Source: an uncultured Verrucomicrobiota bacterium (lineage in GTDB: Bacteria > Verrucomicrobiota > Kiritimatiellia > CAIKKV01). From it: a stretch of 64,000 bases of DNA. The notes beneath the pieces were generated by a model that searched no databases, was not told the DNA's origin, and was given only the letters and a program-made list of their open reading frames with translations. The first letter of the stretch is position 1; the number at the start of each line of letters is the position of its first letter. Made by a program: the position numbers and the translations under genes. This document shows, piece by piece, positions 1 through 64,000 of the stretch. The stretch is taken from contig CAYZVY010000001.1 in assembly GCA_964481675.1 (NCBI GenBank), positions 14,006 to 78,005 of the forward strand, read 5' to 3'.

Positions 1-875
1 CGATCGACGTGCCGACCCGGCAGTCGTATATGGTGGAGATGGTCGGCAAGGACGATCTGATCAACGCCATCGCCCTGAATTCGTCCATGTTCAACAGCGC
101 CCGGATCATCGGGCCGGCCATCGCGGGGGTCCTGGTGGCCGCCATCGGCGAGGGCTGGTGCTTCTTCGCCAACGCCCTGTCCTACATTGCGGTCATCACC
201 GGGCTCCTGTTCATCCATACGGCGAAGCCGGAGAAGGCGCGTTCGGGGACTGTCCTGGCCGGCATTGTGGAGGGGTTCCGCTTCGTCTGGTCGGCCCGCT
301 CCATGCGCGCCGCGCTTCTGCTGCTGGGGGTGGTGAGCCTCACGGGCATCTCCTATGCCGTGCTGATGCCGATCTTCGTCGACCGGATCCTGCACGGCGG
401 CCCGCGGGCGCTGGGGATGCTGATGAGTTCGGCGGGCGCGGGCGCGCTGCTGGGCGCGCTGGCGCTGGCCGCCCGGCGCGGGGTGCTCGGCCTGGAGCGG
501 TGGATCGCCTTCTGCGCCGTCTGCTTCGGCCTCTGCCTGGCCCTGTTTTCGCAATCGCAATCGTTCCGCCTCTCCTGCGCCCTGCTGGTGCCCACGGGCT
601 TTTTCATGGTCGGGCAGATGGCCTCCACGAACACGCTCATCCAGACGCTTTCGCCGGACCCCCTGCGGGGCCGCGTCATGGCGGTCTATTCGATGATGCT
701 GATCGGCATGGCGCCGTTCGGGTCGCTGCTGGCGGGCGCGCTGGCCCACCGGCTCGGGGCGCCGAACACCGTTGCCCTGGGGGGGGCGGTGGCCCTGGCC
801 GGCGGGCTGGTGTATGCGGTGCGGCTGCGGAGGCGCGGGCCGGCGAAGGTGGAAGGCTTGCGCTGTACCGCATGA
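1..875 (+). CDS. MFS transporter, C-terminal portion (gene starts upstream of window)
   Basis: ORF 9..875 shows multiple hydrophobic TM segments and Gly/Ala-rich helices typical of the major facilitator superfamily (enterobactin-exporter-like). No plausible N-terminus lies inside the window, so it is partial. Confidence 0.65.
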   Translation, partial: IDVPTRQSYMVEMVGKDDLINAIALNSSMFNSARIIGPAIAGVLVAAIGEGWCFFANALSYIAVITGLLFIHTAKPEKARSGTVLAGIVEGFRFVWSARSMRAALLLLGVVSLTGISYAVLMPIFVDRILHGGPRALGMLMSSAGAGALLGALALAARRGVLGLERWIAFCAVCFGLCLALFSQSQSFRLSCALLVPTGFFMVGQMASTNTLIQTLSPDPLRGRVMAVYSMMLIGMAPFGSLLAGALAHRLGAPNTVALGGAVALAGGLVYAVRLRRRGPAKVEGLRCTA

Positions 876-977
876 TCGTCCTGGTGCTCCGTAAAGCCGG
901 ACATCAATAGCCGTCGTTTTTTCGTTTCGCCTTCGAAAATGATTCCTGTTACATTCTTCATGTGTTGAAAAACGTGC

Positions 978-1304
978 GTGAGCAGAACGGTCATGGTAAA
1001 TCGAGCCCTTATTCAAAAATATGCCAGAACGCTGGGCCGGGAATTCCGGCCGCAGCGCGTGGTCCTTTTCGGCTCATATGCCCGTGGCAAGGCTACGGAA
1101 GATAGCGATGTCGATATTCTGGTCATCATGGACCACGACAAGCCCCGGAACGTGGATCAGGCCATTGCCATCCGCCTGACAGCGGATACGTCCTTTCCCA
1201 TGGATTTGCTGGTCAAGCGGCCGGCGGAAGTGGCAGAGCGCCTGGCCATGAACGATACCTTTATTCGGAGCATCCTGGAAGAGGGCGAGGTGCTCTATGA
1301 GTAA
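978..1304 (+). CDS. Minimal nucleotidyltransferase (MNT-type) toxin-antitoxin component
   Basis: Pol-beta NTase motif FGSYARGKATEDSDVDILV (G[GS]-x9-13-DxD). 108 aa. Its 3' end overlaps the downstream HEPN gene by 8 nt. Confidence 0.75.
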   Translation: MSRTVMVNRALIQKYARTLGREFRPQRVVLFGSYARGKATEDSDVDILVIMDHDKPRNVDQAIAIRLTADTSFPMDLLVKRPAEVAERLAMNDTFIRSILEEGEVLYE

Positions 1305-1689
1305 ACCCGTGGACGAATGGGTGGAAAAGGCAGAGGAAGATTTTCATGTGGTATTATCGCTGGCGCGAGCTCGGCGTTATTCCGCCCATAACGCCGTCTG
1401 CTTTCATGCGCAGCAATGCATTGAGAAATACCTGAAAGCGATTCTTGAAAAGCAAGCGTCCGTTGTCCACAAGATCCATTCCCTGCCCGTCTTGCTGGAC
1501 AAATGTGCCATCGTCCATCCCGATCTTGTTGCGTTCAGGCCCGGCATGGTGCGTTTATCTGTCTATGCCGTTGAGTTCCGTTATCCTGGAGAATCGGCAA
1601 CAATCGAGGACGCCAAAATCGCTATTGCCATCATGAAGCAAGCACGCGTTCACTTGCGAACGGTATTAGGGTTGTCATCGATTTTTTGA
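1297..1689 (+). CDS. HEPN domain protein (partner of MNT)
   Basis: 130 aa all-helical protein in the conserved MNT-HEPN gene order with translational coupling to the NTase gene. Family assignment is by context and size. Confidence 0.7.
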   Translation: MSKPVDEWVEKAEEDFHVVLSLARARRYSAHNAVCFHAQQCIEKYLKAILEKQASVVHKIHSLPVLLDKCAIVHPDLVAFRPGMVRLSVYAVEFRYPGESATIEDAKIAIAIMKQARVHLRTVLGLSSIF

Positions 1690-2435
1690 TCTTTGGACCG
1701 AGCACGAGGAAGAAGCAAAAGGATCATGCCGTGGACTCACTGAATTTGTTTCTGCTGATCGGGCAATCCAACATGTGCGGCCGGGGCTTTTTGACGACCG
1801 TCGAGCCGCTCAAGGATCCGAGGATCAGTATGTTTCGTGTGGGGCGCTGGAGCGAGGCCCGGGAGCCGCTGTTCGTGGACAAGGAAACCGCCGGCATCGG
1901 GCCCGGCATGAGCTTTGCCCTGCGCCTGCTGCGGGACGGGCCGGAGGCGAAAATCGGCCTGCTGCCCTGTGCCTTCGGCGGCACCAAGCTCCACATGTGG
2001 GCGCCGGGAGCGGACCTGTACGACCACGCCGTGGCCATCACCCGCATCGCGCTCAAGCAGGGCCGGCTGAAGGGGATCCTGTGGCACCAGGGCGAGGGCG
2101 ACTCCGGCGTGCCCGAGCGGGCCGCAACGTACGGGGAGACGTTTGAGGCCATGATCGCGAAACTGCGCGAGGACCTGGACGCCCGGGACGTGCCCGTGGT
2201 CGCCGGCGAACTGGGCGAGTTCCTGAAGGACCGCCCCGGCATTCCCCATTTCCCGCTCATCAACCAGGCGCTGCGCGACGCGGCCGCCCGGATTCCGCGG
2301 TACGCCTGCGTGTCGGCCGCCGGCCTCACGGACATCGGCGACCACCTGCATTTCGACGCGCCCTCGCAGCGGATCTTCGGCGAGCGGTATGCGGAGGCGT
2401 ATCTCGCATTAGCGAAACACGGAGGTGCGGCATGA
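1686..2435 (+). CDS. Sialate O-acetylesterase (SASA/DUF303 SGNH-type carbohydrate esterase)
   Basis: N-terminal block LFLLIGQSNMCGRG is the diagnostic GQSNM motif of sialic-acid-specific 9-O-acetylesterases. ATGA overlap with the HEPN stop. Confidence 0.7.
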   Translation: MIFGPSTRKKQKDHAVDSLNLFLLIGQSNMCGRGFLTTVEPLKDPRISMFRVGRWSEAREPLFVDKETAGIGPGMSFALRLLRDGPEAKIGLLPCAFGGTKLHMWAPGADLYDHAVAITRIALKQGRLKGILWHQGEGDSGVPERAATYGETFEAMIAKLREDLDARDVPVVAGELGEFLKDRPGIPHFPLINQALRDAAARIPRYACVSAAGLTDIGDHLHFDAPSQRIFGERYAEAYLALAKHGGAA

Positions 2436-3832
2436 AGTGGCTGATCGTCCTGGCGATGTGCTGGCAGGCGGTGGCATTCGGCGACGAGGTGTCGGTAAAA
2501 CGGGAACAGGTTGAAAAGGAAATCGACGAATTGGACAAGCGCCCGGTGGCGGTGGAATTCAAAGCGATTTCAAGGAAGATCAGTGAGCTCCAGGAGGAGC
2601 AGCGGACAAAATCCCAGCCGCTGTATGAGGTCCAACAGAAGCTGGGCCAGTCCGACGCTTTCAAGGAGTATCTGGAAAAGCGCCAGAAACTGGAAGGCGA
2701 CCGTGAAAAGGCCTGGCAGGCGGAGCGGAAGGCCATTGCCGAGGCGGCCCGGGCGATCTACAGCGCCCGCCATGCGGAAATCAAGGCCGTCGCCAGTCCG
2801 GACTTGAAGGAGGCCGCGAAGCTGGGCTTTGACGTGCTGACCTATCCGCGGGTCGACGGCTCGACCTCGACCGGGCCGCTGAGCGTGATGATGGCGTGCC
2901 GCATCCTGGGCGTGCCCTATGAGTGGAACTATCCCGAGCCGACGGGCTATCCCTGGCAGCGGGCATCGGATCTGAGGGAGTTTTACCTGCCGGCTTCTGC
3001 TGAATACCGGCCACGGGATTACGAATTCATGCTGGCAACCCTCAAGGTGATTGCGAAGCCGGCGACCCGGCAACAGGAGCGGATCGCGGTCATGATCAAC
3101 AGTTTGCTGGCCATCAGTTCCACCACGCATGATGCGTATGTGAACCTGATCTCGGGGAAATGCGACGTGAATCTGACCGCCCGGCCTCCGTCCGAAAGCG
3201 AGCGGAAGCTGGCGCTGGAGAAGGGCGTGACGATCAAGCTGGAGCCGATTGCGCGCGATGCGTTCGTTTTCATGGTGCACAAGACGAATACCGTAAAAAC
3301 GCTCACCCGGCAGCAGGTGAAGGATATTTACGAGGAGAAGCTCACCAATTGGCCCTCGGTGGGAGCGGCTGGTGACAAGATCCTGGCGTTCCGGCGCGAG
3401 CGGGATTCGGGCAGCCGGGAGCTGTTCGATGCGCTTGTGCTGCCGGGCAAGGTTCTGACGGAAGAGGAAGAGCGGCGGCTGAGACCGCTGTATGCCAACA
3501 GCATGGGCGGTCCGTTCAGCCAGCTCACGCGTCAGGCAGGCGGCCTGGGATATTCGATTTATTATTATGAGCATTTCATGGCGGCGAGCCCCTATACCCG
3601 CACGGTGCCCATCGACGGGGTGGAGCCGACCCCGCAGACGATCGCATCCGGCGAATACCCGTGGGTCACGGATGTGTATGCCGCCTATCGGGACGGCGAG
3701 TCCGCGGACAGCCCCGGGATGAAGCTGGTGCGCTGGCTGGCGTCGGCCGAAGGGCAGGCCATGGTTCGCGAAAGCGGGTATATTCCGGCTAAAAAAGGAG
3801 TTGCCAATGCACAGGCACATCGTTTCGACTAA
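2432..3832 (+). CDS. Secreted coiled-coil protein with C-terminal PstS-like (PBP_like_2) substrate-binding domain
   Basis: Signal-peptide-like N-terminus MKWLIVLAMCWQAVAFG. About 110 aa of charged heptad-rich coiled coil. C-terminal block TLTRQQVKDIYEEKLTNWPSVGAAGDKILAFRRERDSGSRELF resembles phosphate-binding-protein-like domains. ATGA overlap with the esterase. Confidence 0.5.
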   Translation: MKWLIVLAMCWQAVAFGDEVSVKREQVEKEIDELDKRPVAVEFKAISRKISELQEEQRTKSQPLYEVQQKLGQSDAFKEYLEKRQKLEGDREKAWQAERKAIAEAARAIYSARHAEIKAVASPDLKEAAKLGFDVLTYPRVDGSTSTGPLSVMMACRILGVPYEWNYPEPTGYPWQRASDLREFYLPASAEYRPRDYEFMLATLKVIAKPATRQQERIAVMINSLLAISSTTHDAYVNLISGKCDVNLTARPPSESERKLALEKGVTIKLEPIARDAFVFMVHKTNTVKTLTRQQVKDIYEEKLTNWPSVGAAGDKILAFRRERDSGSRELFDALVLPGKVLTEEEERRLRPLYANSMGGPFSQLTRQAGGLGYSIYYYEHFMAASPYTRTVPIDGVEPTPQTIASGEYPWVTDVYAAYRDGESADSPGMKLVRWLASAEGQAMVRESGYIPAKKGVANAQAHRFD

Positions 3833-4799
3833 GGGCCCCCGGCAATGGCAGGGCATTCCCGCCATTGAGCGCGCGGCCGACGGGCGGTTGTGGTGTTCGT
3901 TCTTTTCGGGCGGCCCGAAGGAGCCGGACCCGCAAAACCTCATCCTGTTAACCTCCAGCGTGGACGAAGGCGCCACGTGGACCGATCCCGCCGTCGTCAT
4001 CGATCCCCCGGGCGACACGCGCGCGTATGACCCCGCCCTGTGGCATGATCCCGCGGGCCGCCTCTGGCTTTTCTATAACCTGGCCAACCTGGTCACGAAG
4101 GACTTTTCCGTCTGGGCCATCACAACCGACGATTCGCGCACGGCACATCCGCAATGGAGCAAACCGGTCAAAATCGAGGTGGGCGTTCCGTTTGCCTTCC
4201 GCTTGAACAAACCCACCGTGCTTTCGACGGGCGAGTGGCTCCTGCCGGTGACGTGGGCCCGGACCGCGCCGGAATGGTGGTTCCCCGGTGACCATCAGCT
4301 CCAGGGGGTCGCGATCTCCGAAGATTCCGGCCGCGCGTGGAGCTTCCACGGCGGCGTGGAAACGCCCAAGTGGGCGCTCGAGAACATGATCGTGGAACGG
4401 CGCGACGGGTCGCTGTGGATGCTGATCCGCACGGGAAGCGGGGTCATCTGGGAGAGCGTTTCCACGGACGGCGGACGGACCTGGTCTGCCGGCAAGCCCA
4501 CGGCCATCGTTAATCCTGGCGTCCGGTTCTTTATCCGCCGGCTCCGCTCGGGCCGGCTGCTGCTCGTCAACACGCCCGACCCGAAGCAGCGCAAGGTTCT
4601 GCGCGCCTATCTGAGCGATCCGCGGGACGAGACCGTCTTCAAGGGGCCGGGGCTGGAACTGGATCCGCGCGACAAGGTGTCGTATCCGGATGCGGTCCAG
4701 TCGCCCGACGGCCGGATCTTCTGCGTACACGACTGCGACCGGAACGGGGCAGGCGAGATCCTGCTCGATGTGTTTTCCGAGGATGAGATTCCCGGATGA
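3807..4799 (+). CDS. BNR-repeat exo-alpha-sialidase (GH33-like)
   Basis: Three Asp-box (SxDxGxTW) motifs: SVDEGATW, SEDSGRAW, STDGGRTW. AAGGAG sits 6 nt upstream of the ATG at 3807 (the track used TTG at 3801). Confidence 0.7.
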   Translation: MHRHIVSTKGPRQWQGIPAIERAADGRLWCSFFSGGPKEPDPQNLILLTSSVDEGATWTDPAVVIDPPGDTRAYDPALWHDPAGRLWLFYNLANLVTKDFSVWAITTDDSRTAHPQWSKPVKIEVGVPFAFRLNKPTVLSTGEWLLPVTWARTAPEWWFPGDHQLQGVAISEDSGRAWSFHGGVETPKWALENMIVERRDGSLWMLIRTGSGVIWESVSTDGGRTWSAGKPTAIVNPGVRFFIRRLRSGRLLLVNTPDPKQRKVLRAYLSDPRDETVFKGPGLELDPRDKVSYPDAVQSPDGRIFCVHDCDRNGAGEILLDVFSEDEIPG

Positions 4800-4801
4800 C
4801 G

Positions 4802-5212
4802 TTATGTGAGGGCGATGGCCAGCCTGCCCAACTTGACGACCCAGGGCGTGGCGGCGCGTTCGGCGGTCAGCAACGGGCAGGCCTGTTCCCGGGCGAGGGC
4901 GATGAACGCCGCATCATAGGCGGTTGCGTCAAACTCCAGGGCGGTTGCCAGAATAAGGGATCGCGTGGGATCGCTCGCGTGTAACGGCGCGGCTAGATGA
5001 GAGGCATAAATATCAGTCGCCAGCGGAATAGCCAGTTGCTTTTGCCGGATCCGTGTGCGCAGGACATTCGCGAATTCCAGGTAGTGAAGGGAGGGGACCA
5101 GGGCCGTTATCTGTCCGCTGACGATTTTCCCCAGCCAGTCGCGAGCCTGTTGGGAAAAGGACTCCGGCAGATACCAGGCAAGAGTCACGCTTGTATCGAT
5201 CACCATCCTCAT
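4802..5212 (-). CDS. vapC: PIN-domain ribonuclease toxin VapC
   Basis: MRMVIDTSVTLAWY... with conserved acidic residues of the PIN fold. 136 aa. 4-nt overlap with the upstream antitoxin gene. Confidence 0.75.
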   Translation of the reverse strand: MRMVIDTSVTLAWYLPESFSQQARDWLGKIVSGQITALVPSLHYLEFANVLRTRIRQKQLAIPLATDIYASHLAAPLHASDPTRSLILATALEFDATAYDAAFIALAREQACPLLTAERAATPWVVKLGRLAIALT

Positions 5213-5451
5213 GTCGGGCGATTCCGGTCAGCACGGATGATGTCCAGGGACGACTTCGTGAAGCGGAGGTGTTTGGTCTTTTCCTGAATGACCTTAACCT
5301 GCGCCCGATAATCGCGGATCTTTTTCTCCTCTTCCTTGCGGGTGACATATTCCGCCAGGGCTTCGTGGACGGCGGCGTGTTTGGTCCGCTTGGACGAATA
5401 GTGCATGGCCTTGGAAATCAGGTCATCGTCCAATTCAATATTCGTTCTCAT
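5209..5451 (-). CDS. vapB: VapB-type antitoxin
   Basis: About 80 aa starting MRTNIELDDDLISKAM (typical VapB/ribbon N-terminus). Start chosen at the internal ATG at 5451. The longer track ORF begins in Arg-rich low-complexity sequence. Confidence 0.6.
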   Translation of the reverse strand: MRTNIELDDDLISKAMHYSSKRTKHAAVHEALAEYVTRKEEEKKIRDYRAQVKVIQEKTKHLRFTKSSLDIIRADRNRPT

Positions 5452-5547
5452 ACACCAAACTATACACCACTTGATGTGTACGCTCAAGCGATTTCGGAAC
5501 TGTTCTTTGGAATGCGGCGAAAGGGCGATCTTACGGCATGCAGAGTT

Positions 5548-5612
5548 GGTACAGCGGGACCTACGGGACCGCTGCGGGCGGCTCATAGCGGTCCCGTAGG
5601 TCCCGCTGTACC
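5548..5612. terminator. Perfect 26-bp inverted repeat (hairpin, 13-nt loop) downstream of murC-murB
   Basis: GGTACAGCGGGACCTACGGGACCGCT (5548-5573) is the exact reverse complement of 5587-5612. It sits 54 nt past the murC-murB stop on the minus strand and is not followed by a U-run. Confidence 0.4.
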
Positions 5613-5665
5613 CCGTTTCCCGTTACAGGTCGCGCAGGGCTTAAGTAAGCGCCATTCGGGACTCT

Positions 5666-7990
5666 TCACCCCGGAATCCGGATCTCCGATTCCAGCGCGA
5701 CTCCCGATTTCCGGAACACGGAATCGCGGATCAGCTCCATCAGGGCCAGCAGGTCGGACGCGGTGCAGCCGGCTTCGGCCACCAGCACGTTGGCGTGGCG
5801 CTCCGAGACGCGGGCCCCGCCCAGCGTCTTGCCCTTCCAGCCGGCGTCCTCGATCAGCCGGCCGGCAAAATCGCCGGGCGGATTTCGGAACACCGAGCCC
5901 GCGGTGTGCAGCCCGCGCATCCAGTCGCGCTTGCACCGGATCTCCACCCGCCTGGCGCGGATCGCGGCCTTGTCCGCGGCGGCCAGCTGGAGGCCCGCCT
6001 CGATGACGATGCGGTTGTCCAGCGAGTCGCACCGGCGATAGGCGAAGACCAGCTCGTCCCGCTTCAGCGTCCGCAGGCTGCCGTCGGCTTCGGCCACCTT
6101 GATCCATGAGACGCACGTCCCGATTTCGCTCTCGTACGCCCCGGCGTTCATGCGCAGCAGGCCGCCCACGCGCCCCGGAATGCCTTCCAGCCACTCCAGT
6201 CCGCCCAGGCCGGCCTTTTCGACCGCATCCGCAAGGCGGGCGGCGGGACACGCCGGGCCGACGGTGACCGCGGTCCCCTCGATGCGCAAGGTGCCGAATC
6301 CCGCCGCCGAGAGGCGCAGCGCGATGCCGCGCAGGCCCGTGTCGGGAATCAGGAAATTGCTGCCGCCGCCGATCACGGTCACCGGCACGCCGAGCTTGCA
6401 GGCCCGCGCCAGCAGCGCCTGCAGGTCCATCTCGGAGGCGGCCTCCACCCAGGCGTCGGCCTCGCCGCCCACCCGGTAAGTGGTCTTGTTGGCGAGCGTC
6501 TCGTTCAGACGGAACGGAGAGCCGCCGGGCAGCGGATCGGCCAGCAGCTCCTCCGCGGGTTCACGCCAGAGCCGCGCGCCGCGGGCGGGCGGAAGGCCGC
6601 CCAGTTCCTCTTTGGCCCAGAAGGCGATCTTCTCCACGTCGCCGGCGCCCATGACCAGCAGCAGGTCGCCCGGCTCCAGCCGGTGGCGCAGGTCGAGCCA
6701 CGCCTCGCGCAGCGTGCGGGCCAGGCGCGGCGCGCTGCCGCTCTCCCGGAACCGGCGGTACAGGTCCCAGATGGTGCCTCCCTCGAGCGGCTGCTCCGAG
6801 GCTTCATAAATAGGGACAAGGGTGAGATCGTCGACGCCCTCGAAGGCGGGCGGGAAATCGGGGCCCAGCGCCTTGGTGCGGGTGTAGCGGTGGGGTTGGT
6901 AGACGGCGAGGATCCGTTTCCGGCCCTGCAGGCGGGCCGACTGGATGGCCGTGCGGATTTCGGAGGGGTGGTGCGCGTAGTCGGAGACCACCAGCACGTC
7001 GGGGCGCTCGAGGATCCGGTCGAACCGGCGGTGCGGCAGGCTGAAGCCGGCGAAGGCCGCGGCGAGGGTTTCGAACGGCACGCCCAGCGCGAAGCCGGCC
7101 GCGGCGGCGGCCAGGCTGTTCAGGATATTATGGCGGCCGGGCACGGGCAGCTCCAGCCGGCCCAGGGGGGCGCCGTCGCGGACCAGCGTGTAGGCGATGC
7201 GGCTGGGGCCTTCCTCGATATCCGTTGCGCGGATGGACGCGTCCGGCGAAAAGCCGTAGCCCAACGCGCCCGGGATGGCGGCGGCCAGGCGGGCGGCGCG
7301 GGGGTCGTCGGCGCAGAAGATCACCCGCTTCGCCTGGCGCATGAAGGCGGTGAAGCAGGCCTCGAAGGCGGTGACGTCCTTGAAGTGCTCCATGTGGTCG
7401 AATTCGATGTTGGTCACGATGGCGATGTCGGCTTCGTAGAGGGCCAGGGTGCCGTCGGATTCGTCGCCCTCGGTCACGAACAGGTCCGGGCTGCCGCTGC
7501 CGGCCATGGTGCCCTGGTCGTCGATGTGGCCGCCGATGAAGAAGGAGGGGTTGCGGCCGGCGGCCTGGAGCAGGCGGGTGAGGAAGGTGGTGGTGGTGGT
7601 CTTGCCGTGGGTGCCGGCGATGACGACGGAGCCGGGGAGGGGGAGGAGGGCGGGGAGCACTTCGCCGCGGCGGAGCACGGGCTTGCCGGCGGCGGCGGCG
7701 GCGGCGGCTTCGGGGGAGTCGGCGGGCACGGCGGTGGTGCGGATGAGCCAGTCGGCGGCGGCGGCGTGGGCGGGGTCGTGGCCGATGCAGACGGGGATGC
7801 TGCGGGCCTGGAGCCAGGCGGTGTTGGGGCCGGGGGCGGCGTCGCAGCCCGAGACGGCGAGGCCGCGGGCCTTGAGGTGGAAGGCGAGGCCGGCCATGCC
7901 GATGCCGCCGATGCCGGCGAGGTGGACGGAGGCGCCGGCGGCGATGAGGCGGCGGGCTTGGGCGACAGGGTGAGAGGATGATTCGGGCAT
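5666..7990 (-). CDS. murC-murB: Bifunctional UDP-N-acetylmuramate--L-alanine ligase / UDP-N-acetylenolpyruvoylglucosamine reductase (MurC-MurB fusion)
   Basis: N-terminal half has the Mur ligase P-loop AGTHGKTTTT and MurC-like Rossmann N-terminus HLAGIGGIGMAG. C-terminal half has the MurB FAD-binding block TVIGGGSNFLIPDTGLRG. 774 aa single ORF. Confidence 0.85.
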   Translation of the reverse strand: MPESSSHPVAQARRLIAAGASVHLAGIGGIGMAGLAFHLKARGLAVSGCDAAPGPNTAWLQARSIPVCIGHDPAHAAAADWLIRTTAVPADSPEAAAAAAAGKPVLRRGEVLPALLPLPGSVVIAGTHGKTTTTTFLTRLLQAAGRNPSFFIGGHIDDQGTMAGSGSPDLFVTEGDESDGTLALYEADIAIVTNIEFDHMEHFKDVTAFEACFTAFMRQAKRVIFCADDPRAARLAAAIPGALGYGFSPDASIRATDIEEGPSRIAYTLVRDGAPLGRLELPVPGRHNILNSLAAAAAGFALGVPFETLAAAFAGFSLPHRRFDRILERPDVLVVSDYAHHPSEIRTAIQSARLQGRKRILAVYQPHRYTRTKALGPDFPPAFEGVDDLTLVPIYEASEQPLEGGTIWDLYRRFRESGSAPRLARTLREAWLDLRHRLEPGDLLLVMGAGDVEKIAFWAKEELGGLPPARGARLWREPAEELLADPLPGGSPFRLNETLANKTTYRVGGEADAWVEAASEMDLQALLARACKLGVPVTVIGGGSNFLIPDTGLRGIALRLSAAGFGTLRIEGTAVTVGPACPAARLADAVEKAGLGGLEWLEGIPGRVGGLLRMNAGAYESEIGTCVSWIKVAEADGSLRTLKRDELVFAYRRCDSLDNRIVIEAGLQLAAADKAAIRARRVEIRCKRDWMRGLHTAGSVFRNPPGDFAGRLIEDAGWKGKTLGGARVSERHANVLVAEAGCTASDLLALMELIRDSVFRKSGVALESEIRIPG

Positions 7991-8250
7991 GGCGGTATCA
8001 TACGTGTTGGCGGGTCTTTAAGCAACAGCGGGTTGCCCGCCGGGTTGTCTTCTGTGGCCGCGGCCGTTGGCCGCGGTCATGCGCCTGTTTGGCGGCGGTC
8101 TGCCCGGCGGGGGTGCGGCGTTCCGGCCGGAATCGGGCGGTCGCTTTTCCGCGCTGGCGCCACCCGTCTTCGCAAGCTGCGCCGCGGCAAGCCCAACGCG
8201 GCTTCGCGGCCCGGAAGGTCACCGCAGCCAGCGGCCGCAGCCACAGAAAG

Positions 8251-8276
8251 CCCTGAACCCGAACCCTGAACCCTTG
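8251..8276. repeat. Short tandem CCCTGAA-type repeat (copy 1 of a dispersed family)
   Basis: CCCTGAACCCGAACCCTGAACCCTTG. Related tracts occur at 9089-9107 and 26808-26846. Confidence 0.5.
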
Positions 8277-8300
8277 CTTCCCGCCTGAACGGGTGATACG

Positions 8301-8912
8301 ATGTGCAACATGGACAGGACGGAACAGGACCTGCGGGATATTGAGGCGACGACCGACCTTCTGGCGCGCGCGCTGAAGCTGTCCGGGTTGGTCACGCGTG
8401 TTTTTGGCGAGGCCGGTTGGGCTTTGGTCGTGGTGGGCGGCTCTGCCGTCGAGTTCTATACCGAAGGCGCCTATATGTCCGGCGACATCGATCTTTGCCG
8501 GCGGAACCTGTCCGCGATTCCCCTGCGTCAGGCGCAGGATCTGATGGGAAAGCTGGGCGCCACGGGAGGGCCGCGCAGTTGGAAGGTGGGCGGGCTTTTC
8601 GTTGATTTATTGGGCCTCCTGGAAAACGAGGCCCTGACGCCGTGCCGCACGATCCAGACCCCGACCGGCGCAATCAGCCTGATGCCGGTTGAATTGGCGA
8701 TCGTGGAGCGCACGCTGCTGGCCTTTTATCCCCAGGCCGACGCGGAAGCCAGGAACGTGGCAAAAAAACTCCTGGCTGTTTGCCTGAGCGGGGAAACGCC
8801 CTGCGATTGGGATGAGGTCCGGCGGCTGGCGGCATTACCCTCTTTCAATGTGGAACGGGAATGGGATAACCTTCGACGTGAGGTTGAGCGTGAACTCGAA
8901 GGAAAAGCTTAA
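8301..8912 (+). CDS. Nucleotidyltransferase-fold protein of unknown function (AbiEii-like motif)
   Basis: VVGGSAVEFYTEGAYMSGDIDL matches the hG[GS]-x(9-13)-DhD Pol-beta NTase signature and loosely resembles the AbiEii/DUF1814 block KGGTAL...R.S.DIDF. 203 aa. Confidence 0.45.
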   Translation: MCNMDRTEQDLRDIEATTDLLARALKLSGLVTRVFGEAGWALVVVGGSAVEFYTEGAYMSGDIDLCRRNLSAIPLRQAQDLMGKLGATGGPRSWKVGGLFVDLLGLLENEALTPCRTIQTPTGAISLMPVELAIVERTLLAFYPQADAEARNVAKKLLAVCLSGETPCDWDEVRRLAALPSFNVEREWDNLRREVERELEGKA

Positions 8913-9088
8913 AACCGACTGGACGTGGGACGAATGGCAGGCCAGCCGTGCCAAACGTCGGGCCGTGGCGGCCAAAGTGGGTCCGCCCGTGGTCCGGCGC
9001 AAGGAAAGCACGTCCGATGCCCGGTTGCGCAAGGCCTTCAATGGCGAACGGGGACCGGCGTTTTCGTGATTGTCTTTTCACGCCCCGC

Positions 9089-9107
9089 CCCCTGAACCCT
9101 GAAGCCC
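9089..9107. repeat. Short tandem CCCTGAA-type repeat (copy 2)
   Basis: CCCCTGAACCCTGAAGCCC in the ddl upstream region. Confidence 0.45.
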
Positions 9108-9258
9108 GCCCCGCGATCTCCTTACAGTTGGGCTGTTTTTCCCCGAACAGTCGAACGATGCGCCAAATACCCTGACTTTTTCCTTAACATGCCGCGGCAT
9201 GCGGCGTATCATGGCGGCTAATTTACGGTGGGGAATTCTTTAGCCGGTGAGGACGACC

Positions 9259-10146
9259 ATGGCGCGCTTTAAACGGGTGGCGGTTTTGATGGGAGGGCCT
9301 TCCACGGAGTGGGAGGTTTCCGTCCGTTCGGGCACGGCGGTTGCCGAGGGGCTTCGGCAGGCCGGATACCAGGTGGAAACGGTGCTGTTCCGCGACCGGA
9401 CGGTCACGCTTCCCCCCGGCATCGAGGGGGTGTTCATTGCCCTGCACGGGGAGTTCGGGGAGGACGGCCAGGTCCAGGCGCTGCTGGGCGGCCGCGGGAT
9501 TCCCTACACCGGCTCCGGCCCCGAGTCGAGCGCGGTCTCCTTCGACAAGCTCCGCTGCAAGGCGGTGCTGGAGCGGGCGGGCATCCCGACGCCGGCGTGG
9601 GAGGTGCTGCGCGCGGGGCAGGCGCGGACGCTGCCGCTGCCGGTGGTGACCAAGCCGCCGCGGCAGGGCTCCTCGATCGGCATCGGCCAGGCGCACGTCG
9701 AGGCGGACTTCCCCGAGGCGATGGCGGAGTCGCTGACCTACGACGCCGAGGTGCTGGTGGAGGCGTTCGTGCCGGGGCGCGAGCTGACCGTGGGGCTGGT
9801 GGACGGCGAGGCGTTGCCGGTCATCGAAATCGTGCCCAACGGCGGCTTCTACGGCTTCAAGCAGAAATACGTCAAGGGCGAAACCCGGTATGACGTGCCG
9901 GCGGCGATCAGCGCCGCCGCCACGGTCCGGTGCCGCGAGCTGGCGCAGGCCACCTACACGGCCCTGGGCTGCCGCGGGCTGGGGCGGGTTGATTTTCGCA
10001 TGACCCCCGGGGGCGCGCTGTTCGTGCTGGAGATGAACACGATCCCGGGGTTCACGGAGACGAGCCTGTTGCCGAAGGCGGCGGCCGCGGCGGGCATCGG
10101 CTTCAGCGCGCTGTGCGCGCGCATCATGGAGACGGCGGCGGTATAA
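9259..10146 (+). CDS. ddl: D-alanine--D-alanine ligase
   Basis: RVAVLMGGPSTEWEVSVRSG N-terminal domain, ATP-grasp core, C-terminal MNTIPGFTETSLLPKAAAAAGI. ATG at 9259 preceded by GGTGAGG (track start GTG 9247). Confidence 0.85.
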   Translation: MARFKRVAVLMGGPSTEWEVSVRSGTAVAEGLRQAGYQVETVLFRDRTVTLPPGIEGVFIALHGEFGEDGQVQALLGGRGIPYTGSGPESSAVSFDKLRCKAVLERAGIPTPAWEVLRAGQARTLPLPVVTKPPRQGSSIGIGQAHVEADFPEAMAESLTYDAEVLVEAFVPGRELTVGLVDGEALPVIEIVPNGGFYGFKQKYVKGETRYDVPAAISAAATVRCRELAQATYTALGCRGLGRVDFRMTPGGALFVLEMNTIPGFTETSLLPKAAAAAGIGFSALCARIMETAAV

Positions 10147-10167
10147 CGGTAACGGACGGAACAGGTT

Positions 10168-11061
10168 ATGGGCTGGAAATCATTTTTCAAGCGCTTCCAG
10201 GATCAGGGCGCGAAGAAGCTGCTGAACCGGAAAAAGAACACGCTCACCAGCGTGGGCGGCCGGGCGGCCGAGGTGGAGGGGCGGCGCAAGAACCGGACGG
10301 TTCTGGCCATCCTGCTGCTGATTTTCGGGGTTCTCACCGCCACGGTGCTGTGGCTGGCGGTCCAGAAGGCGGCCGATGTGCTGCTGTTCTCCAATCCGGA
10401 ATACCGGATCGGCGCCATCGACATCATCTCCGACGGCCAGCGCGTCTCGCGCGACAAGGTCAAGCTGTGGGCCGAGATCGAGACCGGCATGAACATCCAC
10501 GACATCAACATCGGCCGGATGCAGGCGAAGCTGATGGGGGTGCCCGTCATCAAGTCCGTCGAGATTGCCCGGGTCATGCCGGACCGCGTCGTGATCCGGC
10601 TGTCCGAGCGGATGCCGATCGCCAGCGTGGGGCTGATGGGGCTCAAGGGCGTCGACCAGACCGGGTTCGTGTTCGCCATCTCCCCGTCCCGCAGCGCGAT
10701 GCCGGTGATCACGGGCTTCATGGAGGATCCCCGGCCGGGCACCCAGCTCCAGGGGCGGATGCTCAACGCCGTGGAGGTGGTGGACCTGCTCAACCGCACC
10801 ACGCTGGGCGGCCTGATCCACGTGAACGTGCTGGACGTGCGGGACCCCGACTGCCTGCTGCTGCGGCTGGCCGAGGTCCAGGTGGTGCCCCTGAAGTGGG
10901 CCGACATGGCCATGTCGACCCCCGAGAGCCGGCTGGCGCTCGACAGCAAGCTGAAGAGCCTCGCGCGGGTGATCGAGGACGCCCGCATGAAGAACCAGCG
11001 GCTGGCCAAAGTCGATATGACCTTCAACGACGACTACATTCCCGTGGAGTACGCCCGATGA
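10168..11061 (+). CDS. ftsQ: Cell division protein FtsQ (POTRA domain)
   Basis: Short cytoplasmic N-terminus, single TM helix (VLAILLLIFGVLTATVLWLAV), periplasmic POTRA-like domain. Located between ddl and ftsA. Confidence 0.75.
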   Translation: MGWKSFFKRFQDQGAKKLLNRKKNTLTSVGGRAAEVEGRRKNRTVLAILLLIFGVLTATVLWLAVQKAADVLLFSNPEYRIGAIDIISDGQRVSRDKVKLWAEIETGMNIHDINIGRMQAKLMGVPVIKSVEIARVMPDRVVIRLSERMPIASVGLMGLKGVDQTGFVFAISPSRSAMPVITGFMEDPRPGTQLQGRMLNAVEVVDLLNRTTLGGLIHVNVLDVRDPDCLLLRLAEVQVVPLKWADMAMSTPESRLALDSKLKSLARVIEDARMKNQRLAKVDMTFNDDYIPVEYAR

Positions 11062-12293
11062 CAATCCCACCGCTGGTGGCGCTTGAAATAGGAACAACCA
11101 AGGTGTCGGCCGTGGTCGGCGAGGTGAAGCCGGACGGCAGCCTGCTGATCACCGGCGTGGGCCGGGAGGACTCCAAGGGGGTCCGCAAGGGCGAGATCGT
11201 GGACTTCGACACGGCCCTGGCCTGCGTGAAGAGCGTGCTGTTCCGCGCCGAGGAGAGCGCGCAGGTCGAGATCGGCAGCGTGCTGCTGGCGGTTTCCGGC
11301 GGCCACCTGCAGAGCCTGGTGAACCAGGGGTCCAAGACCATCACGGGCAAGAACACCGAGATTACCGATGCGGACGAGGCCGAGGTGATGGACCTGGCGC
11401 GCTCGTTCAACCTCCCCCCCGACCGCGAAATGATCCACTCCATCGGCCAGCATTTCATCATCGACGACGAGCGCATCGTGCACCGGGCGGCCGGCCTGGA
11501 GGGCGCGAAGCTGGCGCTGGACATGCTGATCGTGCACGGCGCGCGCAGCCGGCTGCACACCCCCGTGCGGCTGGTGCGGACGATCCCGCTGGAGCTGGAG
11601 GACCTGGTGTTCAGCGGGCTGTGCTCGGCCCTGGCCGTGCTGTCGCCCGAGCAGAAGGAGAGCGGCGCGCTGGTGGTGGACCTGGGCGGCGGCACGACCG
11701 ACTACGTGCTCTACGCCTCCTCGAAGATCGCGGCGATGGGCTCGCTCGCCATCGGCGGGGACCATGTGACGAACGACATCGCCACGGCGTTCGCGATCCA
11801 GACGCGGCAGGCCGAGCGCGTGAAGCGGGACTACGGGGCCTCCGTGGTGGACCTGGCCGGCAAGATGAAGACCGTGTCGGTGGCGGCGGACATGAGTTTC
11901 GAGGCGCGCCAGTTCACCCAGGGCGCCCTGCACACGGTGATCAACGCCCGCATGGACGAGCTGTTCCAGTTCATCCTCAAGCGGCTGCACGGCGAAAACC
12001 TGCACCAGCTCAAGTCGGGCGTGATCCTGACCGGCGGCGGCGCCAAGCTGAAGGGGGTCCGGGAGCTGGCCGAGAAGGTGTTCCGGCTGCCCTGCTCGAT
12101 CGGGCGGATCCAGGGCATCAGCGGCGCGGTGACGCAGGTTTCCGATCCCGAGTTCGCCGCCGTCGTGGGATTGATCAAATTCGGGCACAAGACGGCCCGG
12201 CAGGTGAAGCCGGACGCCCTGACGCAGTGGTGGGAGCGGGCCGTGCGGTGGGTCAAGGCCACGCGCGCGGTGGAGGGACACGGGAATGAATGA
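11058..12293 (+). CDS. ftsA: Cell division protein FtsA
   Basis: Actin-fold N-terminus MTIPPLVALEIGTTKVSAVVGEV, phosphate-2 motif VVDLGGGTTDYVLY. ATGA overlap with the ftsQ stop. Confidence 0.85.
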   Translation: MTIPPLVALEIGTTKVSAVVGEVKPDGSLLITGVGREDSKGVRKGEIVDFDTALACVKSVLFRAEESAQVEIGSVLLAVSGGHLQSLVNQGSKTITGKNTEITDADEAEVMDLARSFNLPPDREMIHSIGQHFIIDDERIVHRAAGLEGAKLALDMLIVHGARSRLHTPVRLVRTIPLELEDLVFSGLCSALAVLSPEQKESGALVVDLGGGTTDYVLYASSKIAAMGSLAIGGDHVTNDIATAFAIQTRQAERVKRDYGASVVDLAGKMKTVSVAADMSFEARQFTQGALHTVINARMDELFQFILKRLHGENLHQLKSGVILTGGGAKLKGVRELAEKVFRLPCSIGRIQGISGAVTQVSDPEFAAVVGLIKFGHKTARQVKPDALTQWWERAVRWVKATRAVEGHGNE

Positions 12294-13506
12294 GAAAACG
12301 GCAAAAGCCGGCCCGCAGGTGGCCGTGGTGGGCGTGGGACACGGCGGCACGGCGGCCGTCATGCGGCTGATTTCCGACTGGCCGGATGCCCCGAACGTGT
12401 TCGCGGTCGGCACGGACCGCGAGATGCTGGAGCGGAGCCTGGTGCCGACCGGGAACCGGGTGCTGATCGGCGAGGAGAAGGTCCGCGGGCTCAGCACGGG
12501 CGGCAACGTGGAGCTCGGCCGCGAGGCGGCGGAGGCGGACCGTGACCGGCTCCAGGGCCTGTTTGCGGGCGTTCAGATGGCGTTTCTCGTGGGCGGGCTG
12601 GGCGGCGGCCTGGCCACGGGCGCGCTGCCCGTCCTGGCGCGGATGGCCCGGGCCTTCGGCGTGATGACCGTCTGCGTGGTGACCCTGCCGTTCGAGTTCG
12701 AGGGCGAAAACCGGCGCAGCCGGGCTGAAGAGGGGCTGACCGAGCTGCAGGAGGCGGCGGATGTCGTGATCGCCGTCCCCAACCAGAAGCTGTTTGCCAT
12801 GATCGGCGCCGGGATGCGGATCGCCGAGGCCTTTTCCAGGGCCGATGCCGTTCTGTCCCGGGCCTTGTACAGCATCTGGCGCATGATCAGCCGCCCCGGC
12901 CTCATCAGTCTGGACTATGCCGACCTGCACGCCCTGCTGGCGGGCAGCAGCGGGCTGGGCGCGTTCGGGTATGGCGACGGCTCGGGGCCCGACAAGGCCC
13001 GCGAAGCCGTCCAGGCCCTGATGACGAATCCGCTTCTCGACAACGGGCGCCTGCTGCACGAGTGCCAGTCGGTGCTGGTCAATATCGCCGGTGGGCCCGA
13101 CCTGACCCTCCTGGAGATCGAGGCGGTCATGGGCCCCATCCGCGAGGCGCTGCGCCCCGATGCGCACCTGGCCATGGGCGCCATTGTGGACGAGGCGTGG
13201 CGCGACCGGCTGACGGTGACGGTGCTGGCCGCGGAAACCTGGCGGAAGGATGCCTCCGGCCAGATGCAGCTGCTGCTGGACGAGCAGCGCCGGACCAGCG
13301 CCAAGGGCAAGCCGGAGCCGGAACCGGAAGAGGATGTGGCGCCTCCCCGGAAAGCCGCACCCGCCTCCGAGCCCCTGGGGCAGGGGGATCTGTCCCTGGA
13401 CAACGGCGGGCGGCCGCGGGGGCGGTTCAAGGATGTGGAGCCGACCATCCTGGACGGCCAGAATGTGGACATCCCGACCTTTATCCGCCGGAATATGGCG
13501 ATTTGA
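12286..13506 (+). CDS. ftsZ: Cell division GTPase FtsZ (divergent tubulin signature)
   Basis: VAVVGVGHGGTAAV N-terminal nucleotide-binding strand. Signature loop reads GGLGGGLATGALPV instead of canonical GGGTGTGAAPV. C-terminal conserved peptide DIPTFIRR (canonical DIPAFLRK). Overlaps the ftsA stop. Confidence 0.8.
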   Translation: MNEKTAKAGPQVAVVGVGHGGTAAVMRLISDWPDAPNVFAVGTDREMLERSLVPTGNRVLIGEEKVRGLSTGGNVELGREAAEADRDRLQGLFAGVQMAFLVGGLGGGLATGALPVLARMARAFGVMTVCVVTLPFEFEGENRRSRAEEGLTELQEAADVVIAVPNQKLFAMIGAGMRIAEAFSRADAVLSRALYSIWRMISRPGLISLDYADLHALLAGSSGLGAFGYGDGSGPDKAREAVQALMTNPLLDNGRLLHECQSVLVNIAGGPDLTLLEIEAVMGPIREALRPDAHLAMGAIVDEAWRDRLTVTVLAAETWRKDASGQMQLLLDEQRRTSAKGKPEPEPEEDVAPPRKAAPASEPLGQGDLSLDNGGRPRGRFKDVEPTILDGQNVDIPTFIRRNMAI

Positions 13507-13520
13507 AAACAGGACAAGCG

Positions 13521-14003
13521 ATGCAGCAGGAAGATCTCAAGTCCCGGGGCGTTCAGTTCGTCAAGTACGGGCTGGCGGGCGGGATAGCCACGGCCGTTTA
13601 TCAGGGGCTGTTTTACCTGATGGGCATTTTCGTCCTGCCCGCCCTGCTGGCGGATGACCCGATCGTCAAGTGGTTCGGCCTCTCGGGCTTTCCCGCCACC
13701 ATGGAGCCCGTCGTCCGCGCCCAGCGCGTTCTCGTGAACGGGATCGTGGGCTTTTTAATATCCAATATGGTGGCTTACCTGATCAACATCTGGTGGGTGT
13801 TTCGGGCGGGAAGGCACCATTGGCTGGTGGAGATTGGCCTGTTTTACCTGGTCTCCGGGATCAGCTTCGGAGCCGGCCTGGGAATCATGATCTGGCAGAT
13901 CTTCCATTACGAAATCAGCACTTCGCTGGCGAATGTGTCCCTCGTGATCACATCCCTGATGCTCAACTACGCCATGCGGAAGTTCGTGATCTTCAAGGGC
14001 TGA
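13521..14003 (+). CDS. GtrA-family small polytopic membrane protein
   Basis: 160 aa, four hydrophobic segments, N-terminus VQFVKYGLAGGIATAVYQGLFYLM typical of the GtrA family. Confidence 0.55.
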   Translation: MQQEDLKSRGVQFVKYGLAGGIATAVYQGLFYLMGIFVLPALLADDPIVKWFGLSGFPATMEPVVRAQRVLVNGIVGFLISNMVAYLINIWWVFRAGRHHWLVEIGLFYLVSGISFGAGLGIMIWQIFHYEISTSLANVSLVITSLMLNYAMRKFVIFKG

Positions 14004-14005
14004 GG

Positions 14006-14296
14006 CTACTTCTTCCGCTTGCGGGCGGCGCTTTTCCCGGCCGCGGCTTTGCGGGGAGCCTTCATCTGGCTTTCCATGAGGGACAGGCCCTTGTGCGGAT
14101 CCACGTCCAGCACGCGGCAGAAGGTGACGTATTCCGCGATATCCAGGCGCCGTTCCCCGATTTCGACTTTCCCGATCCAGGAATGCGGAAGCTTCATGAT
14201 CTGGGCCGCGGCGCGCATGGTCAGCCCTTTTGCTTTCCTGCCCTCGCGCAGCCATGCCAGTAGTTTTTTATATTCAGCCGAGTGAATCGTCTTCAT
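14006..14296 (-). CDS. XRE-family helix-turn-helix transcriptional regulator with basic C-terminal tail
   Basis: Cro/C1-type HTH LTMRAAAQIMKLPHSWIGKVEIGERRLDIAEYVTFCRVL. C-terminus KAPRKAAAGKSAARKRKK. Confidence 0.7.
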   Translation of the reverse strand: MKTIHSAEYKKLLAWLREGRKAKGLTMRAAAQIMKLPHSWIGKVEIGERRLDIAEYVTFCRVLDVDPHKGLSLMESQMKAPRKAAAGKSAARKRKK

Positions 14297-14479
14297 GCGT
14301 CCTCCCGCGCCAAAGGTTTGACATTCAGCTTAAAAGAATAGCGCATTCTTGAGGGGTACCCAAATCGGGTACCTTTTTAGAATAATATTATAACAGGATA
14401 AAAGGAGTGATGCGACTTATTTAATTGTACCCAAAACAAATACAAGATACGATCGTGCCCAATCGAACGGGTGGGGGGA
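14297..14479. promoter_or_regulatory. AT-rich regulatory region with clustered palindromes upstream of the XRE regulator
   Basis: TTGACA at 14318. Perfect palindrome AAGAATagcgcATTCTT (14333-14350). Two GGGTACC palindromes separated by 7 nt (14353-14372) and a third GTACCCAAAA copy at 14428. Confidence 0.35.
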
Positions 14480-14563
14480 ATGGTGGAAACGGGGTTGTGT
14501 TATCTGATTGTCGGCAGCGCGGTTCTGCTTTTTGTGGCTCTCTGGCTGCGGCGGATCTGAGCG

Positions 14564-15664
14564 TCACCGCAGGCGGGCGGGATAGGCCTTGACCCAGTCG
14601 CACACCGACCGGATGGTGGCCGGCGCGCACAGCGGGGGCATGACGCCGGCGGAGGTAATGACCAGCCCGCGGTGATGGGGCAGCGCGGCCAGGGACTGCT
14701 CCAGGTCCCGGACGATCGCGTCCGCCGGCTGCGTCCAGATCATGGCATGGGTGCCGCCGACCAGGCAGACGTCGGGGCAGGCGCTCCGGCCGTCCCGCAG
14801 CGTCGTGTTGCCCAGCGTGGGGGCGGTGAAGGCCTCGAACGCATGAGCCCCCACGCCCGCCAGGTCGGGAAGCACCGCCTTCAGGTGGCCGCACATGTGG
14901 AGGATCAGGATTTTACCCGCGCCGCGCACCCGGTCCGCCACCTCTTTCATGACCGGCCGGGCGTATCGCCGGAACTGCTCCGGCGAGTGCAGCGTGGTGG
15001 AGGTGTTCTCAATCATATAGAAGGCATCCGCCGGACTGTTTTCCAGCGCCAGCTCCGCCTTGCGCAGCAACCCCCGCCGCATCACCTCGAAGAGCGACTC
15101 CACCTCGTCCGGATAGTCGGACAGAAGGAAGTGCGCGCCTTCCACCCCCGCCAGCCACTCGATCCAGACCATCAGCGGCGTGGTGCCGATCGTGCTGACG
15201 GCGAGGGCCGAGGCGCCGATGTCCGCCGCCTGCTGCCGGGATTTTTCGAGCTGGACCGTGTCCAGCTCAAAGGCGGCGTCTTCCATGATCCGGGTCATGA
15301 GCCGGATATCCTCCCGCGTCCGCACGGGAAATTGGACCGGATGCCACGCCTGGGAAGCCGCGTCGAAATGCTGGATCATCTCCATCCGGCCTTCCGGGCA
15401 GGCGTAGACCGTGCGGCTGGTGTCGCCCGTCCGCTCCGCGACGACCGACGTCCGCGTGCGCACCTCCTTGATGCAGCTCGCAAGGCCCGTGTGCGGGTCG
15501 CTGCCGATCCAGGCCTGCAGCTGGGGCAGCGTCATGGCGGAAAAGGGCGCCTCCTGCGCCGGCGGGTATGAGCCGCTCAGCTTGGGCCAGAACGGGAGGC
15601 GGTCGACCGGCTGCAGGCGGAGGGCGGCCAGCCACCGCTCCTTGGGGCTCATGGTCTCTTTCAT
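14564..15664 (-). CDS. Uroporphyrinogen-decarboxylase (URO-D/MtaA-like) family protein
   Basis: 366 aa TIM-barrel-like protein with URO-D family hallmarks (N-terminal DRLPFWP, C-terminal MCGH...VLPDL block). Confidence 0.6.
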   Translation of the reverse strand: MKETMSPKERWLAALRLQPVDRLPFWPKLSGSYPPAQEAPFSAMTLPQLQAWIGSDPHTGLASCIKEVRTRTSVVAERTGDTSRTVYACPEGRMEMIQHFDAASQAWHPVQFPVRTREDIRLMTRIMEDAAFELDTVQLEKSRQQAADIGASALAVSTIGTTPLMVWIEWLAGVEGAHFLLSDYPDEVESLFEVMRRGLLRKAELALENSPADAFYMIENTSTTLHSPEQFRRYARPVMKEVADRVRGAGKILILHMCGHLKAVLPDLAGVGAHAFEAFTAPTLGNTTLRDGRSACPDVCLVGGTHAMIWTQPADAIVRDLEQSLAALPHHRGLVITSAGVMPPLCAPATIRSVCDWVKAYPARLR

Positions 15665-16146
15665 ATCCGGATCGTAGGCCAGCCCGCCGCTTTCATCAAT
15701 TCCTTTTCATGGATCACTTGCATTGTGCGCGGAGCGGGTAGGGCGACGCGCTTGCCAAGGCGAAGCGCTTCGCGAAGACTGGTCCCCGCGGAGCCGCATG
15801 CGAATGGCCCGGCGGCGGCTCAGCCGGAGGCTTCGCCTATGAGGGACTCTTGTCAACCACGATGAGCTTTGCCGCGGAACTCCTTCGCTGAAGCCTTCTA
15901 AAAGAATGAACCGGCGTTGTCTCACGAAACCCTTATTAGGAGGCCGCCCAACCTTCTATCCGTTTCAGGCCCGTCGTCCTCGCAGCAAGATTCTGCATGC
16001 GATAGACTCAGAAAGCCGAAATGCCCAGGAAAACAATCTGCCAAATCGGTGTGTTTAACACCAAGGGCGAACCCGTTTCCCTGAACATTCTTCTCAATCA
16101 CTTCACGGCTTCTTTCTTAGACTGCAGTTAAAACGTTGTTAAGCCT

Positions 16147-16452
16147 TCAGGATGGCTCCCTCGGGCATGACATCCTGCTCGATGTATTTCCATGCACTTC
16201 GATGCTAGCCGGGTCCATGATATCGCACTCGAATTTATGCTTCTGCAGCATCCGGGCGATCCAGAATACATCGCGGCCGACCTCATAGCAGAAGATGACT
16301 GGCACTTCTGAGGGCAGATGCAGCTTGATCTTGGCCGCCGAGACTTCGCGCAGAAGAAGGGCCTCATCCCGCGCCTTCATGGAGCGCTCCCGCGTCGTGC
16401 TCCCGTCACCACATGCCAGCTTCCAAATCTTGTTGCTCAACTCCATCGCCAC
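16147..16452 (-). pseudogene. IS110-family transposase N-terminal (DEDD) fragment, decayed
   Basis: EVPVIFCYEVGRDVFWIARMLQKHKFECDIMDPASIEV resembles the conserved vvmEatG..w..L...G..v.vvnP block of IS110/IS116/IS902 transposases. Only about 100 aa remain. The surrounding 15700-16560 has disrupted frames and lower GC. Confidence 0.4.
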
Positions 16453-16566
16453 GAATAGACTCTATACCTGTTGGGACATGATCCAGCCTCCTCGTGTTTT
16501 TTGTCAAACTACTATAGCGGCTGATTATGTCCCTTCATAGTATCTACCGGCGTCGCGAATGATCTT

Positions 16567-18216
16567 GTGCAGCATGAGGCGCTTCGAGGGGTCTGCATGA
16601 CGTTTTCAAAAAGCGATTTTTCGGCCTTTGTCTTCCTCCCCGGACTCTTGCTCCTGGCCGGCATGGCCGGTCTCTACTGGGGCCTGCCGTACGCCATGCT
16701 GGATGGAGACGGCGCCATTTTCGGCGTGATGGGGAATGATCTGCTGGACCGGCACGTCTGGCCGACCCTGGTCTACGGGCAGAACTATCTGATCTCCCCG
16801 ACGCCCTATGTCTATGCCCTCGGCCGCACGCTGATGCCGTTCCTGTCCCCCGCGTTCACCCTGGCACTGGCGGGGTCGCTTTTTTCCCTGGGCGGGATGG
16901 GTCTGATCCTCGCGGCGCTGTGCCGGACGCAGCGGCGGTTTGGCGCGGATCTCTTCTGGCCCGCCCTGACGGCGGCGCTTCTGGCGGCCGGCAACGTGGT
17001 TTTTATCGTCGATCATGCCCGGAATTCGGGCATTGAACTGTCTCTGTTCATCATCGGGCTCCTGCTGTGGGCCGGCAGCCGGCTGGAGGGGCGGCCGCAT
17101 CCCGCCGGGTGGCTCCTGCTGGGCGCCGCAGCGGGGTTCGCCCTGATTTCACGGCTCCAGATGATCTTCTACGCCCTTCCGCTCGCCGGGCTTCTGCTGG
17201 TGCGGGCGTACCGGGAGAAGGGATTCAAGTCGGCGGCCGCGGCCGCGGGATGGGTGGCGGCCGGTGCCCTGATCGGGTATGCCCCCATGCTGGCGCACCG
17301 GCTCTGGCGGGCCGGCGACTGGCCGTTTGCCTTCGAGCTGCCGCTGACGATCGGCACGGGGGAGCAGATCGCGCGGGGGTGGAAGGTGACCCTGGAGGCC
17401 ATCCTGCCCTCGATTTACGGCGTCAGGCCCGAGATGGCCTGGAAGCCGTTACGGTATGCGGTCTGGCTGGTGGCCGTGCTGCCGGCCTACGGGTGGACGC
17501 TCTGGAAGAAGCCGGGAAGGACGTCGCGGCTGGACCATTCGCTGGTGATCGGCTCGCTGATCATCCTGGCGGCGCTGGTCCTGGTGCCGTCGCTGTCGCG
17601 CGACGGGGAGCAGCGCCGGTATGCCATGACCGTGTTCGTGGCGGGGATCTGGCTGTGCGCCCGCTTCTGGCCGGCGCCGGGCTGGCGGAGCTTCGCGGCG
17701 GCCGGCCTGGGCCTGGCCCTTTTCCTGGCGGCGCTTCCCCGCTGGGAGGCGCGGCTGGAGCGGTCCCTCGAGGCGGACCGGCGGCTGCGGGAGACGCGGG
17801 AGCGGCTTGTTCCTGAATTAGAGTCACAGCGGGCGGCCATCCTGGCGAACTACTGGGAAGCGTCGCTGCTGCAGTTTCTCTCGGACGGCCGGCTGAAGGC
17901 GGAGTCGTTCCCCTGGGGCGCGGTGCGGACGTATGGCTGGCTCTCCAAAGGAGAGCTGGAGCAGAAAACGTTTTGGCTGGCCGTGCAGGGGCGGGAGCGG
18001 GAGCTGGCGGCTCGTCTTCAGGCCGAGCTGCCGGACGATCCGGCGGGCCGCTGGACGGGGGTTCCCGTGACGAACCGGCTCCAGGGAAAGACCGTTGAGT
18101 TGTGGCAGGTGCGGGACGCTACGCTGGGCTGGAAGCTGATGGAGCGGCATCATCCGCTCTATTTCCGGACGCCGTATCCGCCGGGGGCGGCTGCATTACG
18201 GCTTTCGGCAGAATGA
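16567..18216 (+). CDS. GT-C-fold membrane glycosyltransferase-like protein (ArnT/PMT-like)
   Basis: About 12 predicted TM helices. First extracytoplasmic loop LYWGLPYAMLDGDGAIFGVMGNDLLDRHVWPTLVYGQNY resembles the GT39/GT83 loop-1 acidic motif. Large C-terminal soluble domain. Start may be the M at 16597. Confidence 0.45.
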   Translation: MQHEALRGVCMTFSKSDFSAFVFLPGLLLLAGMAGLYWGLPYAMLDGDGAIFGVMGNDLLDRHVWPTLVYGQNYLISPTPYVYALGRTLMPFLSPAFTLALAGSLFSLGGMGLILAALCRTQRRFGADLFWPALTAALLAAGNVVFIVDHARNSGIELSLFIIGLLLWAGSRLEGRPHPAGWLLLGAAAGFALISRLQMIFYALPLAGLLLVRAYREKGFKSAAAAAGWVAAGALIGYAPMLAHRLWRAGDWPFAFELPLTIGTGEQIARGWKVTLEAILPSIYGVRPEMAWKPLRYAVWLVAVLPAYGWTLWKKPGRTSRLDHSLVIGSLIILAALVLVPSLSRDGEQRRYAMTVFVAGIWLCARFWPAPGWRSFAAAGLGLALFLAALPRWEARLERSLEADRRLRETRERLVPELESQRAAILANYWEASLLQFLSDGRLKAESFPWGAVRTYGWLSKGELEQKTFWLAVQGRERELAARLQAELPDDPAGRWTGVPVTNRLQGKTVELWQVRDATLGWKLMERHHPLYFRTPYPPGAAALRLSAE

Positions 18217-18322
18217 TAAAAGGCGGTGGGAGCGCCACACCGTTGGCGCGAGACGTGCAAGGTTGGCGCCTGATCGCGCGGGCGGTGCCGCGCTCCCACA
18301 TCACATCCTGCGTGGACGACCT

Positions 18323-19738
18323 TTACGGCTTCCGCTCGTCGGCCGGCACGGTCACCACGGTCAGGGCGCAGGTGTCCAGGGTTTTGCCCGGGCCCGCCAG
18401 GTTGCGGGTGCCGTGCCAGGTCACGTAAACTTTGTCGCCGCCGGGACTGACCGCGCAGCCGAACGAGCCGCGCGGACGGAACCCCGCCATTTTCTCGCAC
18501 CAGGGTCCCAGAAAAGCGATCACCTTCGGCCGGCGCACCACGGTGTCGTATTGCACCAGTGGGGCCCCGTCGTTTTCAGCCCCGCCATGGGCGCCCGGAA
18601 TGTAGTAGAGGTAGCGGCCGGACGGGTCGGCGTCGATGGAGGTGACATAGGTTTGCGAGGCGATGGCCGCCACGCCGATCTTTTCGGCCTTCTCGGTCTT
18701 GGTGTTGAACCGCCAGATGGACGGACCTTCCTCAGGGTTGGAGATGGTGTAGATGAAGCCGGCGGCGGTTTCCCGGGTCGCGCTGCGCATGCCGGGCACC
18801 CCGTCCTGGGAGGGGTCGCCCCCAAAGGCGGCGCCGGCCTTCACGACGCCCCCGGGCTGGCCCGCCACGATCAAGGGCGCCTTGTCCGGCGTCGCCGGAT
18901 CATAGCGGTACAGGCAGCCGGACTTGTGGCCGATGTAGTAGACCCGGCCCGTGGAACGCGCGAACATGAAATACTTGTAGCAGCCGTCGCCTGCGCTGGA
19001 GAAAAGCCGCTTGCGGGCGTTAAGGTCGTAGGCGAAGAAGCCGATGACGTTGGAGTTGTCGGCCGCCGTGGTGCCGCCGTAGAGGAGCATGCGCTCCGCA
19101 TCCACGACGGTCGCGAAGATCGTCGACAGGCCCGCCGGCCCGCGGGTCACGACTTCAGACTGGCCGTTCGCGGGGTTCGCGCGGAGGATCCAGTCGCCTT
19201 CATAGTGGTTCTTGGGCGTCGTCACCTCCGTGGAGCCGCGCGCGGTGGCGAAATATAACCAGCCATCGCCGCCCATGTCCAGGCGGCCATGGATTTTGCC
19301 CGGGGTGTAATGGTTGGTTGGCAGGTTCAGCAGCCTGTTCACGTCGCAGATCATGCGGAGCGTCTTCGAGGCGTCGTCCCAGGCATAGACCATGCAGCGG
19401 CCGTCCAGCCCCTTGTGGTTGCCGATCGACGAGTAGTAGGCGCCGGTCACGGCCAGGCCGTCGCCCCAGTTGGACCAGAAGTCGGGCTTGTCCTGGCCGG
19501 GATAGAACGCGAATGCGACGGCCGGCGCGGTTTGCGCGACGGCCACGCCGTCGCGCAGCATAACGCCCGGCGGGACAGCCAGCAGGTTCGATCCGCCGCC
19601 GCTGACAACGGGAACGCCGCCCGGCAGGGCAGGGGGGTAGACAAGGCCTTCGCCGGGCTTGGGGGCGGCCAGGGCGAGCGAGGACACGAGCAGGATGGAA
19701 GCCCGGAGAAGAAGCGTGCGGACGGGATGCGATGGCAT
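18323..19738 (-). CDS. Secreted hypothetical protein, probable beta-propeller fold
   Basis: Signal peptide MPSHPVRTLLLRASILLVSSLALAAP. Repeated Gly/aromatic-rich strands (YYIGHKSG, YLYYIPGAHGG). Confidence 0.5.
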   Translation of the reverse strand: MPSHPVRTLLLRASILLVSSLALAAPKPGEGLVYPPALPGGVPVVSGGGSNLLAVPPGVMLRDGVAVAQTAPAVAFAFYPGQDKPDFWSNWGDGLAVTGAYYSSIGNHKGLDGRCMVYAWDDASKTLRMICDVNRLLNLPTNHYTPGKIHGRLDMGGDGWLYFATARGSTEVTTPKNHYEGDWILRANPANGQSEVVTRGPAGLSTIFATVVDAERMLLYGGTTAADNSNVIGFFAYDLNARKRLFSSAGDGCYKYFMFARSTGRVYYIGHKSGCLYRYDPATPDKAPLIVAGQPGGVVKAGAAFGGDPSQDGVPGMRSATRETAAGFIYTISNPEEGPSIWRFNTKTEKAEKIGVAAIASQTYVTSIDADPSGRYLYYIPGAHGGAENDGAPLVQYDTVVRRPKVIAFLGPWCEKMAGFRPRGSFGCAVSPGGDKVYVTWHGTRNLAGPGKTLDTCALTVVTVPADERKP

Positions 19739-19973
19739 GGAATGATTTAAAACCCTTGGCCGCCAGGCTGCAACCTCATTCTGCCATCTTTATGAAAAAG
19801 ATGGCGTATGCGGAATAAAAAACGCCTGGTGTAGCTTCGCTTGCAAAGCCCGCCGAGTGGAGGCGCCGGACTTGCGGGCGCCGCAAGCAGCGCCCCTACA
19901 CATGGCATGGTCGGGCAGAGTCCAATATGAAGGTTTGATTCGCCTGCGCCATCCCGATATAGTGATAAACCTT

Positions 19974-20846
19974 ATGAATCTCACCGGTCTCCAATCCCAG
20001 GACTACGAATACCTCGATGCGGGTCACGGCGCCCGGCTCGAGCGGTTCGGGTCCGCCATCCTGAACCGCCCGTCGCCCCAGGCCATCTGGGAGCCCGAGC
20101 GCCCGGAGGAGTGGACGAAGGCGGCCGGCGTCTATGTCCGCTCCAGCTCGGGCGGGGGGGAGTGGGATTTCAAGACGCGCCTGCCCGACACCTGGCCTGT
20201 CGCCTACGGGCCCTGCACGTTCACGGTCAAGCCGACCGGCTTCGGGCATGTGGGTCTCTTTCCCGAGCATTCCTGCCACTGGGAGTGGGTCCGGGCGCAG
20301 ATCCGCGCGGCGGGCGAGTCGTGCCGGATCCTGCACCTGTTCGCCTATACGGGGGCCATGAGCCTGGTGGCGGCCGAAGCGGGCGCCCAGGTCTGCCACG
20401 TCGACGCGGTGGAGGACATCAACCACTGGGCGAGGCGCAACGCGGAGTCGAGCGGGCTGGCGGATCGGCCGATCCGCTGGATTACGGACGACGCGCTCAA
20501 ATTCGCGGCCCGCGAGGTGCGGCGCAAGCGGACCTACGAAGGGGTGATCCTGGACCCGCCCACCTACGGCAAGGGGCCCGGCGGCGAGCGCTGGTTCCTG
20601 GAGGAGCAGATCGGGCTCCTGCTGGAGCAGCTCAAGGCGCTGATGGCGGAGCGGCCGCGGTTCATCCTCTTCACCTGCCACACCCCCGGCTTCACCACCC
20701 CGCTGCTGGAGAACCTGCTGCGGGGCTGGCCGGACTCGTTCGGGGGCCGCCTGGAAAGCGGCCACATGACGCTGGCCAACCCGGCTTGCAAATGCGTGCT
20801 GCCGGTGGGCGTCTTCGCCCGGTGGCAATCGGAAAAAGGAACATGA
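19974..20846 (+). CDS. Class I SAM-dependent methyltransferase, RlmI-like without PUA domain
   Basis: ILHLFAYTGAMSLVAAEAGA (motif I) and VILDPPTYGKG (motif IV, DPP-Y) mirror the catalytic half of the adjacent RlmI. Start could also be 19902. Confidence 0.6.
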   Translation: MNLTGLQSQDYEYLDAGHGARLERFGSAILNRPSPQAIWEPERPEEWTKAAGVYVRSSSGGGEWDFKTRLPDTWPVAYGPCTFTVKPTGFGHVGLFPEHSCHWEWVRAQIRAAGESCRILHLFAYTGAMSLVAAEAGAQVCHVDAVEDINHWARRNAESSGLADRPIRWITDDALKFAAREVRRKRTYEGVILDPPTYGKGPGGERWFLEEQIGLLLEQLKALMAERPRFILFTCHTPGFTTPLLENLLRGWPDSFGGRLESGHMTLANPACKCVLPVGVFARWQSEKGT

Positions 20847-20847
20847 C

Positions 20848-22047
20848 ATGTCGCGACAACTGATTTTGAAGCACGGCCGTGACGTGCCGGTTCTGCGGGG
20901 CCATCCCTGGGTGTTTTCGGGCGCCATCGCCCGCGAGGAGGGGAATCCCAAGGCCGACGAGGCCGACGTCCTGAGCAACCGGGGCGTCTACCTGGGCCGG
21001 GCGACGGTCCAGGAGACGTCCGACATCCGCGCGCGCGTGTTCGACACGAACCCCGAGGCCCGGCTGGACGAGGCGGGGTTGCTGGCCCGCATCCGGACGG
21101 CGCGGGAGCGGCGGGAGGCCTGGCTGGGCCCGCAGGAGGAGCCCGCGGGCATGCGCGTGGTGTTTTCCGAAAGCGACAGCCTGCCGGGTCTGATCGTGGA
21201 CCGTTACGGGAACACGCTGGTGGTGCAGTTCCTGACGAAGCCGATGGCGAAACGGCGCGACGCGGTGCTGGCCGCGCTGGCGGCGGTGTGGAAGCCGGTC
21301 ACGGTCTGGGAGCGCTCCGACGCCGACGCGCTGAAGCACGAGGGGCTGGAGAACAAGACGGGGCTGGTCAGCGGGCCGGCGCCCGAGGGGCCCGTGGAGT
21401 TCCGGGAAAACGGGATGCGGTTTTTGTCCGACCTGGAGCACGGCCACAAGACCGGGTTCTATCTGGACCAGCGCGCGGGGCGGGCGTCCCTGGCCGCGTG
21501 GGTCAAACGCAGCGGGGCGAAGTCCGTGCTGGACGTATTCGCCTACACGGGCGGGTTCGGGCTCAGCGCCCGGATGGCCGGGGCCGAGCGGGTGGTGGCG
21601 GTGGATTCGTCCGCCCGCGCCAGGGAGATGGCCCTGCGGCATTACGAATTGAACGGGTTCGCGAAAGGCGACGGCTTCGACTACCGCGAGGCGGACGCGT
21701 TCGAGACGCTGCGCGCGCTGAAGCAGGCCGGGGAGTCCTTTGATGTCATCGTGGTGGATCCGCCGCGGCTGACGCCGTCGCGGGCGCATTTGCAGCGGTC
21801 GCTGCGGGCTTACAAGGACGCCAACCTGAACGCCATCAAGCTGCTCAAGCCGGGCGGGTTGCTGTTCACTTTCTGCTGCAGCGGGCTGGTGGACCGCGAT
21901 TTGTATGGCAAGGTTCTCGAAGGCGCGGCGCGCGATGCCGAACGGCCGATGGCCGTTCTCGAGCACCTGTTCCAGTCGCCGGATCATCCGGGCAAGCCGG
22001 GCTTCGCGGAATCCGAGTATTTGAAGGGCTTCGTGATGGGGGCGTGA
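20848..22047 (+). CDS. rlmI: 23S rRNA m5C1962 methyltransferase RlmI (PUA + SAM MTase)
   Basis: N-terminal PUA-like block LILKHGRDVPVLRGHPWVFSGAI. MTase motifs VLDVFAYTGGFGLSA and VIVVDPPRL. 399 aa. Confidence 0.75.
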   Translation: MSRQLILKHGRDVPVLRGHPWVFSGAIAREEGNPKADEADVLSNRGVYLGRATVQETSDIRARVFDTNPEARLDEAGLLARIRTARERREAWLGPQEEPAGMRVVFSESDSLPGLIVDRYGNTLVVQFLTKPMAKRRDAVLAALAAVWKPVTVWERSDADALKHEGLENKTGLVSGPAPEGPVEFRENGMRFLSDLEHGHKTGFYLDQRAGRASLAAWVKRSGAKSVLDVFAYTGGFGLSARMAGAERVVAVDSSARAREMALRHYELNGFAKGDGFDYREADAFETLRALKQAGESFDVIVVDPPRLTPSRAHLQRSLRAYKDANLNAIKLLKPGGLLFTFCCSGLVDRDLYGKVLEGAARDAERPMAVLEHLFQSPDHPGKPGFAESEYLKGFVMGA

Positions 22048-24983
22048 GCGGAGGGCAGCGGATGATAGCCTTGTTTGTGGATGCGCGGGGGAGTGAGACG
22101 GGGACGGGAGCAAGCGAAAATCCTTTCGGTACGCTTCAGCAGGCGCGCGACGCCTTGCGCCAGCGGCGGCGGGAAGGCCCACTTGGACCTGTCACGGTCT
22201 GGCTGCGGGGCGGCACGCATGCCTTTTCGGAGTCCTTCGTCCTGACGGCCGAAGATTCCGGGACCCCGGAGGCACCCGTCATGTACCGGGCATGGCCGGG
22301 AGAGGAGGTCCGCCTCTCCGGCGGGCTTCCTCTTGACTCCGCCGCCTTCCGCCCCGTGGCCGATCCGGAGCTGGCGAAACGGCTGGCCCCCGGGGTCGCC
22401 GAACGGCTCGTGCAAATCTACCTGGTGGCCGCGGGACTTCGGGACACCGGCGGCCTGGAGCCCCGGGGTTTCGCCTTTCCCGAACGGCCCGGGGACATGG
22501 ATCTCTATGACCGGAACACCCGCCTCCCCATCGCCCGCTGGCCGCGCGAGGGCTATGCCTTGACGGGGCCGGTGGCCGAGGGCGGCTCGAAGGTGAGGGA
22601 TCCGGCCACTGGCGTCATGGGGCTCGTGAATCCGGATGAAAAGCCGCGAGGAGCTACGTTTGCCGGCGACCCGTCGGCGATCCGGCGCTGGTCGCGGCCG
22701 CGCGATCTGCTGTGCTTCGGGCTGTGGGCCTATGACTGGGCGCCCTCGACCATTCCGGCCCGGTCGCTCGATTCGGCCCGCGGCCTGATCGCCCTCTCCG
22801 CGCCCGGTTATGGCGGCCTGCTGGAAGGCCGGCGTTATTGCGTGCTGAACGCCGTGGAGGAGATCGCCCGGCCGGGCGAGTGGGCCGTGGATCGGTCCGC
22901 CGGCCTCCTGTACCTCTTTCCGCCCGAGCCGGCGGCTGCCTGCCGGCTGACGGTCTCGGCGCTGGCCGACCCGCTCGTCGTCATCCGGCAGGCCACCCAT
23001 GTCGTCCTGCAGGATTTGGTGTTCGAATGCTCCCGCGGCCACGGCGTGGCTATTGAAGGGGACGACGTCCTGGTGGCGGGCTGCACCTTCCGCAATCTGG
23101 GCGGCCGCGGCGTCAACGTGGAAGGCAGCCGCAACCGGGTGCAGGCCTGCCACATCCACGGGACCGGGCAGGGTGGCATCCGGGTTTCCGGCGGAGATCG
23201 CCGGACCCTGCAGCCGTCGGGAAACGTCATCGAGAACAATGAGATTCACGACTTCAACCGCGTCTGCATGACGTATAACTCGGCGGTCTGGCCGGTGGGC
23301 TGTGGCCACCGCATCGCGCACAACCTGATCTACGACGCTCCGCACAACGCGGTGCTGCTTCACGGCAACGACCATGTTTTCGAGTACAATGAGGTCCACC
23401 ATGTGGCGCTGGAGATCGACGACGCCTCCGCGTTTTACATGGGCCGCAACCCGAGCGAGCAGGGCAACGTCGTCCGGCACAATTACTTTCATCACATCGG
23501 CGCGCCGACCGCCTGGGGCACGAGCGCGATCTACACCGACGACGGATCCTGCGGGCTCACGGTCAGCGGCAACGTTTTCTACCGCTGCGGGCACGCCGGG
23601 CAGGTCTGCATGGGCGCCTTCTTCAACAACGGCGGCAAGGACCATGTGATCGAGAACAACATCTTCGTCGATTGCCGCATCGCGATCGGCCTGATGCTCA
23701 CGACGCAGTCGCAGTGGGAGAGCTTTATCGCCGACGCCGATCCGGACGCCAAAAACATCGCCGGGGCGCTCTACAAGACGGTCGATATCCGGTCGGAGGT
23801 TTACCGGCGGCGGTATCCCTGGTTGGCGGACCTGCCCCGGAACGCCAGCAGCAGCACCATGCGGCGCAACCTGGCCGTGCGCTGCGGGGTCCTGGTGACG
23901 CCCGAGGAACGCCAGCGGGTGGAGAACAACTGGGCAACGGAGTCGGATCCCGGATTTACCGACCTGGCTCGCCTGGATTTCTCCCTTCTTCCCGGCGGGG
24001 AGACGTTCCGCCGGATACCCGGCTTCGAGCCGGTTCCGTTTGCCGAGATGGGGTTGAGGCTCGATGAATACCGCAAGCGGTTGCCGGAGCGGGGCGGGGT
24101 GGAGTGCCGGCCGGAGATGACGGCGCAGCCGGCCGTCCAGCGGCCGGGCGAGCGGGTCCCTGCGATCCTGACGCTCCATCTCGCCAATCTGTCGGCCAAG
24201 CCCGCTTCCCGGGACATTGAATTCTGGACGACTCATCCGGAGACGGTGCGGGCGGAACAGCCCCAGCGCACAGTTCTCCTGGGGCCCCGCGAGGTCCGGC
24301 GGGAGGATGTGGCGCTCGAGGTGACGGCCCGGCCGGATCTCAATCCCGCGGTCGGCGCCCGCCTTTCGGGTTCGGCCTTTTCCCTTCCTGTGCCCGTGCG
24401 GCCCCGCTACCGGCTGACGTGCGGCTCGCGGGCGTCCGTTCCCGGCCTGGCGTCCGTTTCCTCGGAGTTGAAACAGGCGCCCTCGTTTGACTTCCTGCAG
24501 GGCGGAGTGAAAGCGGGAGAGCTCCGGCTGCAGGCGGCCGGCGACTGCCTGGTGGTGCACGCCTCCTTGCGCGATGCGCGGCCGGTGCCGGCCGCGCCGG
24601 TGGAAGGATTCTGGAACGGGCCCTATTTTGGGCTGCTCGTGGCGCCCCTGGAGGCGGAGAGCGCGGCCGATGTGCGGCAGCCCCTGTTTTTTGTCCATGG
24701 CCCCGGGGACACCGGAACGCTCTGGTTCTTCGATGGCTATCGCCAGATCGATCCCGATCCCGCGATCCGCAGGATCTTTAAAGCGGTTCCGGGCGGGTGG
24801 GAGCTGGCGGCCATTGTCCCCTTTTCCGTACTCGGCTTGAAATCCGGAAGCCGGGCGTTCCGGCTGGAAGCGATGGCCAACCTGGTGCTGGCGCCGGGGC
24901 AGGGCCCGAAAGGGGTCACGCTGTTCGGCAGCAAGACGGCGCGGCTGGAGCTGGCCACGCTGGCCGAGGTCGCGATACTTTAA
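22044..24983 (+). CDS. Right-handed parallel beta-helix repeat protein (polysaccharide lyase/hydrolase-like)
   Basis: Repeated NxxxxN/H ladder-containing coils (NVIENNEIHDFNR, IAHNLIYDAPHNAVLLHGNDHVFEYNEVHH, VVRHNYFHHIG). 979 aa. ATGA overlap with rlmI. Confidence 0.6.
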   Translation: MSGGQRMIALFVDARGSETGTGASENPFGTLQQARDALRQRRREGPLGPVTVWLRGGTHAFSESFVLTAEDSGTPEAPVMYRAWPGEEVRLSGGLPLDSAAFRPVADPELAKRLAPGVAERLVQIYLVAAGLRDTGGLEPRGFAFPERPGDMDLYDRNTRLPIARWPREGYALTGPVAEGGSKVRDPATGVMGLVNPDEKPRGATFAGDPSAIRRWSRPRDLLCFGLWAYDWAPSTIPARSLDSARGLIALSAPGYGGLLEGRRYCVLNAVEEIARPGEWAVDRSAGLLYLFPPEPAAACRLTVSALADPLVVIRQATHVVLQDLVFECSRGHGVAIEGDDVLVAGCTFRNLGGRGVNVEGSRNRVQACHIHGTGQGGIRVSGGDRRTLQPSGNVIENNEIHDFNRVCMTYNSAVWPVGCGHRIAHNLIYDAPHNAVLLHGNDHVFEYNEVHHVALEIDDASAFYMGRNPSEQGNVVRHNYFHHIGAPTAWGTSAIYTDDGSCGLTVSGNVFYRCGHAGQVCMGAFFNNGGKDHVIENNIFVDCRIAIGLMLTTQSQWESFIADADPDAKNIAGALYKTVDIRSEVYRRRYPWLADLPRNASSSTMRRNLAVRCGVLVTPEERQRVENNWATESDPGFTDLARLDFSLLPGGETFRRIPGFEPVPFAEMGLRLDEYRKRLPERGGVECRPEMTAQPAVQRPGERVPAILTLHLANLSAKPASRDIEFWTTHPETVRAEQPQRTVLLGPREVRREDVALEVTARPDLNPAVGARLSGSAFSLPVPVRPRYRLTCGSRASVPGLASVSSELKQAPSFDFLQGGVKAGELRLQAAGDCLVVHASLRDARPVPAAPVEGFWNGPYFGLLVAPLEAESAADVRQPLFFVHGPGDTGTLWFFDGYRQIDPDPAIRRIFKAVPGGWELAAIVPFSVLGLKSGSRAFRLEAMANLVLAPGQGPKGVTLFGSKTARLELATLAEVAIL

Positions 24984-24995
24984 AAGGAGAGCGTC

Positions 24996-26675
24996 ATGAA
25001 GGCTGGAGCCATGGATGCCCTGGACATTCTGCTTCCCGAGTCGCGCCTGGACCGGGACTGGTTCAACGCCGTCGAGCTGGATGTGCGCGTGACGGAGGAG
25101 GCGGGCGGCGCGGCCTGGCGGATTCCCGCCTTCTGGGCCGGCGGGAAGAGCTTCCGGTTCCGGTTCGCCCCGCCCCGCGCCGGGTTTTATAGCTGGGAAA
25201 CCGTCGTCGCGTCAGGCGATGCGCCCGATCTGCAGGGGCTGAAAGGGCGGTTTGAGGCGGCCGGCCGGCCCAGCGACATCCCCCTGGTCCGGCATGGACG
25301 CTTGAGTGCGTCGCGGGACGGGCGGTCGCTCACGCATGCCGACGGCACGCCGTTCTTCTGGCTGGCCGATACCTGGTGGATGGCCTTCACGAAGCGGCTG
25401 GCCTGGCCGGGTGAATTTGCGCGGCTGACGGAAGACCGCGTGCGAAAGGGCTTCAGCGTGATCCAGGTGGTGGCAGGTCCGCTTCCGGATTATCACGCCC
25501 CGGAGCAGGCGTTCGATCCCGGACAGGAAAGCGATGCCGGCTGGCCCTGGGAGAAAAACTGGGAGCGCATCAATCCCGCTTATTATGACCGGGCCGATCT
25601 CGGCCTGCGCCATTTGATCGAAAAGGGGCTGATGCCGTGCATCGTGGGGATGTGGGGCTATTGGGGTTTGACGATGGGCGAGGAGCGGGCCCGGCGTCAC
25701 TGGCGGTACCTGATCGCCCGCTATGCCGCCTGGCCCGTGACCTGGTGCGCGGCGGGCGAGGCAACCATGCCGGCCTACCACACGGGCTTTGCCGGCGATG
25801 CGGCCGCCTATGCGAAGGAATCGGCGGAGTTGAAGGCCTTCTGGTCCCGCCTGACCTGCTACGTCCGGGAAACCGATCCTTTCCGCAATCTCATCACGCT
25901 GCATCCCAGCGCTCCGGGCGGATCGCGGAAGGATCTGGTGGCGGAGGCGGCGGTCGATACGGAAATGGTCCAGACCACGCATATGGGTTTTTCCGGGTTG
26001 CACCGGCATTTGGAGGTGCTGGACGGCTCGCTGAAAATGGAGCCGCGGCTTCCCGTTTTTGTGGCCGAGGCCAATTACGAAGGCATCATGGGGTCAAGCT
26101 GGCAGGACATGCAACGGTTCCTGTTCTGGACCGCCATGACAATGGGATGTTGTGGTCATACGTATGGCGCTCAGGGGATCTGGGGGCTGAATTCACGGAC
26201 GAATCCCCATCGGGGTTGCACGGGGGATTGGGGTCGAGGTTTCTGGGAAGATGCCATGCAGTATGCCGGCTCGACGCAGGTCGGGATCGGCGCGCGGTTC
26301 CTGTCAGGCTATCCTTGGTGGCGCTGCCGCCCGCTCAGAGAGCCCGCGGCGGAAGCCTTGAGCCGGCCATGGACATTCGGCATGGGAATTCCCGGTGAAC
26401 TGGCGATCTATTATCTTCCTGCCAACACCCACGATCCGCGCCACCTGGGGATGGTCGATCAAGGCTGGATGGGCAATTGCATGCCGGTGCGCATTCCGGA
26501 AGGCAGCCGCTACACGGCTTTCTTTTTCGACCCCATCGAGGGCGGCCGCCGGCCGATCGGCCCGGTCGTGCCGGATGCGAACGGGAACTGGACACCGCCG
26601 CGCAAGCCATCGTCCGAGGATTGGGTGCTGGTGCTGGAGACTACGCCATGCCGGAGAAAAGGCGATTGTTCCTGA
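24996..26675 (+). CDS. GH140-like glycoside hydrolase (DUF5060-DUF4038 architecture)
   Basis: TPFFWLADTWW block characteristic of DUF4038/GH140 TIM barrels. N-terminal beta-sandwich and C-terminal beta domain. AAGGAG RBS before the ATG. Confidence 0.6.
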   Translation: MKAGAMDALDILLPESRLDRDWFNAVELDVRVTEEAGGAAWRIPAFWAGGKSFRFRFAPPRAGFYSWETVVASGDAPDLQGLKGRFEAAGRPSDIPLVRHGRLSASRDGRSLTHADGTPFFWLADTWWMAFTKRLAWPGEFARLTEDRVRKGFSVIQVVAGPLPDYHAPEQAFDPGQESDAGWPWEKNWERINPAYYDRADLGLRHLIEKGLMPCIVGMWGYWGLTMGEERARRHWRYLIARYAAWPVTWCAAGEATMPAYHTGFAGDAAAYAKESAELKAFWSRLTCYVRETDPFRNLITLHPSAPGGSRKDLVAEAAVDTEMVQTTHMGFSGLHRHLEVLDGSLKMEPRLPVFVAEANYEGIMGSSWQDMQRFLFWTAMTMGCCGHTYGAQGIWGLNSRTNPHRGCTGDWGRGFWEDAMQYAGSTQVGIGARFLSGYPWWRCRPLREPAAEALSRPWTFGMGIPGELAIYYLPANTHDPRHLGMVDQGWMGNCMPVRIPEGSRYTAFFFDPIEGGRRPIGPVVPDANGNWTPPRKPSSEDWVLVLETTPCRRKGDCS

Positions 26676-26691
26676 TCGGAGAACCGGCATG

Positions 26692-26765
26692 GCGGACTCG
26701 CGGGAGCTCGTCCCTCCGGACGAACGGCGCAAGCAATCCGGAGGGACGAGCTCCTGCGAGTCCGC
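26692..26765. terminator. Long hairpin (about 29-bp stem, one G-T mismatch) between convergent genes
   Basis: GCGGACTCGCgGGAGCTCGTCCCTCCGGA ... TCCGGAGGGACGAGCTCCtGCGAGTCCGC. Inner 18 bp are a perfect inverted repeat. Candidate bidirectional terminator. Confidence 0.4.
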
Positions 26766-26807
26766 GTTCGCATTTCCATTCCATCCGGGCGCCGCGCCCA
26801 GCGGCAG

Positions 26808-26846
26808 GACTGAACCCTGAACCCCGAACCCTGTTCCCTTTACGGT
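26808..26846. repeat. Short tandem CCCTGAA-type repeat (copy 3)
   Basis: GACTGAACCCTGAACCCCGAACCCTGTTCCC. Confidence 0.45.
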
Positions 26847-28201
26847 AAATAAGCGCCGTGCTGCCGCAGCGATTGCCGGAGCGCTTCGGTGTTCACGGCA
26901 TGGACGTCCCTGTCGCCCTTGGCCGCCAGGGCGGCGGCGGTTCCGGCCGCCTCGCCGGTGGTCAGGCAGCAGGCCATGATGCGGACGCTGCCGTTGGCCT
27001 GCCGGTCGCAGGAGATGCAGCGGCCCGCCACCAGCAAGTTCTTCAGGCCTTTCGGCGTGAGGCAGCGGTAGGGGACGCCGAAGCTTTCGCCGCGGCCGAG
27101 GCTGCGGGAGGCCTTCGCGTTCCAGGCCTTCAGCTCCTCGATGCTCTTCCGGCAGAGTACCTGGTTTTCCTCGCGGGACCGATGAACATCGATGCCGTAC
27201 GAATTCCGGGCGATCTCGTCGGGGAAGCTGCGGCGGGCCATGTAATCGTCCACGGTCAGGACGTAATCCCCCGTGATGCGGCGGGTTTCGCGGACGCCCA
27301 GCAGGCTGCCGGTGGCCGTGAGGACCGCGTCCTTGAAGGCGGGGTGGAACTCGGCAAAGGCATTGCGGTACTGCGCCGCCATCTGCCGCCCCTGGAGCAG
27401 CGCCGCGGTGGTGCTGGCGGGGTCGGTGTTGTCCACGCCAAAGACATGGCCCGTGTTGAAGCCGAACGTCCGCGGGCCCAGCTTCATGTTGCAGGAGTGA
27501 AGCTCGTCGATGAGGGGATACTTGTCGGAGCGCATGGCCTTCCAGACCGGGCTTTCCGGATCGTAGAAATGGATCCGGGGCCCCTTCGCCAGTGACTCCT
27601 CGTCGATGTTGGAGATCATGAAGCAGTGCGTGGCCGGCTGGAGACCGCCGGATTTGTCCCCTTTTTCGAACTCCGCCCCGGCCCAGGCGGCCAGGTCGCC
27701 GTCGCCCGTGCAGTCGACATACACCTTGGCGCGGAATGCCCGGAGCCCGGCCTTGCCGGCGACCACAAGGGCGTCGGGCCCGGCGTCGCCCCGTTCCACG
27801 GAGCATAGGAAACTGTTGAAAAGGACGGAGGCGCCGGCGCCGGTGACCATGTCGTCGTAGATGCGCTTGAGGGCTTCCGGGTCGATGGGGGGCGTGGCCA
27901 GCGGGTTCTGGTCCACGGCTTGCTTGAAGTGCGGCATGGCGTCGGCCAGCGCCAGGCGGACGCGTTCGGCGAGGCCGCGGGTGATGTTTTTCTCGCCGTC
28001 GCTGTAGCCGCAGAACCAGGGGACCAGGCCGGCGGTGCCCATGCCGCCGAGCATGCCGGTGGCCTCGAGCAGGAGGGTTTTCGCGCCGGCGCGGGCGGCG
28101 GCGGTGGCTGCGGCGCAGCCGGCGGGGCCGCCTCCCGCGACAATGACATCCCACGCGTCGTCCAGGGGAAGGGCGCGGGCTTTCAGTTGAAAGGTGTTCA
28201 T
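26840..28201 (-). CDS. FAD-dependent oxidoreductase (PF12831-like, glycan-locus associated)
   Basis: Rossmann dinucleotide motif DVIVAGGGPAGCAAATAAARAGAKTLLLE. 453 aa. Confidence 0.7.
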   Translation of the reverse strand: MNTFQLKARALPLDDAWDVIVAGGGPAGCAAATAAARAGAKTLLLEATGMLGGMGTAGLVPWFCGYSDGEKNITRGLAERVRLALADAMPHFKQAVDQNPLATPPIDPEALKRIYDDMVTGAGASVLFNSFLCSVERGDAGPDALVVAGKAGLRAFRAKVYVDCTGDGDLAAWAGAEFEKGDKSGGLQPATHCFMISNIDEESLAKGPRIHFYDPESPVWKAMRSDKYPLIDELHSCNMKLGPRTFGFNTGHVFGVDNTDPASTTAALLQGRQMAAQYRNAFAEFHPAFKDAVLTATGSLLGVRETRRITGDYVLTVDDYMARRSFPDEIARNSYGIDVHRSREENQVLCRKSIEELKAWNAKASRSLGRGESFGVPYRCLTPKGLKNLLVAGRCISCDRQANGSVRIMACCLTTGEAAGTAAALAAKGDRDVHAVNTEALRQSLRQHGAYLP

Positions 28202-28203
28202 GG

Positions 28204-28914
28204 CTATACCGTGCTTTCGGCGTTCTTGCGCAGGTCGGGATGGGGGTCGAGGCGGAAGACGCGGAAGTTGAAGATGTCGGCTTGCACATCCGACCCGATC
28301 AGGCGGAAGCCGAACTTGCCGTGATCGGGAATGGGATGGCGGGAGGTATCGCGGTCCACGACGCCATGGGCGAAGACGCCATCCGCGTAAAACTGCAGGA
28401 AGCCTGCGTCCTTGGTGATGCGGATGTGGTAGGTCCGGCCCATTTCGCGGACGGGATCATTGCCGTGGCCCGCAAGCAGGGAGCCGGGATTGCGCCGCCA
28501 GTTGGAGGTGTTGGTGTGGAGGCCCTTGTCGTCGAAGCGGCTGAACGAGAGGTGGTAGCTCTGGAGTCCCCACTTCAGGGCGAAGTAGTTCTTCATCGAG
28601 CCGTCACGGGGCTCCAGCTTGCCGGCGTCCTCGATCAGGTCCTCGCCGTTCAGGCCCCGGATGGCCACGTAATTGATGACCAGGCCGCCCTGGCTGTGGA
28701 CGACGATGTCGTATTCGATGGCGACCTGGTCGGGCAGGGTGGGCCGGAAGAACGCCATGCAGCCCGGCCCGCCCTGGCGGCTGCCGGGGCAGACCAGGCG
28801 CATGCCGCCGCCCGCGAGCGGCGACATGGAGCCCCAGCCTTCGTGGTGCCACCGGCCCAGCTCCACCAGGGAGTCCTCGTGGAGCGGGGCGCGGTTTTCG
28901 TAGTCCAGCGGCAT
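28204..28914 (-). CDS. DUF1961-like protein (concanavalin-A-like lectin/glucanase fold, YesU-like)
   Basis: 236 aa, size and beta-rich composition consistent with DUF1961. Immediately adjacent to the FAD oxidoreductase and GH29. Confidence 0.4.
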   Translation of the reverse strand: MPLDYENRAPLHEDSLVELGRWHHEGWGSMSPLAGGGMRLVCPGSRQGGPGCMAFFRPTLPDQVAIEYDIVVHSQGGLVINYVAIRGLNGEDLIEDAGKLEPRDGSMKNYFALKWGLQSYHLSFSRFDDKGLHTNTSNWRRNPGSLLAGHGNDPVREMGRTYHIRITKDAGFLQFYADGVFAHGVVDRDTSRHPIPDHGKFGFRLIGSDVQADIFNFRVFRLDPHPDLRKNAESTV

Positions 28915-28926
28915 CCGGGCGATTCC

Positions 28927-30270
28927 TTATTTCAGGAACAGCTCGATGACGGGCACGGCGACGTTGGGCTTCTGGGACGGGAGGTTGAGCGACAGGGTGT
29001 TGGCCTTGTTCGCGATCTGCCCGGCGTGCCAGCCGCCCATGGGACGCAGTTCCGACGCGTCGTTCAGCAGCTGGGCGTATTCGACCTTGTCGGCCAGGTT
29101 GTCCAGGTGGAGGTGCCCGAAGGGCCAGGCCATGACGTGGACGTAGAGCCGCTTCGTTTCGGGGTTCCAGGTCAGGCGGCAGTTGTCGGGGACCGGGATG
29201 TCGGCGGGGGCGGCGGTGCAGCCGTAGATGGAGCGGCTGTGGCGCTTCATCCACTCGCCGATGCCCTGCAGGCGGTTGAGCGCGCGCTCGTCGAACTCGC
29301 CGCGGCCGGTCGGCCCCACGTTCATCAGGAGGTTGCCGCCCTTGCTGACGCAGTCGATCAGGGTGCGGACGAGCTCGTCGATGCTGCGCCAGCTGGATTC
29401 GTCGCGGTGGTAGCCCCACGAGCCGCTGAAAGTCTGGCAGGCCTCCCAGACCACCTTCTGGCCGTCCAGAGTGACCCATTCGCGCGGCTGGCACTGCTCG
29501 GGCGTCTTGATGTCCCAGGCGCCGGGCAGGTCGAGGCGGTCGTCCACGATGATGTCGGGGCGCAGCTTGCGCACGAGCTTGTAGAGCTTTTCGGATTCCC
29601 AGGCGAGGCGCCCTTTGCCCTGGGTGAAATCGCCCTGCTTGGTCTTGTCCTTGGACGGGTAGGAGAAGTCGAACCAGAGCACGTCGATGTCGCCGTAATT
29701 CGTCAGCAGTTCGGTGACCTGGTTGCGCATGTATTCGGCGTAGCGCTCCATCTTCCGGCCCATGTTCAGGACGGCGCGCTCCTCCTCCGTCTTGCCGCGA
29801 TAGGGGCCGATGTGGCAGTCGACGACGTAGTCCGGATGGTGCCAGTCGAGCAGCGAGTAGTAGAGTCCCGCTCGGATGCCGCGCTCGCGGAAGGCCTTGA
29901 CCATGGGCTTGAGCAGGTCCCGCCTGGCGGCGGTGTTGGTGGCCTTGTAGTCCGTGAACCGGGAATCCCAGAGGCAGAAGCCCTCATGGTGCTTGGAGGT
30001 GACGACGAAGTACTTCATCCCGGCGTTGGCGGCGGCCTCGGCCCAGATTTCGGGGTTGTAGAGGTCCGGGTTGAAGCGCTTGAAGTAGCGGCGCTCGTAT
30101 TCGTCGACGGGAATGCTTTCGTTGTTCATCAGCCATTCGTGGCGGGCGCCCTGGGCATAGAGGCCCCAGTGGATGAACATGCCGAAGCGGTCCCGGACGA
30201 ACCAGCGGGTGTCGCCCTTGGGCAGTTTGGTGGCGTCGAACGGTTCGATCTTCTTTGCGGCCTTGGTCAT
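28927..30270 (-). CDS. Alpha-L-fucosidase (GH29)
   Basis: FGMFIHWGLYAQ ... KYFVVTSKHHEGFCLWDS is the GH29 N-terminal signature. Start at the ATG at 30270 preceded by GGGGGA (the track ORF extends into the upstream gene). Confidence 0.8.
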   Translation of the reverse strand: MTKAAKKIEPFDATKLPKGDTRWFVRDRFGMFIHWGLYAQGARHEWLMNNESIPVDEYERRYFKRFNPDLYNPEIWAEAAANAGMKYFVVTSKHHEGFCLWDSRFTDYKATNTAARRDLLKPMVKAFRERGIRAGLYYSLLDWHHPDYVVDCHIGPYRGKTEEERAVLNMGRKMERYAEYMRNQVTELLTNYGDIDVLWFDFSYPSKDKTKQGDFTQGKGRLAWESEKLYKLVRKLRPDIIVDDRLDLPGAWDIKTPEQCQPREWVTLDGQKVVWEACQTFSGSWGYHRDESSWRSIDELVRTLIDCVSKGGNLLMNVGPTGRGEFDERALNRLQGIGEWMKRHSRSIYGCTAAPADIPVPDNCRLTWNPETKRLYVHVMAWPFGHLHLDNLADKVEYAQLLNDASELRPMGGWHAGQIANKANTLSLNLPSQKPNVAVPVIELFLK

Positions 30271-30295
30271 GATTCCCCCTTGATGTCCGGTCAGT

Positions 30296-32563
30296 CTAGT
30301 CTTCCAGAAAATCCACCAGGATGCGCTCGGCTTCCTGTTCGACGATATCCCCATTTTCCTTTTTGCGCTCGGTCGGATCGTCGGGTGTCTGCAGGTCCAT
30401 GAGGGCCCGTTCGGAGCGGGCCAGCTCAACCCGGTCCGCGAGCTTCAGGGAAATGTCGGAGGTTTTCTGCAGGGCGGTCAGGTGGCGGAGCTGTTCCATC
30501 CGGGCCTTGTAGCGGGGGTCGGCCGCCAGGCGGGCATCGGACTTGAGCCGCAGCCGGTCGATGACGGGCTGGAGGTCGGCCACGGGGTTGAAGGGCGCCG
30601 CCTGGATCATGCTCCAGGGGAACGGGTAGGGCAGGTATTCCTCGCCGATTTCCAGGCATTCCAGGGCCGAGGGGATGACGATGTCGGCCGTGACGCCCTT
30701 GAGCTGGGTCGAGCCCCCGCCGATGCGGTGGAAGCTGGCGGCCGTCACCTTGAGCGTGCCCTGGGCGTTGTCGAAGTCGCTGACCGGCATCAGGGTCTGG
30801 ACTGAGCCCTTGCCGTGGGTTTTGGAGTCGCCGATCATGAGGGCGCGGCCGTAATCCTGCAGCGCGGCGGCCAGAATCTCCGAGGCCGACGCGCTCTGGC
30901 GGTTGATGAGGACCGCCATTTTGCCGGCGTAGGAGAGGGTGGGGTCGGGATCGGTCAGCCCGTTGACGCGCCAGCTTTCCTTGACCTGGACGATCGGCAG
31001 GCGGGCGCCCTGCAGGAACAGGCCGGTCAGCTCGACCGCCTCGCCCAGCGCGCCGCCGCCGTTGTCGCGCAGGTCCAGCAGCAAGCCGTCCACCCGGTTG
31101 GTCGCCAGGTCGTCGAGGATGCGCCGGACGTCCTTGGCGCAGCTGCGCAGCTCCTCGTCGCCCCCGCTTTTGCGCCGCATGTCGGCATAGAAGGCGGGCA
31201 GGCGCAGGAGCGCGAGCCGCCAGGTCCTGCCGCCGGCGCCCGGCTGCTCGCGGATTTCGACCTTGGCGGCCTCCTCCTCGAGCTTGACCTCGTCGCGGGT
31301 CAGCTCCAGCTTGATGGTGCGGCCGCTCACGTCGGAGGCGGGGACCACGGAGAGGACCACCTTGGTGCCCCGGGGGCCCCGGATGAGGCGGACGGCGCGC
31401 GACAGCGGCCAGTGCAGGATGTCCACCGGCGCCGCGTCGTCCTGGGCCACGGCCACGATCTTGTCGCCCGGCTGCAGGCGGCCGTCCCGCTCGGCGGGGC
31501 CGCCGGGGATGATCCGGATGACCTTCGGCACGCCGTCCTCGGGGGCCAGCACGGCGCCGATGCCGCTGAGGGAGAGCTTCATGTCGATGTCGAAATCCTC
31601 GGAGGCGGCGGCCGACATGTATTCCGTGTGCGGGTCGTAGGCCTGGCTGAAGGAGCTGATATAGCTCTGGGCCACCCATTCGGCGTCGTGGTCTTCCACC
31701 ACGAACAGCTGCTGTTCGTAGCGCTTGCGGATGAAGGCTTCCGGCGACAGGTTTTCCCAGGCCTTGTAGGCGGCGTTGGGCGCGTTCGTGGGGGCCACGG
31801 GCGCGTTCGTGGCGGACGCCTCCGCGGGCGCGGCGTTGGAGGCGGCTTTCGCGTCTTCCTGCTGCAGGGTGCGGGAGACCAGGCGGGAGACCACCTCGTT
31901 CTTCACCTTCAGGCGCCACAGGTTGTCCCAGGCGGGGTCGGACTCCGCCCAGTTCGCGTCCTTCCGTTTCCAGGAATAGGACTCGGGCAGGGAGAAGTCC
32001 ATGGGCTTTTCGAGCGTCTCGTTGACGAAGGCGGTCCGGTTGCGGAGCCGGGTCTTGTACGTTTCGAAAACGCGGAAGGCGAAGGCGAGGTCGCCGCCCT
32101 TCAGGGCGTCGGCCAGCTTGTCGGTTTCGTTCCTGAATTCCTCGATGTCGGAGGCGAGGAAGACGGTGCGGTCGTAGTCCAGCTTGTCGATGAACAGGGC
32201 GAGGGCGCGGCCGGCCATTTCGTCGTTGAGGGGAAGGCGGGTCAGGTGCGAGGAGGGCAGGCGGCGCGCCACATTCCGGGCGATCAGGGGGTGAATCGGC
32301 TCGGGCTTCAGGATCCTGGGCTGGCCGGAGGGCGCCGGGACGAACGGCTCGCTTCCGGAGGTGACCTGGGCGGCGGGAACGGAATCGGCCCCGAGCTGGT
32401 CGCGCAGCCAGGAGCGGAACCCGCCCACCCAGTCGCCATGGGCCGCGCCCCGGAAGGCGAAGGCGATCAGCATCAGGAGGAACAGGGGCGCCAGGATGCG
32501 GAGCGAGGAATACCCCCGGGAACGGGCGGACCGGCTGACGGATGGCTCTTTTTCTGTAGTCAT
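30296..32563 (-). CDS. Carboxy-terminal processing (tail-specific) protease, S41A family
   Basis: PDZ segment plus catalytic INRQSASASEILAAAL (Ser) and THGKGSVQ (Lys) blocks. Long N- and C-terminal extensions as in Prc/Tsp. Start chosen at MTTEKEPS (32563). Confidence 0.75.
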   Translation of the reverse strand: MTTEKEPSVSRSARSRGYSSLRILAPLFLLMLIAFAFRGAAHGDWVGGFRSWLRDQLGADSVPAAQVTSGSEPFVPAPSGQPRILKPEPIHPLIARNVARRLPSSHLTRLPLNDEMAGRALALFIDKLDYDRTVFLASDIEEFRNETDKLADALKGGDLAFAFRVFETYKTRLRNRTAFVNETLEKPMDFSLPESYSWKRKDANWAESDPAWDNLWRLKVKNEVVSRLVSRTLQQEDAKAASNAAPAEASATNAPVAPTNAPNAAYKAWENLSPEAFIRKRYEQQLFVVEDHDAEWVAQSYISSFSQAYDPHTEYMSAAASEDFDIDMKLSLSGIGAVLAPEDGVPKVIRIIPGGPAERDGRLQPGDKIVAVAQDDAAPVDILHWPLSRAVRLIRGPRGTKVVLSVVPASDVSGRTIKLELTRDEVKLEEEAAKVEIREQPGAGGRTWRLALLRLPAFYADMRRKSGGDEELRSCAKDVRRILDDLATNRVDGLLLDLRDNGGGALGEAVELTGLFLQGARLPIVQVKESWRVNGLTDPDPTLSYAGKMAVLINRQSASASEILAAALQDYGRALMIGDSKTHGKGSVQTLMPVSDFDNAQGTLKVTAASFHRIGGGSTQLKGVTADIVIPSALECLEIGEEYLPYPFPWSMIQAAPFNPVADLQPVIDRLRLKSDARLAADPRYKARMEQLRHLTALQKTSDISLKLADRVELARSERALMDLQTPDDPTERKKENGDIVEQEAERILVDFLED

Positions 32564-32682
32564 GAATGTTCCTGTATAGCATGGAAGGGGCCCTGCAAGC
32601 GAGCTCAAAAACCGCTTCGTTTAGGCTTGCCTTGGTCCGGCTGATCTCCTTACTCTACGCCAACGGGACTGAAGGGGTGATC

Positions 32683-33987
32683 ATGATCGTCAAAGGGGCG
32701 CGCCGCGGAATCCATGCGTTCAGGGTCCGGACCAAGCTGGTCATGGAGTTCATCCTGCTCGTCACCGTGGAGCCCATCCTCGGCTTTGTCCGCGATGACG
32801 GGTTCCAGAAGGCCGGCATGCTGGCCTATTACACGTTCATGTCGTTCATCCCCCTGTTCCTGGCCCTGGTGCTGGTGGGGGGGCGGTTCCTGGACCCGAA
32901 GGAGGCGGTGGCCATCCTTCAGAACCTGGTGGGGCAGCTCCTGCCCCAGAGCCGGGACCTGGTCATGCGGGAGGTGGAGGGGCTCGCCAGCCAGAAGGCC
33001 TGGAGCCTGGTGTCCATCGTGGTCCTGTTCTGGATGATGATGCCCGTCGCGTCCGTGCTCCGCGTCACCTTCGCCTCGATCTTCAAGACCTCCATGCGCA
33101 CGTTCCGCGAGCGGGGCTCCGGCGTCATCTCCTTCGTCCTGGGCAAGCTCTACGACATGGGCTCCCTGCTGCTGATCGTGACCCTGATGGCGATCCTGAC
33201 CGGCACCGGCTGGGTGACCGACCTGGCCGAGCGGCTGGTGGGGGACCGCTGGCCGCTGCTGAAGACGCTGGTCGACTACGGCATCCCGACGCTGACGTCG
33301 TTCCTCTGCCTGTTCCTGTTTTTCTTCCTCTTCGTGCCGAACCCCCGGAAGCCCTACGCCCTCCTCGGCGGCGCCGCCGTCACCGCCATCCTGCTGAAGC
33401 TGATGAATCCCGTGTTTTCGCTCATGCTGCAGTTCGACCCCAACTACGGGTACATGTTCGGCTCGCTCAAGGCCATCTTCCTGTTCTTCATCTGGATCTA
33501 CTACTCCTCGATCTGCATCCTGTTCGGCTCCGAGGTGATGTCCTGCCTTGTCCGGCGGCGGGAGCTGGTGCTGCGCGACCAGGTGAAGCGGCTGCTGAGC
33601 GGGGACGCGTCGAATCCCCGGTACCGGTACCTGGCCCGGAGCTACACCAGGCCCATGCGGCGGGGGGACGTGGTGTTCAGGCAGGGGGACGCGGCCGAGG
33701 AGCTCTATGTGGTGGTCCGCGGCCGGCTGGCCATGGTGCGGGACGGGGTGGTGGTGTCGGTGATGGAAAAGGGGCGCTGCTTCGGCGAGGTGGGCGCCCT
33801 TCTGCGCCTGCCCCGGCTGGCCACGGCGCGGGTGGAATCCGAGGAGGCGGAGGTCGTGGCGCTAAGCCCGGCGCACCTGTCGGACCCGGAGCTGCTGCTG
33901 AAGCTGCTGCAGGACATGGCCGGCCGGCTCGTCCGGAGCGAAACCGCGGCGCGGCCCGGGCCCGACGAAACGACCGGCCTGTCCTGA
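32683..33987 (+). CDS. YihY/BrkB-family membrane protein fused to a C-terminal cyclic-nucleotide-binding domain
   Basis: Six TM helices with YihY-like spacing. C-terminal CAP-family cNMP fold VVFRQGDAAEELYVVVRGRL...GRCFGEVGALL. Confidence 0.6.
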   Translation: MIVKGARRGIHAFRVRTKLVMEFILLVTVEPILGFVRDDGFQKAGMLAYYTFMSFIPLFLALVLVGGRFLDPKEAVAILQNLVGQLLPQSRDLVMREVEGLASQKAWSLVSIVVLFWMMMPVASVLRVTFASIFKTSMRTFRERGSGVISFVLGKLYDMGSLLLIVTLMAILTGTGWVTDLAERLVGDRWPLLKTLVDYGIPTLTSFLCLFLFFFLFVPNPRKPYALLGGAAVTAILLKLMNPVFSLMLQFDPNYGYMFGSLKAIFLFFIWIYYSSICILFGSEVMSCLVRRRELVLRDQVKRLLSGDASNPRYRYLARSYTRPMRRGDVVFRQGDAAEELYVVVRGRLAMVRDGVVVSVMEKGRCFGEVGALLRLPRLATARVESEEAEVVALSPAHLSDPELLLKLLQDMAGRLVRSETAARPGPDETTGLS

Positions 33988-33991
33988 CGGT

Positions 33992-36088
33992 TTATTTCTC
34001 GACGCTGATGCGCGCGTCCACCGCCACGGACGTCTGGCCGGGCTGGCCCGCCATGAACGGGTTGATGTCCAGCTCCTTGATTTCCGGGAAATCGGTGACG
34101 AGCTGGGAGAGGCGCAGCAGCGCCTGCACGATGGCGTCCAGATCCGCGCCCGGCTGGCCGCGCACGCCCTGGAGGATCTTGTACGTGCGCGTGCTTTCGA
34201 GCATCTGCCGCGCGTCGCGCTCCGACAGGGGCGCCAGGGCGAAGGTCACGTCCTTCAGCACTTCCACCAGGATGCCGCCCAGGCCGAACATCAGCATGGC
34301 GCCCATCTTGTCGCGGTTCACCCCGAGGATGATCTCGTGGCTGCGCTTGCACATCTCCTGGATCGAGACGCCCTCGAGCCGCGCCTTCGGCAGCTTCTGC
34401 GGGATCTGGGTCATCATCGCCGTGTAGGCGTCCTTGACCGCCTGGGCGTTCGCCAGGTTGACCTTCACGCCGCCGACGTCGGACTTGTGGGAGATGTCGG
34501 GCGAGTTGATCTTCATGACCACGGGGAAGCCGATGGCCGCCGCTTCGGCCGCCGCCCCGTCGGCCGACAGGGCGATGGCGGATTTCGGGACCGCGAACCC
34601 GTAGGCGGCCAGCACCTTCTTGGCCTCGGTCTCGCCCACCTCGCGGAGGCCCTTGTCCAGATGCGCCTTGAGGATGGCGCCGGCCGCGGCCTTGTCGACC
34701 TTCACGGGGGCGAGGACGCGGGCCGGCTCGCGGCGCCAGGCGGCGTATTCGGCGAATACCTTGATGGCCTTGACGGCGTTCTCGGGGGATTCGTACTGGG
34801 GAATGTTGCCGTCGCGCAGGATGGCCAGGCCGTCGGCGATCTTGGCCGCGCCCATGAAGCAGGCGAGGACGGGCTTGTGGGCCTTGGCCTTGTTGATGCG
34901 CACCATGGCCCGGGCCGTCTCCGTGGCCTGCGTCATGGCCTGGGGCGTCAGCAGGACCAGGGCGATGTCCACGCCCGGATCGTCCAGCACCGTGTCGAGG
35001 GCGAACTCATAGCGGTCGGCCAGGGCGTCGCCCAGCACGTCCACCGGGTTCGTGATGTTGGCCGCGGGCGGGAGCTTCGGGGCCAGCTTCTTCATGGTCT
35101 CGTCGGTCAGCTTCGCGAAGGTCAGGCCTTCGCGCTCGATCGCGTCGGCGGCCATGATGCCGGGGCCGCCGGCGTTGGTCACGACGACCACGCGGGAGCC
35201 CTTGGGCAGGGGCTGGAAGGCGAACGCCTGGGCGAAATCGAACTGGGCCTTGATGGAGGGGCAGCGGACGATGCCGGTGCGCTGGAACAGGCAGTTGTAG
35301 ACGGTGTCGCCGCCGGCGAGGCTGCCCGTGTGGGAGGAGGCGGCCTTGGCGCCCGCCGCGGTGCCGCCGGATTTCATGAGCAGGATGGGCTTGCGGCGGC
35401 TGACCTCCTCGGCGATCGTCGTGAAGGCCTGGCCGTCGATGATGTTCTCCAGGTAGCCGGCGATGACGGTGGTGGCGGGGTCATCGCCCAGCGCCTTGAT
35501 CATGTCCAGCTCGTTGATGTCGCACTTGTTGCCGAAGCTGACGAGCTTGCTGAAGCCGATTTTCTGGGCGTTGGCCATGTCCAGGATGGCGGCCATCAGG
35601 GCGCCGGACTGGGACATGTAGCCGATGCCGCCCTCGACGGGCAGGTCGCCGCCGAAGCTGCCGTTCAGCCGGGAGCGGGTGCACATGACGCCGAGGCAGT
35701 TGGGCCCGACCACGCGGATGCCGTTCTTTTTGGCGATGGCGGCCACCTCGTCCTCGATGGCCTTGCCGGCGGCGCCCGTTTCCTTGAACCCGGCCGTGAT
35801 GATGACGACCGACTTGATGCCCAGCTCCACGCACTCGTTCATGATGCCGACCACGAACTTCGAGGGGATCACGACGATGACCAGGTCCACCGGCTTGCCG
35901 ATCGCCTTGATCGACGGGAAGCAGGGCAGCCCCTCCACTTCCGTGGCCTTGGCGTTCACCGGGAAGATGTCGCCCTTGAAGCCGCCGCGGATCATGCTGG
36001 CGAGGATTTCGTAGCCGACTTTGCCCTTTTCCCGCGACGCTCCGACAATGGCGACCGAACGGGGGGTGAAAAACTTCTCCAGACTCAT
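33992..36088 (-). CDS. Acetyl-CoA synthetase (ADP-forming), fused alpha-beta subunits
   Basis: CoA-binding N-terminus SVAIVGASREKGKVGYEIL, succinyl-CoA-synthetase-like ligase domain, C-terminal ATP-grasp GFPVVMKINSPDISHKSDVGGV. Start at MSLEKFF (36088). Confidence 0.8.
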   Translation of the reverse strand: MSLEKFFTPRSVAIVGASREKGKVGYEILASMIRGGFKGDIFPVNAKATEVEGLPCFPSIKAIGKPVDLVIVVIPSKFVVGIMNECVELGIKSVVIITAGFKETGAAGKAIEDEVAAIAKKNGIRVVGPNCLGVMCTRSRLNGSFGGDLPVEGGIGYMSQSGALMAAILDMANAQKIGFSKLVSFGNKCDINELDMIKALGDDPATTVIAGYLENIIDGQAFTTIAEEVSRRKPILLMKSGGTAAGAKAASSHTGSLAGGDTVYNCLFQRTGIVRCPSIKAQFDFAQAFAFQPLPKGSRVVVVTNAGGPGIMAADAIEREGLTFAKLTDETMKKLAPKLPPAANITNPVDVLGDALADRYEFALDTVLDDPGVDIALVLLTPQAMTQATETARAMVRINKAKAHKPVLACFMGAAKIADGLAILRDGNIPQYESPENAVKAIKVFAEYAAWRREPARVLAPVKVDKAAAGAILKAHLDKGLREVGETEAKKVLAAYGFAVPKSAIALSADGAAAEAAAIGFPVVMKINSPDISHKSDVGGVKVNLANAQAVKDAYTAMMTQIPQKLPKARLEGVSIQEMCKRSHEIILGVNRDKMGAMLMFGLGGILVEVLKDVTFALAPLSERDARQMLESTRTYKILQGVRGQPGADLDAIVQALLRLSQLVTDFPEIKELDINPFMAGQPGQTSVAVDARISVEK

Positions 36089-36255
36089 CGTGCGGACCTT
36101 TCGATAGGCGGTTATGCGCCGTCCGAAAACGGCGTCAAAAAAACCTATAAAAGATATCAGAACGGGCACGGAAGTCAAGGCGTGAAACGCGGCGGAAACG
36201 CCTTGCAAAACCCGCGCCGGCGTCGACAATAGGGGGTCGACTGGAAGGAGGCGGT

Positions 36256-37533
36256 ATGGACAGTTGGGTGCTGGAGGGAGTCCGGATTCTGGACCCTCTT
36301 TCGGGACGGGATGAAATCGGCGACCTGGCCGTGTGCGGCGGCGTCTTCGCCGATCCCGCCGTGCTCCGGGGGCGGGGGGCCGTCCTCGACGCGCGGGGGC
36401 TCTGGGTTTTTCCCGGCGCCATCGACCTGCACGTGCACCTGCGCGAGCCGGGCCGCGAGGAGGCCGAGACCGTGGCGACCGGCTGCCTGGCCGCCGCCCG
36501 CGGGGGCTTCACCCGCCTGGGCGTGATGCCCAACACCACGCCGCCGCTCGATTCGCCCGCCGAGGTGGCCGCCCTGCTGGCCCGCGGGGCCCGGGCAGGC
36601 CTGGCGCGGCTCGTGCCGTGCGCCTGCCTGACCCGCGGGCGCGCCGGCCGCGAGGCGGCCGACCTGGCGGCGCTGGCGGCGGCCGGCGCGGGCGCTTTTA
36701 CGGACGACGGGACCACTCCCGCGGACGAGGCCGTGATGCGGGAGGTCATGCGGCGGGCGGCCCGGCTGGGCTTGCCGGTGCTGGACCACGCCCTCGATCC
36801 GGCCTGCCGGGGCCACCTGGCCGAGGGGCCCAAGGCCGCGGCGCTCGGCCTGGAGGGCGTGCCCGCCTCGGCCGAAATCCGGATGGTCGAGCGCGACATC
36901 CGCCTGGCCGCCGAGACCGGCTGCGCCATCCACATCCAGCATGTCTCCTGCCGCGAAACGGTGGACCTGCTCCGGCAGGCGCAGCGGCAGGGCCTCAAGG
37001 TGACCGGCGAGGCGAGCCCGCATCACCTGGCGCTGACCGACGCGGACATCCCGCGGGCGGACCCCCATTTCAAGATGAGCCCGCCGCTGCGGAGCGGGCG
37101 CGACCGCGACGCGCTGCGCGAGGCGGTGCGGGAGGGCGTGCTGGGCGTGCTGGCCACGGACCACGCCCCGCATGCGCCGGCCGCCAAGGCGCGCGGATTC
37201 GCCGCGGCGGCCAACGGCGTCATGGGCCTTGAAACCGCCCTGGCCGTCACCTGCCACCTTCTCGTCCACCGCCTGGGCATGAGCCCGCTCGACTGGGTGC
37301 GGCGCTGGACGACCGGCCCCGCCCGCGTGCTCAACGTGCCGCCGCCGTCGCTGGCGGCGGGGGCCCCGGCGGATGTCGCCGTTTTCGATCCGGTGGCGCG
37401 GTGGACGGTCCGCGCGGCCCGGTTCGCATCGCCCTCCCGCAACACGCCGTTCGAGGGGTGGGAGCTGACGGGCCGGGTGGTCCGCACCGCCCTGGGCGGG
37501 CGGACCACGTTTGCGCTGCAGCCCCCTTTTTAG
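36256..37533 (+). CDS. pyrC: Dihydroorotase
   Basis: Amidohydrolase metal-binding motifs PGAIDLHVHLREPG near the N-terminus and VLATDHAPH. 425 aa. Confidence 0.8.
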   Translation: MDSWVLEGVRILDPLSGRDEIGDLAVCGGVFADPAVLRGRGAVLDARGLWVFPGAIDLHVHLREPGREEAETVATGCLAAARGGFTRLGVMPNTTPPLDSPAEVAALLARGARAGLARLVPCACLTRGRAGREAADLAALAAAGAGAFTDDGTTPADEAVMREVMRRAARLGLPVLDHALDPACRGHLAEGPKAAALGLEGVPASAEIRMVERDIRLAAETGCAIHIQHVSCRETVDLLRQAQRQGLKVTGEASPHHLALTDADIPRADPHFKMSPPLRSGRDRDALREAVREGVLGVLATDHAPHAPAAKARGFAAAANGVMGLETALAVTCHLLVHRLGMSPLDWVRRWTTGPARVLNVPPPSLAAGAPADVAVFDPVARWTVRAARFASPSRNTPFEGWELTGRVVRTALGGRTTFALQPPF

Positions 37534-37544
37534 CGTGGCCGGGG

Positions 37545-37573
37545 TTGACAGGTTCCGGCAACGGGCCTAGTAT
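37545..37573 (+). promoter_or_regulatory. Near-consensus sigma70-type promoter upstream of the FHA gene
   Basis: TTGACA (37545-37550), 17-nt spacer, TAGTAT (37568-37573), followed by AAGGGAGG RBS and the ATG at 37598. Confidence 0.45.
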
Positions 37574-37597
37574 GCGGCTGATCACAAGGGAGGCGGT

Positions 37598-38104
37598 ATG
37601 GCGTTCCTGCTGGAGATAAAAGGACTGACGCCGGGGACCCGGTACGACTTGGACAAGGACGCCACCACCCTCGGGCGGCGTTCCGAAAATGAAGTGCCCG
37701 TGGAGTCGGCTGCCGTTTCCGGCCGTCACCTGGTGATCCTGCGCGAGGGCCCCCGCTTCCGCCTGCGCGACCTGGACTCGACCAACGGCACCCTCCTGAA
37801 CGGCGCGCCCGTCCGCGAGACCATGCTGGCGCACCACGACGTGATCCGCGTCGGCGAGATCGAATTCGAGTTCAACGACCCCTCGTGGGCGGAGATCACG
37901 CCCGACAAGGACGCGGCCTCCCGGCTTCCTCCGACGGTCGGCGTGAAGCCCGCCTCCCAGCGCATCCCGACCTCGTTCCAGAACGCCTCGCCGTTCGGCA
38001 CCCGGCGCGATTTCAGCAACTTCTGGATGGTGCTGATCATTCTCGGCGCCCTGGCGTGCATCGGGCTGGGCGCGTTTTTCATGTACCTCTTTTTCCGCGG
38101 GTGA
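37598..38104 (+). CDS. FHA-domain protein with C-terminal transmembrane anchor
   Basis: FHA core TTLGRRSENEVPV...SGRHLVI...DLDSTNGTLLNG. C-terminal FWMVLIILGALACIGLGAFFMYLFF. Confidence 0.7.
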   Translation: MAFLLEIKGLTPGTRYDLDKDATTLGRRSENEVPVESAAVSGRHLVILREGPRFRLRDLDSTNGTLLNGAPVRETMLAHHDVIRVGEIEFEFNDPSWAEITPDKDAASRLPPTVGVKPASQRIPTSFQNASPFGTRRDFSNFWMVLIILGALACIGLGAFFMYLFFRG

Positions 38105-38742
38105 CCCGGTTCCCCCCCAGGCGCGCCCCCTCCCGCGGCATGACGCTGCTTGAAGTGCTGCTGGGCGTCCTGCTGCTCACCCTCGTCGCCGCCCTGGCCT
38201 TTTCGATTGTCCTCGGCGCGAGCCGGGCCTTTGAGCGGCAGGCCGACTGGGCCGCCCGGATCAAGCCCGCCTCCGAAACCCTGGATGTGCTGGTCCTGGA
38301 TCTGGCGGGCGCGATGATCCCCGAGACGGGCGAGCCGCCCTATTTCCGCCTTGCGGAGGGGGCGGCCGGCTCCGAGCTTCGCCTGGTCACCGCCGCGCCG
38401 CCGGCGGATCCGGCGCTTCCCCTCAGCCGCTTCCGCGTGCTGCGCGTGGAGTGGCGGCTGGAGGCGGACGACGCGGGCCGGCCCGGGCTGGTGCGGGTGG
38501 CCCGGCCGGAGCGGGCGGCGGGCGAGGTGGTGCCCGAGCGGTTTCGCGCCGCCGGCGTGACCGCCTTTACGATCACGGTTTACAACAACGACCTGAAAAA
38601 ATGGGTGCCGCTCTGGCTGACGGGGCCCGGCGGGGCGCTTCCGGCGGCGGCGCGGGTGGAGCTGACGATCCGGACGTCGCGAGGAACGGAAACGCTGAGG
38701 CGCGACGCCGTGATTCCGGCGGGCCTCCCCATCGGCCGTTAA
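38101..38742 (+). CDS. Prepilin-type N-terminal cleavage/methylation domain protein (pseudopilin)
   Basis: GTG start overlapping the FHA stop (GTGA). Leader MTRFPPRRAPSRG followed by MTLLEVLLGVLLLTLVAALAF (class III signal: basic leader ending in G, Glu at +5). Confidence 0.55.
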   Translation: MTRFPPRRAPSRGMTLLEVLLGVLLLTLVAALAFSIVLGASRAFERQADWAARIKPASETLDVLVLDLAGAMIPETGEPPYFRLAEGAAGSELRLVTAAPPADPALPLSRFRVLRVEWRLEADDAGRPGLVRVARPERAAGEVVPERFRAAGVTAFTITVYNNDLKKWVPLWLTGPGGALPAAARVELTIRTSRGTETLRRDAVIPAGLPIGR

Positions 38743-38758
38743 GCCCGCCCCCGGGCCA

Positions 38759-39964
38759 TCAGGGCACCACTTCGCGGATGGCGTTTTCCAGCGTGTCGAC
38801 GCAGTGCGCCCAGGTGAAGCGCTGGCGGACCGTGGCCATGGCGCGGTCGGCGAGCCGCTTGCGCAGGACGCGGTCGGTGAGCAGCAGGCTGATGTTTTCC
38901 AGCATGACGTGGGGCGTGTCGGCGAGCAGGATGTTGTAGCCCGGCTCCAGGGGGAGCCCTTCGGCCGACCGGGAGGTGGCCACCACGGGGAGGCCGGCGG
39001 CCATGGCCTGGAGCAGCTTGCCGCGGAAGCCCGTGCCCATGCGCATGGGGCAGACATAGATGCGGCTGCGGGCCAGGTAGGGGGCCACGTCGGCCACTTC
39101 GCCGGTGACGATGATGGCCGGATCGCGCCTGGCCAGATCCTGGATCTCGGGCGGCGGGCTGCTGCCGACCACATAGAATTTCAGGGCCGGGTAGAGCCGG
39201 CGGAGCTTGGGCCAGACGGTGTGGGCGAACCAGAGGACGGCGTCCAGGTTCGGCTCGTCCTTGTAGTAGGCGGTGAAGACGATGCTCTCCTCGCGGCCCG
39301 CATCGCCCTCGGGCGGCGGGCTGAACCGCTGCGTGTCCACGCCGTAGGGCGACACTTCGATCCGGATATTGGGATCCATTTTCAGGATATCCTGCCGCTC
39401 ATCCTCGGTGAGGGTCAGCACCATGTCGGCGCTGCGGTACATGGCCATCTCGTACCGCCTCAGGCGGGGCAGGGCCAGCCGTTTCCAGAAGGTGGCCAGG
39501 GAGGCGGGGTCGATCTGGATGGCCTTCTGGAAGGCCGAGGAGGCGCAGCTGTGGACCGAGACGATGCGCCGCACGGCGGGCAGGTGGACGTTCCGGAACA
39601 GGTACTGGCCCATGCCCGAGAACTCGGCGATCACCACGTCGTAATGCGACCGGTTGACCATCCGGCCCACCAGCTCGCCCATGCGCGGGTCGGTCATCTG
39701 GTTGAGCGGCGACGGCACCGGGCCGAACAGGTGGTTCCAGAGTTTTTCGCGCGCGGTGAGGGGCGCGGGCGGGGGAAGCATTTCCAGCTCCGACACCAGG
39801 CCGCGCATCTCCTCGATGCCGGCGGTCTCGCCGGGATCGCAGAAGGAGGCCAGGCCGACCTGGAAGCCGCGCTCCGCGAGCAGGCGGATGCGGTGATGGA
39901 TCACGATGAAGCCGCTGTAGACGCGGGAGTGGGGGAGGGCGCGGGTGACGAACAGCACCTTCAT
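38759..39964 (-). CDS. Glycosyltransferase family 4 (GT-B, GT1 domain)
   Basis: C-terminal GT1 motif GTGFRGKLLQAMAAGLPVVAT. 401 aa from MKVLFVT. ATGA overlap with the upstream gene. Confidence 0.7.
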   Translation of the reverse strand: MKVLFVTRALPHSRVYSGFIVIHHRIRLLAERGFQVGLASFCDPGETAGIEEMRGLVSELEMLPPPAPLTAREKLWNHLFGPVPSPLNQMTDPRMGELVGRMVNRSHYDVVIAEFSGMGQYLFRNVHLPAVRRIVSVHSCASSAFQKAIQIDPASLATFWKRLALPRLRRYEMAMYRSADMVLTLTEDERQDILKMDPNIRIEVSPYGVDTQRFSPPPEGDAGREESIVFTAYYKDEPNLDAVLWFAHTVWPKLRRLYPALKFYVVGSSPPPEIQDLARRDPAIIVTGEVADVAPYLARSRIYVCPMRMGTGFRGKLLQAMAAGLPVVATSRSAEGLPLEPGYNILLADTPHVMLENISLLLTDRVLRKRLADRAMATVRQRFTWAHCVDTLENAIREVVP

Positions 39965-40962
39965 ACGACGCGCCTCGCCAGGAATTCGGCCTCGTCCACG
40001 GCCGCGGCGGTCACCTCCTCGTGGCGGGAGCCGTCGGGCATGCGCACAGTGAGCCGGACCGGACCCGCGGCCTTCACGTAGCGGGCGGCGATGGCGCAGG
40101 CCAGGGCCAGCTCCTCCTCGCTGGCCGTGGCGTTCAGCAGGCAGGTGGGGCCGTTGCCCACGGCGGCCTGGATCCACAGGTAGCCGCGCGGGTTGAGCGC
40201 CTCCAGCGCCTCGTTGTCCGCCTGGTCGCGGCCGACGATCAGCTTCACGTCGTCGCCCAGCCGGAAGTGGCGGCCGTGGAAGAGGAGCTTCACGGCGGCG
40301 AGGTCGTGGACCGACTCGTGCGCGCGGAGGTCGCGCAGGCGGCGGGCGAAGTTGGGCTCGGCCAGGCAGCAGCCGCCGCTGACCGCGGGGATGGCGGTGA
40401 TGCCGAAGCGGGCGGCGACCTCGCGGTGGCCTTTCCGGCTGCGCCCGTTCAGGGCGAGGAGGCGGGCGCGGTCGATGAGGCCGCGCTTCTCGACCGGGCT
40501 CTCGGGCAGGGCGAGGGCGCAGAGGGGGCGGACCAGCACGTCCTCGACGCCGCCTTCCGCGGCGACCAGCTTGAGCGCCCGGTGGGTCTGTGACATGGGG
40601 CGCTGGTTGAGGATTTCGCCCGTGAAGAGAAAGTCGTAGCCCTCGGCCTCGCGCAGCGCGTTGGCGCGGAGGAGCATGCGGGCATGGCAGTCGATGCAGG
40701 GGTTGAGGCCCGCGCCGAAGCCGTGGCGGGGGTGGTCGATCAGGTCCGCGATATCGAGGGTGAAGTCGATGACCCGGAGGGGGATGCCGGCTGCGGCGGC
40801 GGCGACCCGGGCGCGGGCGGCGGAGAAGAAGGGGCTTTCGAAGGAGAGGCCGAGCACCTCGATGCCCTGGTCCCGCACGAGCCGGGCCGCCAGAAGGCTG
40901 TCGAGGCCGCCGGAGAGGAGGCCGATGGCGCGGACGGGGCGGGTTGTCGTTTCAGGGGTCAT
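39961..40962 (-). CDS. PP-loop ATP pyrophosphatase, ThiI-like (tRNA sulfurtransferase family, no THUMP domain)
   Basis: PP-loop LLSGGLDS. CIDCH ... FTGEILNQRPMSQT resembles the ThiI tGEslgQvaSQT block. Confidence 0.5.
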   Translation of the reverse strand: MTPETTTRPVRAIGLLSGGLDSLLAARLVRDQGIEVLGLSFESPFFSAARARVAAAAAGIPLRVIDFTLDIADLIDHPRHGFGAGLNPCIDCHARMLLRANALREAEGYDFLFTGEILNQRPMSQTHRALKLVAAEGGVEDVLVRPLCALALPESPVEKRGLIDRARLLALNGRSRKGHREVAARFGITAIPAVSGGCCLAEPNFARRLRDLRAHESVHDLAAVKLLFHGRHFRLGDDVKLIVGRDQADNEALEALNPRGYLWIQAAVGNGPTCLLNATASEEELALACAIAARYVKAAGPVRLTVRMPDGSRHEEVTAAAVDEAEFLARRVV

Positions 40963-41010
40963 TAATTCCGTCCAGTCTATCCCGCCCGGAGTTTGAAGGC
41001 AAGCGCAAGG

Positions 41011-41067
41011 AATAGCGGATAGCGAATAGCGAATGGTATCCGCTATCCGCTATCCGCTATTCGCTAT
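41011..41067. repeat. Inverted array of tandem heptamers
   Basis: Left arm AATAGCG GATAGCG AATAGCG. Right arm TATCCGC TATCCGC TATCCGC TATTCGC. The arms are reverse complements of each other, giving an imperfect hairpin between the RND operon end and the thiI-like start. Confidence 0.45.
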
Positions 41068-41070
41068 GCT

Positions 41071-41367
41071 TCACCCCAGCTGCTGGTCGATGGTCCACAG
41101 GAAGGCCTTGATGCCTTCGGTGGCGCCGAGTTCGCGGCGGAGGCGGGCGAGGACGTCCATGACGGCCGGGGCCAGCTCGTCGGGCACGACCATGAGGGTG
41201 CAGGCGTTGGCGCCGGGCCAGATGTGGTCGTCCAGCCGCGGGCCGGTGCGCTTGCCCTTGCCGACGACGCGGGGGAACTTGGTGTAGCAGCAGACGCCGG
41301 CGGCGGCCACGGCCTGGAGCACCTCCTCGTCCACCGCCACGTTGTACACGGCCATGATCATTTTCAT
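41071..41367 (-). CDS. Small PII-like protein encoded at the 3' end of the RND operon (DUF3240-like)
   Basis: 98 aa MKMIMAVYNVAVDEEVLQAVAAAG... with a beta-alpha-beta-beta-alpha-beta pattern. GGAGAG RBS. 20 nt downstream of the RND stop. Confidence 0.45.
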   Translation of the reverse strand: MKMIMAVYNVAVDEEVLQAVAAAGVCCYTKFPRVVGKGKRTGPRLDDHIWPGANACTLMVVPDELAPAVMDVLARLRRELGATEGIKAFLWTIDQQLG

Positions 41368-41387
41368 GAGGGCTCTCCATCCGGCCG

Positions 41388-44300
41388 TCAGGCGGCTTTG
41401 CGTTTGAACCAGCTGTAGATGACGGGCACCAGCACGAGGGTGACCAGGGTGGACATGCTGAGGCCGCCGATGACGGTGATGGCCAGGGGGCGCCATGACT
41501 CGGACCCCACGCCCCGGCTGACGGCGAGGGGCATCATGCCGAAGACGGTCGTGAGGGTCGTGATGAGCACGGGCCGCAGGCGCTGGGCGCCGGAGTGGCG
41601 GACGGCGTCGATCATGCTTTCGCCGCGCGCCCGCAGGATGTTGGTGTAGTCGATCAGCACGATGGCGTTGTTCACCACGGTGCCGACCAGCAGGATCATG
41701 CCGATCAGGGACATCAGGCTGACGGCGGTGCCGGTGAGGAACAGGGCCAGCAGCACGCCGGTGAAGCCGAAGGGGATCGAGAACATGATGATGAAGGGAT
41801 CCAGGAAGGATTCGAACTGGGCCGCCATCACCATGTAGACCAGGACCATGCCGAGAAGGAGCAGGAGGAACAGGTCGCGGAACGACTTCTGCTGCTCCTC
41901 CACCAGGCCGCCGTAGGTGAGGCCGACCCCGGCGGGGAGGGCGACGCGCGCCGCGAGGGCCTCGCGCAGGTCGGCCGCCACCTCGCCCATGGTGCGCGTC
42001 TCGAAGTTCATCTCCACCTTGACCAGCCGCTCCTGGTCCTTGCGCTCGATGGTCACCGGCCCGCGCTCCTCCGCCACCGCCGCCAGCGCGTCGATCCGGA
42101 TGCGCCGGCCGTCGGGCAGGGCGATCTCCGTGTTCAGCAGGTCCTGGATGGAGCCGCGTTCGAATTCCGCGAGCTGCATCACGACGTCGTATTCCTCCTC
42201 GGCCTCCCGGTAGGTGGTGGCCGTCTTGCCGGAGAAGAGCGTGCGCAGGGAGTCGACGATGGTGGAGACGGGCACGCCGAGCGCCGCGGCCTTGACGCGG
42301 TCGATGCGCACGGCCAGCTCCTGGTTGCCGTTGTCGCGGCTGATCGTGATGTCGCGCGCGCCGGGGACGGTCTCGGCGACCGCCTTGACCTCGCGGGCGA
42401 TGCGGTCGGTCGTCTCCAGGTCGTGGCCCAGGATTTCGACGACGATGGGCTTGCCGCCGCCGCCCATCAGCATCTGGCTCATCTGGTCGCCCGTGTCGAC
42501 CGACAGCTTCATGATGTCCGGCCACTGCCGCAGGCGGTTGCCGAGGGCGATGCCGAGCGCCTTGGACGACTGCTTGCGCTGGGTGACGGGCACCATCTTG
42601 AACGACAGGCGGCCGATGTGGGAGCCTTCCGAGCTGCCGAAATAGGAGTTCTTGGCCGTGCCGCAGCGCCAGGCATACAGGCGCACGGCCCCGGGCTCCG
42701 CCACCTCCTGGCTGAGCTCCACGATCCGCCGCATGGCGGCCGCGGTGGTCTCCACGCGCGTGCTGACGGGCAGCTGGACGGTGACGGTCAGGTCGCCGCT
42801 GTCCTGCTCCGGGGTGAATTCCGTGCCGATCAGCGGGAGCAGGAGCAGGGTGGCGCAGAAGCCGAGCACGCCGATCAGGAGGACCAGGGGGCGGTGGCCC
42901 AGGGCCCAGGCCAGCAGGCGGCCGTACCCGTTTTCGAATGACAGGAACCCCCGCTCGCTCCATTCCAGGAAGCGGCGGCTGAGGGGGCCCAGGCGGGCCT
43001 TGCGGACGGCCGGGGGCTGCATCAGGCGGGAGCAGAGCATGGGGGTGAGCAGGACGGCGCAGAGCAGGCTGGCCAGCAGGGTCACGGTGACCACGCCGCC
43101 GAGCTGGGTGAAGAAGATGCCCACGATCCCCTTGACGAAGATGAGCGGGAGGAACACGACGATGGTGGTGAAGGTGCTGGCGGAGATGGCCAGGCCGACC
43201 TCCTCGGCGCCGTAGATGGAGGCCTCCCGCACCTTTTCCCCGCGCTCGATGTGGCTGGTGATGTTCTCGAGCACCACGACCGCGTTGTCCACCACCATGC
43301 CGATGGCGATGGCCATGGCCGCCAGGCTGAGCACGTTGAGCGTCCAGCCCATCAGGTACATGAAGGCGAAGGCGAGGATCAGCGAGAAGGGGATCGTCAG
43401 GGCGATGACGATGGAGCCGCGGATGCTGCGGAGGAAGAAGAAGGAGGTCAGGATCACGAACAGGCCGCCCCAGAAGACGGTGCCGGTGACGTTGTCGATG
43501 GAGTCGCGGATGAAGTTGCTGCTGTTCTGGATGACGTTGATCTGGATGTCGCGCGGCAGGTTCTCCTTCAGCTTCGCCATTTCGCGCAGCACGTCCTCGC
43601 ACACCTTCACCGTGTTGGCGCCCGAGCGCTTCTGGACCAGCATGACCATGCCGCGCCGGCCCATGGATTCCACGAGGCGGGTCTCCTCCTCGAAGCCGTC
43701 CTCGACCGCGGCCACGTCCCGCAGGTAGACGATCCGGCCGCCGGCGCGCTTGACGGGGATGTCCGGGATCTCGCGCGGCGCCTGGTATTCGCCGGGCACG
43801 CGGATCGTGTAGTCGACGGTCCCGATTTTCATCGAGCCGGCGGGCAGGGTCAGGTTTTCGGCCCGCAGCGCGTTTTCGACGTCGGCCAGGGTCAGGCCGC
43901 AGGCGGCAAGCCGGTCGCGGCTGAGGCGGACGTTGATCTGCCGGTGCGGGGCGCCGAACGACTGGACCGCGCCCACGCCGGGCAGCCGCTTGAGCGGGTC
44001 GGCGAGCTCGTCGTCGATGATCGTCTCGAGCCGCTCCCAGCTTTCGCCGCACGTGATGCCGACGAAGACCACGGGCATCATGGCGGTGTTGAACTTGAAG
44101 ATGAACGGGGTCTCGACGTCGTCCGGCATCATCCGCTTGGCGAACTCCAGCCGGTCCCGGATATCGTTGGACGCCTCGTCCAGGTCCGTTCCCCAGTTGA
44201 ACTGGCAGGTGACGCTGGAGAGCCCCTCGCGGGTGACGCTGGTGATTTTGTCCAGGTTGTTGATGATGCTCAGGTTGTTCTCGATGGCCCGGGTCACCTT

Positions 44301-44483
44301 GGTTTCCACGTCCTCGGTGCTGGCCCCGGACCAGGCCGTGATGACGCTGATGGCCGGCGGCTCGATTTCGGGCATCAGGTCGAGGGGGAGGAGGTACAGC
44401 GACACCAGGCCCAGCACCAGGATGGCGAAGAAGACCATCGTGGTGGTGACGGGTTTGGACACGCCCAGTTCGGAGAGTTTCAT
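41388..44483 (-). CDS. RND-superfamily efflux transporter (AcrB/CzcA family)
   Basis: 1031 aa, 12 TM helices, N-terminal MKLSELGVSKPVTTTMVFFAILVLG, two large periplasmic loops. Confidence 0.85.
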   Translation of the reverse strand: MKLSELGVSKPVTTTMVFFAILVLGLVSLYLLPLDLMPEIEPPAISVITAWSGASTEDVETKVTRAIENNLSIINNLDKITSVTREGLSSVTCQFNWGTDLDEASNDIRDRLEFAKRMMPDDVETPFIFKFNTAMMPVVFVGITCGESWERLETIIDDELADPLKRLPGVGAVQSFGAPHRQINVRLSRDRLAACGLTLADVENALRAENLTLPAGSMKIGTVDYTIRVPGEYQAPREIPDIPVKRAGGRIVYLRDVAAVEDGFEEETRLVESMGRRGMVMLVQKRSGANTVKVCEDVLREMAKLKENLPRDIQINVIQNSSNFIRDSIDNVTGTVFWGGLFVILTSFFFLRSIRGSIVIALTIPFSLILAFAFMYLMGWTLNVLSLAAMAIAIGMVVDNAVVVLENITSHIERGEKVREASIYGAEEVGLAISASTFTTIVVFLPLIFVKGIVGIFFTQLGGVVTVTLLASLLCAVLLTPMLCSRLMQPPAVRKARLGPLSRRFLEWSERGFLSFENGYGRLLAWALGHRPLVLLIGVLGFCATLLLLPLIGTEFTPEQDSGDLTVTVQLPVSTRVETTAAAMRRIVELSQEVAEPGAVRLYAWRCGTAKNSYFGSSEGSHIGRLSFKMVPVTQRKQSSKALGIALGNRLRQWPDIMKLSVDTGDQMSQMLMGGGGKPIVVEILGHDLETTDRIAREVKAVAETVPGARDITISRDNGNQELAVRIDRVKAAALGVPVSTIVDSLRTLFSGKTATTYREAEEEYDVVMQLAEFERGSIQDLLNTEIALPDGRRIRIDALAAVAEERGPVTIERKDQERLVKVEMNFETRTMGEVAADLREALAARVALPAGVGLTYGGLVEEQQKSFRDLFLLLLLGMVLVYMVMAAQFESFLDPFIIMFSIPFGFTGVLLALFLTGTAVSLMSLIGMILLVGTVVNNAIVLIDYTNILRARGESMIDAVRHSGAQRLRPVLITTLTTVFGMMPLAVSRGVGSESWRPLAITVIGGLSMSTLVTLVLVPVIYSWFKRKAA

Positions 44484-45700
44484 GGCCGCATCTCCGGGGC
44501 CGCCGCGGCGTCCGCGGGGGCGGCCCTGACGTCAACCGCCGTCCCGTCCGTCAGCCGCTGCTGGCCGGAGACGACCAGCGGGTCGCCTTCCGCGAGGCCG
44601 TCGAGGATCTCGACCTGCGCCCCGTCACGCAGGCCCGGCTTAACGTCGCGCGAGACGGCCTTGTTGTCGCGGGCCAGATAGACCAGGCTGCGCTCGCGCA
44701 CGCGGATGATGGCGTCGGCCGGCACGGCCAGGGCGTTGTCGTGCGTGTCCAGGACGATCCGGATGGTGGCATACATGCCCGCCTTCAGGGGCGGGCCCTG
44801 TTTGCCGGTCGGGTCGCCCGGCACGCGCAGCTCCACGGTGGCGGTGCGGGTGGCCTCGTTCACCTCCGGGAAGACGGCGCGGATGGCGGCCGGGAAGGTG
44901 CGGTCCGGCCACACGTCCACGCCGACGTCGGCGGTGGCGCGGCCCGACGCCAGGGCGGGCAGGTGGCGGGTGGGAAGGGCCACCAGGATGCGCAGGTCGG
45001 CGGAGACGATGCGGAGGAGGGGGGCGGCGGGCGAGACCAGGGCGCCGGGGTCGGCGTATTTCGCCGACACCAGCCCGTCGAAGGGCGCGCGGAGGGTGGC
45101 CTCGGTCCGCGTGACCTCGGCCGACTGGGCGCCGGCCCGGGCCTGGTCCAGCTGGGCCTTGGCCTGGACGAGGGCGGCGGCGGCGCGGTCGTCCGCCGTG
45201 GCGGCGCGGTCGCGGGACTGTTCGGTGGCGGAGCCCTTGGCGAGCAGGTTTTCGGCCCGCTGGCGCTCCCGCCGGGTGTCGGCATAGGCGGCCTGCGCGG
45301 CCAGCACGCCGGCCTCGGCGGTGGCGACGGCCGCGGCGGCCGCGGCGGCCTGGGCGTCCAGGTCCCGGTGGTCCAGCACGGCCACGATGTCGCCGGCCTT
45401 GACGGGGGTCCCTTCCTCGATGAGGCCGCCGGCCTCGTTCCCGAGCCGGCTCAGGCGGCCGGAGATCTTGGGCTTCAGGTCCACCTGGAGGAGCGGCTCG
45501 AGGTTGCCGTTGAGGACGAGAACCTGGCGCAGGGTGGCGCGGGAGACGGGCTCCACGCGCACCGGGATGGCGTTCAGGGCGGCGGTCGGGGCCTTCGACT
45601 GCTTGCTCCGGGCGGCCATGTAGCGGAAGCCGAACACCGTGGCGGCCACGATGGCGAGCAGGATCAGGCTGTAGAGGATCGGGCGGGCGGCGCGTGTCAT
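44480..45700 (-). CDS. RND efflux membrane fusion protein (periplasmic adaptor)
   Basis: N-terminal TM anchor, coiled-coil hairpin region rich in Ala/Gln, beta-barrel and MP domains. ATGA overlaps on both sides. Confidence 0.75.
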   Translation of the reverse strand: MTRAARPILYSLILLAIVAATVFGFRYMAARSKQSKAPTAALNAIPVRVEPVSRATLRQVLVLNGNLEPLLQVDLKPKISGRLSRLGNEAGGLIEEGTPVKAGDIVAVLDHRDLDAQAAAAAAAVATAEAGVLAAQAAYADTRRERQRAENLLAKGSATEQSRDRAATADDRAAAALVQAKAQLDQARAGAQSAEVTRTEATLRAPFDGLVSAKYADPGALVSPAAPLLRIVSADLRILVALPTRHLPALASGRATADVGVDVWPDRTFPAAIRAVFPEVNEATRTATVELRVPGDPTGKQGPPLKAGMYATIRIVLDTHDNALAVPADAIIRVRERSLVYLARDNKAVSRDVKPGLRDGAQVEILDGLAEGDPLVVSGQQRLTDGTAVDVRAAPADAAAAPEMRP

Positions 45701-47133
45701 GGCTGGGCTCCGGGTTGAAATTCCTTGAGGGCGGCGGGATCGGCGTCCAGCGGCGCGAGCACGCCGGTGGCCCGCCGCAGGCTGAGGCGCGCCACGGTGT
45801 GGGCGTAGAGGGCCTGCGCATGCAGGCCTTCGGCCAGCCGCAGGGCGGCGCGGGCGTCGGTCAGGTCGGTGCCGGTGTTGACGCCTTCGCGGAAGCCGGC
45901 CTCGGCCAGGGAGAGCGCCTCGCGGGCGCGGGAGAGGTTCAGCTCCTGGACGGCCACCACCTTTTCGGCGTCCTGCAGGTTGGCGAGGGACTGGTTGATT
46001 TCCAGCAGGACCTGCTCCTCGGAGCCGGCCCGCTCCGCGCGGCGGCGCTCGAGCAGGGCCTTTTCCTGGGCGATCCGCCCCTCGCGGGCCAGGCCGTCGA
46101 AAAGGGGAACTTCCACCTGGACCCCGGCCACCCAGTCGCGCTTCCACTCGCTGTCGTCGGGGGAGCCGTCCTCGCGGTAGAACCACTCGTGCGAGGCGAC
46201 GCCGGTGACGGCGGGATAGTAGCGGCTGCGGGCGACCTGGAGGGACTCGCCCTGGAGGCGGACGAGGAGGTCGGCCTGGTAGAGGTCCGGCCGGTTGAGG
46301 TGGGCGAGCCGGAGCGCGGCGTCCAGCTTCGGATCGGCCTTTTCGAACGTGAGGGCGCCGGCGATCTGAAGCGCCGGGTCGGCGGTCACGCCCATGAGCT
46401 GGAAGAGGCGGGTGCGGGCCAGGCGGCTGCGGTTCTGCTGCTGGATCAGGTCGGATTCCGCGTTGGCCACGGCCACTTCGGCGCGCAGGACGTCGTAGCG
46501 GGAGGCGGTGCCGGCGGCGGCCATGTCGCGCGCGGACTTGAGCTGGGCCGCGGCGGAATCGAGCGAGGCCCGGGCCACGGCCTGGAGGCGTTCGGCCAGC
46601 AGCCCCTCGTAAAAGGACGCGGCCGTGCCGTAGAGGACGCCCTGGACGCCGGACCGGATCAGCTCGTCGGCCCAGTAGGCATAGAGGCGGGAGGCCTTCA
46701 GGGCGGCCCCGATCGCGCCGCCGCGGTACAGGGGCTGGCGGACGGTGAGCGAGGCGGAGTAGAGGCTGAAGGGATCGGCGGGGGCGTTCGCCGAAATGGA
46801 TTCCGAGGGACCGATGCGGGAATAGCCGCCGTTGGCGGAGAGGGTTGGCAGCGCGACGCCGTAGGATTCGGTGATGCGGCCCGCCGCGATGTCCTTTTCC
46901 AGCAGGACGGACTGCAGCTGCTTGTTGTTGGCCATGGCCAGCTTGAGCGCGTCGGGCAGGGTCAGGGTTCCGGTGATCCGGGGAACCTCCCGGTCGGTTC
47001 CGTCGAGGCGGTTGGACCAGGTCACGGCGGCGGCTTCCCGGCTGCGGTGCGTGTCCTGCTCGATGTCGCGGCGGCTCACGCAGCCGGCGGCGAGCAGGAG
47101 GAGCAGGGGAAGAAGGCGGGGCGGGAGACTCAT
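45697..47133 (-). CDS. Outer membrane efflux protein (TolC-like OMF), lipoprotein
   Basis: Lipobox LLLLAAGC followed by duplicated helical-barrel repeats of the OMF family. 478 aa. Confidence 0.75.
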   Translation of the reverse strand: MSLPPRLLPLLLLLAAGCVSRRDIEQDTHRSREAAAVTWSNRLDGTDREVPRITGTLTLPDALKLAMANNKQLQSVLLEKDIAAGRITESYGVALPTLSANGGYSRIGPSESISANAPADPFSLYSASLTVRQPLYRGGAIGAALKASRLYAYWADELIRSGVQGVLYGTAASFYEGLLAERLQAVARASLDSAAAQLKSARDMAAAGTASRYDVLRAEVAVANAESDLIQQQNRSRLARTRLFQLMGVTADPALQIAGALTFEKADPKLDAALRLAHLNRPDLYQADLLVRLQGESLQVARSRYYPAVTGVASHEWFYREDGSPDDSEWKRDWVAGVQVEVPLFDGLAREGRIAQEKALLERRRAERAGSEEQVLLEINQSLANLQDAEKVVAVQELNLSRAREALSLAEAGFREGVNTGTDLTDARAALRLAEGLHAQALYAHTVARLSLRRATGVLAPLDADPAALKEFQPGAQP

Positions 47134-47780
47134 GGCGGGGTTCCTTGCGTCCTGAGAATGGTGCTGAACGTGTGGCGCGCTTTTTCCGAAAGCGCGCTGA
47201 GCGGTTCCTTGAAATCGCCCATGGCCCAGTACCGGATCATGGCGGAGATGAAGCCCTCGTAGCAGAAGGTGAGGAGCTGGGGGTCGAGCGGAATGAGTTC
47301 GCCGGATTGGACGCCCCGCTTGAACAGCGCGTGGAGCGACTCGGAATAATGGAGGTGGAAGCGCCGGATTTCGGCGGGCATGGACCGGATCACGGTGCCT
47401 TCGGACGACTGGAAGAAGAGGCGGACGAAGGCCTGGTGGAGGGTGAAATGGGCCAGCGACAGGTCGAGAAGGCCGCCCAGGGTTTCGATCGCGCCCTTAC
47501 CGGCGGCCAGGACGGCGTCGAACCGGCGGGTGAACTCCTCGTGGTGGGAGAAGATGACCCGGGTGTAGAGGTCATCCTTGTTCTTGAAGAAATTGTAGAG
47601 CGTGCCGACCGAATAGCCGGATTCGCGGGCGATCTCCTCGATGGTCGCGTCATGGAATCCCTTGCGGGCGAAGACGGATTCGGCGGCCCGGAGAATGGCC
47701 TGCTGGTGCCCTTCGCGCTCCCGTTCCTTGCGGAGCGTCTTCCGGGTGGCCTCGGCATTGTTTTTTGAATGCTTATTCAT
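47130..47780 (-). CDS. TetR/AcrR-family transcriptional repressor
   Basis: N-terminal HTH AILRAAESVFARKGFHDATIEEIARESGYSVGTLYNFFKNKDDLY. Heads the efflux operon. Confidence 0.8.
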   Translation of the reverse strand: MNKHSKNNAEATRKTLRKEREREGHQQAILRAAESVFARKGFHDATIEEIARESGYSVGTLYNFFKNKDDLYTRVIFSHHEEFTRRFDAVLAAGKGAIETLGGLLDLSLAHFTLHQAFVRLFFQSSEGTVIRSMPAEIRRFHLHYSESLHALFKRGVQSGELIPLDPQLLTFCYEGFISAMIRYWAMGDFKEPLSALSEKARHTFSTILRTQGTPP

Positions 47781-47914
47781 TATATGAATCTTATTTCAAT
47801 TGATGAATCAGTATTCAATTGAAAGGCCCCGCTGTCAAGGGCTTTTTGTCGGCTTGCCAACGGGCCCAGGCTTGGATAGGGTGGTCGCGTTCACCTTTAT
47901 ATAAGGAAGACAAC

Positions 47915-48835
47915 ATGATCCGCCTGGTTAATCCCTATGCGAACCTCACCGGCGGCCGCTGGCTTCGCGGCAACCTGCACACCCACTCCACCCGCAGCGA
48001 CGGCTCGCGCCCGCCCCAGGCCGTGCTCGACGATTATGCCGGCCGCGGCTACGGCTTCCTCATGTTCTCGGACCACGACCTGCTCACCTCCGAAGCCGAC
48101 CTGGCGGCGCTCGACGCGCGCGGGCTCATCCTGGTGCCTGGCAACGAGATCAGCCGCGGCGGGCCGCACCTCCTGCACGTGGACGCCGACCGGTGGATTC
48201 CGTCCGAGGGCAGCCGGCAGGAGATCCTGAACGCCATCCTCGCGGCGGAGCGGGAGTCGGGCCGGGGCTTTGCCATCATCAATCATCCCGACTGGCAGTC
48301 GGAATTCGACCACGCCACGATCGAGCAGCTGCGCGAGTGGACCGGCTACCTGGGCATGGAGATCTACAACGGCGTGATCAACCGGCTGGACGGCAGCCCG
48401 TATGCCCTCGGGAAGTGGGACATGCTGCTGTCGATGGGCCGCCCCGTCTGGGGTTTCGCCAACGACGATCTTCACAAGGCCGAGGGGGACATCGAGCTGG
48501 GCTGGAATGTGGCGTATGTCAGGGAGCAGACGCGCGCCGGGCTGGTGGAGGCGCTGCGCGCCGGCCGCTTTTACGGCTCCACCGGGGTGGTGATCAAGTC
48601 GATCGAGGTGACCGGTGCGCGCGTGAAGATCGTCACGGAAAACGCCCGCCGCATGGCCGCCATCGTCAAGGTCGGGAAGCGCGCGGCCGTCGTGGACGGG
48701 CCGGAGATGGAGTTCGAGTGTCCCGCGTCGGCGCGGTATGTCCGCTTCCAGTGCTGGGGCGAAGGGGAGAAGATGGCCTGGACGCAGCCGTTCTTCACCG
48801 AGGCGGCTTCGGATGAAATCGGGCGGGTGTCATGA
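47915..48835 (+). CDS. PHP-domain metallophosphoesterase (CehA/McbA-like)
   Basis: NLHTHSTRSDG and FSDHD His/Asp metal-binding motifs. AAGGAAGA RBS before the ATG at 47915. Confidence 0.65.
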   Translation: MIRLVNPYANLTGGRWLRGNLHTHSTRSDGSRPPQAVLDDYAGRGYGFLMFSDHDLLTSEADLAALDARGLILVPGNEISRGGPHLLHVDADRWIPSEGSRQEILNAILAAERESGRGFAIINHPDWQSEFDHATIEQLREWTGYLGMEIYNGVINRLDGSPYALGKWDMLLSMGRPVWGFANDDLHKAEGDIELGWNVAYVREQTRAGLVEALRAGRFYGSTGVVIKSIEVTGARVKIVTENARRMAAIVKVGKRAAVVDGPEMEFECPASARYVRFQCWGEGEKMAWTQPFFTEAASDEIGRVS

Positions 48836-50151
48836 ACGCGGGACGCTTCTGGAAAACGCTGGGGCTGCTGCTGGTGTTCCTCGGACTGGTTTATGCCGGC
48901 CTGACGATGTCCGCCTCCCGGTCGCTGCGCCAGGCGTTCGCGACCCTGGAGGAAAACGGCCGTCCGCTGACGGCGGAGCAGGTGGTGCCTCCGCCGGTGC
49001 CCGATGCGGAAAACGCCGCCCTTCTCTACCAGGCGGCGATCCGGCGGCTGAAGGACACGCCGTCCGGCGCGACCGACCTGTTCCAGCATCTGGACGATTT
49101 GGCGAAGGCGCTTCTGGGGGACGTTCCGACGGATGCGGACCGCGACGCCCTGGGCCGCCTGCTGGACGCAGAGGCCAGCCGCGAGGCGTTGCGCCTTGTC
49201 CGGGAGGGCACGGAGCGGCCGGCATGCCGGTTTCCGCTGGACTACACGAAGGGGGCGGGCCTGGAGTTGCCGCACCTGGCGGACATGCGCCGGCTTTCCC
49301 GCATCCTGTGCGCCCGGGCCCGGGTGCAGGCGGCGAGCGCGGATGTGAGCGGGGGCTGGGAGACGGTCCTGGTCAGCCTTCGCCTGTCCGCGGCCCTCCG
49401 GGCGGAGCCCCTGCTGATCAGCCAGCTGGTCCGGATGGCGCAGCTCCAGCTGTCGCTGGACACGATCCGGGGGCTGGCCGCCCAGGGCTTGCCTTCGGAC
49501 GCTCAGGCCGCCGCCCTGGCCGTGTTCCTGGACGACCGGGACGACGGGGCGGCGTTGGCGAACGCGCTGGACGCCGAGCGGATCCTGATGGGGGAATGGG
49601 GCTTTGCGCTGGAGCCGAGCGAGCTGATGACGCTGATGACGCTGACGGACTCCGGCGCCAACATTCCCCGGAGCCTGGCGCTGCTGTACCGGTTTATGCG
49701 GCTTCCGCCCCTCTGGGACCGCGACCACGCGGCCTACCTGACCGTGATGCACCGGTATGCGGCCCTGGCGACCGAGCCGTATGCGGCCGATGAAACGGCA
49801 AAATGGGAACGGCAGGTGAGCGATGTGCCGCGCTATTGCATCATCACCCGCCTGCTGGCGCCCGCCCTGGGGCAGGTCAAGGGGCGGATGCTGCGCCTGG
49901 CGGCGGAGAAGCGGATCACGCTGGCCGGCCTGGCCGTGCTGCGGCACCGGCAGGCCCGCGGGGCGTTTCCGGAGACGCTGGCGGCCGCCGGCGTGACGGC
50001 GCCGGACCCCTTTGGCGGCAAGCCGCTCCTGTACCGGGCGGAGGCGGCGCGCTTCCTGATTTACAGTGTCGGGCCGGATTTGAAGGACGATGCCGGATCC
50101 CGGGAAAAGGGGCCCGACGAGAAGCCCCGCGACATGGCCTGGCGGTTTTAG
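48832..50151 (+). CDS. Hypothetical membrane-anchored alpha-helical protein
   Basis: N-terminal TM WKTLGLLLVFLGLVYAGL followed by a 400-aa Ala/Leu/Arg-rich helical domain. ATGA overlap with the PHP gene. Confidence 0.4.
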   Translation: MNAGRFWKTLGLLLVFLGLVYAGLTMSASRSLRQAFATLEENGRPLTAEQVVPPPVPDAENAALLYQAAIRRLKDTPSGATDLFQHLDDLAKALLGDVPTDADRDALGRLLDAEASREALRLVREGTERPACRFPLDYTKGAGLELPHLADMRRLSRILCARARVQAASADVSGGWETVLVSLRLSAALRAEPLLISQLVRMAQLQLSLDTIRGLAAQGLPSDAQAAALAVFLDDRDDGAALANALDAERILMGEWGFALEPSELMTLMTLTDSGANIPRSLALLYRFMRLPPLWDRDHAAYLTVMHRYAALATEPYAADETAKWERQVSDVPRYCIITRLLAPALGQVKGRMLRLAAEKRITLAGLAVLRHRQARGAFPETLAAAGVTAPDPFGGKPLLYRAEAARFLIYSVGPDLKDDAGSREKGPDEKPRDMAWRF

Positions 50152-50155
50152 CGCC

Positions 50156-50593
50156 TCAGCGCCACCATTTTTCGTCGAGGGTCGCGACCTGCGCCCCCAG
50201 CGCGTAGCGGCCGCCGCCCGCGACCAGCAGGCCCGCGAACACGACGGCCATATCCACGGCGTGGGCGTAGCCCTGCATGGGGGAGCCGGAGGTGATCAGC
50301 ATGACGGAGGCGGTGACCATCGTGAAGAGGAGCAGGAGCGCGTAGGGGCGGACGAAGAGGCCGATGATGAGCATGGCGCCGCCGACCAGTTCCGCGAACA
50401 TGGCCATGAAGCCCCAGAAGACCGGCTTGAAGGTGACGCCGAACACCTTCATGGCGCCGCCGAGCTTCTCCCACAGCTCGGTTCCGCCCTGGAGCTTCTG
50501 CCAGCCGAAGACGAGGAACATGGCGCCGATGCCCAGGCGCATGATCAGCAATCCCAGATCCACCGCGACGCTGTTCCGGTTACGGTCGGCCAT
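50156..50593 (-). CDS. DoxX-family membrane protein
   Basis: 145 aa, four TM helices, LGLLIMRLGIGAMFLVFGWQK signature. Confidence 0.7.
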   Translation of the reverse strand: MADRNRNSVAVDLGLLIMRLGIGAMFLVFGWQKLQGGTELWEKLGGAMKVFGVTFKPVFWGFMAMFAELVGGAMLIIGLFVRPYALLLLFTMVTASVMLITSGSPMQGYAHAVDMAVVFAGLLVAGGGRYALGAQVATLDEKWWR

Positions 50594-50680
50594 GGCTGTC
50601 TCCTTTACAGAATAATAATTGTCACCCGAATGGAGAAAGTATAAAATACTAAGTGGGATACGTCAATCAAGGAGACCGTC

Positions 50681-52222
50681 ATGAACACCCACGCCGATGA
50701 CATCCTGGTCGAGTACTCGCTCTTCGATATCCGGCGGATCGTGAAAGGGCTGATGAGCCCCGGGGAAACCGGCGAGCACAAGCTCGCCGTGATGGCCGTG
50801 ACGCGCCTGTTCGGTCCGGTGACGGTCTCGCTGCTGATCTCCGGCCTGGTCCTGGGGGCGCTGCTGGCGCTGGTCAAGGCGCGGATCATCGACCGGGGCC
50901 CCGACCGCATCGCCGTCGACATCATCAACCCCGACACGATGAAAGCCGATGACCGGGCCGCGGTGGAGCGGGATATCGACTCGATGATCAGCCGGAGCGC
51001 GCGGCCCCAGGGTCCGGCGGCGTTCGAGCCGACGTCCCCCGCCGATCCGGGCATCGACTTCAAGGCGCCCGATCCCTTCATTCCCGAGGTGCGGCCGCTG
51101 CCTCAGGGGGCGCCGGATGCGATTCGCCTGAAGGGGCCGATCCTGGTGGGGCTGTTTGACAACCGGATCAACGGCGAGGTGCGCCAGAAGGCGATGGACG
51201 ATTTTGGCGCGGACAAGGATAACGACGCGCATGTGATGGCGGCGTTGCGGTGGCTGAAGAAGAAGCAGGATTCGGACGGTTCCTGGAAGACGGCGAGCGA
51301 TGTGGATCCCCTTGCCATGACGGGGCTGGCGGCCCTGGCGTTCCTGGCCCACGGGGAGACGCCGCAGCAGTCGAAGGAGTTCGGACCTGCGCTGGAGTCG
51401 GCGCTCCGCTACCTGATGTCGGTTCAGCAGGCGGACGGGCGGTTCAGCGCCAATTCCTACACGCACGCGATTGCCACCTATGCGCTGGCCGAGGCGTTTG
51501 CCCTGACGCGGATCATGGAGCTTCGCGAGCCGATGGAGAAGGGCGTGGCGTTCATCATCAAGGGTCAGCAGGATGAGGGGGGCTTCGATTACGGGTATGC
51601 CAAGGCGGCCCGGTTCGACACGTCGGTGGCGGGCTGGAACATCCAGGCGCTGAAGGCCGCCTATACGGCCGGCAGCGTGGCCCCCGGCTTGAAGGAGGCG
51701 GCCCAACGGTCGGTCCGTTTCCTCAAGACGCAGGCGTATGCGCAGAACGGGAGCGGGTTCGTCTACTCGGGCACGCCGGGGGTTCCGGCTCCCGGGGGCG
51801 GCCGCTGGTCCATGACGGGGGTGGGCACGCTGGGGCTGCAGATCCTGGGCCATGCGATGGACCCCGAGGCGCGGCAGGGGATCGCGTGCCTGGATCCGCT
51901 GGCGTGCGACTGGCCGGCCGCCCGGGAGGCGAAGCCCAGCGTCTATGGATGGTATTATGTCACCCAGGCCAAGTTCCACAAGGGCGGGAGCGTGTGGCAT
52001 GCCTGGAACAGCCAGTTCAAGAAGGCCTACATCGAGCGCCAGGTGATGGAGCCCGACGGCTGCGGGTACTGGGCGCAGGGGGATCATGGCGGCGCGGTGT
52101 ATGCCACCACCCTGGCGACCCTGACGCTGGAGGTGTATTACCGCTACCTGCCGACCTACAAGATTGCCGAGGTGGAGACCAGCGCCGCCGGGCGGGATGA
52201 CGTGAAAATCGAAGTGCTTTAA
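50681..52222 (+). CDS. Membrane-anchored prenyltransferase / squalene-cyclase-repeat (alpha-alpha toroid) protein
   Basis: N-terminal TM, then repeats with QxxDGSW-like motifs (KKKQDSDGSWK, SVQQADGRFS, GQQDEGGFDYG). Confidence 0.55.
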   Translation: MNTHADDILVEYSLFDIRRIVKGLMSPGETGEHKLAVMAVTRLFGPVTVSLLISGLVLGALLALVKARIIDRGPDRIAVDIINPDTMKADDRAAVERDIDSMISRSARPQGPAAFEPTSPADPGIDFKAPDPFIPEVRPLPQGAPDAIRLKGPILVGLFDNRINGEVRQKAMDDFGADKDNDAHVMAALRWLKKKQDSDGSWKTASDVDPLAMTGLAALAFLAHGETPQQSKEFGPALESALRYLMSVQQADGRFSANSYTHAIATYALAEAFALTRIMELREPMEKGVAFIIKGQQDEGGFDYGYAKAARFDTSVAGWNIQALKAAYTAGSVAPGLKEAAQRSVRFLKTQAYAQNGSGFVYSGTPGVPAPGGGRWSMTGVGTLGLQILGHAMDPEARQGIACLDPLACDWPAAREAKPSVYGWYYVTQAKFHKGGSVWHAWNSQFKKAYIERQVMEPDGCGYWAQGDHGGAVYATTLATLTLEVYYRYLPTYKIAEVETSAAGRDDVKIEVL

Positions 52223-52266
52223 TTATCAATTTGATCGGTTTTGATAATTCATGGATAGTGGTCTCC

Positions 52267-53052
52267 ATGAAAGACGACAACGGATTGTTCCGGGAATTGT
52301 TTGATTTATCCGGCCGCACGGCCCTGGTCTCGGGTGCCACCAAGGGGCTGGGGAAGGAATTCGCCCGCACCCTGGCGCGGGCCGGGGCGACGGTGGGGAT
52401 CTGCAGCCGGCACGGGGCGGAGGCGGAAGCCGTGGCCGCGGAGCTGGCGGCGGAGACGGGCCGGACGGTGGCCGGCATGGCCTGCGACGTGACGGCGGAG
52501 GCGGACGTGGCGCGCTGGGTGGCGGCCGCGTCCGAGCGGCTGGGGGAGCCCGACATCCTGGTGGCGAGCGCGGGCATCAACATCCGCAAGCCGACGGAAG
52601 AGTTGACCGGCGCGGATTTTGACAGCGTCATGGCGATCAACGTCAAGGGCGCGTACCTGTGCGCCCGGGCGGTGATTCCGGGCATGCGGCGGCGGCGGTT
52701 CGGGCGGATCGTGCTGCTGGGCTCGATGCTGTCGTTCATCTCCATTCCCGGGCGGGCGGCCTACGCGTCGAGCAAGACGGCGCTGCTGGGGCTGGCGCGC
52801 ACGCTGGCCCTGGAGACGGCGGCGGACGGCATCTGCGTGAACGCACTGTGCCCGGGGCCGTTCGAGACGCCCATGAACCTGCCGCTGCTGCAGGATCCGG
52901 AAAAGTACAAGGCGTTCATCGCCCGGCTGCCGATCGGGCGCTGGGCGCAGCCCGCCGAGGCGCGCGGCATCCTCCTCTACCTCTGCTCCCCCGCCTGCAG
53001 CTTCATGACCGGCTCGTCGGTGGTCATCGACGGCGGCTGGTCCGCGCAGTAG
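52267..53052 (+). CDS. SDR-family short-chain dehydrogenase/reductase
   Basis: TALVSGATKGLGKEFA (TGxxxGxG) and the catalytic YASSK (YxxxK). Confidence 0.8.
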   Translation: MKDDNGLFRELFDLSGRTALVSGATKGLGKEFARTLARAGATVGICSRHGAEAEAVAAELAAETGRTVAGMACDVTAEADVARWVAAASERLGEPDILVASAGINIRKPTEELTGADFDSVMAINVKGAYLCARAVIPGMRRRRFGRIVLLGSMLSFISIPGRAAYASSKTALLGLARTLALETAADGICVNALCPGPFETPMNLPLLQDPEKYKAFIARLPIGRWAQPAEARGILLYLCSPACSFMTGSSVVIDGGWSAQ

Positions 53053-53074
53053 GGGGCGGGTGGTTGGTGGACGG

Positions 53075-53140
53075 TGTGGACAGTGTGGACAGTGTGGACA
53101 GTGTGGACCTTGTTGACGGAGTTGACCTTGTTGACCTTTC
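53075..53140. repeat. Two adjacent 9-bp tandem repeat blocks upstream of dtxR-feoBA
   Basis: GTGTGGACA x4 followed by CTTGTTGAC / GGAGTTGAC / CTTGTTGAC. Each unit carries a TGGAC/TTGAC core. Confidence 0.45.
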
Positions 53141-53187
53141 CCTGAGCTTCTACTTGCTTCTGAAATGTCTATATGGTTAAATAATGT

Positions 53188-53664
53188 TTGATGAATAAAA
53201 CATTAAAGGGGTCGCGGCGGGTGACGCCGGCCATGCAGGACTGCCTGGAGGCCATTCTCCGGCTGGAGGCGAGCAAGGGCGCGGCCCGGGTGCGCGACCT
53301 GGCCGCGCTTCTGGGCGTGCACAAGTCCACCGTGACCGCCACGCTCAAGCACCTGGCCCGCGAGGGGCTCGTACGCTACAGCCCCTATGAGCTCGTGGGG
53401 CTGGAGCCCGGGGGCCGCGCCGTGGCCGAGCGGGTGAGCGGGGGCCACCAGATTTTCGCCCGCTTCCTCTCGGGGATTCTCCTGCTCGACCCGGAGGCCG
53501 CCGACGCCGACGCCTGCCGCCTGGAGCACGCCGCCGAGCCCGAGACGATCGAGCGCCTCCGCCTGTTCGCCCAGTTCCTGGCCGACCGCCCCCGGTCCAC
53601 CCGGCCGCTGACCCGGGCCTTTTCCGCCTATCTCAAGGCCCGCCGGGGGAAAGGGGCGCCATGA
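53188..53664 (+). CDS. DtxR/MntR-family metal-dependent transcriptional regulator
   Basis: N-terminal wHTH AMQDCLEAILRLEASKGAARVRDLAALLGVHKSTVTATLKHLAREGLV and a metal-binding/dimerisation domain. No SH3 tail. Confidence 0.75.
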   Translation: MMNKTLKGSRRVTPAMQDCLEAILRLEASKGAARVRDLAALLGVHKSTVTATLKHLAREGLVRYSPYELVGLEPGGRAVAERVSGGHQIFARFLSGILLLDPEAADADACRLEHAAEPETIERLRLFAQFLADRPRSTRPLTRAFSAYLKARRGKGAP

Positions 53665-55541
53665 GCGAGCTGATCACCCTGGCCCTGGCGGGCAATCCCA
53701 ACTGCGGGAAGACCACGCTGTTCAACCGCATGACTGGCGACTGCCGGCATGTCGGCAACTGGCCGGGCGTCACCGTGGAACGCGCCGAGGGCGCCTGCCG
53801 CCACCGGGAGCGGGACCTGTGGGTCACGGATCTGCCCGGCCTCTATTCGCTGGAGGCGCACACCCTGGATGAGCAGGTGACGCGCGATTTCCTTGACGGC
53901 GGGTCGGCCGCCGTCATCGTCAACGTCATCGACGCCACCAACCTCGAGCGCAGCCTCTACCTGACGGGGCAGCTGCTCCGGCTGGGGCGTCCCCTGGTGG
54001 TGGTGTTGAACATGATGGATCTGGCGGAGTCGCTGCACATCCGGATCGACGTGGAGGCGCTTGCCAGGCGCCTGGGCTGTCCGGTGCTGCCCGTGGCCGC
54101 CCAGCGCGACCGCCGCCTGGCCCCGCTTTTCGACGCCATTCTCGCCGTCGCCGCGGCCGGGGCGGCGCCGGTTCCCGACCGTCCTCCGCCGCGGAACGAG
54201 GAGGAGGGCTACGCGTTCGCCCGGGCGGCGGCCCGTGAGGCGGCTGACCGCAGCCGGGCGCCGGTCCGCCATTTTTCGGATGTCCTGGACCGGTTCGCGT
54301 TGAGCCGCTTCGTCGGCATTCCCTTTTTCCTGGCCGTGATGTACCTGGTGTTCCTGGTGACCGTCAGCGGGGCGCGGCCGGCGGTCAGCCTGATCGACAC
54401 CGTCTGCGGCCGCCTGTTCGTGGAGTGGCCCCGGCTCTGGCTGGAAGGGCTTCACGCGCCGGAGCTGCTGATCACGATCCTGGCGGACGGGGCCGGTGCG
54501 GGCCTTCGCGCCGTGGCGACGTTCATGCCTCCCATTTTCGGCATCTTCTTCTGCCTGGCCATCCTGGAGAATTCCGGCTACATGGCGCGGGGCGCCTTCG
54601 TGATGGACAAATTCCTGCGCAAGATCGGGCTTCCGGGGCGCGCCTTCCTGCCGCTGCTGGTGGGCTTCGGCTGCAACGTGCCGGCCATGTTCGCCACCCG
54701 TACGCTGAAGGAGAAGCGGGAGCGGCTGATCACGCTGCTCATCAATCCCTTCATGTCGTGCAGCGCCCGCCTGCCGGTGTATACCCTCTTCGCCGTGGCC
54801 TTCTTTCCCGCGCGGGGCAACCAGGTGGTGTTCGCCCTGTACCTGATCGGCATCCTGATGGCCATCCTGACCGGCCTGCTGCTCCAGAAGACCCTCCTGC
54901 GCGGGGAGCCGTCCTCCTATGTCATGGAGCTGCCGCCGTACCAGGTGCCCAGCCTGAAGGCGGTGTTCCGCCACGCCTGGGAAAACCTGAAGGGATTCGT
55001 GGTGCGGGGCGGCAAGGTGATTGTGCTGGCCGTGATGGCGCTGAGCCTGCTCAACACGCTGGGCAAGGACGGGAAGGCGGGCGAGTCGTGGCTCGAGAAG
55101 GCGGGCAAGGCTGTTACGCCCGTGTTCGGCCCCATGGGCATCCAGCGCGAGAACTGGCCGGCCACGGTCGGCCTGATCACGGGCGTGGTGGCCAAGGAGG
55201 CCGTGGTCGGCACCCTGGATGCGCTGTACGGGCAGATGGAGCCCGAGCTGCCCGCCGTTCACGAACCGGTGACGGGCGCCACCCCCCATGCCGAGCATGG
55301 CGACCGGCCGCTGGCGGCGGGCGGCGTGCGCCACGGGGTGATCGGCGCCATGCGGCACCATTTCGGGACGCCGGCCGCGGCCTTCGCCTATCTGCTCTTC
55401 GTGCTGCTGTATGTGCCCTGCATCGCCACGCTGGCGGCCCTGCGCCGGGAGGCGGGCTGGAAATGGACCCTTTTCTCCGTGGTGTACCAGACCGGGTTGG
55501 CATGGCTGACCGCCACCCTGTTCTATCAAGTGGCTTCCTAA
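53661..55541 (+). CDS. feoB: Ferrous iron transporter FeoB
   Basis: G-protein motifs LAGNPNCGKTTLFN (G1), DLPG (G3), NMMD (G4), then a polytopic membrane domain. ATGA overlap with dtxR. Confidence 0.85.
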   Translation: MSELITLALAGNPNCGKTTLFNRMTGDCRHVGNWPGVTVERAEGACRHRERDLWVTDLPGLYSLEAHTLDEQVTRDFLDGGSAAVIVNVIDATNLERSLYLTGQLLRLGRPLVVVLNMMDLAESLHIRIDVEALARRLGCPVLPVAAQRDRRLAPLFDAILAVAAAGAAPVPDRPPPRNEEEGYAFARAAAREAADRSRAPVRHFSDVLDRFALSRFVGIPFFLAVMYLVFLVTVSGARPAVSLIDTVCGRLFVEWPRLWLEGLHAPELLITILADGAGAGLRAVATFMPPIFGIFFCLAILENSGYMARGAFVMDKFLRKIGLPGRAFLPLLVGFGCNVPAMFATRTLKEKRERLITLLINPFMSCSARLPVYTLFAVAFFPARGNQVVFALYLIGILMAILTGLLLQKTLLRGEPSSYVMELPPYQVPSLKAVFRHAWENLKGFVVRGGKVIVLAVMALSLLNTLGKDGKAGESWLEKAGKAVTPVFGPMGIQRENWPATVGLITGVVAKEAVVGTLDALYGQMEPELPAVHEPVTGATPHAEHGDRPLAAGGVRHGVIGAMRHHFGTPAAAFAYLLFVLLYVPCIATLAALRREAGWKWTLFSVVYQTGLAWLTATLFYQVAS

Positions 55542-55553
55542 GGAGTAGATGGC

Positions 55554-55829
55554 ATGATCTTTTTTGCCCGCCATCGCCGCTGCAGCCCGCACCGCCCCGC
55601 TCCGGAGGTGACGCGGCTGGACGAGGGATTCGAGGACTGGGCGTATGTCATTGCCGCCAACCCCGACCGCCAGTCGCGCGAAATGGGATTCTTCCCCGGC
55701 ATGGAGGTGCGGATTCTGCGCAATGTGGAGGGGGAGCACGGACTGGTGGTGGCCCTGGGGTCAACCCGGTATGTGCTGGCGCGCCAGGCGGCGCGGGCGA
55801 TGAAAGTCAGTGATTCCTGCTCCGTCTGA
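55554..55829 (+). CDS. feoA: FeoA-family small protein
   Basis: 91 aa SH3-like FeoA pattern (GMEVRILRNVEGEHGLVVALGSTRYVLARQAARAM). Confidence 0.6.
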   Translation: MIFFARHRRCSPHRPAPEVTRLDEGFEDWAYVIAANPDRQSREMGFFPGMEVRILRNVEGEHGLVVALGSTRYVLARQAARAMKVSDSCSV

Positions 55830-55860
55830 TCCGACGGATCGGTCTGATCCGACGGATCAC
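55824..55860. repeat. Tandem duplicated 18-bp palindromic element at the convergent gene junction
   Basis: GTCTGATCCGACGGATCG GTCTGATCCGACGGATCA. Each copy contains GATCCG-a-CGGATC. Confidence 0.4.
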
Positions 55861-55870
55861 GGCTCGCCGG

Positions 55871-58174
55871 TTACTTCTCCCGGTACACGGCCACGGGGGC
55901 TAGCAGGCCGCCCGTGCCCAGTTCGTTGAAGAACGTGCGGGTGCAGAGCAGGGCCAGGTGGTTCACTTCGCCGGGCTTGACTGCGGCGGTGATGTCGAAG
56001 GAGAACGGCTCCGCGTAGCCTTCCCGGCTCCCGATTTCGCGGCCGTTGAAGAAGACCTTGACGGCGCCGTCGGTGCTGCCGACCCAGAGGAAAATCTTTT
56101 TCCCGTCCGCCGCCAGGGGCAGGGTTACGGGCGTGCGATACCAGACGCTCTTGAAGTAATTATGGAGCCCCAGGGTGGACCAGGTCTCGGTGCAGACGTC
56201 CGTCATCTTCCAGCCGCTGTCGTCGAAGCCGGGTTTGGCGAAGCCCGCCTTTTCGCCCGATCCGTCCGGATCCGCCAGCCACAGGAAGTGGCGCAGCGGG
56301 GGCCGGGTCATCAGTTCCGCCTCTTCCGCCACCCGCTGGGCGTCCTTGTAGGTCTTGTCGTAAAACGCCATCGCATAGGCTCCGCCGAGGGTGTTGGTGT
56401 TCCAGTTCACCGCCGTGAAGGTGGCGTAGTCCTTGTATTTGGCGGCGTCCGCCAGCAGCCGGGCGTGCCAGGCGTCGGCGCGGGTCATCAGGCCCGCCCA
56501 CCGGCCTTCGGCCTGGTCCTGCCGCAGCTTCATGAACAGCTCGAACAGGGAGAGCGACTCGCTGGCCAGCTCGACGCGGAATTTCTCGTCCGGCGTGGCG
56601 GCGGCCTTGCGGCCGACGTTCAGGAGGGTGCGGGCCTCGCGCAGCTTCGCCGGCGTCCAGCGCCGCAGGTGGCCCCAGCCGCAGCCGGAGAACTCGGGCG
56701 ACTCCACCCAGACCCGGTCCACGTAGTCCCAGTAGGCCGCCATTTCGGCGGCGGCCTGGCCGTAGAACCGCTCGTTGATTTCCCGGTAGATGGCGTCCGG
56801 CTTCTGCTTCGGATTCCAGGCCAGCCGGAGGGCCATGTATTGCGCGTGCATGAAGTACTCGAAGTTGGGCAGCGTTTCGGGCTGCCAGAACTGGCAGTTC
56901 CCGCGCTCCAGCGCGAAGGGCACGTCGTGTCCCCATTTCCGGAGCATGGGCTGCGGGCCCAGGGGCTCGGCCAGGTAGTAGCCGTAGAAGTAGTGGCTGG
57001 TCCGCTTCGCCTTTTTGCCCCAGCCCTCCACGATGGCCCGCAGCTCGGCGTTGCCCGGCACGCGGTCGTCGTTCATGGGATGCGACCGGCTGTAGGTGAT
57101 GGGCGCGATCTGGGGCACCACGCTGGGGTTCACCTTCTCGCGGACGGGGGGGCGCGTGTACTGGACATAGGCGAGCACGCCGAACAGGAGGTCGGGCTGC
57201 CTGGCGTTGACCCGTGCGGCGATCCGGTTGACGAACACCAGGAGGCGGTCGGTGATGGAGTTGGTCTGCACGGTGGTGTCGAAATCGCCGGCGTCGAGGG
57301 CCCGGTCGGCCGCGGACTCGTCGAACAGCGCGCCGTCGCCGGGCGAGAGGGAGACGGAGGGCTGCGGAGCGGCCCCGTTTTTCAGCAGGATGGTATCGGC
57401 GATGGCGTCGGCCAGGGGGCGGCTGCTCCATTTGAGGCGGCCGGGCATGGGGCGGCCGTCGGCATGCTCCGCCACCCAGTCGGGGTGGGCCGCGAGCTGC
57501 TCCTTGGACGGGTAGGTTTCCAGCGCGTGGCCGGCGGAGATCAGGAGCCCGCCGGTCCGGTTGCGGCGCTTGTAGGCGTCGTCGCCGTACCAGATGCCGC
57601 GGTAGGCGGTGAAGGGCGCCAGCGTGTCGTTGGCCTCGGTCACGGCCAGCGTGTCGAGGGTCGGGATCGTTTCGCCCCTGTCGCCCGGCATGAACCAGCG
57701 GCAGCCCAGGCGGTCGAGCAGCTCGTAGACGGCATAGCTGGAGGCGAGGGCGGATTCGCCGTAGAGGCCGATTCCCTTTTTGGGATGCACCACGTAGCGG
57801 AAGCCCTGGCGGTAGGGGGCTTTGATGCCGACCCGGCCGAACACGGGGAGGGCGCGGCTGCCGATGTAGATCGGGACCAGGCCGTCGGGCGGGGCGGCGT
57901 TGGTGGAGAGGGCGACGGGCGCGCCCGACATTTTTTTGAGGTAAAGGGCCAGGTCGGCGACCGAGTCGCGCAGCCGCCGGCGCTGGAGCTCCTCCTCGAG
58001 GGCGGGGTTGACCAGGTTGGCGGTGCTGTTGGAGGCGAGCACGGCGGCATCGACCAGGATGATGGCGCGGGGCTGTTTCGCCTCGGCCAGCGTGATGGCC
58101 GCGGGGGCGGCGGGCAGGCGGAGGGCGGCGAGGAGCAGGACCGCCGGAACCAGGAGCGGCAGGGATCGCGGCAT
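55871..58174 (-). CDS. Secreted DUF4838-like glycoside-hydrolase-family protein with C-terminal galactose-binding-like domain
   Basis: Signal peptide MPRSLPLLVPAVLLLAAL. Central TIM-barrel-like region. C-terminal GH2-type sugar-binding pattern DDSGWKMTDV...WYRTPVTLP...GKKIFLWVGSTDGAVKVFFNGREIG...PFSFDIT. Start at 58174 with GGAGAC RBS. Confidence 0.5.
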   Translation of the reverse strand: MPRSLPLLVPAVLLLAALRLPAAPAAITLAEAKQPRAIILVDAAVLASNSTANLVNPALEEELQRRRLRDSVADLALYLKKMSGAPVALSTNAAPPDGLVPIYIGSRALPVFGRVGIKAPYRQGFRYVVHPKKGIGLYGESALASSYAVYELLDRLGCRWFMPGDRGETIPTLDTLAVTEANDTLAPFTAYRGIWYGDDAYKRRNRTGGLLISAGHALETYPSKEQLAAHPDWVAEHADGRPMPGRLKWSSRPLADAIADTILLKNGAAPQPSVSLSPGDGALFDESAADRALDAGDFDTTVQTNSITDRLLVFVNRIAARVNARQPDLLFGVLAYVQYTRPPVREKVNPSVVPQIAPITYSRSHPMNDDRVPGNAELRAIVEGWGKKAKRTSHYFYGYYLAEPLGPQPMLRKWGHDVPFALERGNCQFWQPETLPNFEYFMHAQYMALRLAWNPKQKPDAIYREINERFYGQAAAEMAAYWDYVDRVWVESPEFSGCGWGHLRRWTPAKLREARTLLNVGRKAAATPDEKFRVELASESLSLFELFMKLRQDQAEGRWAGLMTRADAWHARLLADAAKYKDYATFTAVNWNTNTLGGAYAMAFYDKTYKDAQRVAEEAELMTRPPLRHFLWLADPDGSGEKAGFAKPGFDDSGWKMTDVCTETWSTLGLHNYFKSVWYRTPVTLPLAADGKKIFLWVGSTDGAVKVFFNGREIGSREGYAEPFSFDITAAVKPGEVNHLALLCTRTFFNELGTGGLLAPVAVYREK

Positions 58175-58187
58175 GGGGAGTCTCCCG

Positions 58188-59663
58188 TTAGGCCCGCTGG
58201 CGGAGGGCGCCGAGGGCTTGGGCAATGGTGGACAGGCCGATGAAGAAGAAGCCGGCGGCGTAGATGGCGATGAAGGGGCTGACGGCGAACTTGCCGGCCA
58301 GGATATACATGGCCAGGGTGTAGGCGCAGTAGGCGCCGAGCAGCACTTCGACGACGCCCGCCCAGGGCATCTTCATCTTGTAGGCCTTGATTTCGCGGCC
58401 GCCGCGCTTCGGGGTCCGCACGAATTCGCTTTCGCGGCCGATGACGGCCTCGAGGATGGCGCGCGAGTTGGACAGCGCCAGGCCCACGCCCACCACCATC
58501 AGCAGCGGCATCAGCAGGATCCGCCGCCCCCAGTGCGGGGTGGCCTTGAACTGGCCCACGGTATACATCGTGCTGGGGGCCAGGATGGACAGGATCAGGG
58601 GGATGGACAGGAGGCCGTAGACGAGGGGATTGGCCTTGAATTCCAGGGTCACGCTCAGGATGGGGAGGGCGAGCAGCGAGAGGAGCAGCATCAGCGGGTG
58701 CACCATGTAGCCCGTCATGTGCAGGAAGGCCTGGACCCGCTTGAAGCGCGACACCTTGGCCTGGCGCAGCTGGGGGAACAGCTTGATGACCGTCTGGATG
58801 GAGCCCTTGGCCCAGCGGAACTGCTGGCTGCGGAACGCGTTCACATCCTCCGGCAGTTCGGCTTCCACCACCAGGTCGGGCAGGTACAGGCCTTCCCAGC
58901 CCTTGAACTGGACGCGGTAGGACAGGTCGAGGTCCTCGGTCAGCGTGTCCCAGGACCAGCCGCCGCCGTCGAGGATGGCGTCGCGCCGCCAGACGCCCGC
59001 CGTGCCGTTGAAGTTCAGGAACAGGCCGCTGCCGCTGCGGGCGGGCTGCTCGACCAGGAAATGGCCGTCGATGCCGATCGCCTGCGCGATGGTCAGCAGG
59101 GAGCGGGTGCGGTTCAGGTGGCCCCAGCGCGCCTGGGCGAACCCGAGCTTCGGGTTGCCGCGGAAGTAGGGGACGATCCGGCGCAGGAAGTCGCGGGGCG
59201 GCACGAAGTCGGCGTCGAACACGGCCACGAGGCTGCCGCGGGCCTTGGCCAGCCCCTCGGCCAGGGCGCCGGCCTTGAATCCGAATCGATTGGATCGGCG
59301 GACAATCTGGATGTCATGGCCCTGGGCGGTCAGTTCGGCGGCCACGCGGTCGACGACGCCGATGGTTTCGTCGTTGGAATCGTCCAGCACCTGGATTTCA
59401 TGGCGGCCGGCGGGATAGTCGATGGCACAGGCCGCGCGCAGGACGCGCTCCGCCACGTTCACTTCGTTGTAGATGGCGATCTGGGTGGTCACCACCGGGA
59501 GCGTTTCTTCCGGCAGGGCTTCGGTGTCATGCCGGGCGTTTTCCGCGCGGGTCCAGCCTCGGCGGGCCAGGTACAGCATGATGTAGCAATTCAAGCCATA
59601 CACCATCATGCCGACATTGGCCGCGGCATAGAGAACGGAAAGCAGGCATATCGCGATAAACAT
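58188..59663 (-). CDS. Processive family-2 glycosyltransferase (cellulose-synthase-like, QxxRW)
   Basis: N-terminal TM. GT-A motifs: D in VLDDSND, DxD in AVFDADF, TED in LTEDLDLSYR, and FRSQQFRWAKG (QxxRW). 5-6 C-terminal TM helices. Confidence 0.75.
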   Translation of the reverse strand: MFIAICLLSVLYAAANVGMMVYGLNCYIMLYLARRGWTRAENARHDTEALPEETLPVVTTQIAIYNEVNVAERVLRAACAIDYPAGRHEIQVLDDSNDETIGVVDRVAAELTAQGHDIQIVRRSNRFGFKAGALAEGLAKARGSLVAVFDADFVPPRDFLRRIVPYFRGNPKLGFAQARWGHLNRTRSLLTIAQAIGIDGHFLVEQPARSGSGLFLNFNGTAGVWRRDAILDGGGWSWDTLTEDLDLSYRVQFKGWEGLYLPDLVVEAELPEDVNAFRSQQFRWAKGSIQTVIKLFPQLRQAKVSRFKRVQAFLHMTGYMVHPLMLLLSLLALPILSVTLEFKANPLVYGLLSIPLILSILAPSTMYTVGQFKATPHWGRRILLMPLLMVVGVGLALSNSRAILEAVIGRESEFVRTPKRGGREIKAYKMKMPWAGVVEVLLGAYCAYTLAMYILAGKFAVSPFIAIYAAGFFFIGLSTIAQALGALRQRA

Positions 59664-59783
59664 TCGAACTCCCGGTGATAACGATGGCGCCTATTCTGCC
59701 ATTCGATCCCCTTTGGGTCAATAGTGGGGATACAGGTGCTTTTCACAGGCAAAGAAGGGGAAAAAACAGGAGCCAGTCGGAGG

Positions 59784-61118
59784 CTAGGGCGTCTTTGGCG
59801 CGAGCAGGTAATCGCCCAGGGCCGCGAAAAAGGCGGTTTCCTGCCGGGGGTCCAGTGTTTCGAGCGCGCCGGCGGAGGGGATCTTCCGCGCGGCCAGGCC
59901 TTCCTCGCTGTGGAGGAAAATGGCGGCCTTCCGTCCGGCCGTCGGCCATTGGGACATGCCCCAGACGATGCCGATGCATAATCCGCAGGTGGCGCCGGCC
60001 AGCAGGATGAGGCGTTTCCGGTTGAATTCCATCCGGTTGGGAAGGGCCATGTTGATCAGGCCCAGGGTGACGGTCAGGGTCAGCGCCAGACCGGCCAGAT
60101 GGCGGATGCCGGTCAGGCGGGCCGGGATCTCGGCGACCAGGGGATTGCCGGTGATCCGGACCAGCCCCTCCAGGCAGGGGGTGTAGCCCAGCGCGAGGGT
60201 GACCGTTTCGGTGAGGAACAGGAAGGCCGCCAGGCTGGCCGTGGCGCGCCAGAGGGGGGCCAGGACAACCTTGGGCCCCGCCAGCAGGAACAGGATGACC
60301 AGTCCGGCCGGCAGCCAGACGGTGTAGGGGAGAAAGGGACCGGATCCGAGGCGGGTCAGCACCAGGGCCAGGCCGGCCGTGAGGATGGCGCCGATGATCC
60401 GGATGCGGGTATTGTTCGCCCGGTCGCACAGGGTGATGGCGAACGCGCCGAGGGTGCAGGGCACGGCCACGGCGGCAAATCCCGCATGCCAGGCGAAGGC
60501 TAGCAGCAGGCTGGCGCCGGCCAGCCAGTTCCGGTCGCGGGCGAAGCAGGCGAAAGCCGCCAGGATCAGCAGGATGGCCGGCCCGCGGGGGGCGTAGGCG
60601 AGGAACGCCATGCCGTGCCCGGCCGCCGGTGCGAAGAAGGGCACCGACAGCCCGAGGCCGCCCAGCAGCAGGCAGGACGCTGCGAGAATCCCGTCAACGG
60701 GATGGGCGGCGGTGATCGCCAGCAGCCATCCGAGGGCGAGCAGGAACAGGATCAGGAAGGATAGTTTCACGGGGATGGAGAAGGAGTGCGGCGGCTGGTC
60801 TCCAGGCCAGGCCGCGCAGACGGCGCGAAGAATCCCGCCGTAGACAGGATAGACGGCAAAGCTGTGCAACCGGTTGCGCGTGCGGAATTGCCTGTCGGCC
60901 GGAAGCTTGTTGAGCCAGAGGTGCTCGATCCCGTCGAGAGGCGCCGTCTTGTCGGCCTGGGCAAACAGGCGGGCGGCGCTGTAATAGTGCACCGCCTTGT
61001 CATCCAGATTGCCTTCCGAATAGCTGGATAACCATAAAACCAGAATCTGCACGGCCGCCAGGAGCAGCAGCCACAGGGTCCATCCGCTTCGCGATTCCGG
61101 GCTTGTGCTTGTCATCAC
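59784..61118 (-). CDS. Polytopic membrane protein of unknown function (possible GT-C-like)
   Basis: 444 aa, more than 10 hydrophobic helices. First loop NLDDKAVHYYSAARLF resembles the acidic loop-1 of GT-C enzymes (weak). Confidence 0.4.
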   Translation of the reverse strand: MMTSTSPESRSGWTLWLLLLAAVQILVLWLSSYSEGNLDDKAVHYYSAARLFAQADKTAPLDGIEHLWLNKLPADRQFRTRNRLHSFAVYPVYGGILRAVCAAWPGDQPPHSFSIPVKLSFLILFLLALGWLLAITAAHPVDGILAASCLLLGGLGLSVPFFAPAAGHGMAFLAYAPRGPAILLILAAFACFARDRNWLAGASLLLAFAWHAGFAAVAVPCTLGAFAITLCDRANNTRIRIIGAILTAGLALVLTRLGSGPFLPYTVWLPAGLVILFLLAGPKVVLAPLWRATASLAAFLFLTETVTLALGYTPCLEGLVRITGNPLVAEIPARLTGIRHLAGLALTLTVTLGLINMALPNRMEFNRKRLILLAGATCGLCIGIVWGMSQWPTAGRKAAIFLHSEEGLAARKIPSAGALETLDPRQETAFFAALGDYLLAPKTP

Positions 61119-61217
61119 CCTATTATGATATCAGGTAGGGAATCGCCTGCAAAGTCTTTATGTGAAATTTACAGATACAAAACTGCTCGAATCCGGTGGG
61201 ATCTTGAGCATGGGGGG

Positions 61218-61985
61218 TTAATACTTGCAACTGACGCCCACAACCAGCCGCAGGTCGTAGGCGATGATGTCGTCGGGCGCCCGGCTCTGGTAGCGATATT
61301 CCAGGGCGGTTCGAAGGTTCAGGGTCCTGGTGATGACGGTGGTGAGTTCCGCAGTGGCATTCACCAGGAAATTGTCAAGCTGGAGGGCGTGCGGCAGCAG
61401 TTCCAGCGTCTGGATCACCTTCGGGCCGCCGTCCCATTCCTGCTCGTAGCGCTCGCCCATGCGGATGGCGGGATAATTGTCGGAGCCGTCGCCGGTTTCC
61501 TCGAACACCCAGGAGAGCCCGGCTTCGATTGACCATTCCAGCTTGGGCCCTTTTTGCAGGTAGATGCCCGCGCCTCCGCCTTCCGAGACCCGGTAGTGGA
61601 GGTCCGCCACGGCGTCGCTCTGGATCCGGGCGTCCACGAAGGTGTAGGTCTGGTCCTTTTCCAAGGGCCGCCGCACATAGCCAAACAGGTCCCAGCGCTT
61701 GGCCGTGGTGGTGTTGACCGAATCCACCTCGCTCTGGCCATAGGCGTAGGACCCGCCGGCGCGGACCCGCTCGAAATACGGGGTGACGCCCGATGTTTCG
61801 ATTTTGGAGCCGATCTCACCCTTGTTCGCGTTTCCCCGGGTGAACAGGATGTCCAGGGCGAACGTGGTCTCGAACCCGTTGGTGGGCGCTGTCGGGAGCG
61901 CCCGAAGCGGGGAGGGCAGGCCGAGGGCCAGCAGGATTCCAGGCAGAATGAAAAGAGGCAGCCGCATAGACCGGAAAGGTATCAT
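61218..61985 (-). CDS. DUF481-like outer-membrane beta-barrel protein
   Basis: Signal peptide MRLPLFILPGILLALGLPSPLRA. Alternating amphipathic beta-strands. C-terminal aromatic residue (…GVSCKY). 255 aa, matching DUF481/YdiY size. Confidence 0.5.
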   Translation of the reverse strand: MIPFRSMRLPLFILPGILLALGLPSPLRALPTAPTNGFETTFALDILFTRGNANKGEIGSKIETSGVTPYFERVRAGGSYAYGQSEVDSVNTTTAKRWDLFGYVRRPLEKDQTYTFVDARIQSDAVADLHYRVSEGGGAGIYLQKGPKLEWSIEAGLSWVFEETGDGSDNYPAIRMGERYEQEWDGGPKVIQTLELLPHALQLDNFLVNATAELTTVITRTLNLRTALEYRYQSRAPDDIIAYDLRLVVGVSCKY

Positions 61986-62225
61986 GCGGCCGGGCGGGGC
62001 AGAAGGAAAAAACAGTAATCAGTGACCAGTGATCAGTAATCAGTCACGGCCCCCGATGTCATTATTTTAAGGACGTCACGCCAAAGGAGTCAAGATATAA
62101 TAACACTATCATTTAAAAATAAGATATGTTCCTATGTTTGTGATATATTTAAGTCAGACGGGAACAACTTTTATTGAAAATGGGGGAGAAACGGCGATTT
62201 TTTTAGTGTCGCCAAGTGAGGGACG

Positions 62226-63986
62226 TTACCATCCGCCACCGCCGCCCCCGCCGCCGCCGCCGCCGGAGGAGCCCCCGCCGCCGCCGCCGGAACTGGATCC
62301 CGGGGCCGTGGATGAGGAGGAGATGGCCGACGACAGTGATGATCCAAGGGATCCGGCCAGGGCGCCCGCCGTCAGACCTGTCAGCCCCGCTCCCGCATAC
62401 CAGGCGGGCGAGTAGCCGTCTGTTCCCTTCGCGGCGGTGTCCAGCACGTCCTTGAACTGCTCGGACCACCGCTGCTCAACCCCCAGCGCCAGCGCATACG
62501 GCAGGAACATCTCGAACAGTTCGGGCGTGCGATGGGGCGGGTTTTCCAGGTTCAGCCGGTCCTTTTCGGCCACCGACAGGTACAACCTGAAGCCTTCGAT
62601 TTCGTCCATGGTCTTGCGGCCGATGAGGGTGGGTGCCTTGAGCAGATGGAAGAAAATACCGTTTACCAGCGCCCCCAGCCCGAAGACCAGCGGGACCCAG
62701 AAGGAGGTGGCATACCCGAACATGCCCAGCCCGGCGATCTCGCCGATCACAAAGGGAAGGGAAAACAGGGTCATCGGGATGGCCTGGACCCAGTGACCCG
62801 TCCGCCAGAGCGTGAAGACGCTCGAGAGCAGGGCGGTGACGCCCACCGTCCAGATGGAAAGCCACACGAGCATGAAGAGGGCGACCGGCAGTTCCCGGCT
62901 GTTCAGCAGGGAAACCGCGCAGGGAACCAGGGAAAACAGCAGCCCCGGCACCCAGTAGCGGATGTTGCTCAGGAAATACTTTTTCTCCAGTTGCACCGCC
63001 AGGTCGCTTTTCAGGATCTTGATGGCGGAGCTGATCGCGGTATGGTTGGCCTGCTCCAGTTCAAGCCGGGCGCGGGTGCCCAGAAGACTCTGAGCCAGGT
63101 CCTTTTCGTCCTCGGTCAGCCCCGGGAGTCCCAGTTGCTTCCGCATCAGGGTATATTTCTTGTCCGTGCAATGAATGGTCAGCACGCCTTTAACCGCCAG
63201 GCTGATCACATTGGCGGCAAAGGCCTTCTGGTCATATCCCATTCGCATGAGGAACCGCACCGCCGCCGGCGAAAAGCCCCTGGGCGGCGCGTAACGCGGA
63301 ATGATCACCCCTTTTTCCGGATCCTTTCCCACGCGCGACCAGGCGACCACATAATAGACCAGTACCAGCGCGAGCCCGACCAGCGCCAGAGCCAGGCCGA
63401 TGTTGTCGCGCACCAGGCGCAGACGGGCCTGCCACGGATCCGGCGTTGCGACATACCCTTTGGGCCAGGCGACCACGATCGTGAGCCCTTCGTAGGCGTC
63501 CAGCGGGCGGGTGGTTTCGAAACAGGCCGTTCCCGGTCCGGGCTGCGAGGCTGTGTAGTCCCGGCCCTTGGCGCCTTTCGGTCCCGTGTAGGCGTCCGTC
63601 GACTGCACGGGGCATCCCGGCGGCAGGAGGATGGTGGCCGTGACCTTGTCGAGAGGGAATATCCACCCGTTGCCGGTCACGTTCCAGTACAGCTCATCGT
63701 GGTTTTCGAAAAAGCCCAGCTGGCGGTCGGTGCGGTAGGTCAGCTCAAAGGTGTATTCGCCGGGGTCCAGCGTGGTTTGCGCGGATCCGATGTAAACGCG
63801 CTGGCCGTTGTCCTTGCCTTCCAGGTGATACTCCTCGGGGCGGCCGTCCCGGCGGACGCTGAGCACGTCAAACCCCGTCCGCTGTCTCAGGCCCCAGCCG
63901 CTGCGGTAGAGCTGGGGAAAATCCCGGTAGATGCCGTGCTTGATCTGGTCGCCCGTCGCGCGCACCCGGAGGGTTTCGGTGACCAC
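62226..63986 (-). CDS. DUF2207-family membrane protein with C-terminal poly-Gly/Ser tail (N-terminus may extend beyond the window)
   Basis: Extracytoplasmic N-domain with [20 protein letters not shown], multiple TM helices, tail [30 protein letters not shown]. Confidence 0.55.
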
Positions 63987-64000
63987 GAGGCTGGCGTTGG

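What the first reader, a model, noticed from the sequence alone, without database searches (positions are those of the whole stretch)
55871..63986. Candidate non-canonical synthase-dependent exopolysaccharide locus (DUF2207 - DUF481 barrel - GT-C-like - QxxRW GT2 - DUF4838 hydrolase)
Five minus-strand genes lie head-to-tail with short gaps (14, 120, 100 and 240 bp). A processive GT2 synthase carrying D, DxD, TED and QxxRW motifs is flanked by a polytopic membrane protein and a predicted outer-membrane beta-barrel upstream, and by a secreted glycoside-hydrolase-like protein with a carbohydrate-binding domain downstream. Known synthase-dependent systems (Bcs, Pga, Pel, alginate) pair a GT2 synthase with an OM porin and a polymer-trimming hydrolase. 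Here those roles would be filled by DUF481, DUF4838 and an unknown 444-aa membrane protein, none of which are canonical parts. The 240-bp AT-rich leader at 61986-62225 carries CAGTRAYCAGT palindromic repeats and looks like the control region.
Basis: partly seen in the sequence, partly recalled or inferred. Interest (0 to 1): 0.7.

Follow-up and report, generated by a model that had tools for sequence, protein, structure and literature searches.

The report
Glycan synthase, GT-C partner, small barrel

Summary

The GT2 belongs to a highly conserved cross-phylum orthologue group (48-74% identity). In 40 of 80 species it is followed by a different GT-C protein, a GT87/MptA-like domain fused to a short GT2. 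In Fibrobacterota it stands alone. DUF4838 is no longer of unknown function. It is the catalytic domain of the GH163 and GH185 hexosaminidases.

Best reading: an inner-membrane BcsA-like synthase, a periplasm-facing GT-C modifier and a 12-stranded outer-membrane barrel build an unknown envelope glycan. This is a new variant of synthase-type systems. The product, its processivity and export through DUF481 are all inferred. The AT-rich leader and its heptamer array are real, but the array is a direct tandem repeat, not a palindrome, and relatives lack it.

The parts
58188..59663 (-). Core gene. A 491-aa membrane-embedded GT2 of the BcsA/PgaC (cellulose-synthase-like) type. It has one N-terminal and about five C-terminal hydrophobic segments, the D, DxD, TED and QQFRW motifs, and an FVRTPK loop at 414-419.
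   Evidence: Pfam and NCBIfam. PDB sequence matches to BcsA at 8e-25 for the single sequence and 5e-32 for the profile; the C-terminal half matches only BcsA, CesA and CslF6. Invariant motifs. Hydropathy. Orthologues at 48-74% identity in many phyla.
59784..61118 (-). Partner gene. A 444-aa polytopic membrane protein of a small family with no Pfam or NCBIfam model. The predicted fold is GT-C glycosyltransferase, with a conserved D38-D39-K40-AVHYY motif just after the first transmembrane helix.
61218..61985 (-). DUF481 outer-membrane beta-barrel protein (255 aa, or 249 aa from the second Met). It has a signal peptide, 12 predicted strands and a C-terminal aromatic residue. In two relatives its gene overlaps the partner gene by 4 nt.
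61986..62225 (-). AT-rich intergenic leader upstream of DUF481. It holds a sigma-70-like site, TTGACT-18-TAAAAT, at 62093-62064, and a direct tandem heptamer array (CAGTRAY, 4.6 copies) at 62013-62044. This is probably the promoter region of the module. The role of the heptamers is unknown.
   Evidence: GC 0.42 against 0.67. Promoter scan. Tandem repeat. No stable RNA fold, z = 0.59. No Rfam family. Not conserved in L083 or L003.
55871..58174 (-). Local neighbour and at most a species-specific accessory. A secreted 767-aa protein with a DUF4838 (GH163/GH185-type hexosaminidase-like) catalytic domain and a C-terminal GH2_N-like beta-sandwich. It starts 13 nt after the GT2 stop, so it is probably co-transcribed here.
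   Evidence: Pfam. PDB matches only to the C-terminal sugar-binding sandwich. GH163/GH185 assignment of DUF4838 (PMC10570127). Absent after the GT2 in L083, L097, L098, L003, the P0008 contig and 80 GTDB loci.

Best explanation
The functional unit is a three-gene, lineage-specific module: DUF481 barrel, then GT-C-fold membrane protein, then BcsA-like GT2. It is built around a GT2 that is conserved across phyla.

Proposed mechanism:
1. The GT2 uses a cytoplasmic nucleotide-sugar to make a beta-linked glycan at the inner membrane and passes it outward through its own C-terminal helices. This is inferred from family resemblance.
2. The GT-C protein has its conserved Asp-Asp motif in the first periplasmic loop. 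It acts on the periplasmic face and transfers sugar from a polyprenyl-phosphate donor onto that glycan, or onto its anchor. This is inferred from the fold and from the contexts of distant homologues.
3. The 12-stranded DUF481 barrel lets the product reach the outer membrane or anchors it there. This is the weakest step and rests only on gene linkage.

DUF2207 is an unrelated neighbour. The DUF4838 hexosaminidase-like enzyme is a neighbour specific to this genome. It may be co-transcribed but is not a conserved part of the module.

In other phyla the same GT2 does this job with a different GT-C partner, a GT87/MptA-like domain fused to a short GT2 that probably makes the lipid-linked donor. There is no outer-membrane component there. 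The product is therefore more likely a general envelope or periplasmic glycan than a classical secreted biofilm EPS.
For: Shown:
- Family and motif assignments.
- GT2 similarity to BcsA through TED, QxxRW, the interface helix and the first C-terminal transmembrane helices. The C-terminal half matches only BcsA, CesA and CslF6 in the PDB.
- Hydropathy pattern of one N-terminal and about five C-terminal segments, with FVRTPK between them. The published gating-loop signature is FxVTxK (PMC10374906).
- D39 is invariant, and D38, K40 and the AVHYY stretch are near-invariant, right after the first helix across a 20-sequence family alignment.
- Distant homologues lie beside a short GT2, an SMR/EamA-like small membrane protein and a PIG-V-like GT-C, which is a Gtr/Arn-type lipid-linked-sugar module.
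- DUF481-GT-C-GT2 recurs in four lineages with 74-100% GT2 identity, with 4-nt DUF481/GT-C overlaps in two. GT-C-GT2 recurs in a fifth.
- The GT2 orthologue is directly followed by the GT87+GT2 fusion in 40 of 80 species loci, including 30 of the 55 with enough downstream sequence. In a Desulfococcus isolate genome (NCBI assembly GCA_900167235.1) the two genes overlap by 4 nt and form a two-gene island.
Against: - No experiment or structure of the GT2 shows a channel or processivity.
- QxxRW also occurs in GT2/GT21 lipid glycosyltransferases (my own knowledge).
- FVRTPK matches only three of the four fixed gating-loop residues, and HMMER did not align it.
- Foldseek found no significant PDB match for the GT-C model, and a profile comparison with the GT87 partner was negative.
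- Two GT2 genes at 75-76% identity lack both partners, and one at 79% lacks DUF481. The partners are therefore dispensable or can be encoded elsewhere.
- No donor-synthase gene (short GT2) lies in the 64-kb window.
- A 12-stranded barrel is smaller than the known 16-18-stranded polysaccharide exporters (my own knowledge).
- Promoter-like sites occur in both internal gaps, so co-transcription is unproven.
Confidence: 0.45

Rival explanations
1. All five genes form one synthase-dependent exopolysaccharide secretion locus. DUF481 is the export porin, DUF4838 is the polymer-trimming hydrolase, DUF2207 is an accessory membrane part, and the heptamer leader is its control region.
For: The genes are co-directional with short gaps, including 13 nt between the GT2 and DUF4838. 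DUF4838 is secreted and is a GH20-related hexosaminidase type. It could trim a HexNAc polymer, and PgaC is the GT2's second-best NCBIfam match.
Against: DUF4838 is absent after the GT2 in every relative with downstream sequence. L083 has two MITE-like repeats there instead. In L083 DUF2207 is separated from DUF481 by a CBS/NuoE/NuoF/Fe-hydrogenase cluster, and it is absent elsewhere. A 240-nt AT-rich promoter-like gap separates DUF2207 from DUF481. The heptamers are not conserved. No TPR, PilZ or c-di-GMP component was found.
Confidence: 0.08
2. The GT2 is not a polymer synthase but a membrane glycolipid synthase, comparable to monoglucosyl-diacylglycerol or glucosylceramide synthases. The GT-C protein then extends or modifies the flipped glycolipid, and DUF481 handles an outer-membrane lipid.
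For: Conservation across phyla is very high, at 48-74% identity with 67% mean column identity. In Fibrobacterota and some PVC genomes the gene stands alone among housekeeping genes such as RecG, DnaK, YchF, UvrA and URO-D. There is a weak Pfam Glyco_transf_21 hit at 1.9e-7. Cyanobacterial MgdA has a similar size and an N- plus C-terminal transmembrane layout (PMC3916417).
Against: The best matches at family and PDB level are BcsA (125 bits to TIGR03030) and PgaC. The GT21 hit is 31 bits against 90 bits for Glyco_tranf_2_3. The C-terminal membrane half aligns only with cellulose-synthase-family chains. No cyanobacterial MgdA-like genome is among the 80 best species hits.
Confidence: 0.17
3. The product is a periplasmic or inner-membrane-anchored glycan, like an osmoregulated periplasmic glucan or a lipoglycan, made by the GT2 plus a GT-C enzyme. 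DUF481 is not an exporter. It is a linked outer-membrane protein with some other role, or it is linked only to the GT-C gene.
For: In other phyla the module has two genes and no outer-membrane component. The fused partner resembles mycobacterial MptA/B lipomannan mannosyltransferases plus a polyprenyl-phosphate-sugar synthase-like GT2. One relative has GT-C-GT2 without DUF481. The barrel has only 12 strands.
Against: DUF481 is linked to the GT-C gene in four of the five lineages that have the GT-C partner, with 4-nt overlaps in two. That tight coupling argues for a shared pathway.
Confidence: 0.2
4. The adjacency is fortuitous. The GT2 works alone, and the GT-C protein and DUF481 form an unrelated pair, for example modifying LPS or another envelope component.
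For: The GT2 occurs alone in L098, L099 and many Fibrobacterota. Distant homologues of the GT-C protein lie in unrelated contexts.
Against: Two unrelated GT-C families are each found immediately beside this same GT2 orthologue group in different phyla. One is in 40 of 80 loci, and the other is in five of seven Kiritimatiellia-like lineages. This is hard to explain by chance.
Confidence: 0.1

Closest known systems
Bacterial cellulose synthase BcsA (Bcs system)
   Same: GT-A catalytic domain with D, DxD, TED and QxxRW. The sequence aligns from the catalytic core through the interface helix into the following transmembrane helices; BcsA is the best PDB match at 5e-32. A loop resembling the FxVTxK gating loop lies between C-terminal hydrophobic segments.
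   Different: Only one N-terminal transmembrane helix, where BcsA has four. No PilZ domain, BcsB, BcsZ or TPR-porin BcsC nearby. Scores are far below the NCBIfam equivalog cutoffs, at 125 against 699 bits. The product is unknown.
PgaABCD, NfrAB and other synthase-dependent EPS systems
   Same: A membrane GT2 synthase encoded beside an outer-membrane beta-barrel. PgaC is the second-best NCBIfam hit at 8.6e-30. NfrB/NfrA is another minimal synthase-plus-outer-membrane-protein pair (PMC8669469, seen).
   Different: No c-di-GMP-binding part, no TPR scaffold, and no conserved deacetylase or hydrolase. The barrel has about 12 strands (DUF481), not 16-18. The outer-membrane component is missing in most lineages that carry the same GT2.
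Three-component periplasmic glycosylation (GtrA/GtrB/GtrC, ArnC/ArnEF/ArnT, CsbB/GtcA/YfhO)
   Same: A GT-C-fold enzyme acts outside the cytoplasmic membrane with a lipid-linked sugar. Distant homologues of the 444-aa protein lie beside a short GT2 and an SMR/EamA-like small membrane protein. The partner found in other phyla is a GT-C fused to a short GT2.
   Different: Here the adjacent GT2 is a large BcsA-like enzyme with QxxRW, not a GtrB/ArnC-type polyprenyl-phosphate glycosyltransferase. No flippase or short GT2 lies in the window.
Mycobacterial lipomannan machinery (Ppm1 plus MptA/MptB) and GT87 enzymes
   Different: There is no detectable sequence relationship between the 444-aa protein and GT87. 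The organisms are Gram-negative, and no lipomannan pathway context is present.
Plant CslA/CslC hemicellulose backbone synthases (a lead from memory only)
   Same: Similar size and layout. The motifs FNGTAG-WR, TxEDxDL and QQxRW resemble what I recall of CslA sequences. Plants also combine a backbone synthase with separate side-chain transferases.
   Different: Not tested here, because no CslA sequence was available to the tools. The PDB chains CesA and CslF6 match only weakly, at about 1e-5.
GH163 / GH185 (DUF4838) hexosaminidases
   Same: The downstream protein carries a DUF4838 domain at 1.5e-30 plus a carbohydrate-binding-type beta-sandwich, like BT1035.
   Different: Subfamily and catalytic residues were not determined. 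It is not conserved beside the GT2, so it is probably a catabolic enzyme of a glycan-degrading organism rather than part of a synthase machine.

Membership tests
Membrane-embedded processive GT2 synthases (BcsA/CesA/PgaC type) | GT-A domain with D, DxD, (T)ED and QxxRW motifs | tested here: met
   D94-D95, D150xD152, T242-E243-D244 and Q280QFRW284 are invariant in 14 cross-phylum sequences. Pfam and NCBIfam hits.
Membrane-embedded processive GT2 synthases (BcsA/CesA/PgaC type) | Transmembrane conduit formed by helices flanking the catalytic domain, with amphipathic interface helices | tested here: inconclusive
   Hydropathy shows one N-terminal and about five C-terminal segments. HMMER aligns the post-QxxRW helix and the next transmembrane helices to BcsA, CesA and CslF6.
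Membrane-embedded processive GT2 synthases (BcsA/CesA/PgaC type) | Gating loop signature FxVTxK | tested here: inconclusive
   The invariant F414-V-R416-T417-P418-K419 matches F, T and K but not V. The signature is as quoted in PMC10374906. HMMER did not align the motif.
Membrane-embedded processive GT2 synthases (BcsA/CesA/PgaC type) | Makes and translocates a polymer | not testable with these tools
   Needs biochemistry.
Bcs cellulose secretion system | BcsB partner, PilZ c-di-GMP domain, BcsC TPR-porin, BcsZ glucanase | tested here: not met
   The GT2 has no PilZ hit, and no Bcs family hit appears on any neighbour. The NCBIfam CelA score is 125 bits against a cutoff of 699.
Pga PNAG system | PgaC equivalog plus PgaD, PgaB deacetylase/hydrolase and PgaA TPR-porin | tested here: not met
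   The PgaC_IcaA score is 104 bits against a cutoff of 422. No PgaA, PgaB or PgaD-like neighbours.
Synthase-dependent EPS secretion (general definition) | Conserved co-occurrence of synthase, outer-membrane porin and polymer-modifying or trimming enzyme | tested here: not met
   The hydrolase is present in one of six relatives. The barrel is present in four of seven related lineages and in none of 79 other species loci.
GT-C fold glycosyltransferases (444-aa protein) | GT-C transmembrane fold | tested here: met
GT-C fold glycosyltransferases (444-aa protein) | Conserved acidic residue(s) in the first extracytoplasmic loop | tested here: met
   D39 is invariant and D38 near-invariant, immediately after helix 1 (residues 6-33 in the model), across 20 family members at 20-49% identity to the window protein.
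GT-C fold glycosyltransferases (444-aa protein) | Uses a polyprenyl-phosphate-linked sugar donor | not testable with these tools
   Indirect only. Distant homologues lie next to a short GT2 and an SMR/EamA-like protein. No such genes are in the window.
GT87 / MptA-B family (is the 444-aa protein a member?) | Sequence or profile similarity to GT87 | tested here: not met
   No Pfam hit. hhalign against the GT87 domain of the cross-phylum partner gives probability 0.07%.
DUF481 outer-membrane beta-barrel (TCDB 1.B.75) | Pfam DUF481 match above the gathering score, signal peptide, beta-barrel | tested here: met
DUF481 outer-membrane beta-barrel (TCDB 1.B.75) | Acts as a polysaccharide export pore | not testable with these tools
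   No function has been shown for any DUF481 member in the literature searched.
GH163/GH185 (DUF4838 glycoside hydrolases) | DUF4838 catalytic domain | tested here: met
   PF16126 at 1.5e-30, covering positions 4-324 of 325. Family definition from PMC10570127.
GH163/GH185 (DUF4838 glycoside hydrolases) | Catalytic residues and subfamily (endo-GlcNAcase or 6-sulfo-GlcNAcase) | not tested
   No reference sequences for BT1035 or Sp_0475 were available. The PDB holds no DUF4838 chain detectable by sequence.

The most novel reading that the evidence does not exclude
The BcsA-like GT2 defines an undescribed, cross-phylum envelope-glycan pathway. It occurs in Kiritimatiellia, Victivallales/Lentisphaerales, Opitutales, Planctomycetes, Desulfobacterales, Nitrosomonas and Fibrobacterota. 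In this pathway a processive synthase exports a backbone, and a GT-C enzyme decorates or anchors it in the periplasm. This would be a bacterial counterpart of the 'backbone synthase plus side-chain transferase' logic. The GT-C partner would have been recruited at least twice independently. One recruitment is the GT87+GT2 fusion. The other, in Kiritimatiellia, is a new GT-C family with no Pfam or NCBIfam model, coupled to a DUF481 barrel, which would give DUF481 its first functional context.
Probability: 0.25. Interest if true: 0.7.

Novelty: new variant of a known kind. Interest (0 to 1): 0.42.

Why it matters
If the module works as proposed, three things follow:
- A processive GT2 synthase would be paired functionally with a GT-C enzyme. 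I found no described synthase-dependent system that includes this pairing.
- DUF481 outer-membrane barrels, a large family with no known role, would gain a testable function.
- An orphan GT-C family would be defined.

The cross-phylum two-gene version also occurs in a Desulfococcus isolate genome (NCBI assembly GCA_900167235.1), where the idea could be tested experimentally if the strain is in culture.

The practical lesson for the scan is narrower. Only three of the five genes belong together. The hydrolase is a known GH family and is probably catabolic. Nothing yet shows that a polymer is made or exported.

Tried and rejected
- Profile comparison (hhalign) of the 444-aa family with the GT87 domain of the cross-phylum partner gave no homology.
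- A Foldseek search of the PDB with the 444-aa model gave only noise, with E above 0.09 and TM below 0.2. The afdb50 library was unavailable.
- Riboswitch or RNA structure in the leader was rejected. The fold z-score is 0.59, and Rfam gave only a chance sR36 match at 20 bits against a gathering score of 55.
- The idea that the heptamers are a conserved operator was rejected. L083 has different hexamer arrays and L003 has none.
- A search of the window for a short polyprenyl-phosphate-sugar synthase GT2 or a GT87 gene found none.
- tblastn of the GT2 against plasmids, to find an annotated characterised relative, returned only generic 'glycosyltransferase' names.
- Literature searches found nothing that characterises this GT2 group. 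They covered a bacterial CslA-like family, MgdA relatives, DUF481 function, GT87+GT2 modules and Kiritimatiellales EPS.
- Contexts of distant homologues of the 444-aa protein, checked for a GT2 or DUF481 link, showed none. The contexts are diverse.
- The DUF481 structure has low confidence (pLDDT 50.7). I used it only for strand count and fold class.

Full report
**1. What is in the sequence**

Five minus-strand ORFs lie head to tail at 55871-63986. With the start sites that public gene calls also use, the gaps are 13, 120, 99 and 240 nt.
- DUF4838 (1.5e-30) with a C-terminal GH2_N-like sugar-binding sandwich (1.1e-5, below Pfam's gathering score).
- A GT2 (Glyco_tranf_2_3, 3.7e-25).
- No family for the 444-aa membrane protein.
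- DUF481 (5.6e-23).
- DUF2207 N and C domains.

The DUF2207 gene is cut by the window end. No stop precedes 63986, and the Pfam match begins at profile position 19.

Downstream, the locus ends at a convergent FeoA/FeoB/DtxR-like operon.

The GT2 motifs D94-D95, D150xD152, T242-E-D244 and Q280QFRW284 are present. They are invariant in an alignment of 14 orthologues from several phyla.

The 240-nt leader has 42% GC against 67% for the window. It carries a sigma-70-like site. It also holds a 4.6-copy tandem heptamer, CAGTRAY, at 62013-62044, which is unique in the window. The copies are direct repeats, not palindromes, apart from an imperfect palindrome centred on TGATCA.

**2. Organism**

The GT2, the 444-aa protein and DUF481 are 100% identical to proteins on JGI metagenome contigs and on a 78-kb NCBI contig. 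The nearest named relative is a Kiritimatiellia MAG (locus L003), with 74% GT2 identity.

**3. Is the five-gene locus conserved? No; a three-gene core is**

I compared seven related lineages with 74-100% GT2 identity.

| Lineage | GT2 identity | Arrangement |
|---|---|---|
| Window | 100% | DUF2207, DUF481, GT-C, GT2, DUF4838 |
| L083/L084 | 86% | DUF2207, then CBS, NuoE-like, NuoF-like and Fe-hydrogenase genes, then DUF481, GT-C, GT2, then two copies of a 127-nt MITE-like repeat; no DUF4838 |
| L097 | 79% | GT-C, GT2 only |
| L099 | 76% | GT2 with no partner upstream; the contig ends just after it |
| P0008 contig | 75% | DUF481, GT-C, GT2, then 180-aa and 288-aa proteins with no Pfam hit |
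| L098 | 75% | GT2 alone |
| L003 | 74% | DUF481, GT-C, GT2, then two secreted proteins of unknown family |

In L003 and the P0008 contig, DUF481 and the GT-C gene overlap by 4 nt. In summary:
- GT-C-GT2 recurs in 5 of 7 lineages.
- DUF481-GT-C-GT2 recurs in 4 of 7.
- DUF4838 follows the GT2 in 1 of the 6 with downstream sequence.
- DUF2207 is adjacent only in the window.

**4. The GT2 is a cross-phylum orthologue with a different usual partner**

The protein search returned 8000 hits at E of 1e-20 or better. The top non-Kiritimatiellia hits, at 56-64% identity, come from Lentisphaerae, Verrucomicrobiota and Desulfobacterales.

A scan of one genome per GTDB species gave 80 loci at 48-74% identity. 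They come from Victivallales, Lentisphaerales, Planctomycetaceae, Opitutales, Chthoniobacterales, Desulfobacterales, Nitrosomonas, Fibrobacterota and others.

Only L003 carries DUF481 and the 444-aa protein. None carries DUF4838 or DUF2207 (HMM check).

In 40 of the 80 loci the GT2 is followed directly, on the same strand, by a protein of about 660-720 aa. This holds for 30 of the 55 loci with at least 2.2 kb downstream. The N-terminal membrane domain of that protein hits Pfam GT87 and MptA_B_family, which are GT-C enzymes. Its C-terminal domain is a short GT2 related to TIGR04283, with weaker hits to polyprenyl- and dolichyl-phosphate sugar transferase models.

In a Desulfococcus isolate genome the two genes overlap by 4 nt. 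They form an island between hydrogenase-maturation genes and TRAP-transporter genes.

In Fibrobacterota and a few PVC genomes the GT2 stands alone among housekeeping genes.

No outer-membrane or hydrolase gene accompanies the GT2 outside Kiritimatiellia.

**5. What the GT2 is like**

- Best NCBIfam matches are CelA/BcsA (2.9e-36) and PgaC (8.6e-30). All are far below the equivalog cutoffs.
- Best PDB matches are BcsA chains, at 8e-25 for the single sequence and 5e-32 for the profile.
- The C-terminal half alone matches only BcsA, CesA and CslF6. The alignment runs through TED, QxxRW, the following helix and the next transmembrane helices.
- Hydropathy gives one N-terminal and about five C-terminal hydrophobic segments.
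- An invariant FVRTPK at 414-419 lies between C-terminal segments. It resembles the FxVTxK gating loop quoted in PMC10374906 but matches only three of the four fixed residues. HMMER did not align it.
- The Glyco_transf_21 (lipid GT) hit is weak, at 31 bits.

Overall this points to a membrane-embedded synthase of the BcsA/PgaC/Csl kind. Processivity and a channel are inferred, not shown. From memory, the FNGTAG-WR, TxEDxDL and QQxRW stretches resemble plant CslA. I could not test this.

**6. The 444-aa protein is a GT-C-fold enzyme of a small orphan family**

- It has no Pfam or NCBIfam hit.
- A word-indexed search found 11 homologues.
- An exhaustive HMMER search of 1.84 billion representatives found only 62 clusters.
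- The AF2 model (pLDDT 73, pTM 0.77) has about 11 transmembrane helices. A helical loop follows helix 1.
- Foldseek gave nothing significant. This is a genuine caveat.
- D39 is invariant, and D38, K40 and AVHYY are near-invariant, directly after helix 1. GT-C enzymes carry their catalytic acidic residues at this position (established knowledge).
- Distant homologues (about 25% identity; L091, L093, L094) lie within PIG-V-like GT-C, SMR/EamA-like 122-aa protein, short 226-aa GT2, homologue, epimerase, DUF2304, GT4, GT4. That is a typical lipid-linked-sugar glycosylation module.
- Other distant homologues stand in unrelated contexts.
- There is no profile similarity to the GT87 partner.

So two unrelated GT-C families sit beside the same GT2 orthologue in different lineages.

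**7. DUF481**

The Pfam hit is well above the cutoff. TCDB lists the family as a putative 12-stranded barrel (PMC4827864). The sequence has an N-terminal signal-like leader and ends in ...SCKY; relatives end in F.

The barrel is supported. A pore or export role is not testable here. The literature I could search gives no function for any member.

**8. DUF4838 and DUF2207**

DUF4838 is the catalytic domain of GH163 (BT1035, an endo-beta-N-acetylglucosaminidase) and of GH185 (Sp_0475, a 6-sulfo-GlcNAcase). It is GH20-related and uses substrate-assisted catalysis (PMC10570127).

The protein here is secreted and has a carbohydrate-binding-type sandwich. It is not conserved beside the GT2, so it is most simply a catabolic enzyme. 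The 13-nt gap suggests it is co-transcribed in this genome. It could only trim the product if the product contains HexNAc.

Synteny excludes DUF2207 from the unit.

**9. The leader**

I found no Rfam family and no RNA fold better than shuffled sequence. In L083 the equivalent region holds hexamer (CGATTA-like) arrays in two orientations. L003 has no such repeats. The region is a plausible promoter. The heptamers are real but of unknown significance.

**10. Verdict**

There is a synthase-type GT2 with a GT-C partner and an outer-membrane barrel, but as a three-gene, lineage-specific and not universally retained module. It is not a five-gene secretion locus.

Best mechanism (confidence about 0.45):
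1. The GT2 makes and translocates a beta-glycan.
2. The GT-C enzyme modifies or anchors it in the periplasm, using a lipid-linked sugar.
3. DUF481 provides passage or anchorage at the outer membrane.

Novelty: a new variant of a known kind. Interest is moderate. The recurrent GT2 plus GT-C pairing across phyla is the most interesting point and is directly testable.

Noticed in passing
L005, L010, L015, L031, L035, L045, L096 and about 33 further loci (for example L096:8001-11587): A two-gene module conserved across phyla. The BcsA-like GT2 is followed directly, often with a 4-nt overlap, by a 660-720-aa fusion of a GT87/MptA-like GT-C domain and a short TIGR04283-like GT2. I found no description of it in the literature searched.
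   Followed up: partly
L005:6579-9908, also L010, L023, L034, L040, L041: Upstream of the GT2 in Victivallales and Desulfobacterales there is often a DUF547 protein and a fusion of about 680-820 aa. The fusion joins a YpdA/thioredoxin-reductase-like flavoprotein to a NapH-like polyferredoxin membrane domain. Any link to the glycan module is unknown.
   Followed up: partly
L083:1663-7607: In the closest relative (86% GT2 identity), a CBS-domain gene plus NuoE-like, NuoF-like and [FeFe]-hydrogenase genes lie between DUF2207 and DUF481. The window has only a 240-nt gap there, so this is an insertion or deletion breakpoint.
   Followed up: partly
L083:11519-11798: Two 98%-identical copies of a 127-nt element with perfect 22-nt terminal inverted repeats (GGCACGGGTCTCCTGACCCGTG) lie directly after the GT2 gene. 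The element looks like a MITE. It is absent from the window.
   Followed up: yes
L083:7620-7725: Upstream of the DUF481 homologue, hexamer arrays (TAATCG / CGATTA types) occur in opposite orientations around a 30-nt spacer. They sit at the position where the window has its heptamer array. They could be a terminator hairpin of the hydrogenase operon or a regulatory site.
   Followed up: no
window 55824-55858: A perfect 18-nt tandem duplication (GTCTGATCCGACGGATCG, 1.9 copies) lies across the FeoA-like stop codon and the 41-nt gap between the convergent FeoA-like and DUF4838 genes.
   Followed up: no
window 62233-62289: A (CCG)19 run encodes the C-terminal poly-glycine tail ([19 protein letters not shown]) of the DUF2207 protein.
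   Followed up: no
L003:11540-13220; P0008 contig genes at 5441-7067 (no DNA held): In two Kiritimatiellia relatives the three-gene module is followed by two small proteins with no Pfam family (193 and 352 aa; 180 and 288 aa). The L003 pair have signal-peptide-like N-termini. They may be further lineage-specific parts. They have no homologue in the window.
   Followed up: partly
window 50681-55829: The neighbouring genes on the plus strand are a 513-aa protein with faint squalene-hopene-cyclase/TED-like repeats, an SDR, a DtxR-family iron regulator, FeoB and a FeoA-like protein. The last three form an iron-uptake operon convergent with the locus.
   Followed up: no
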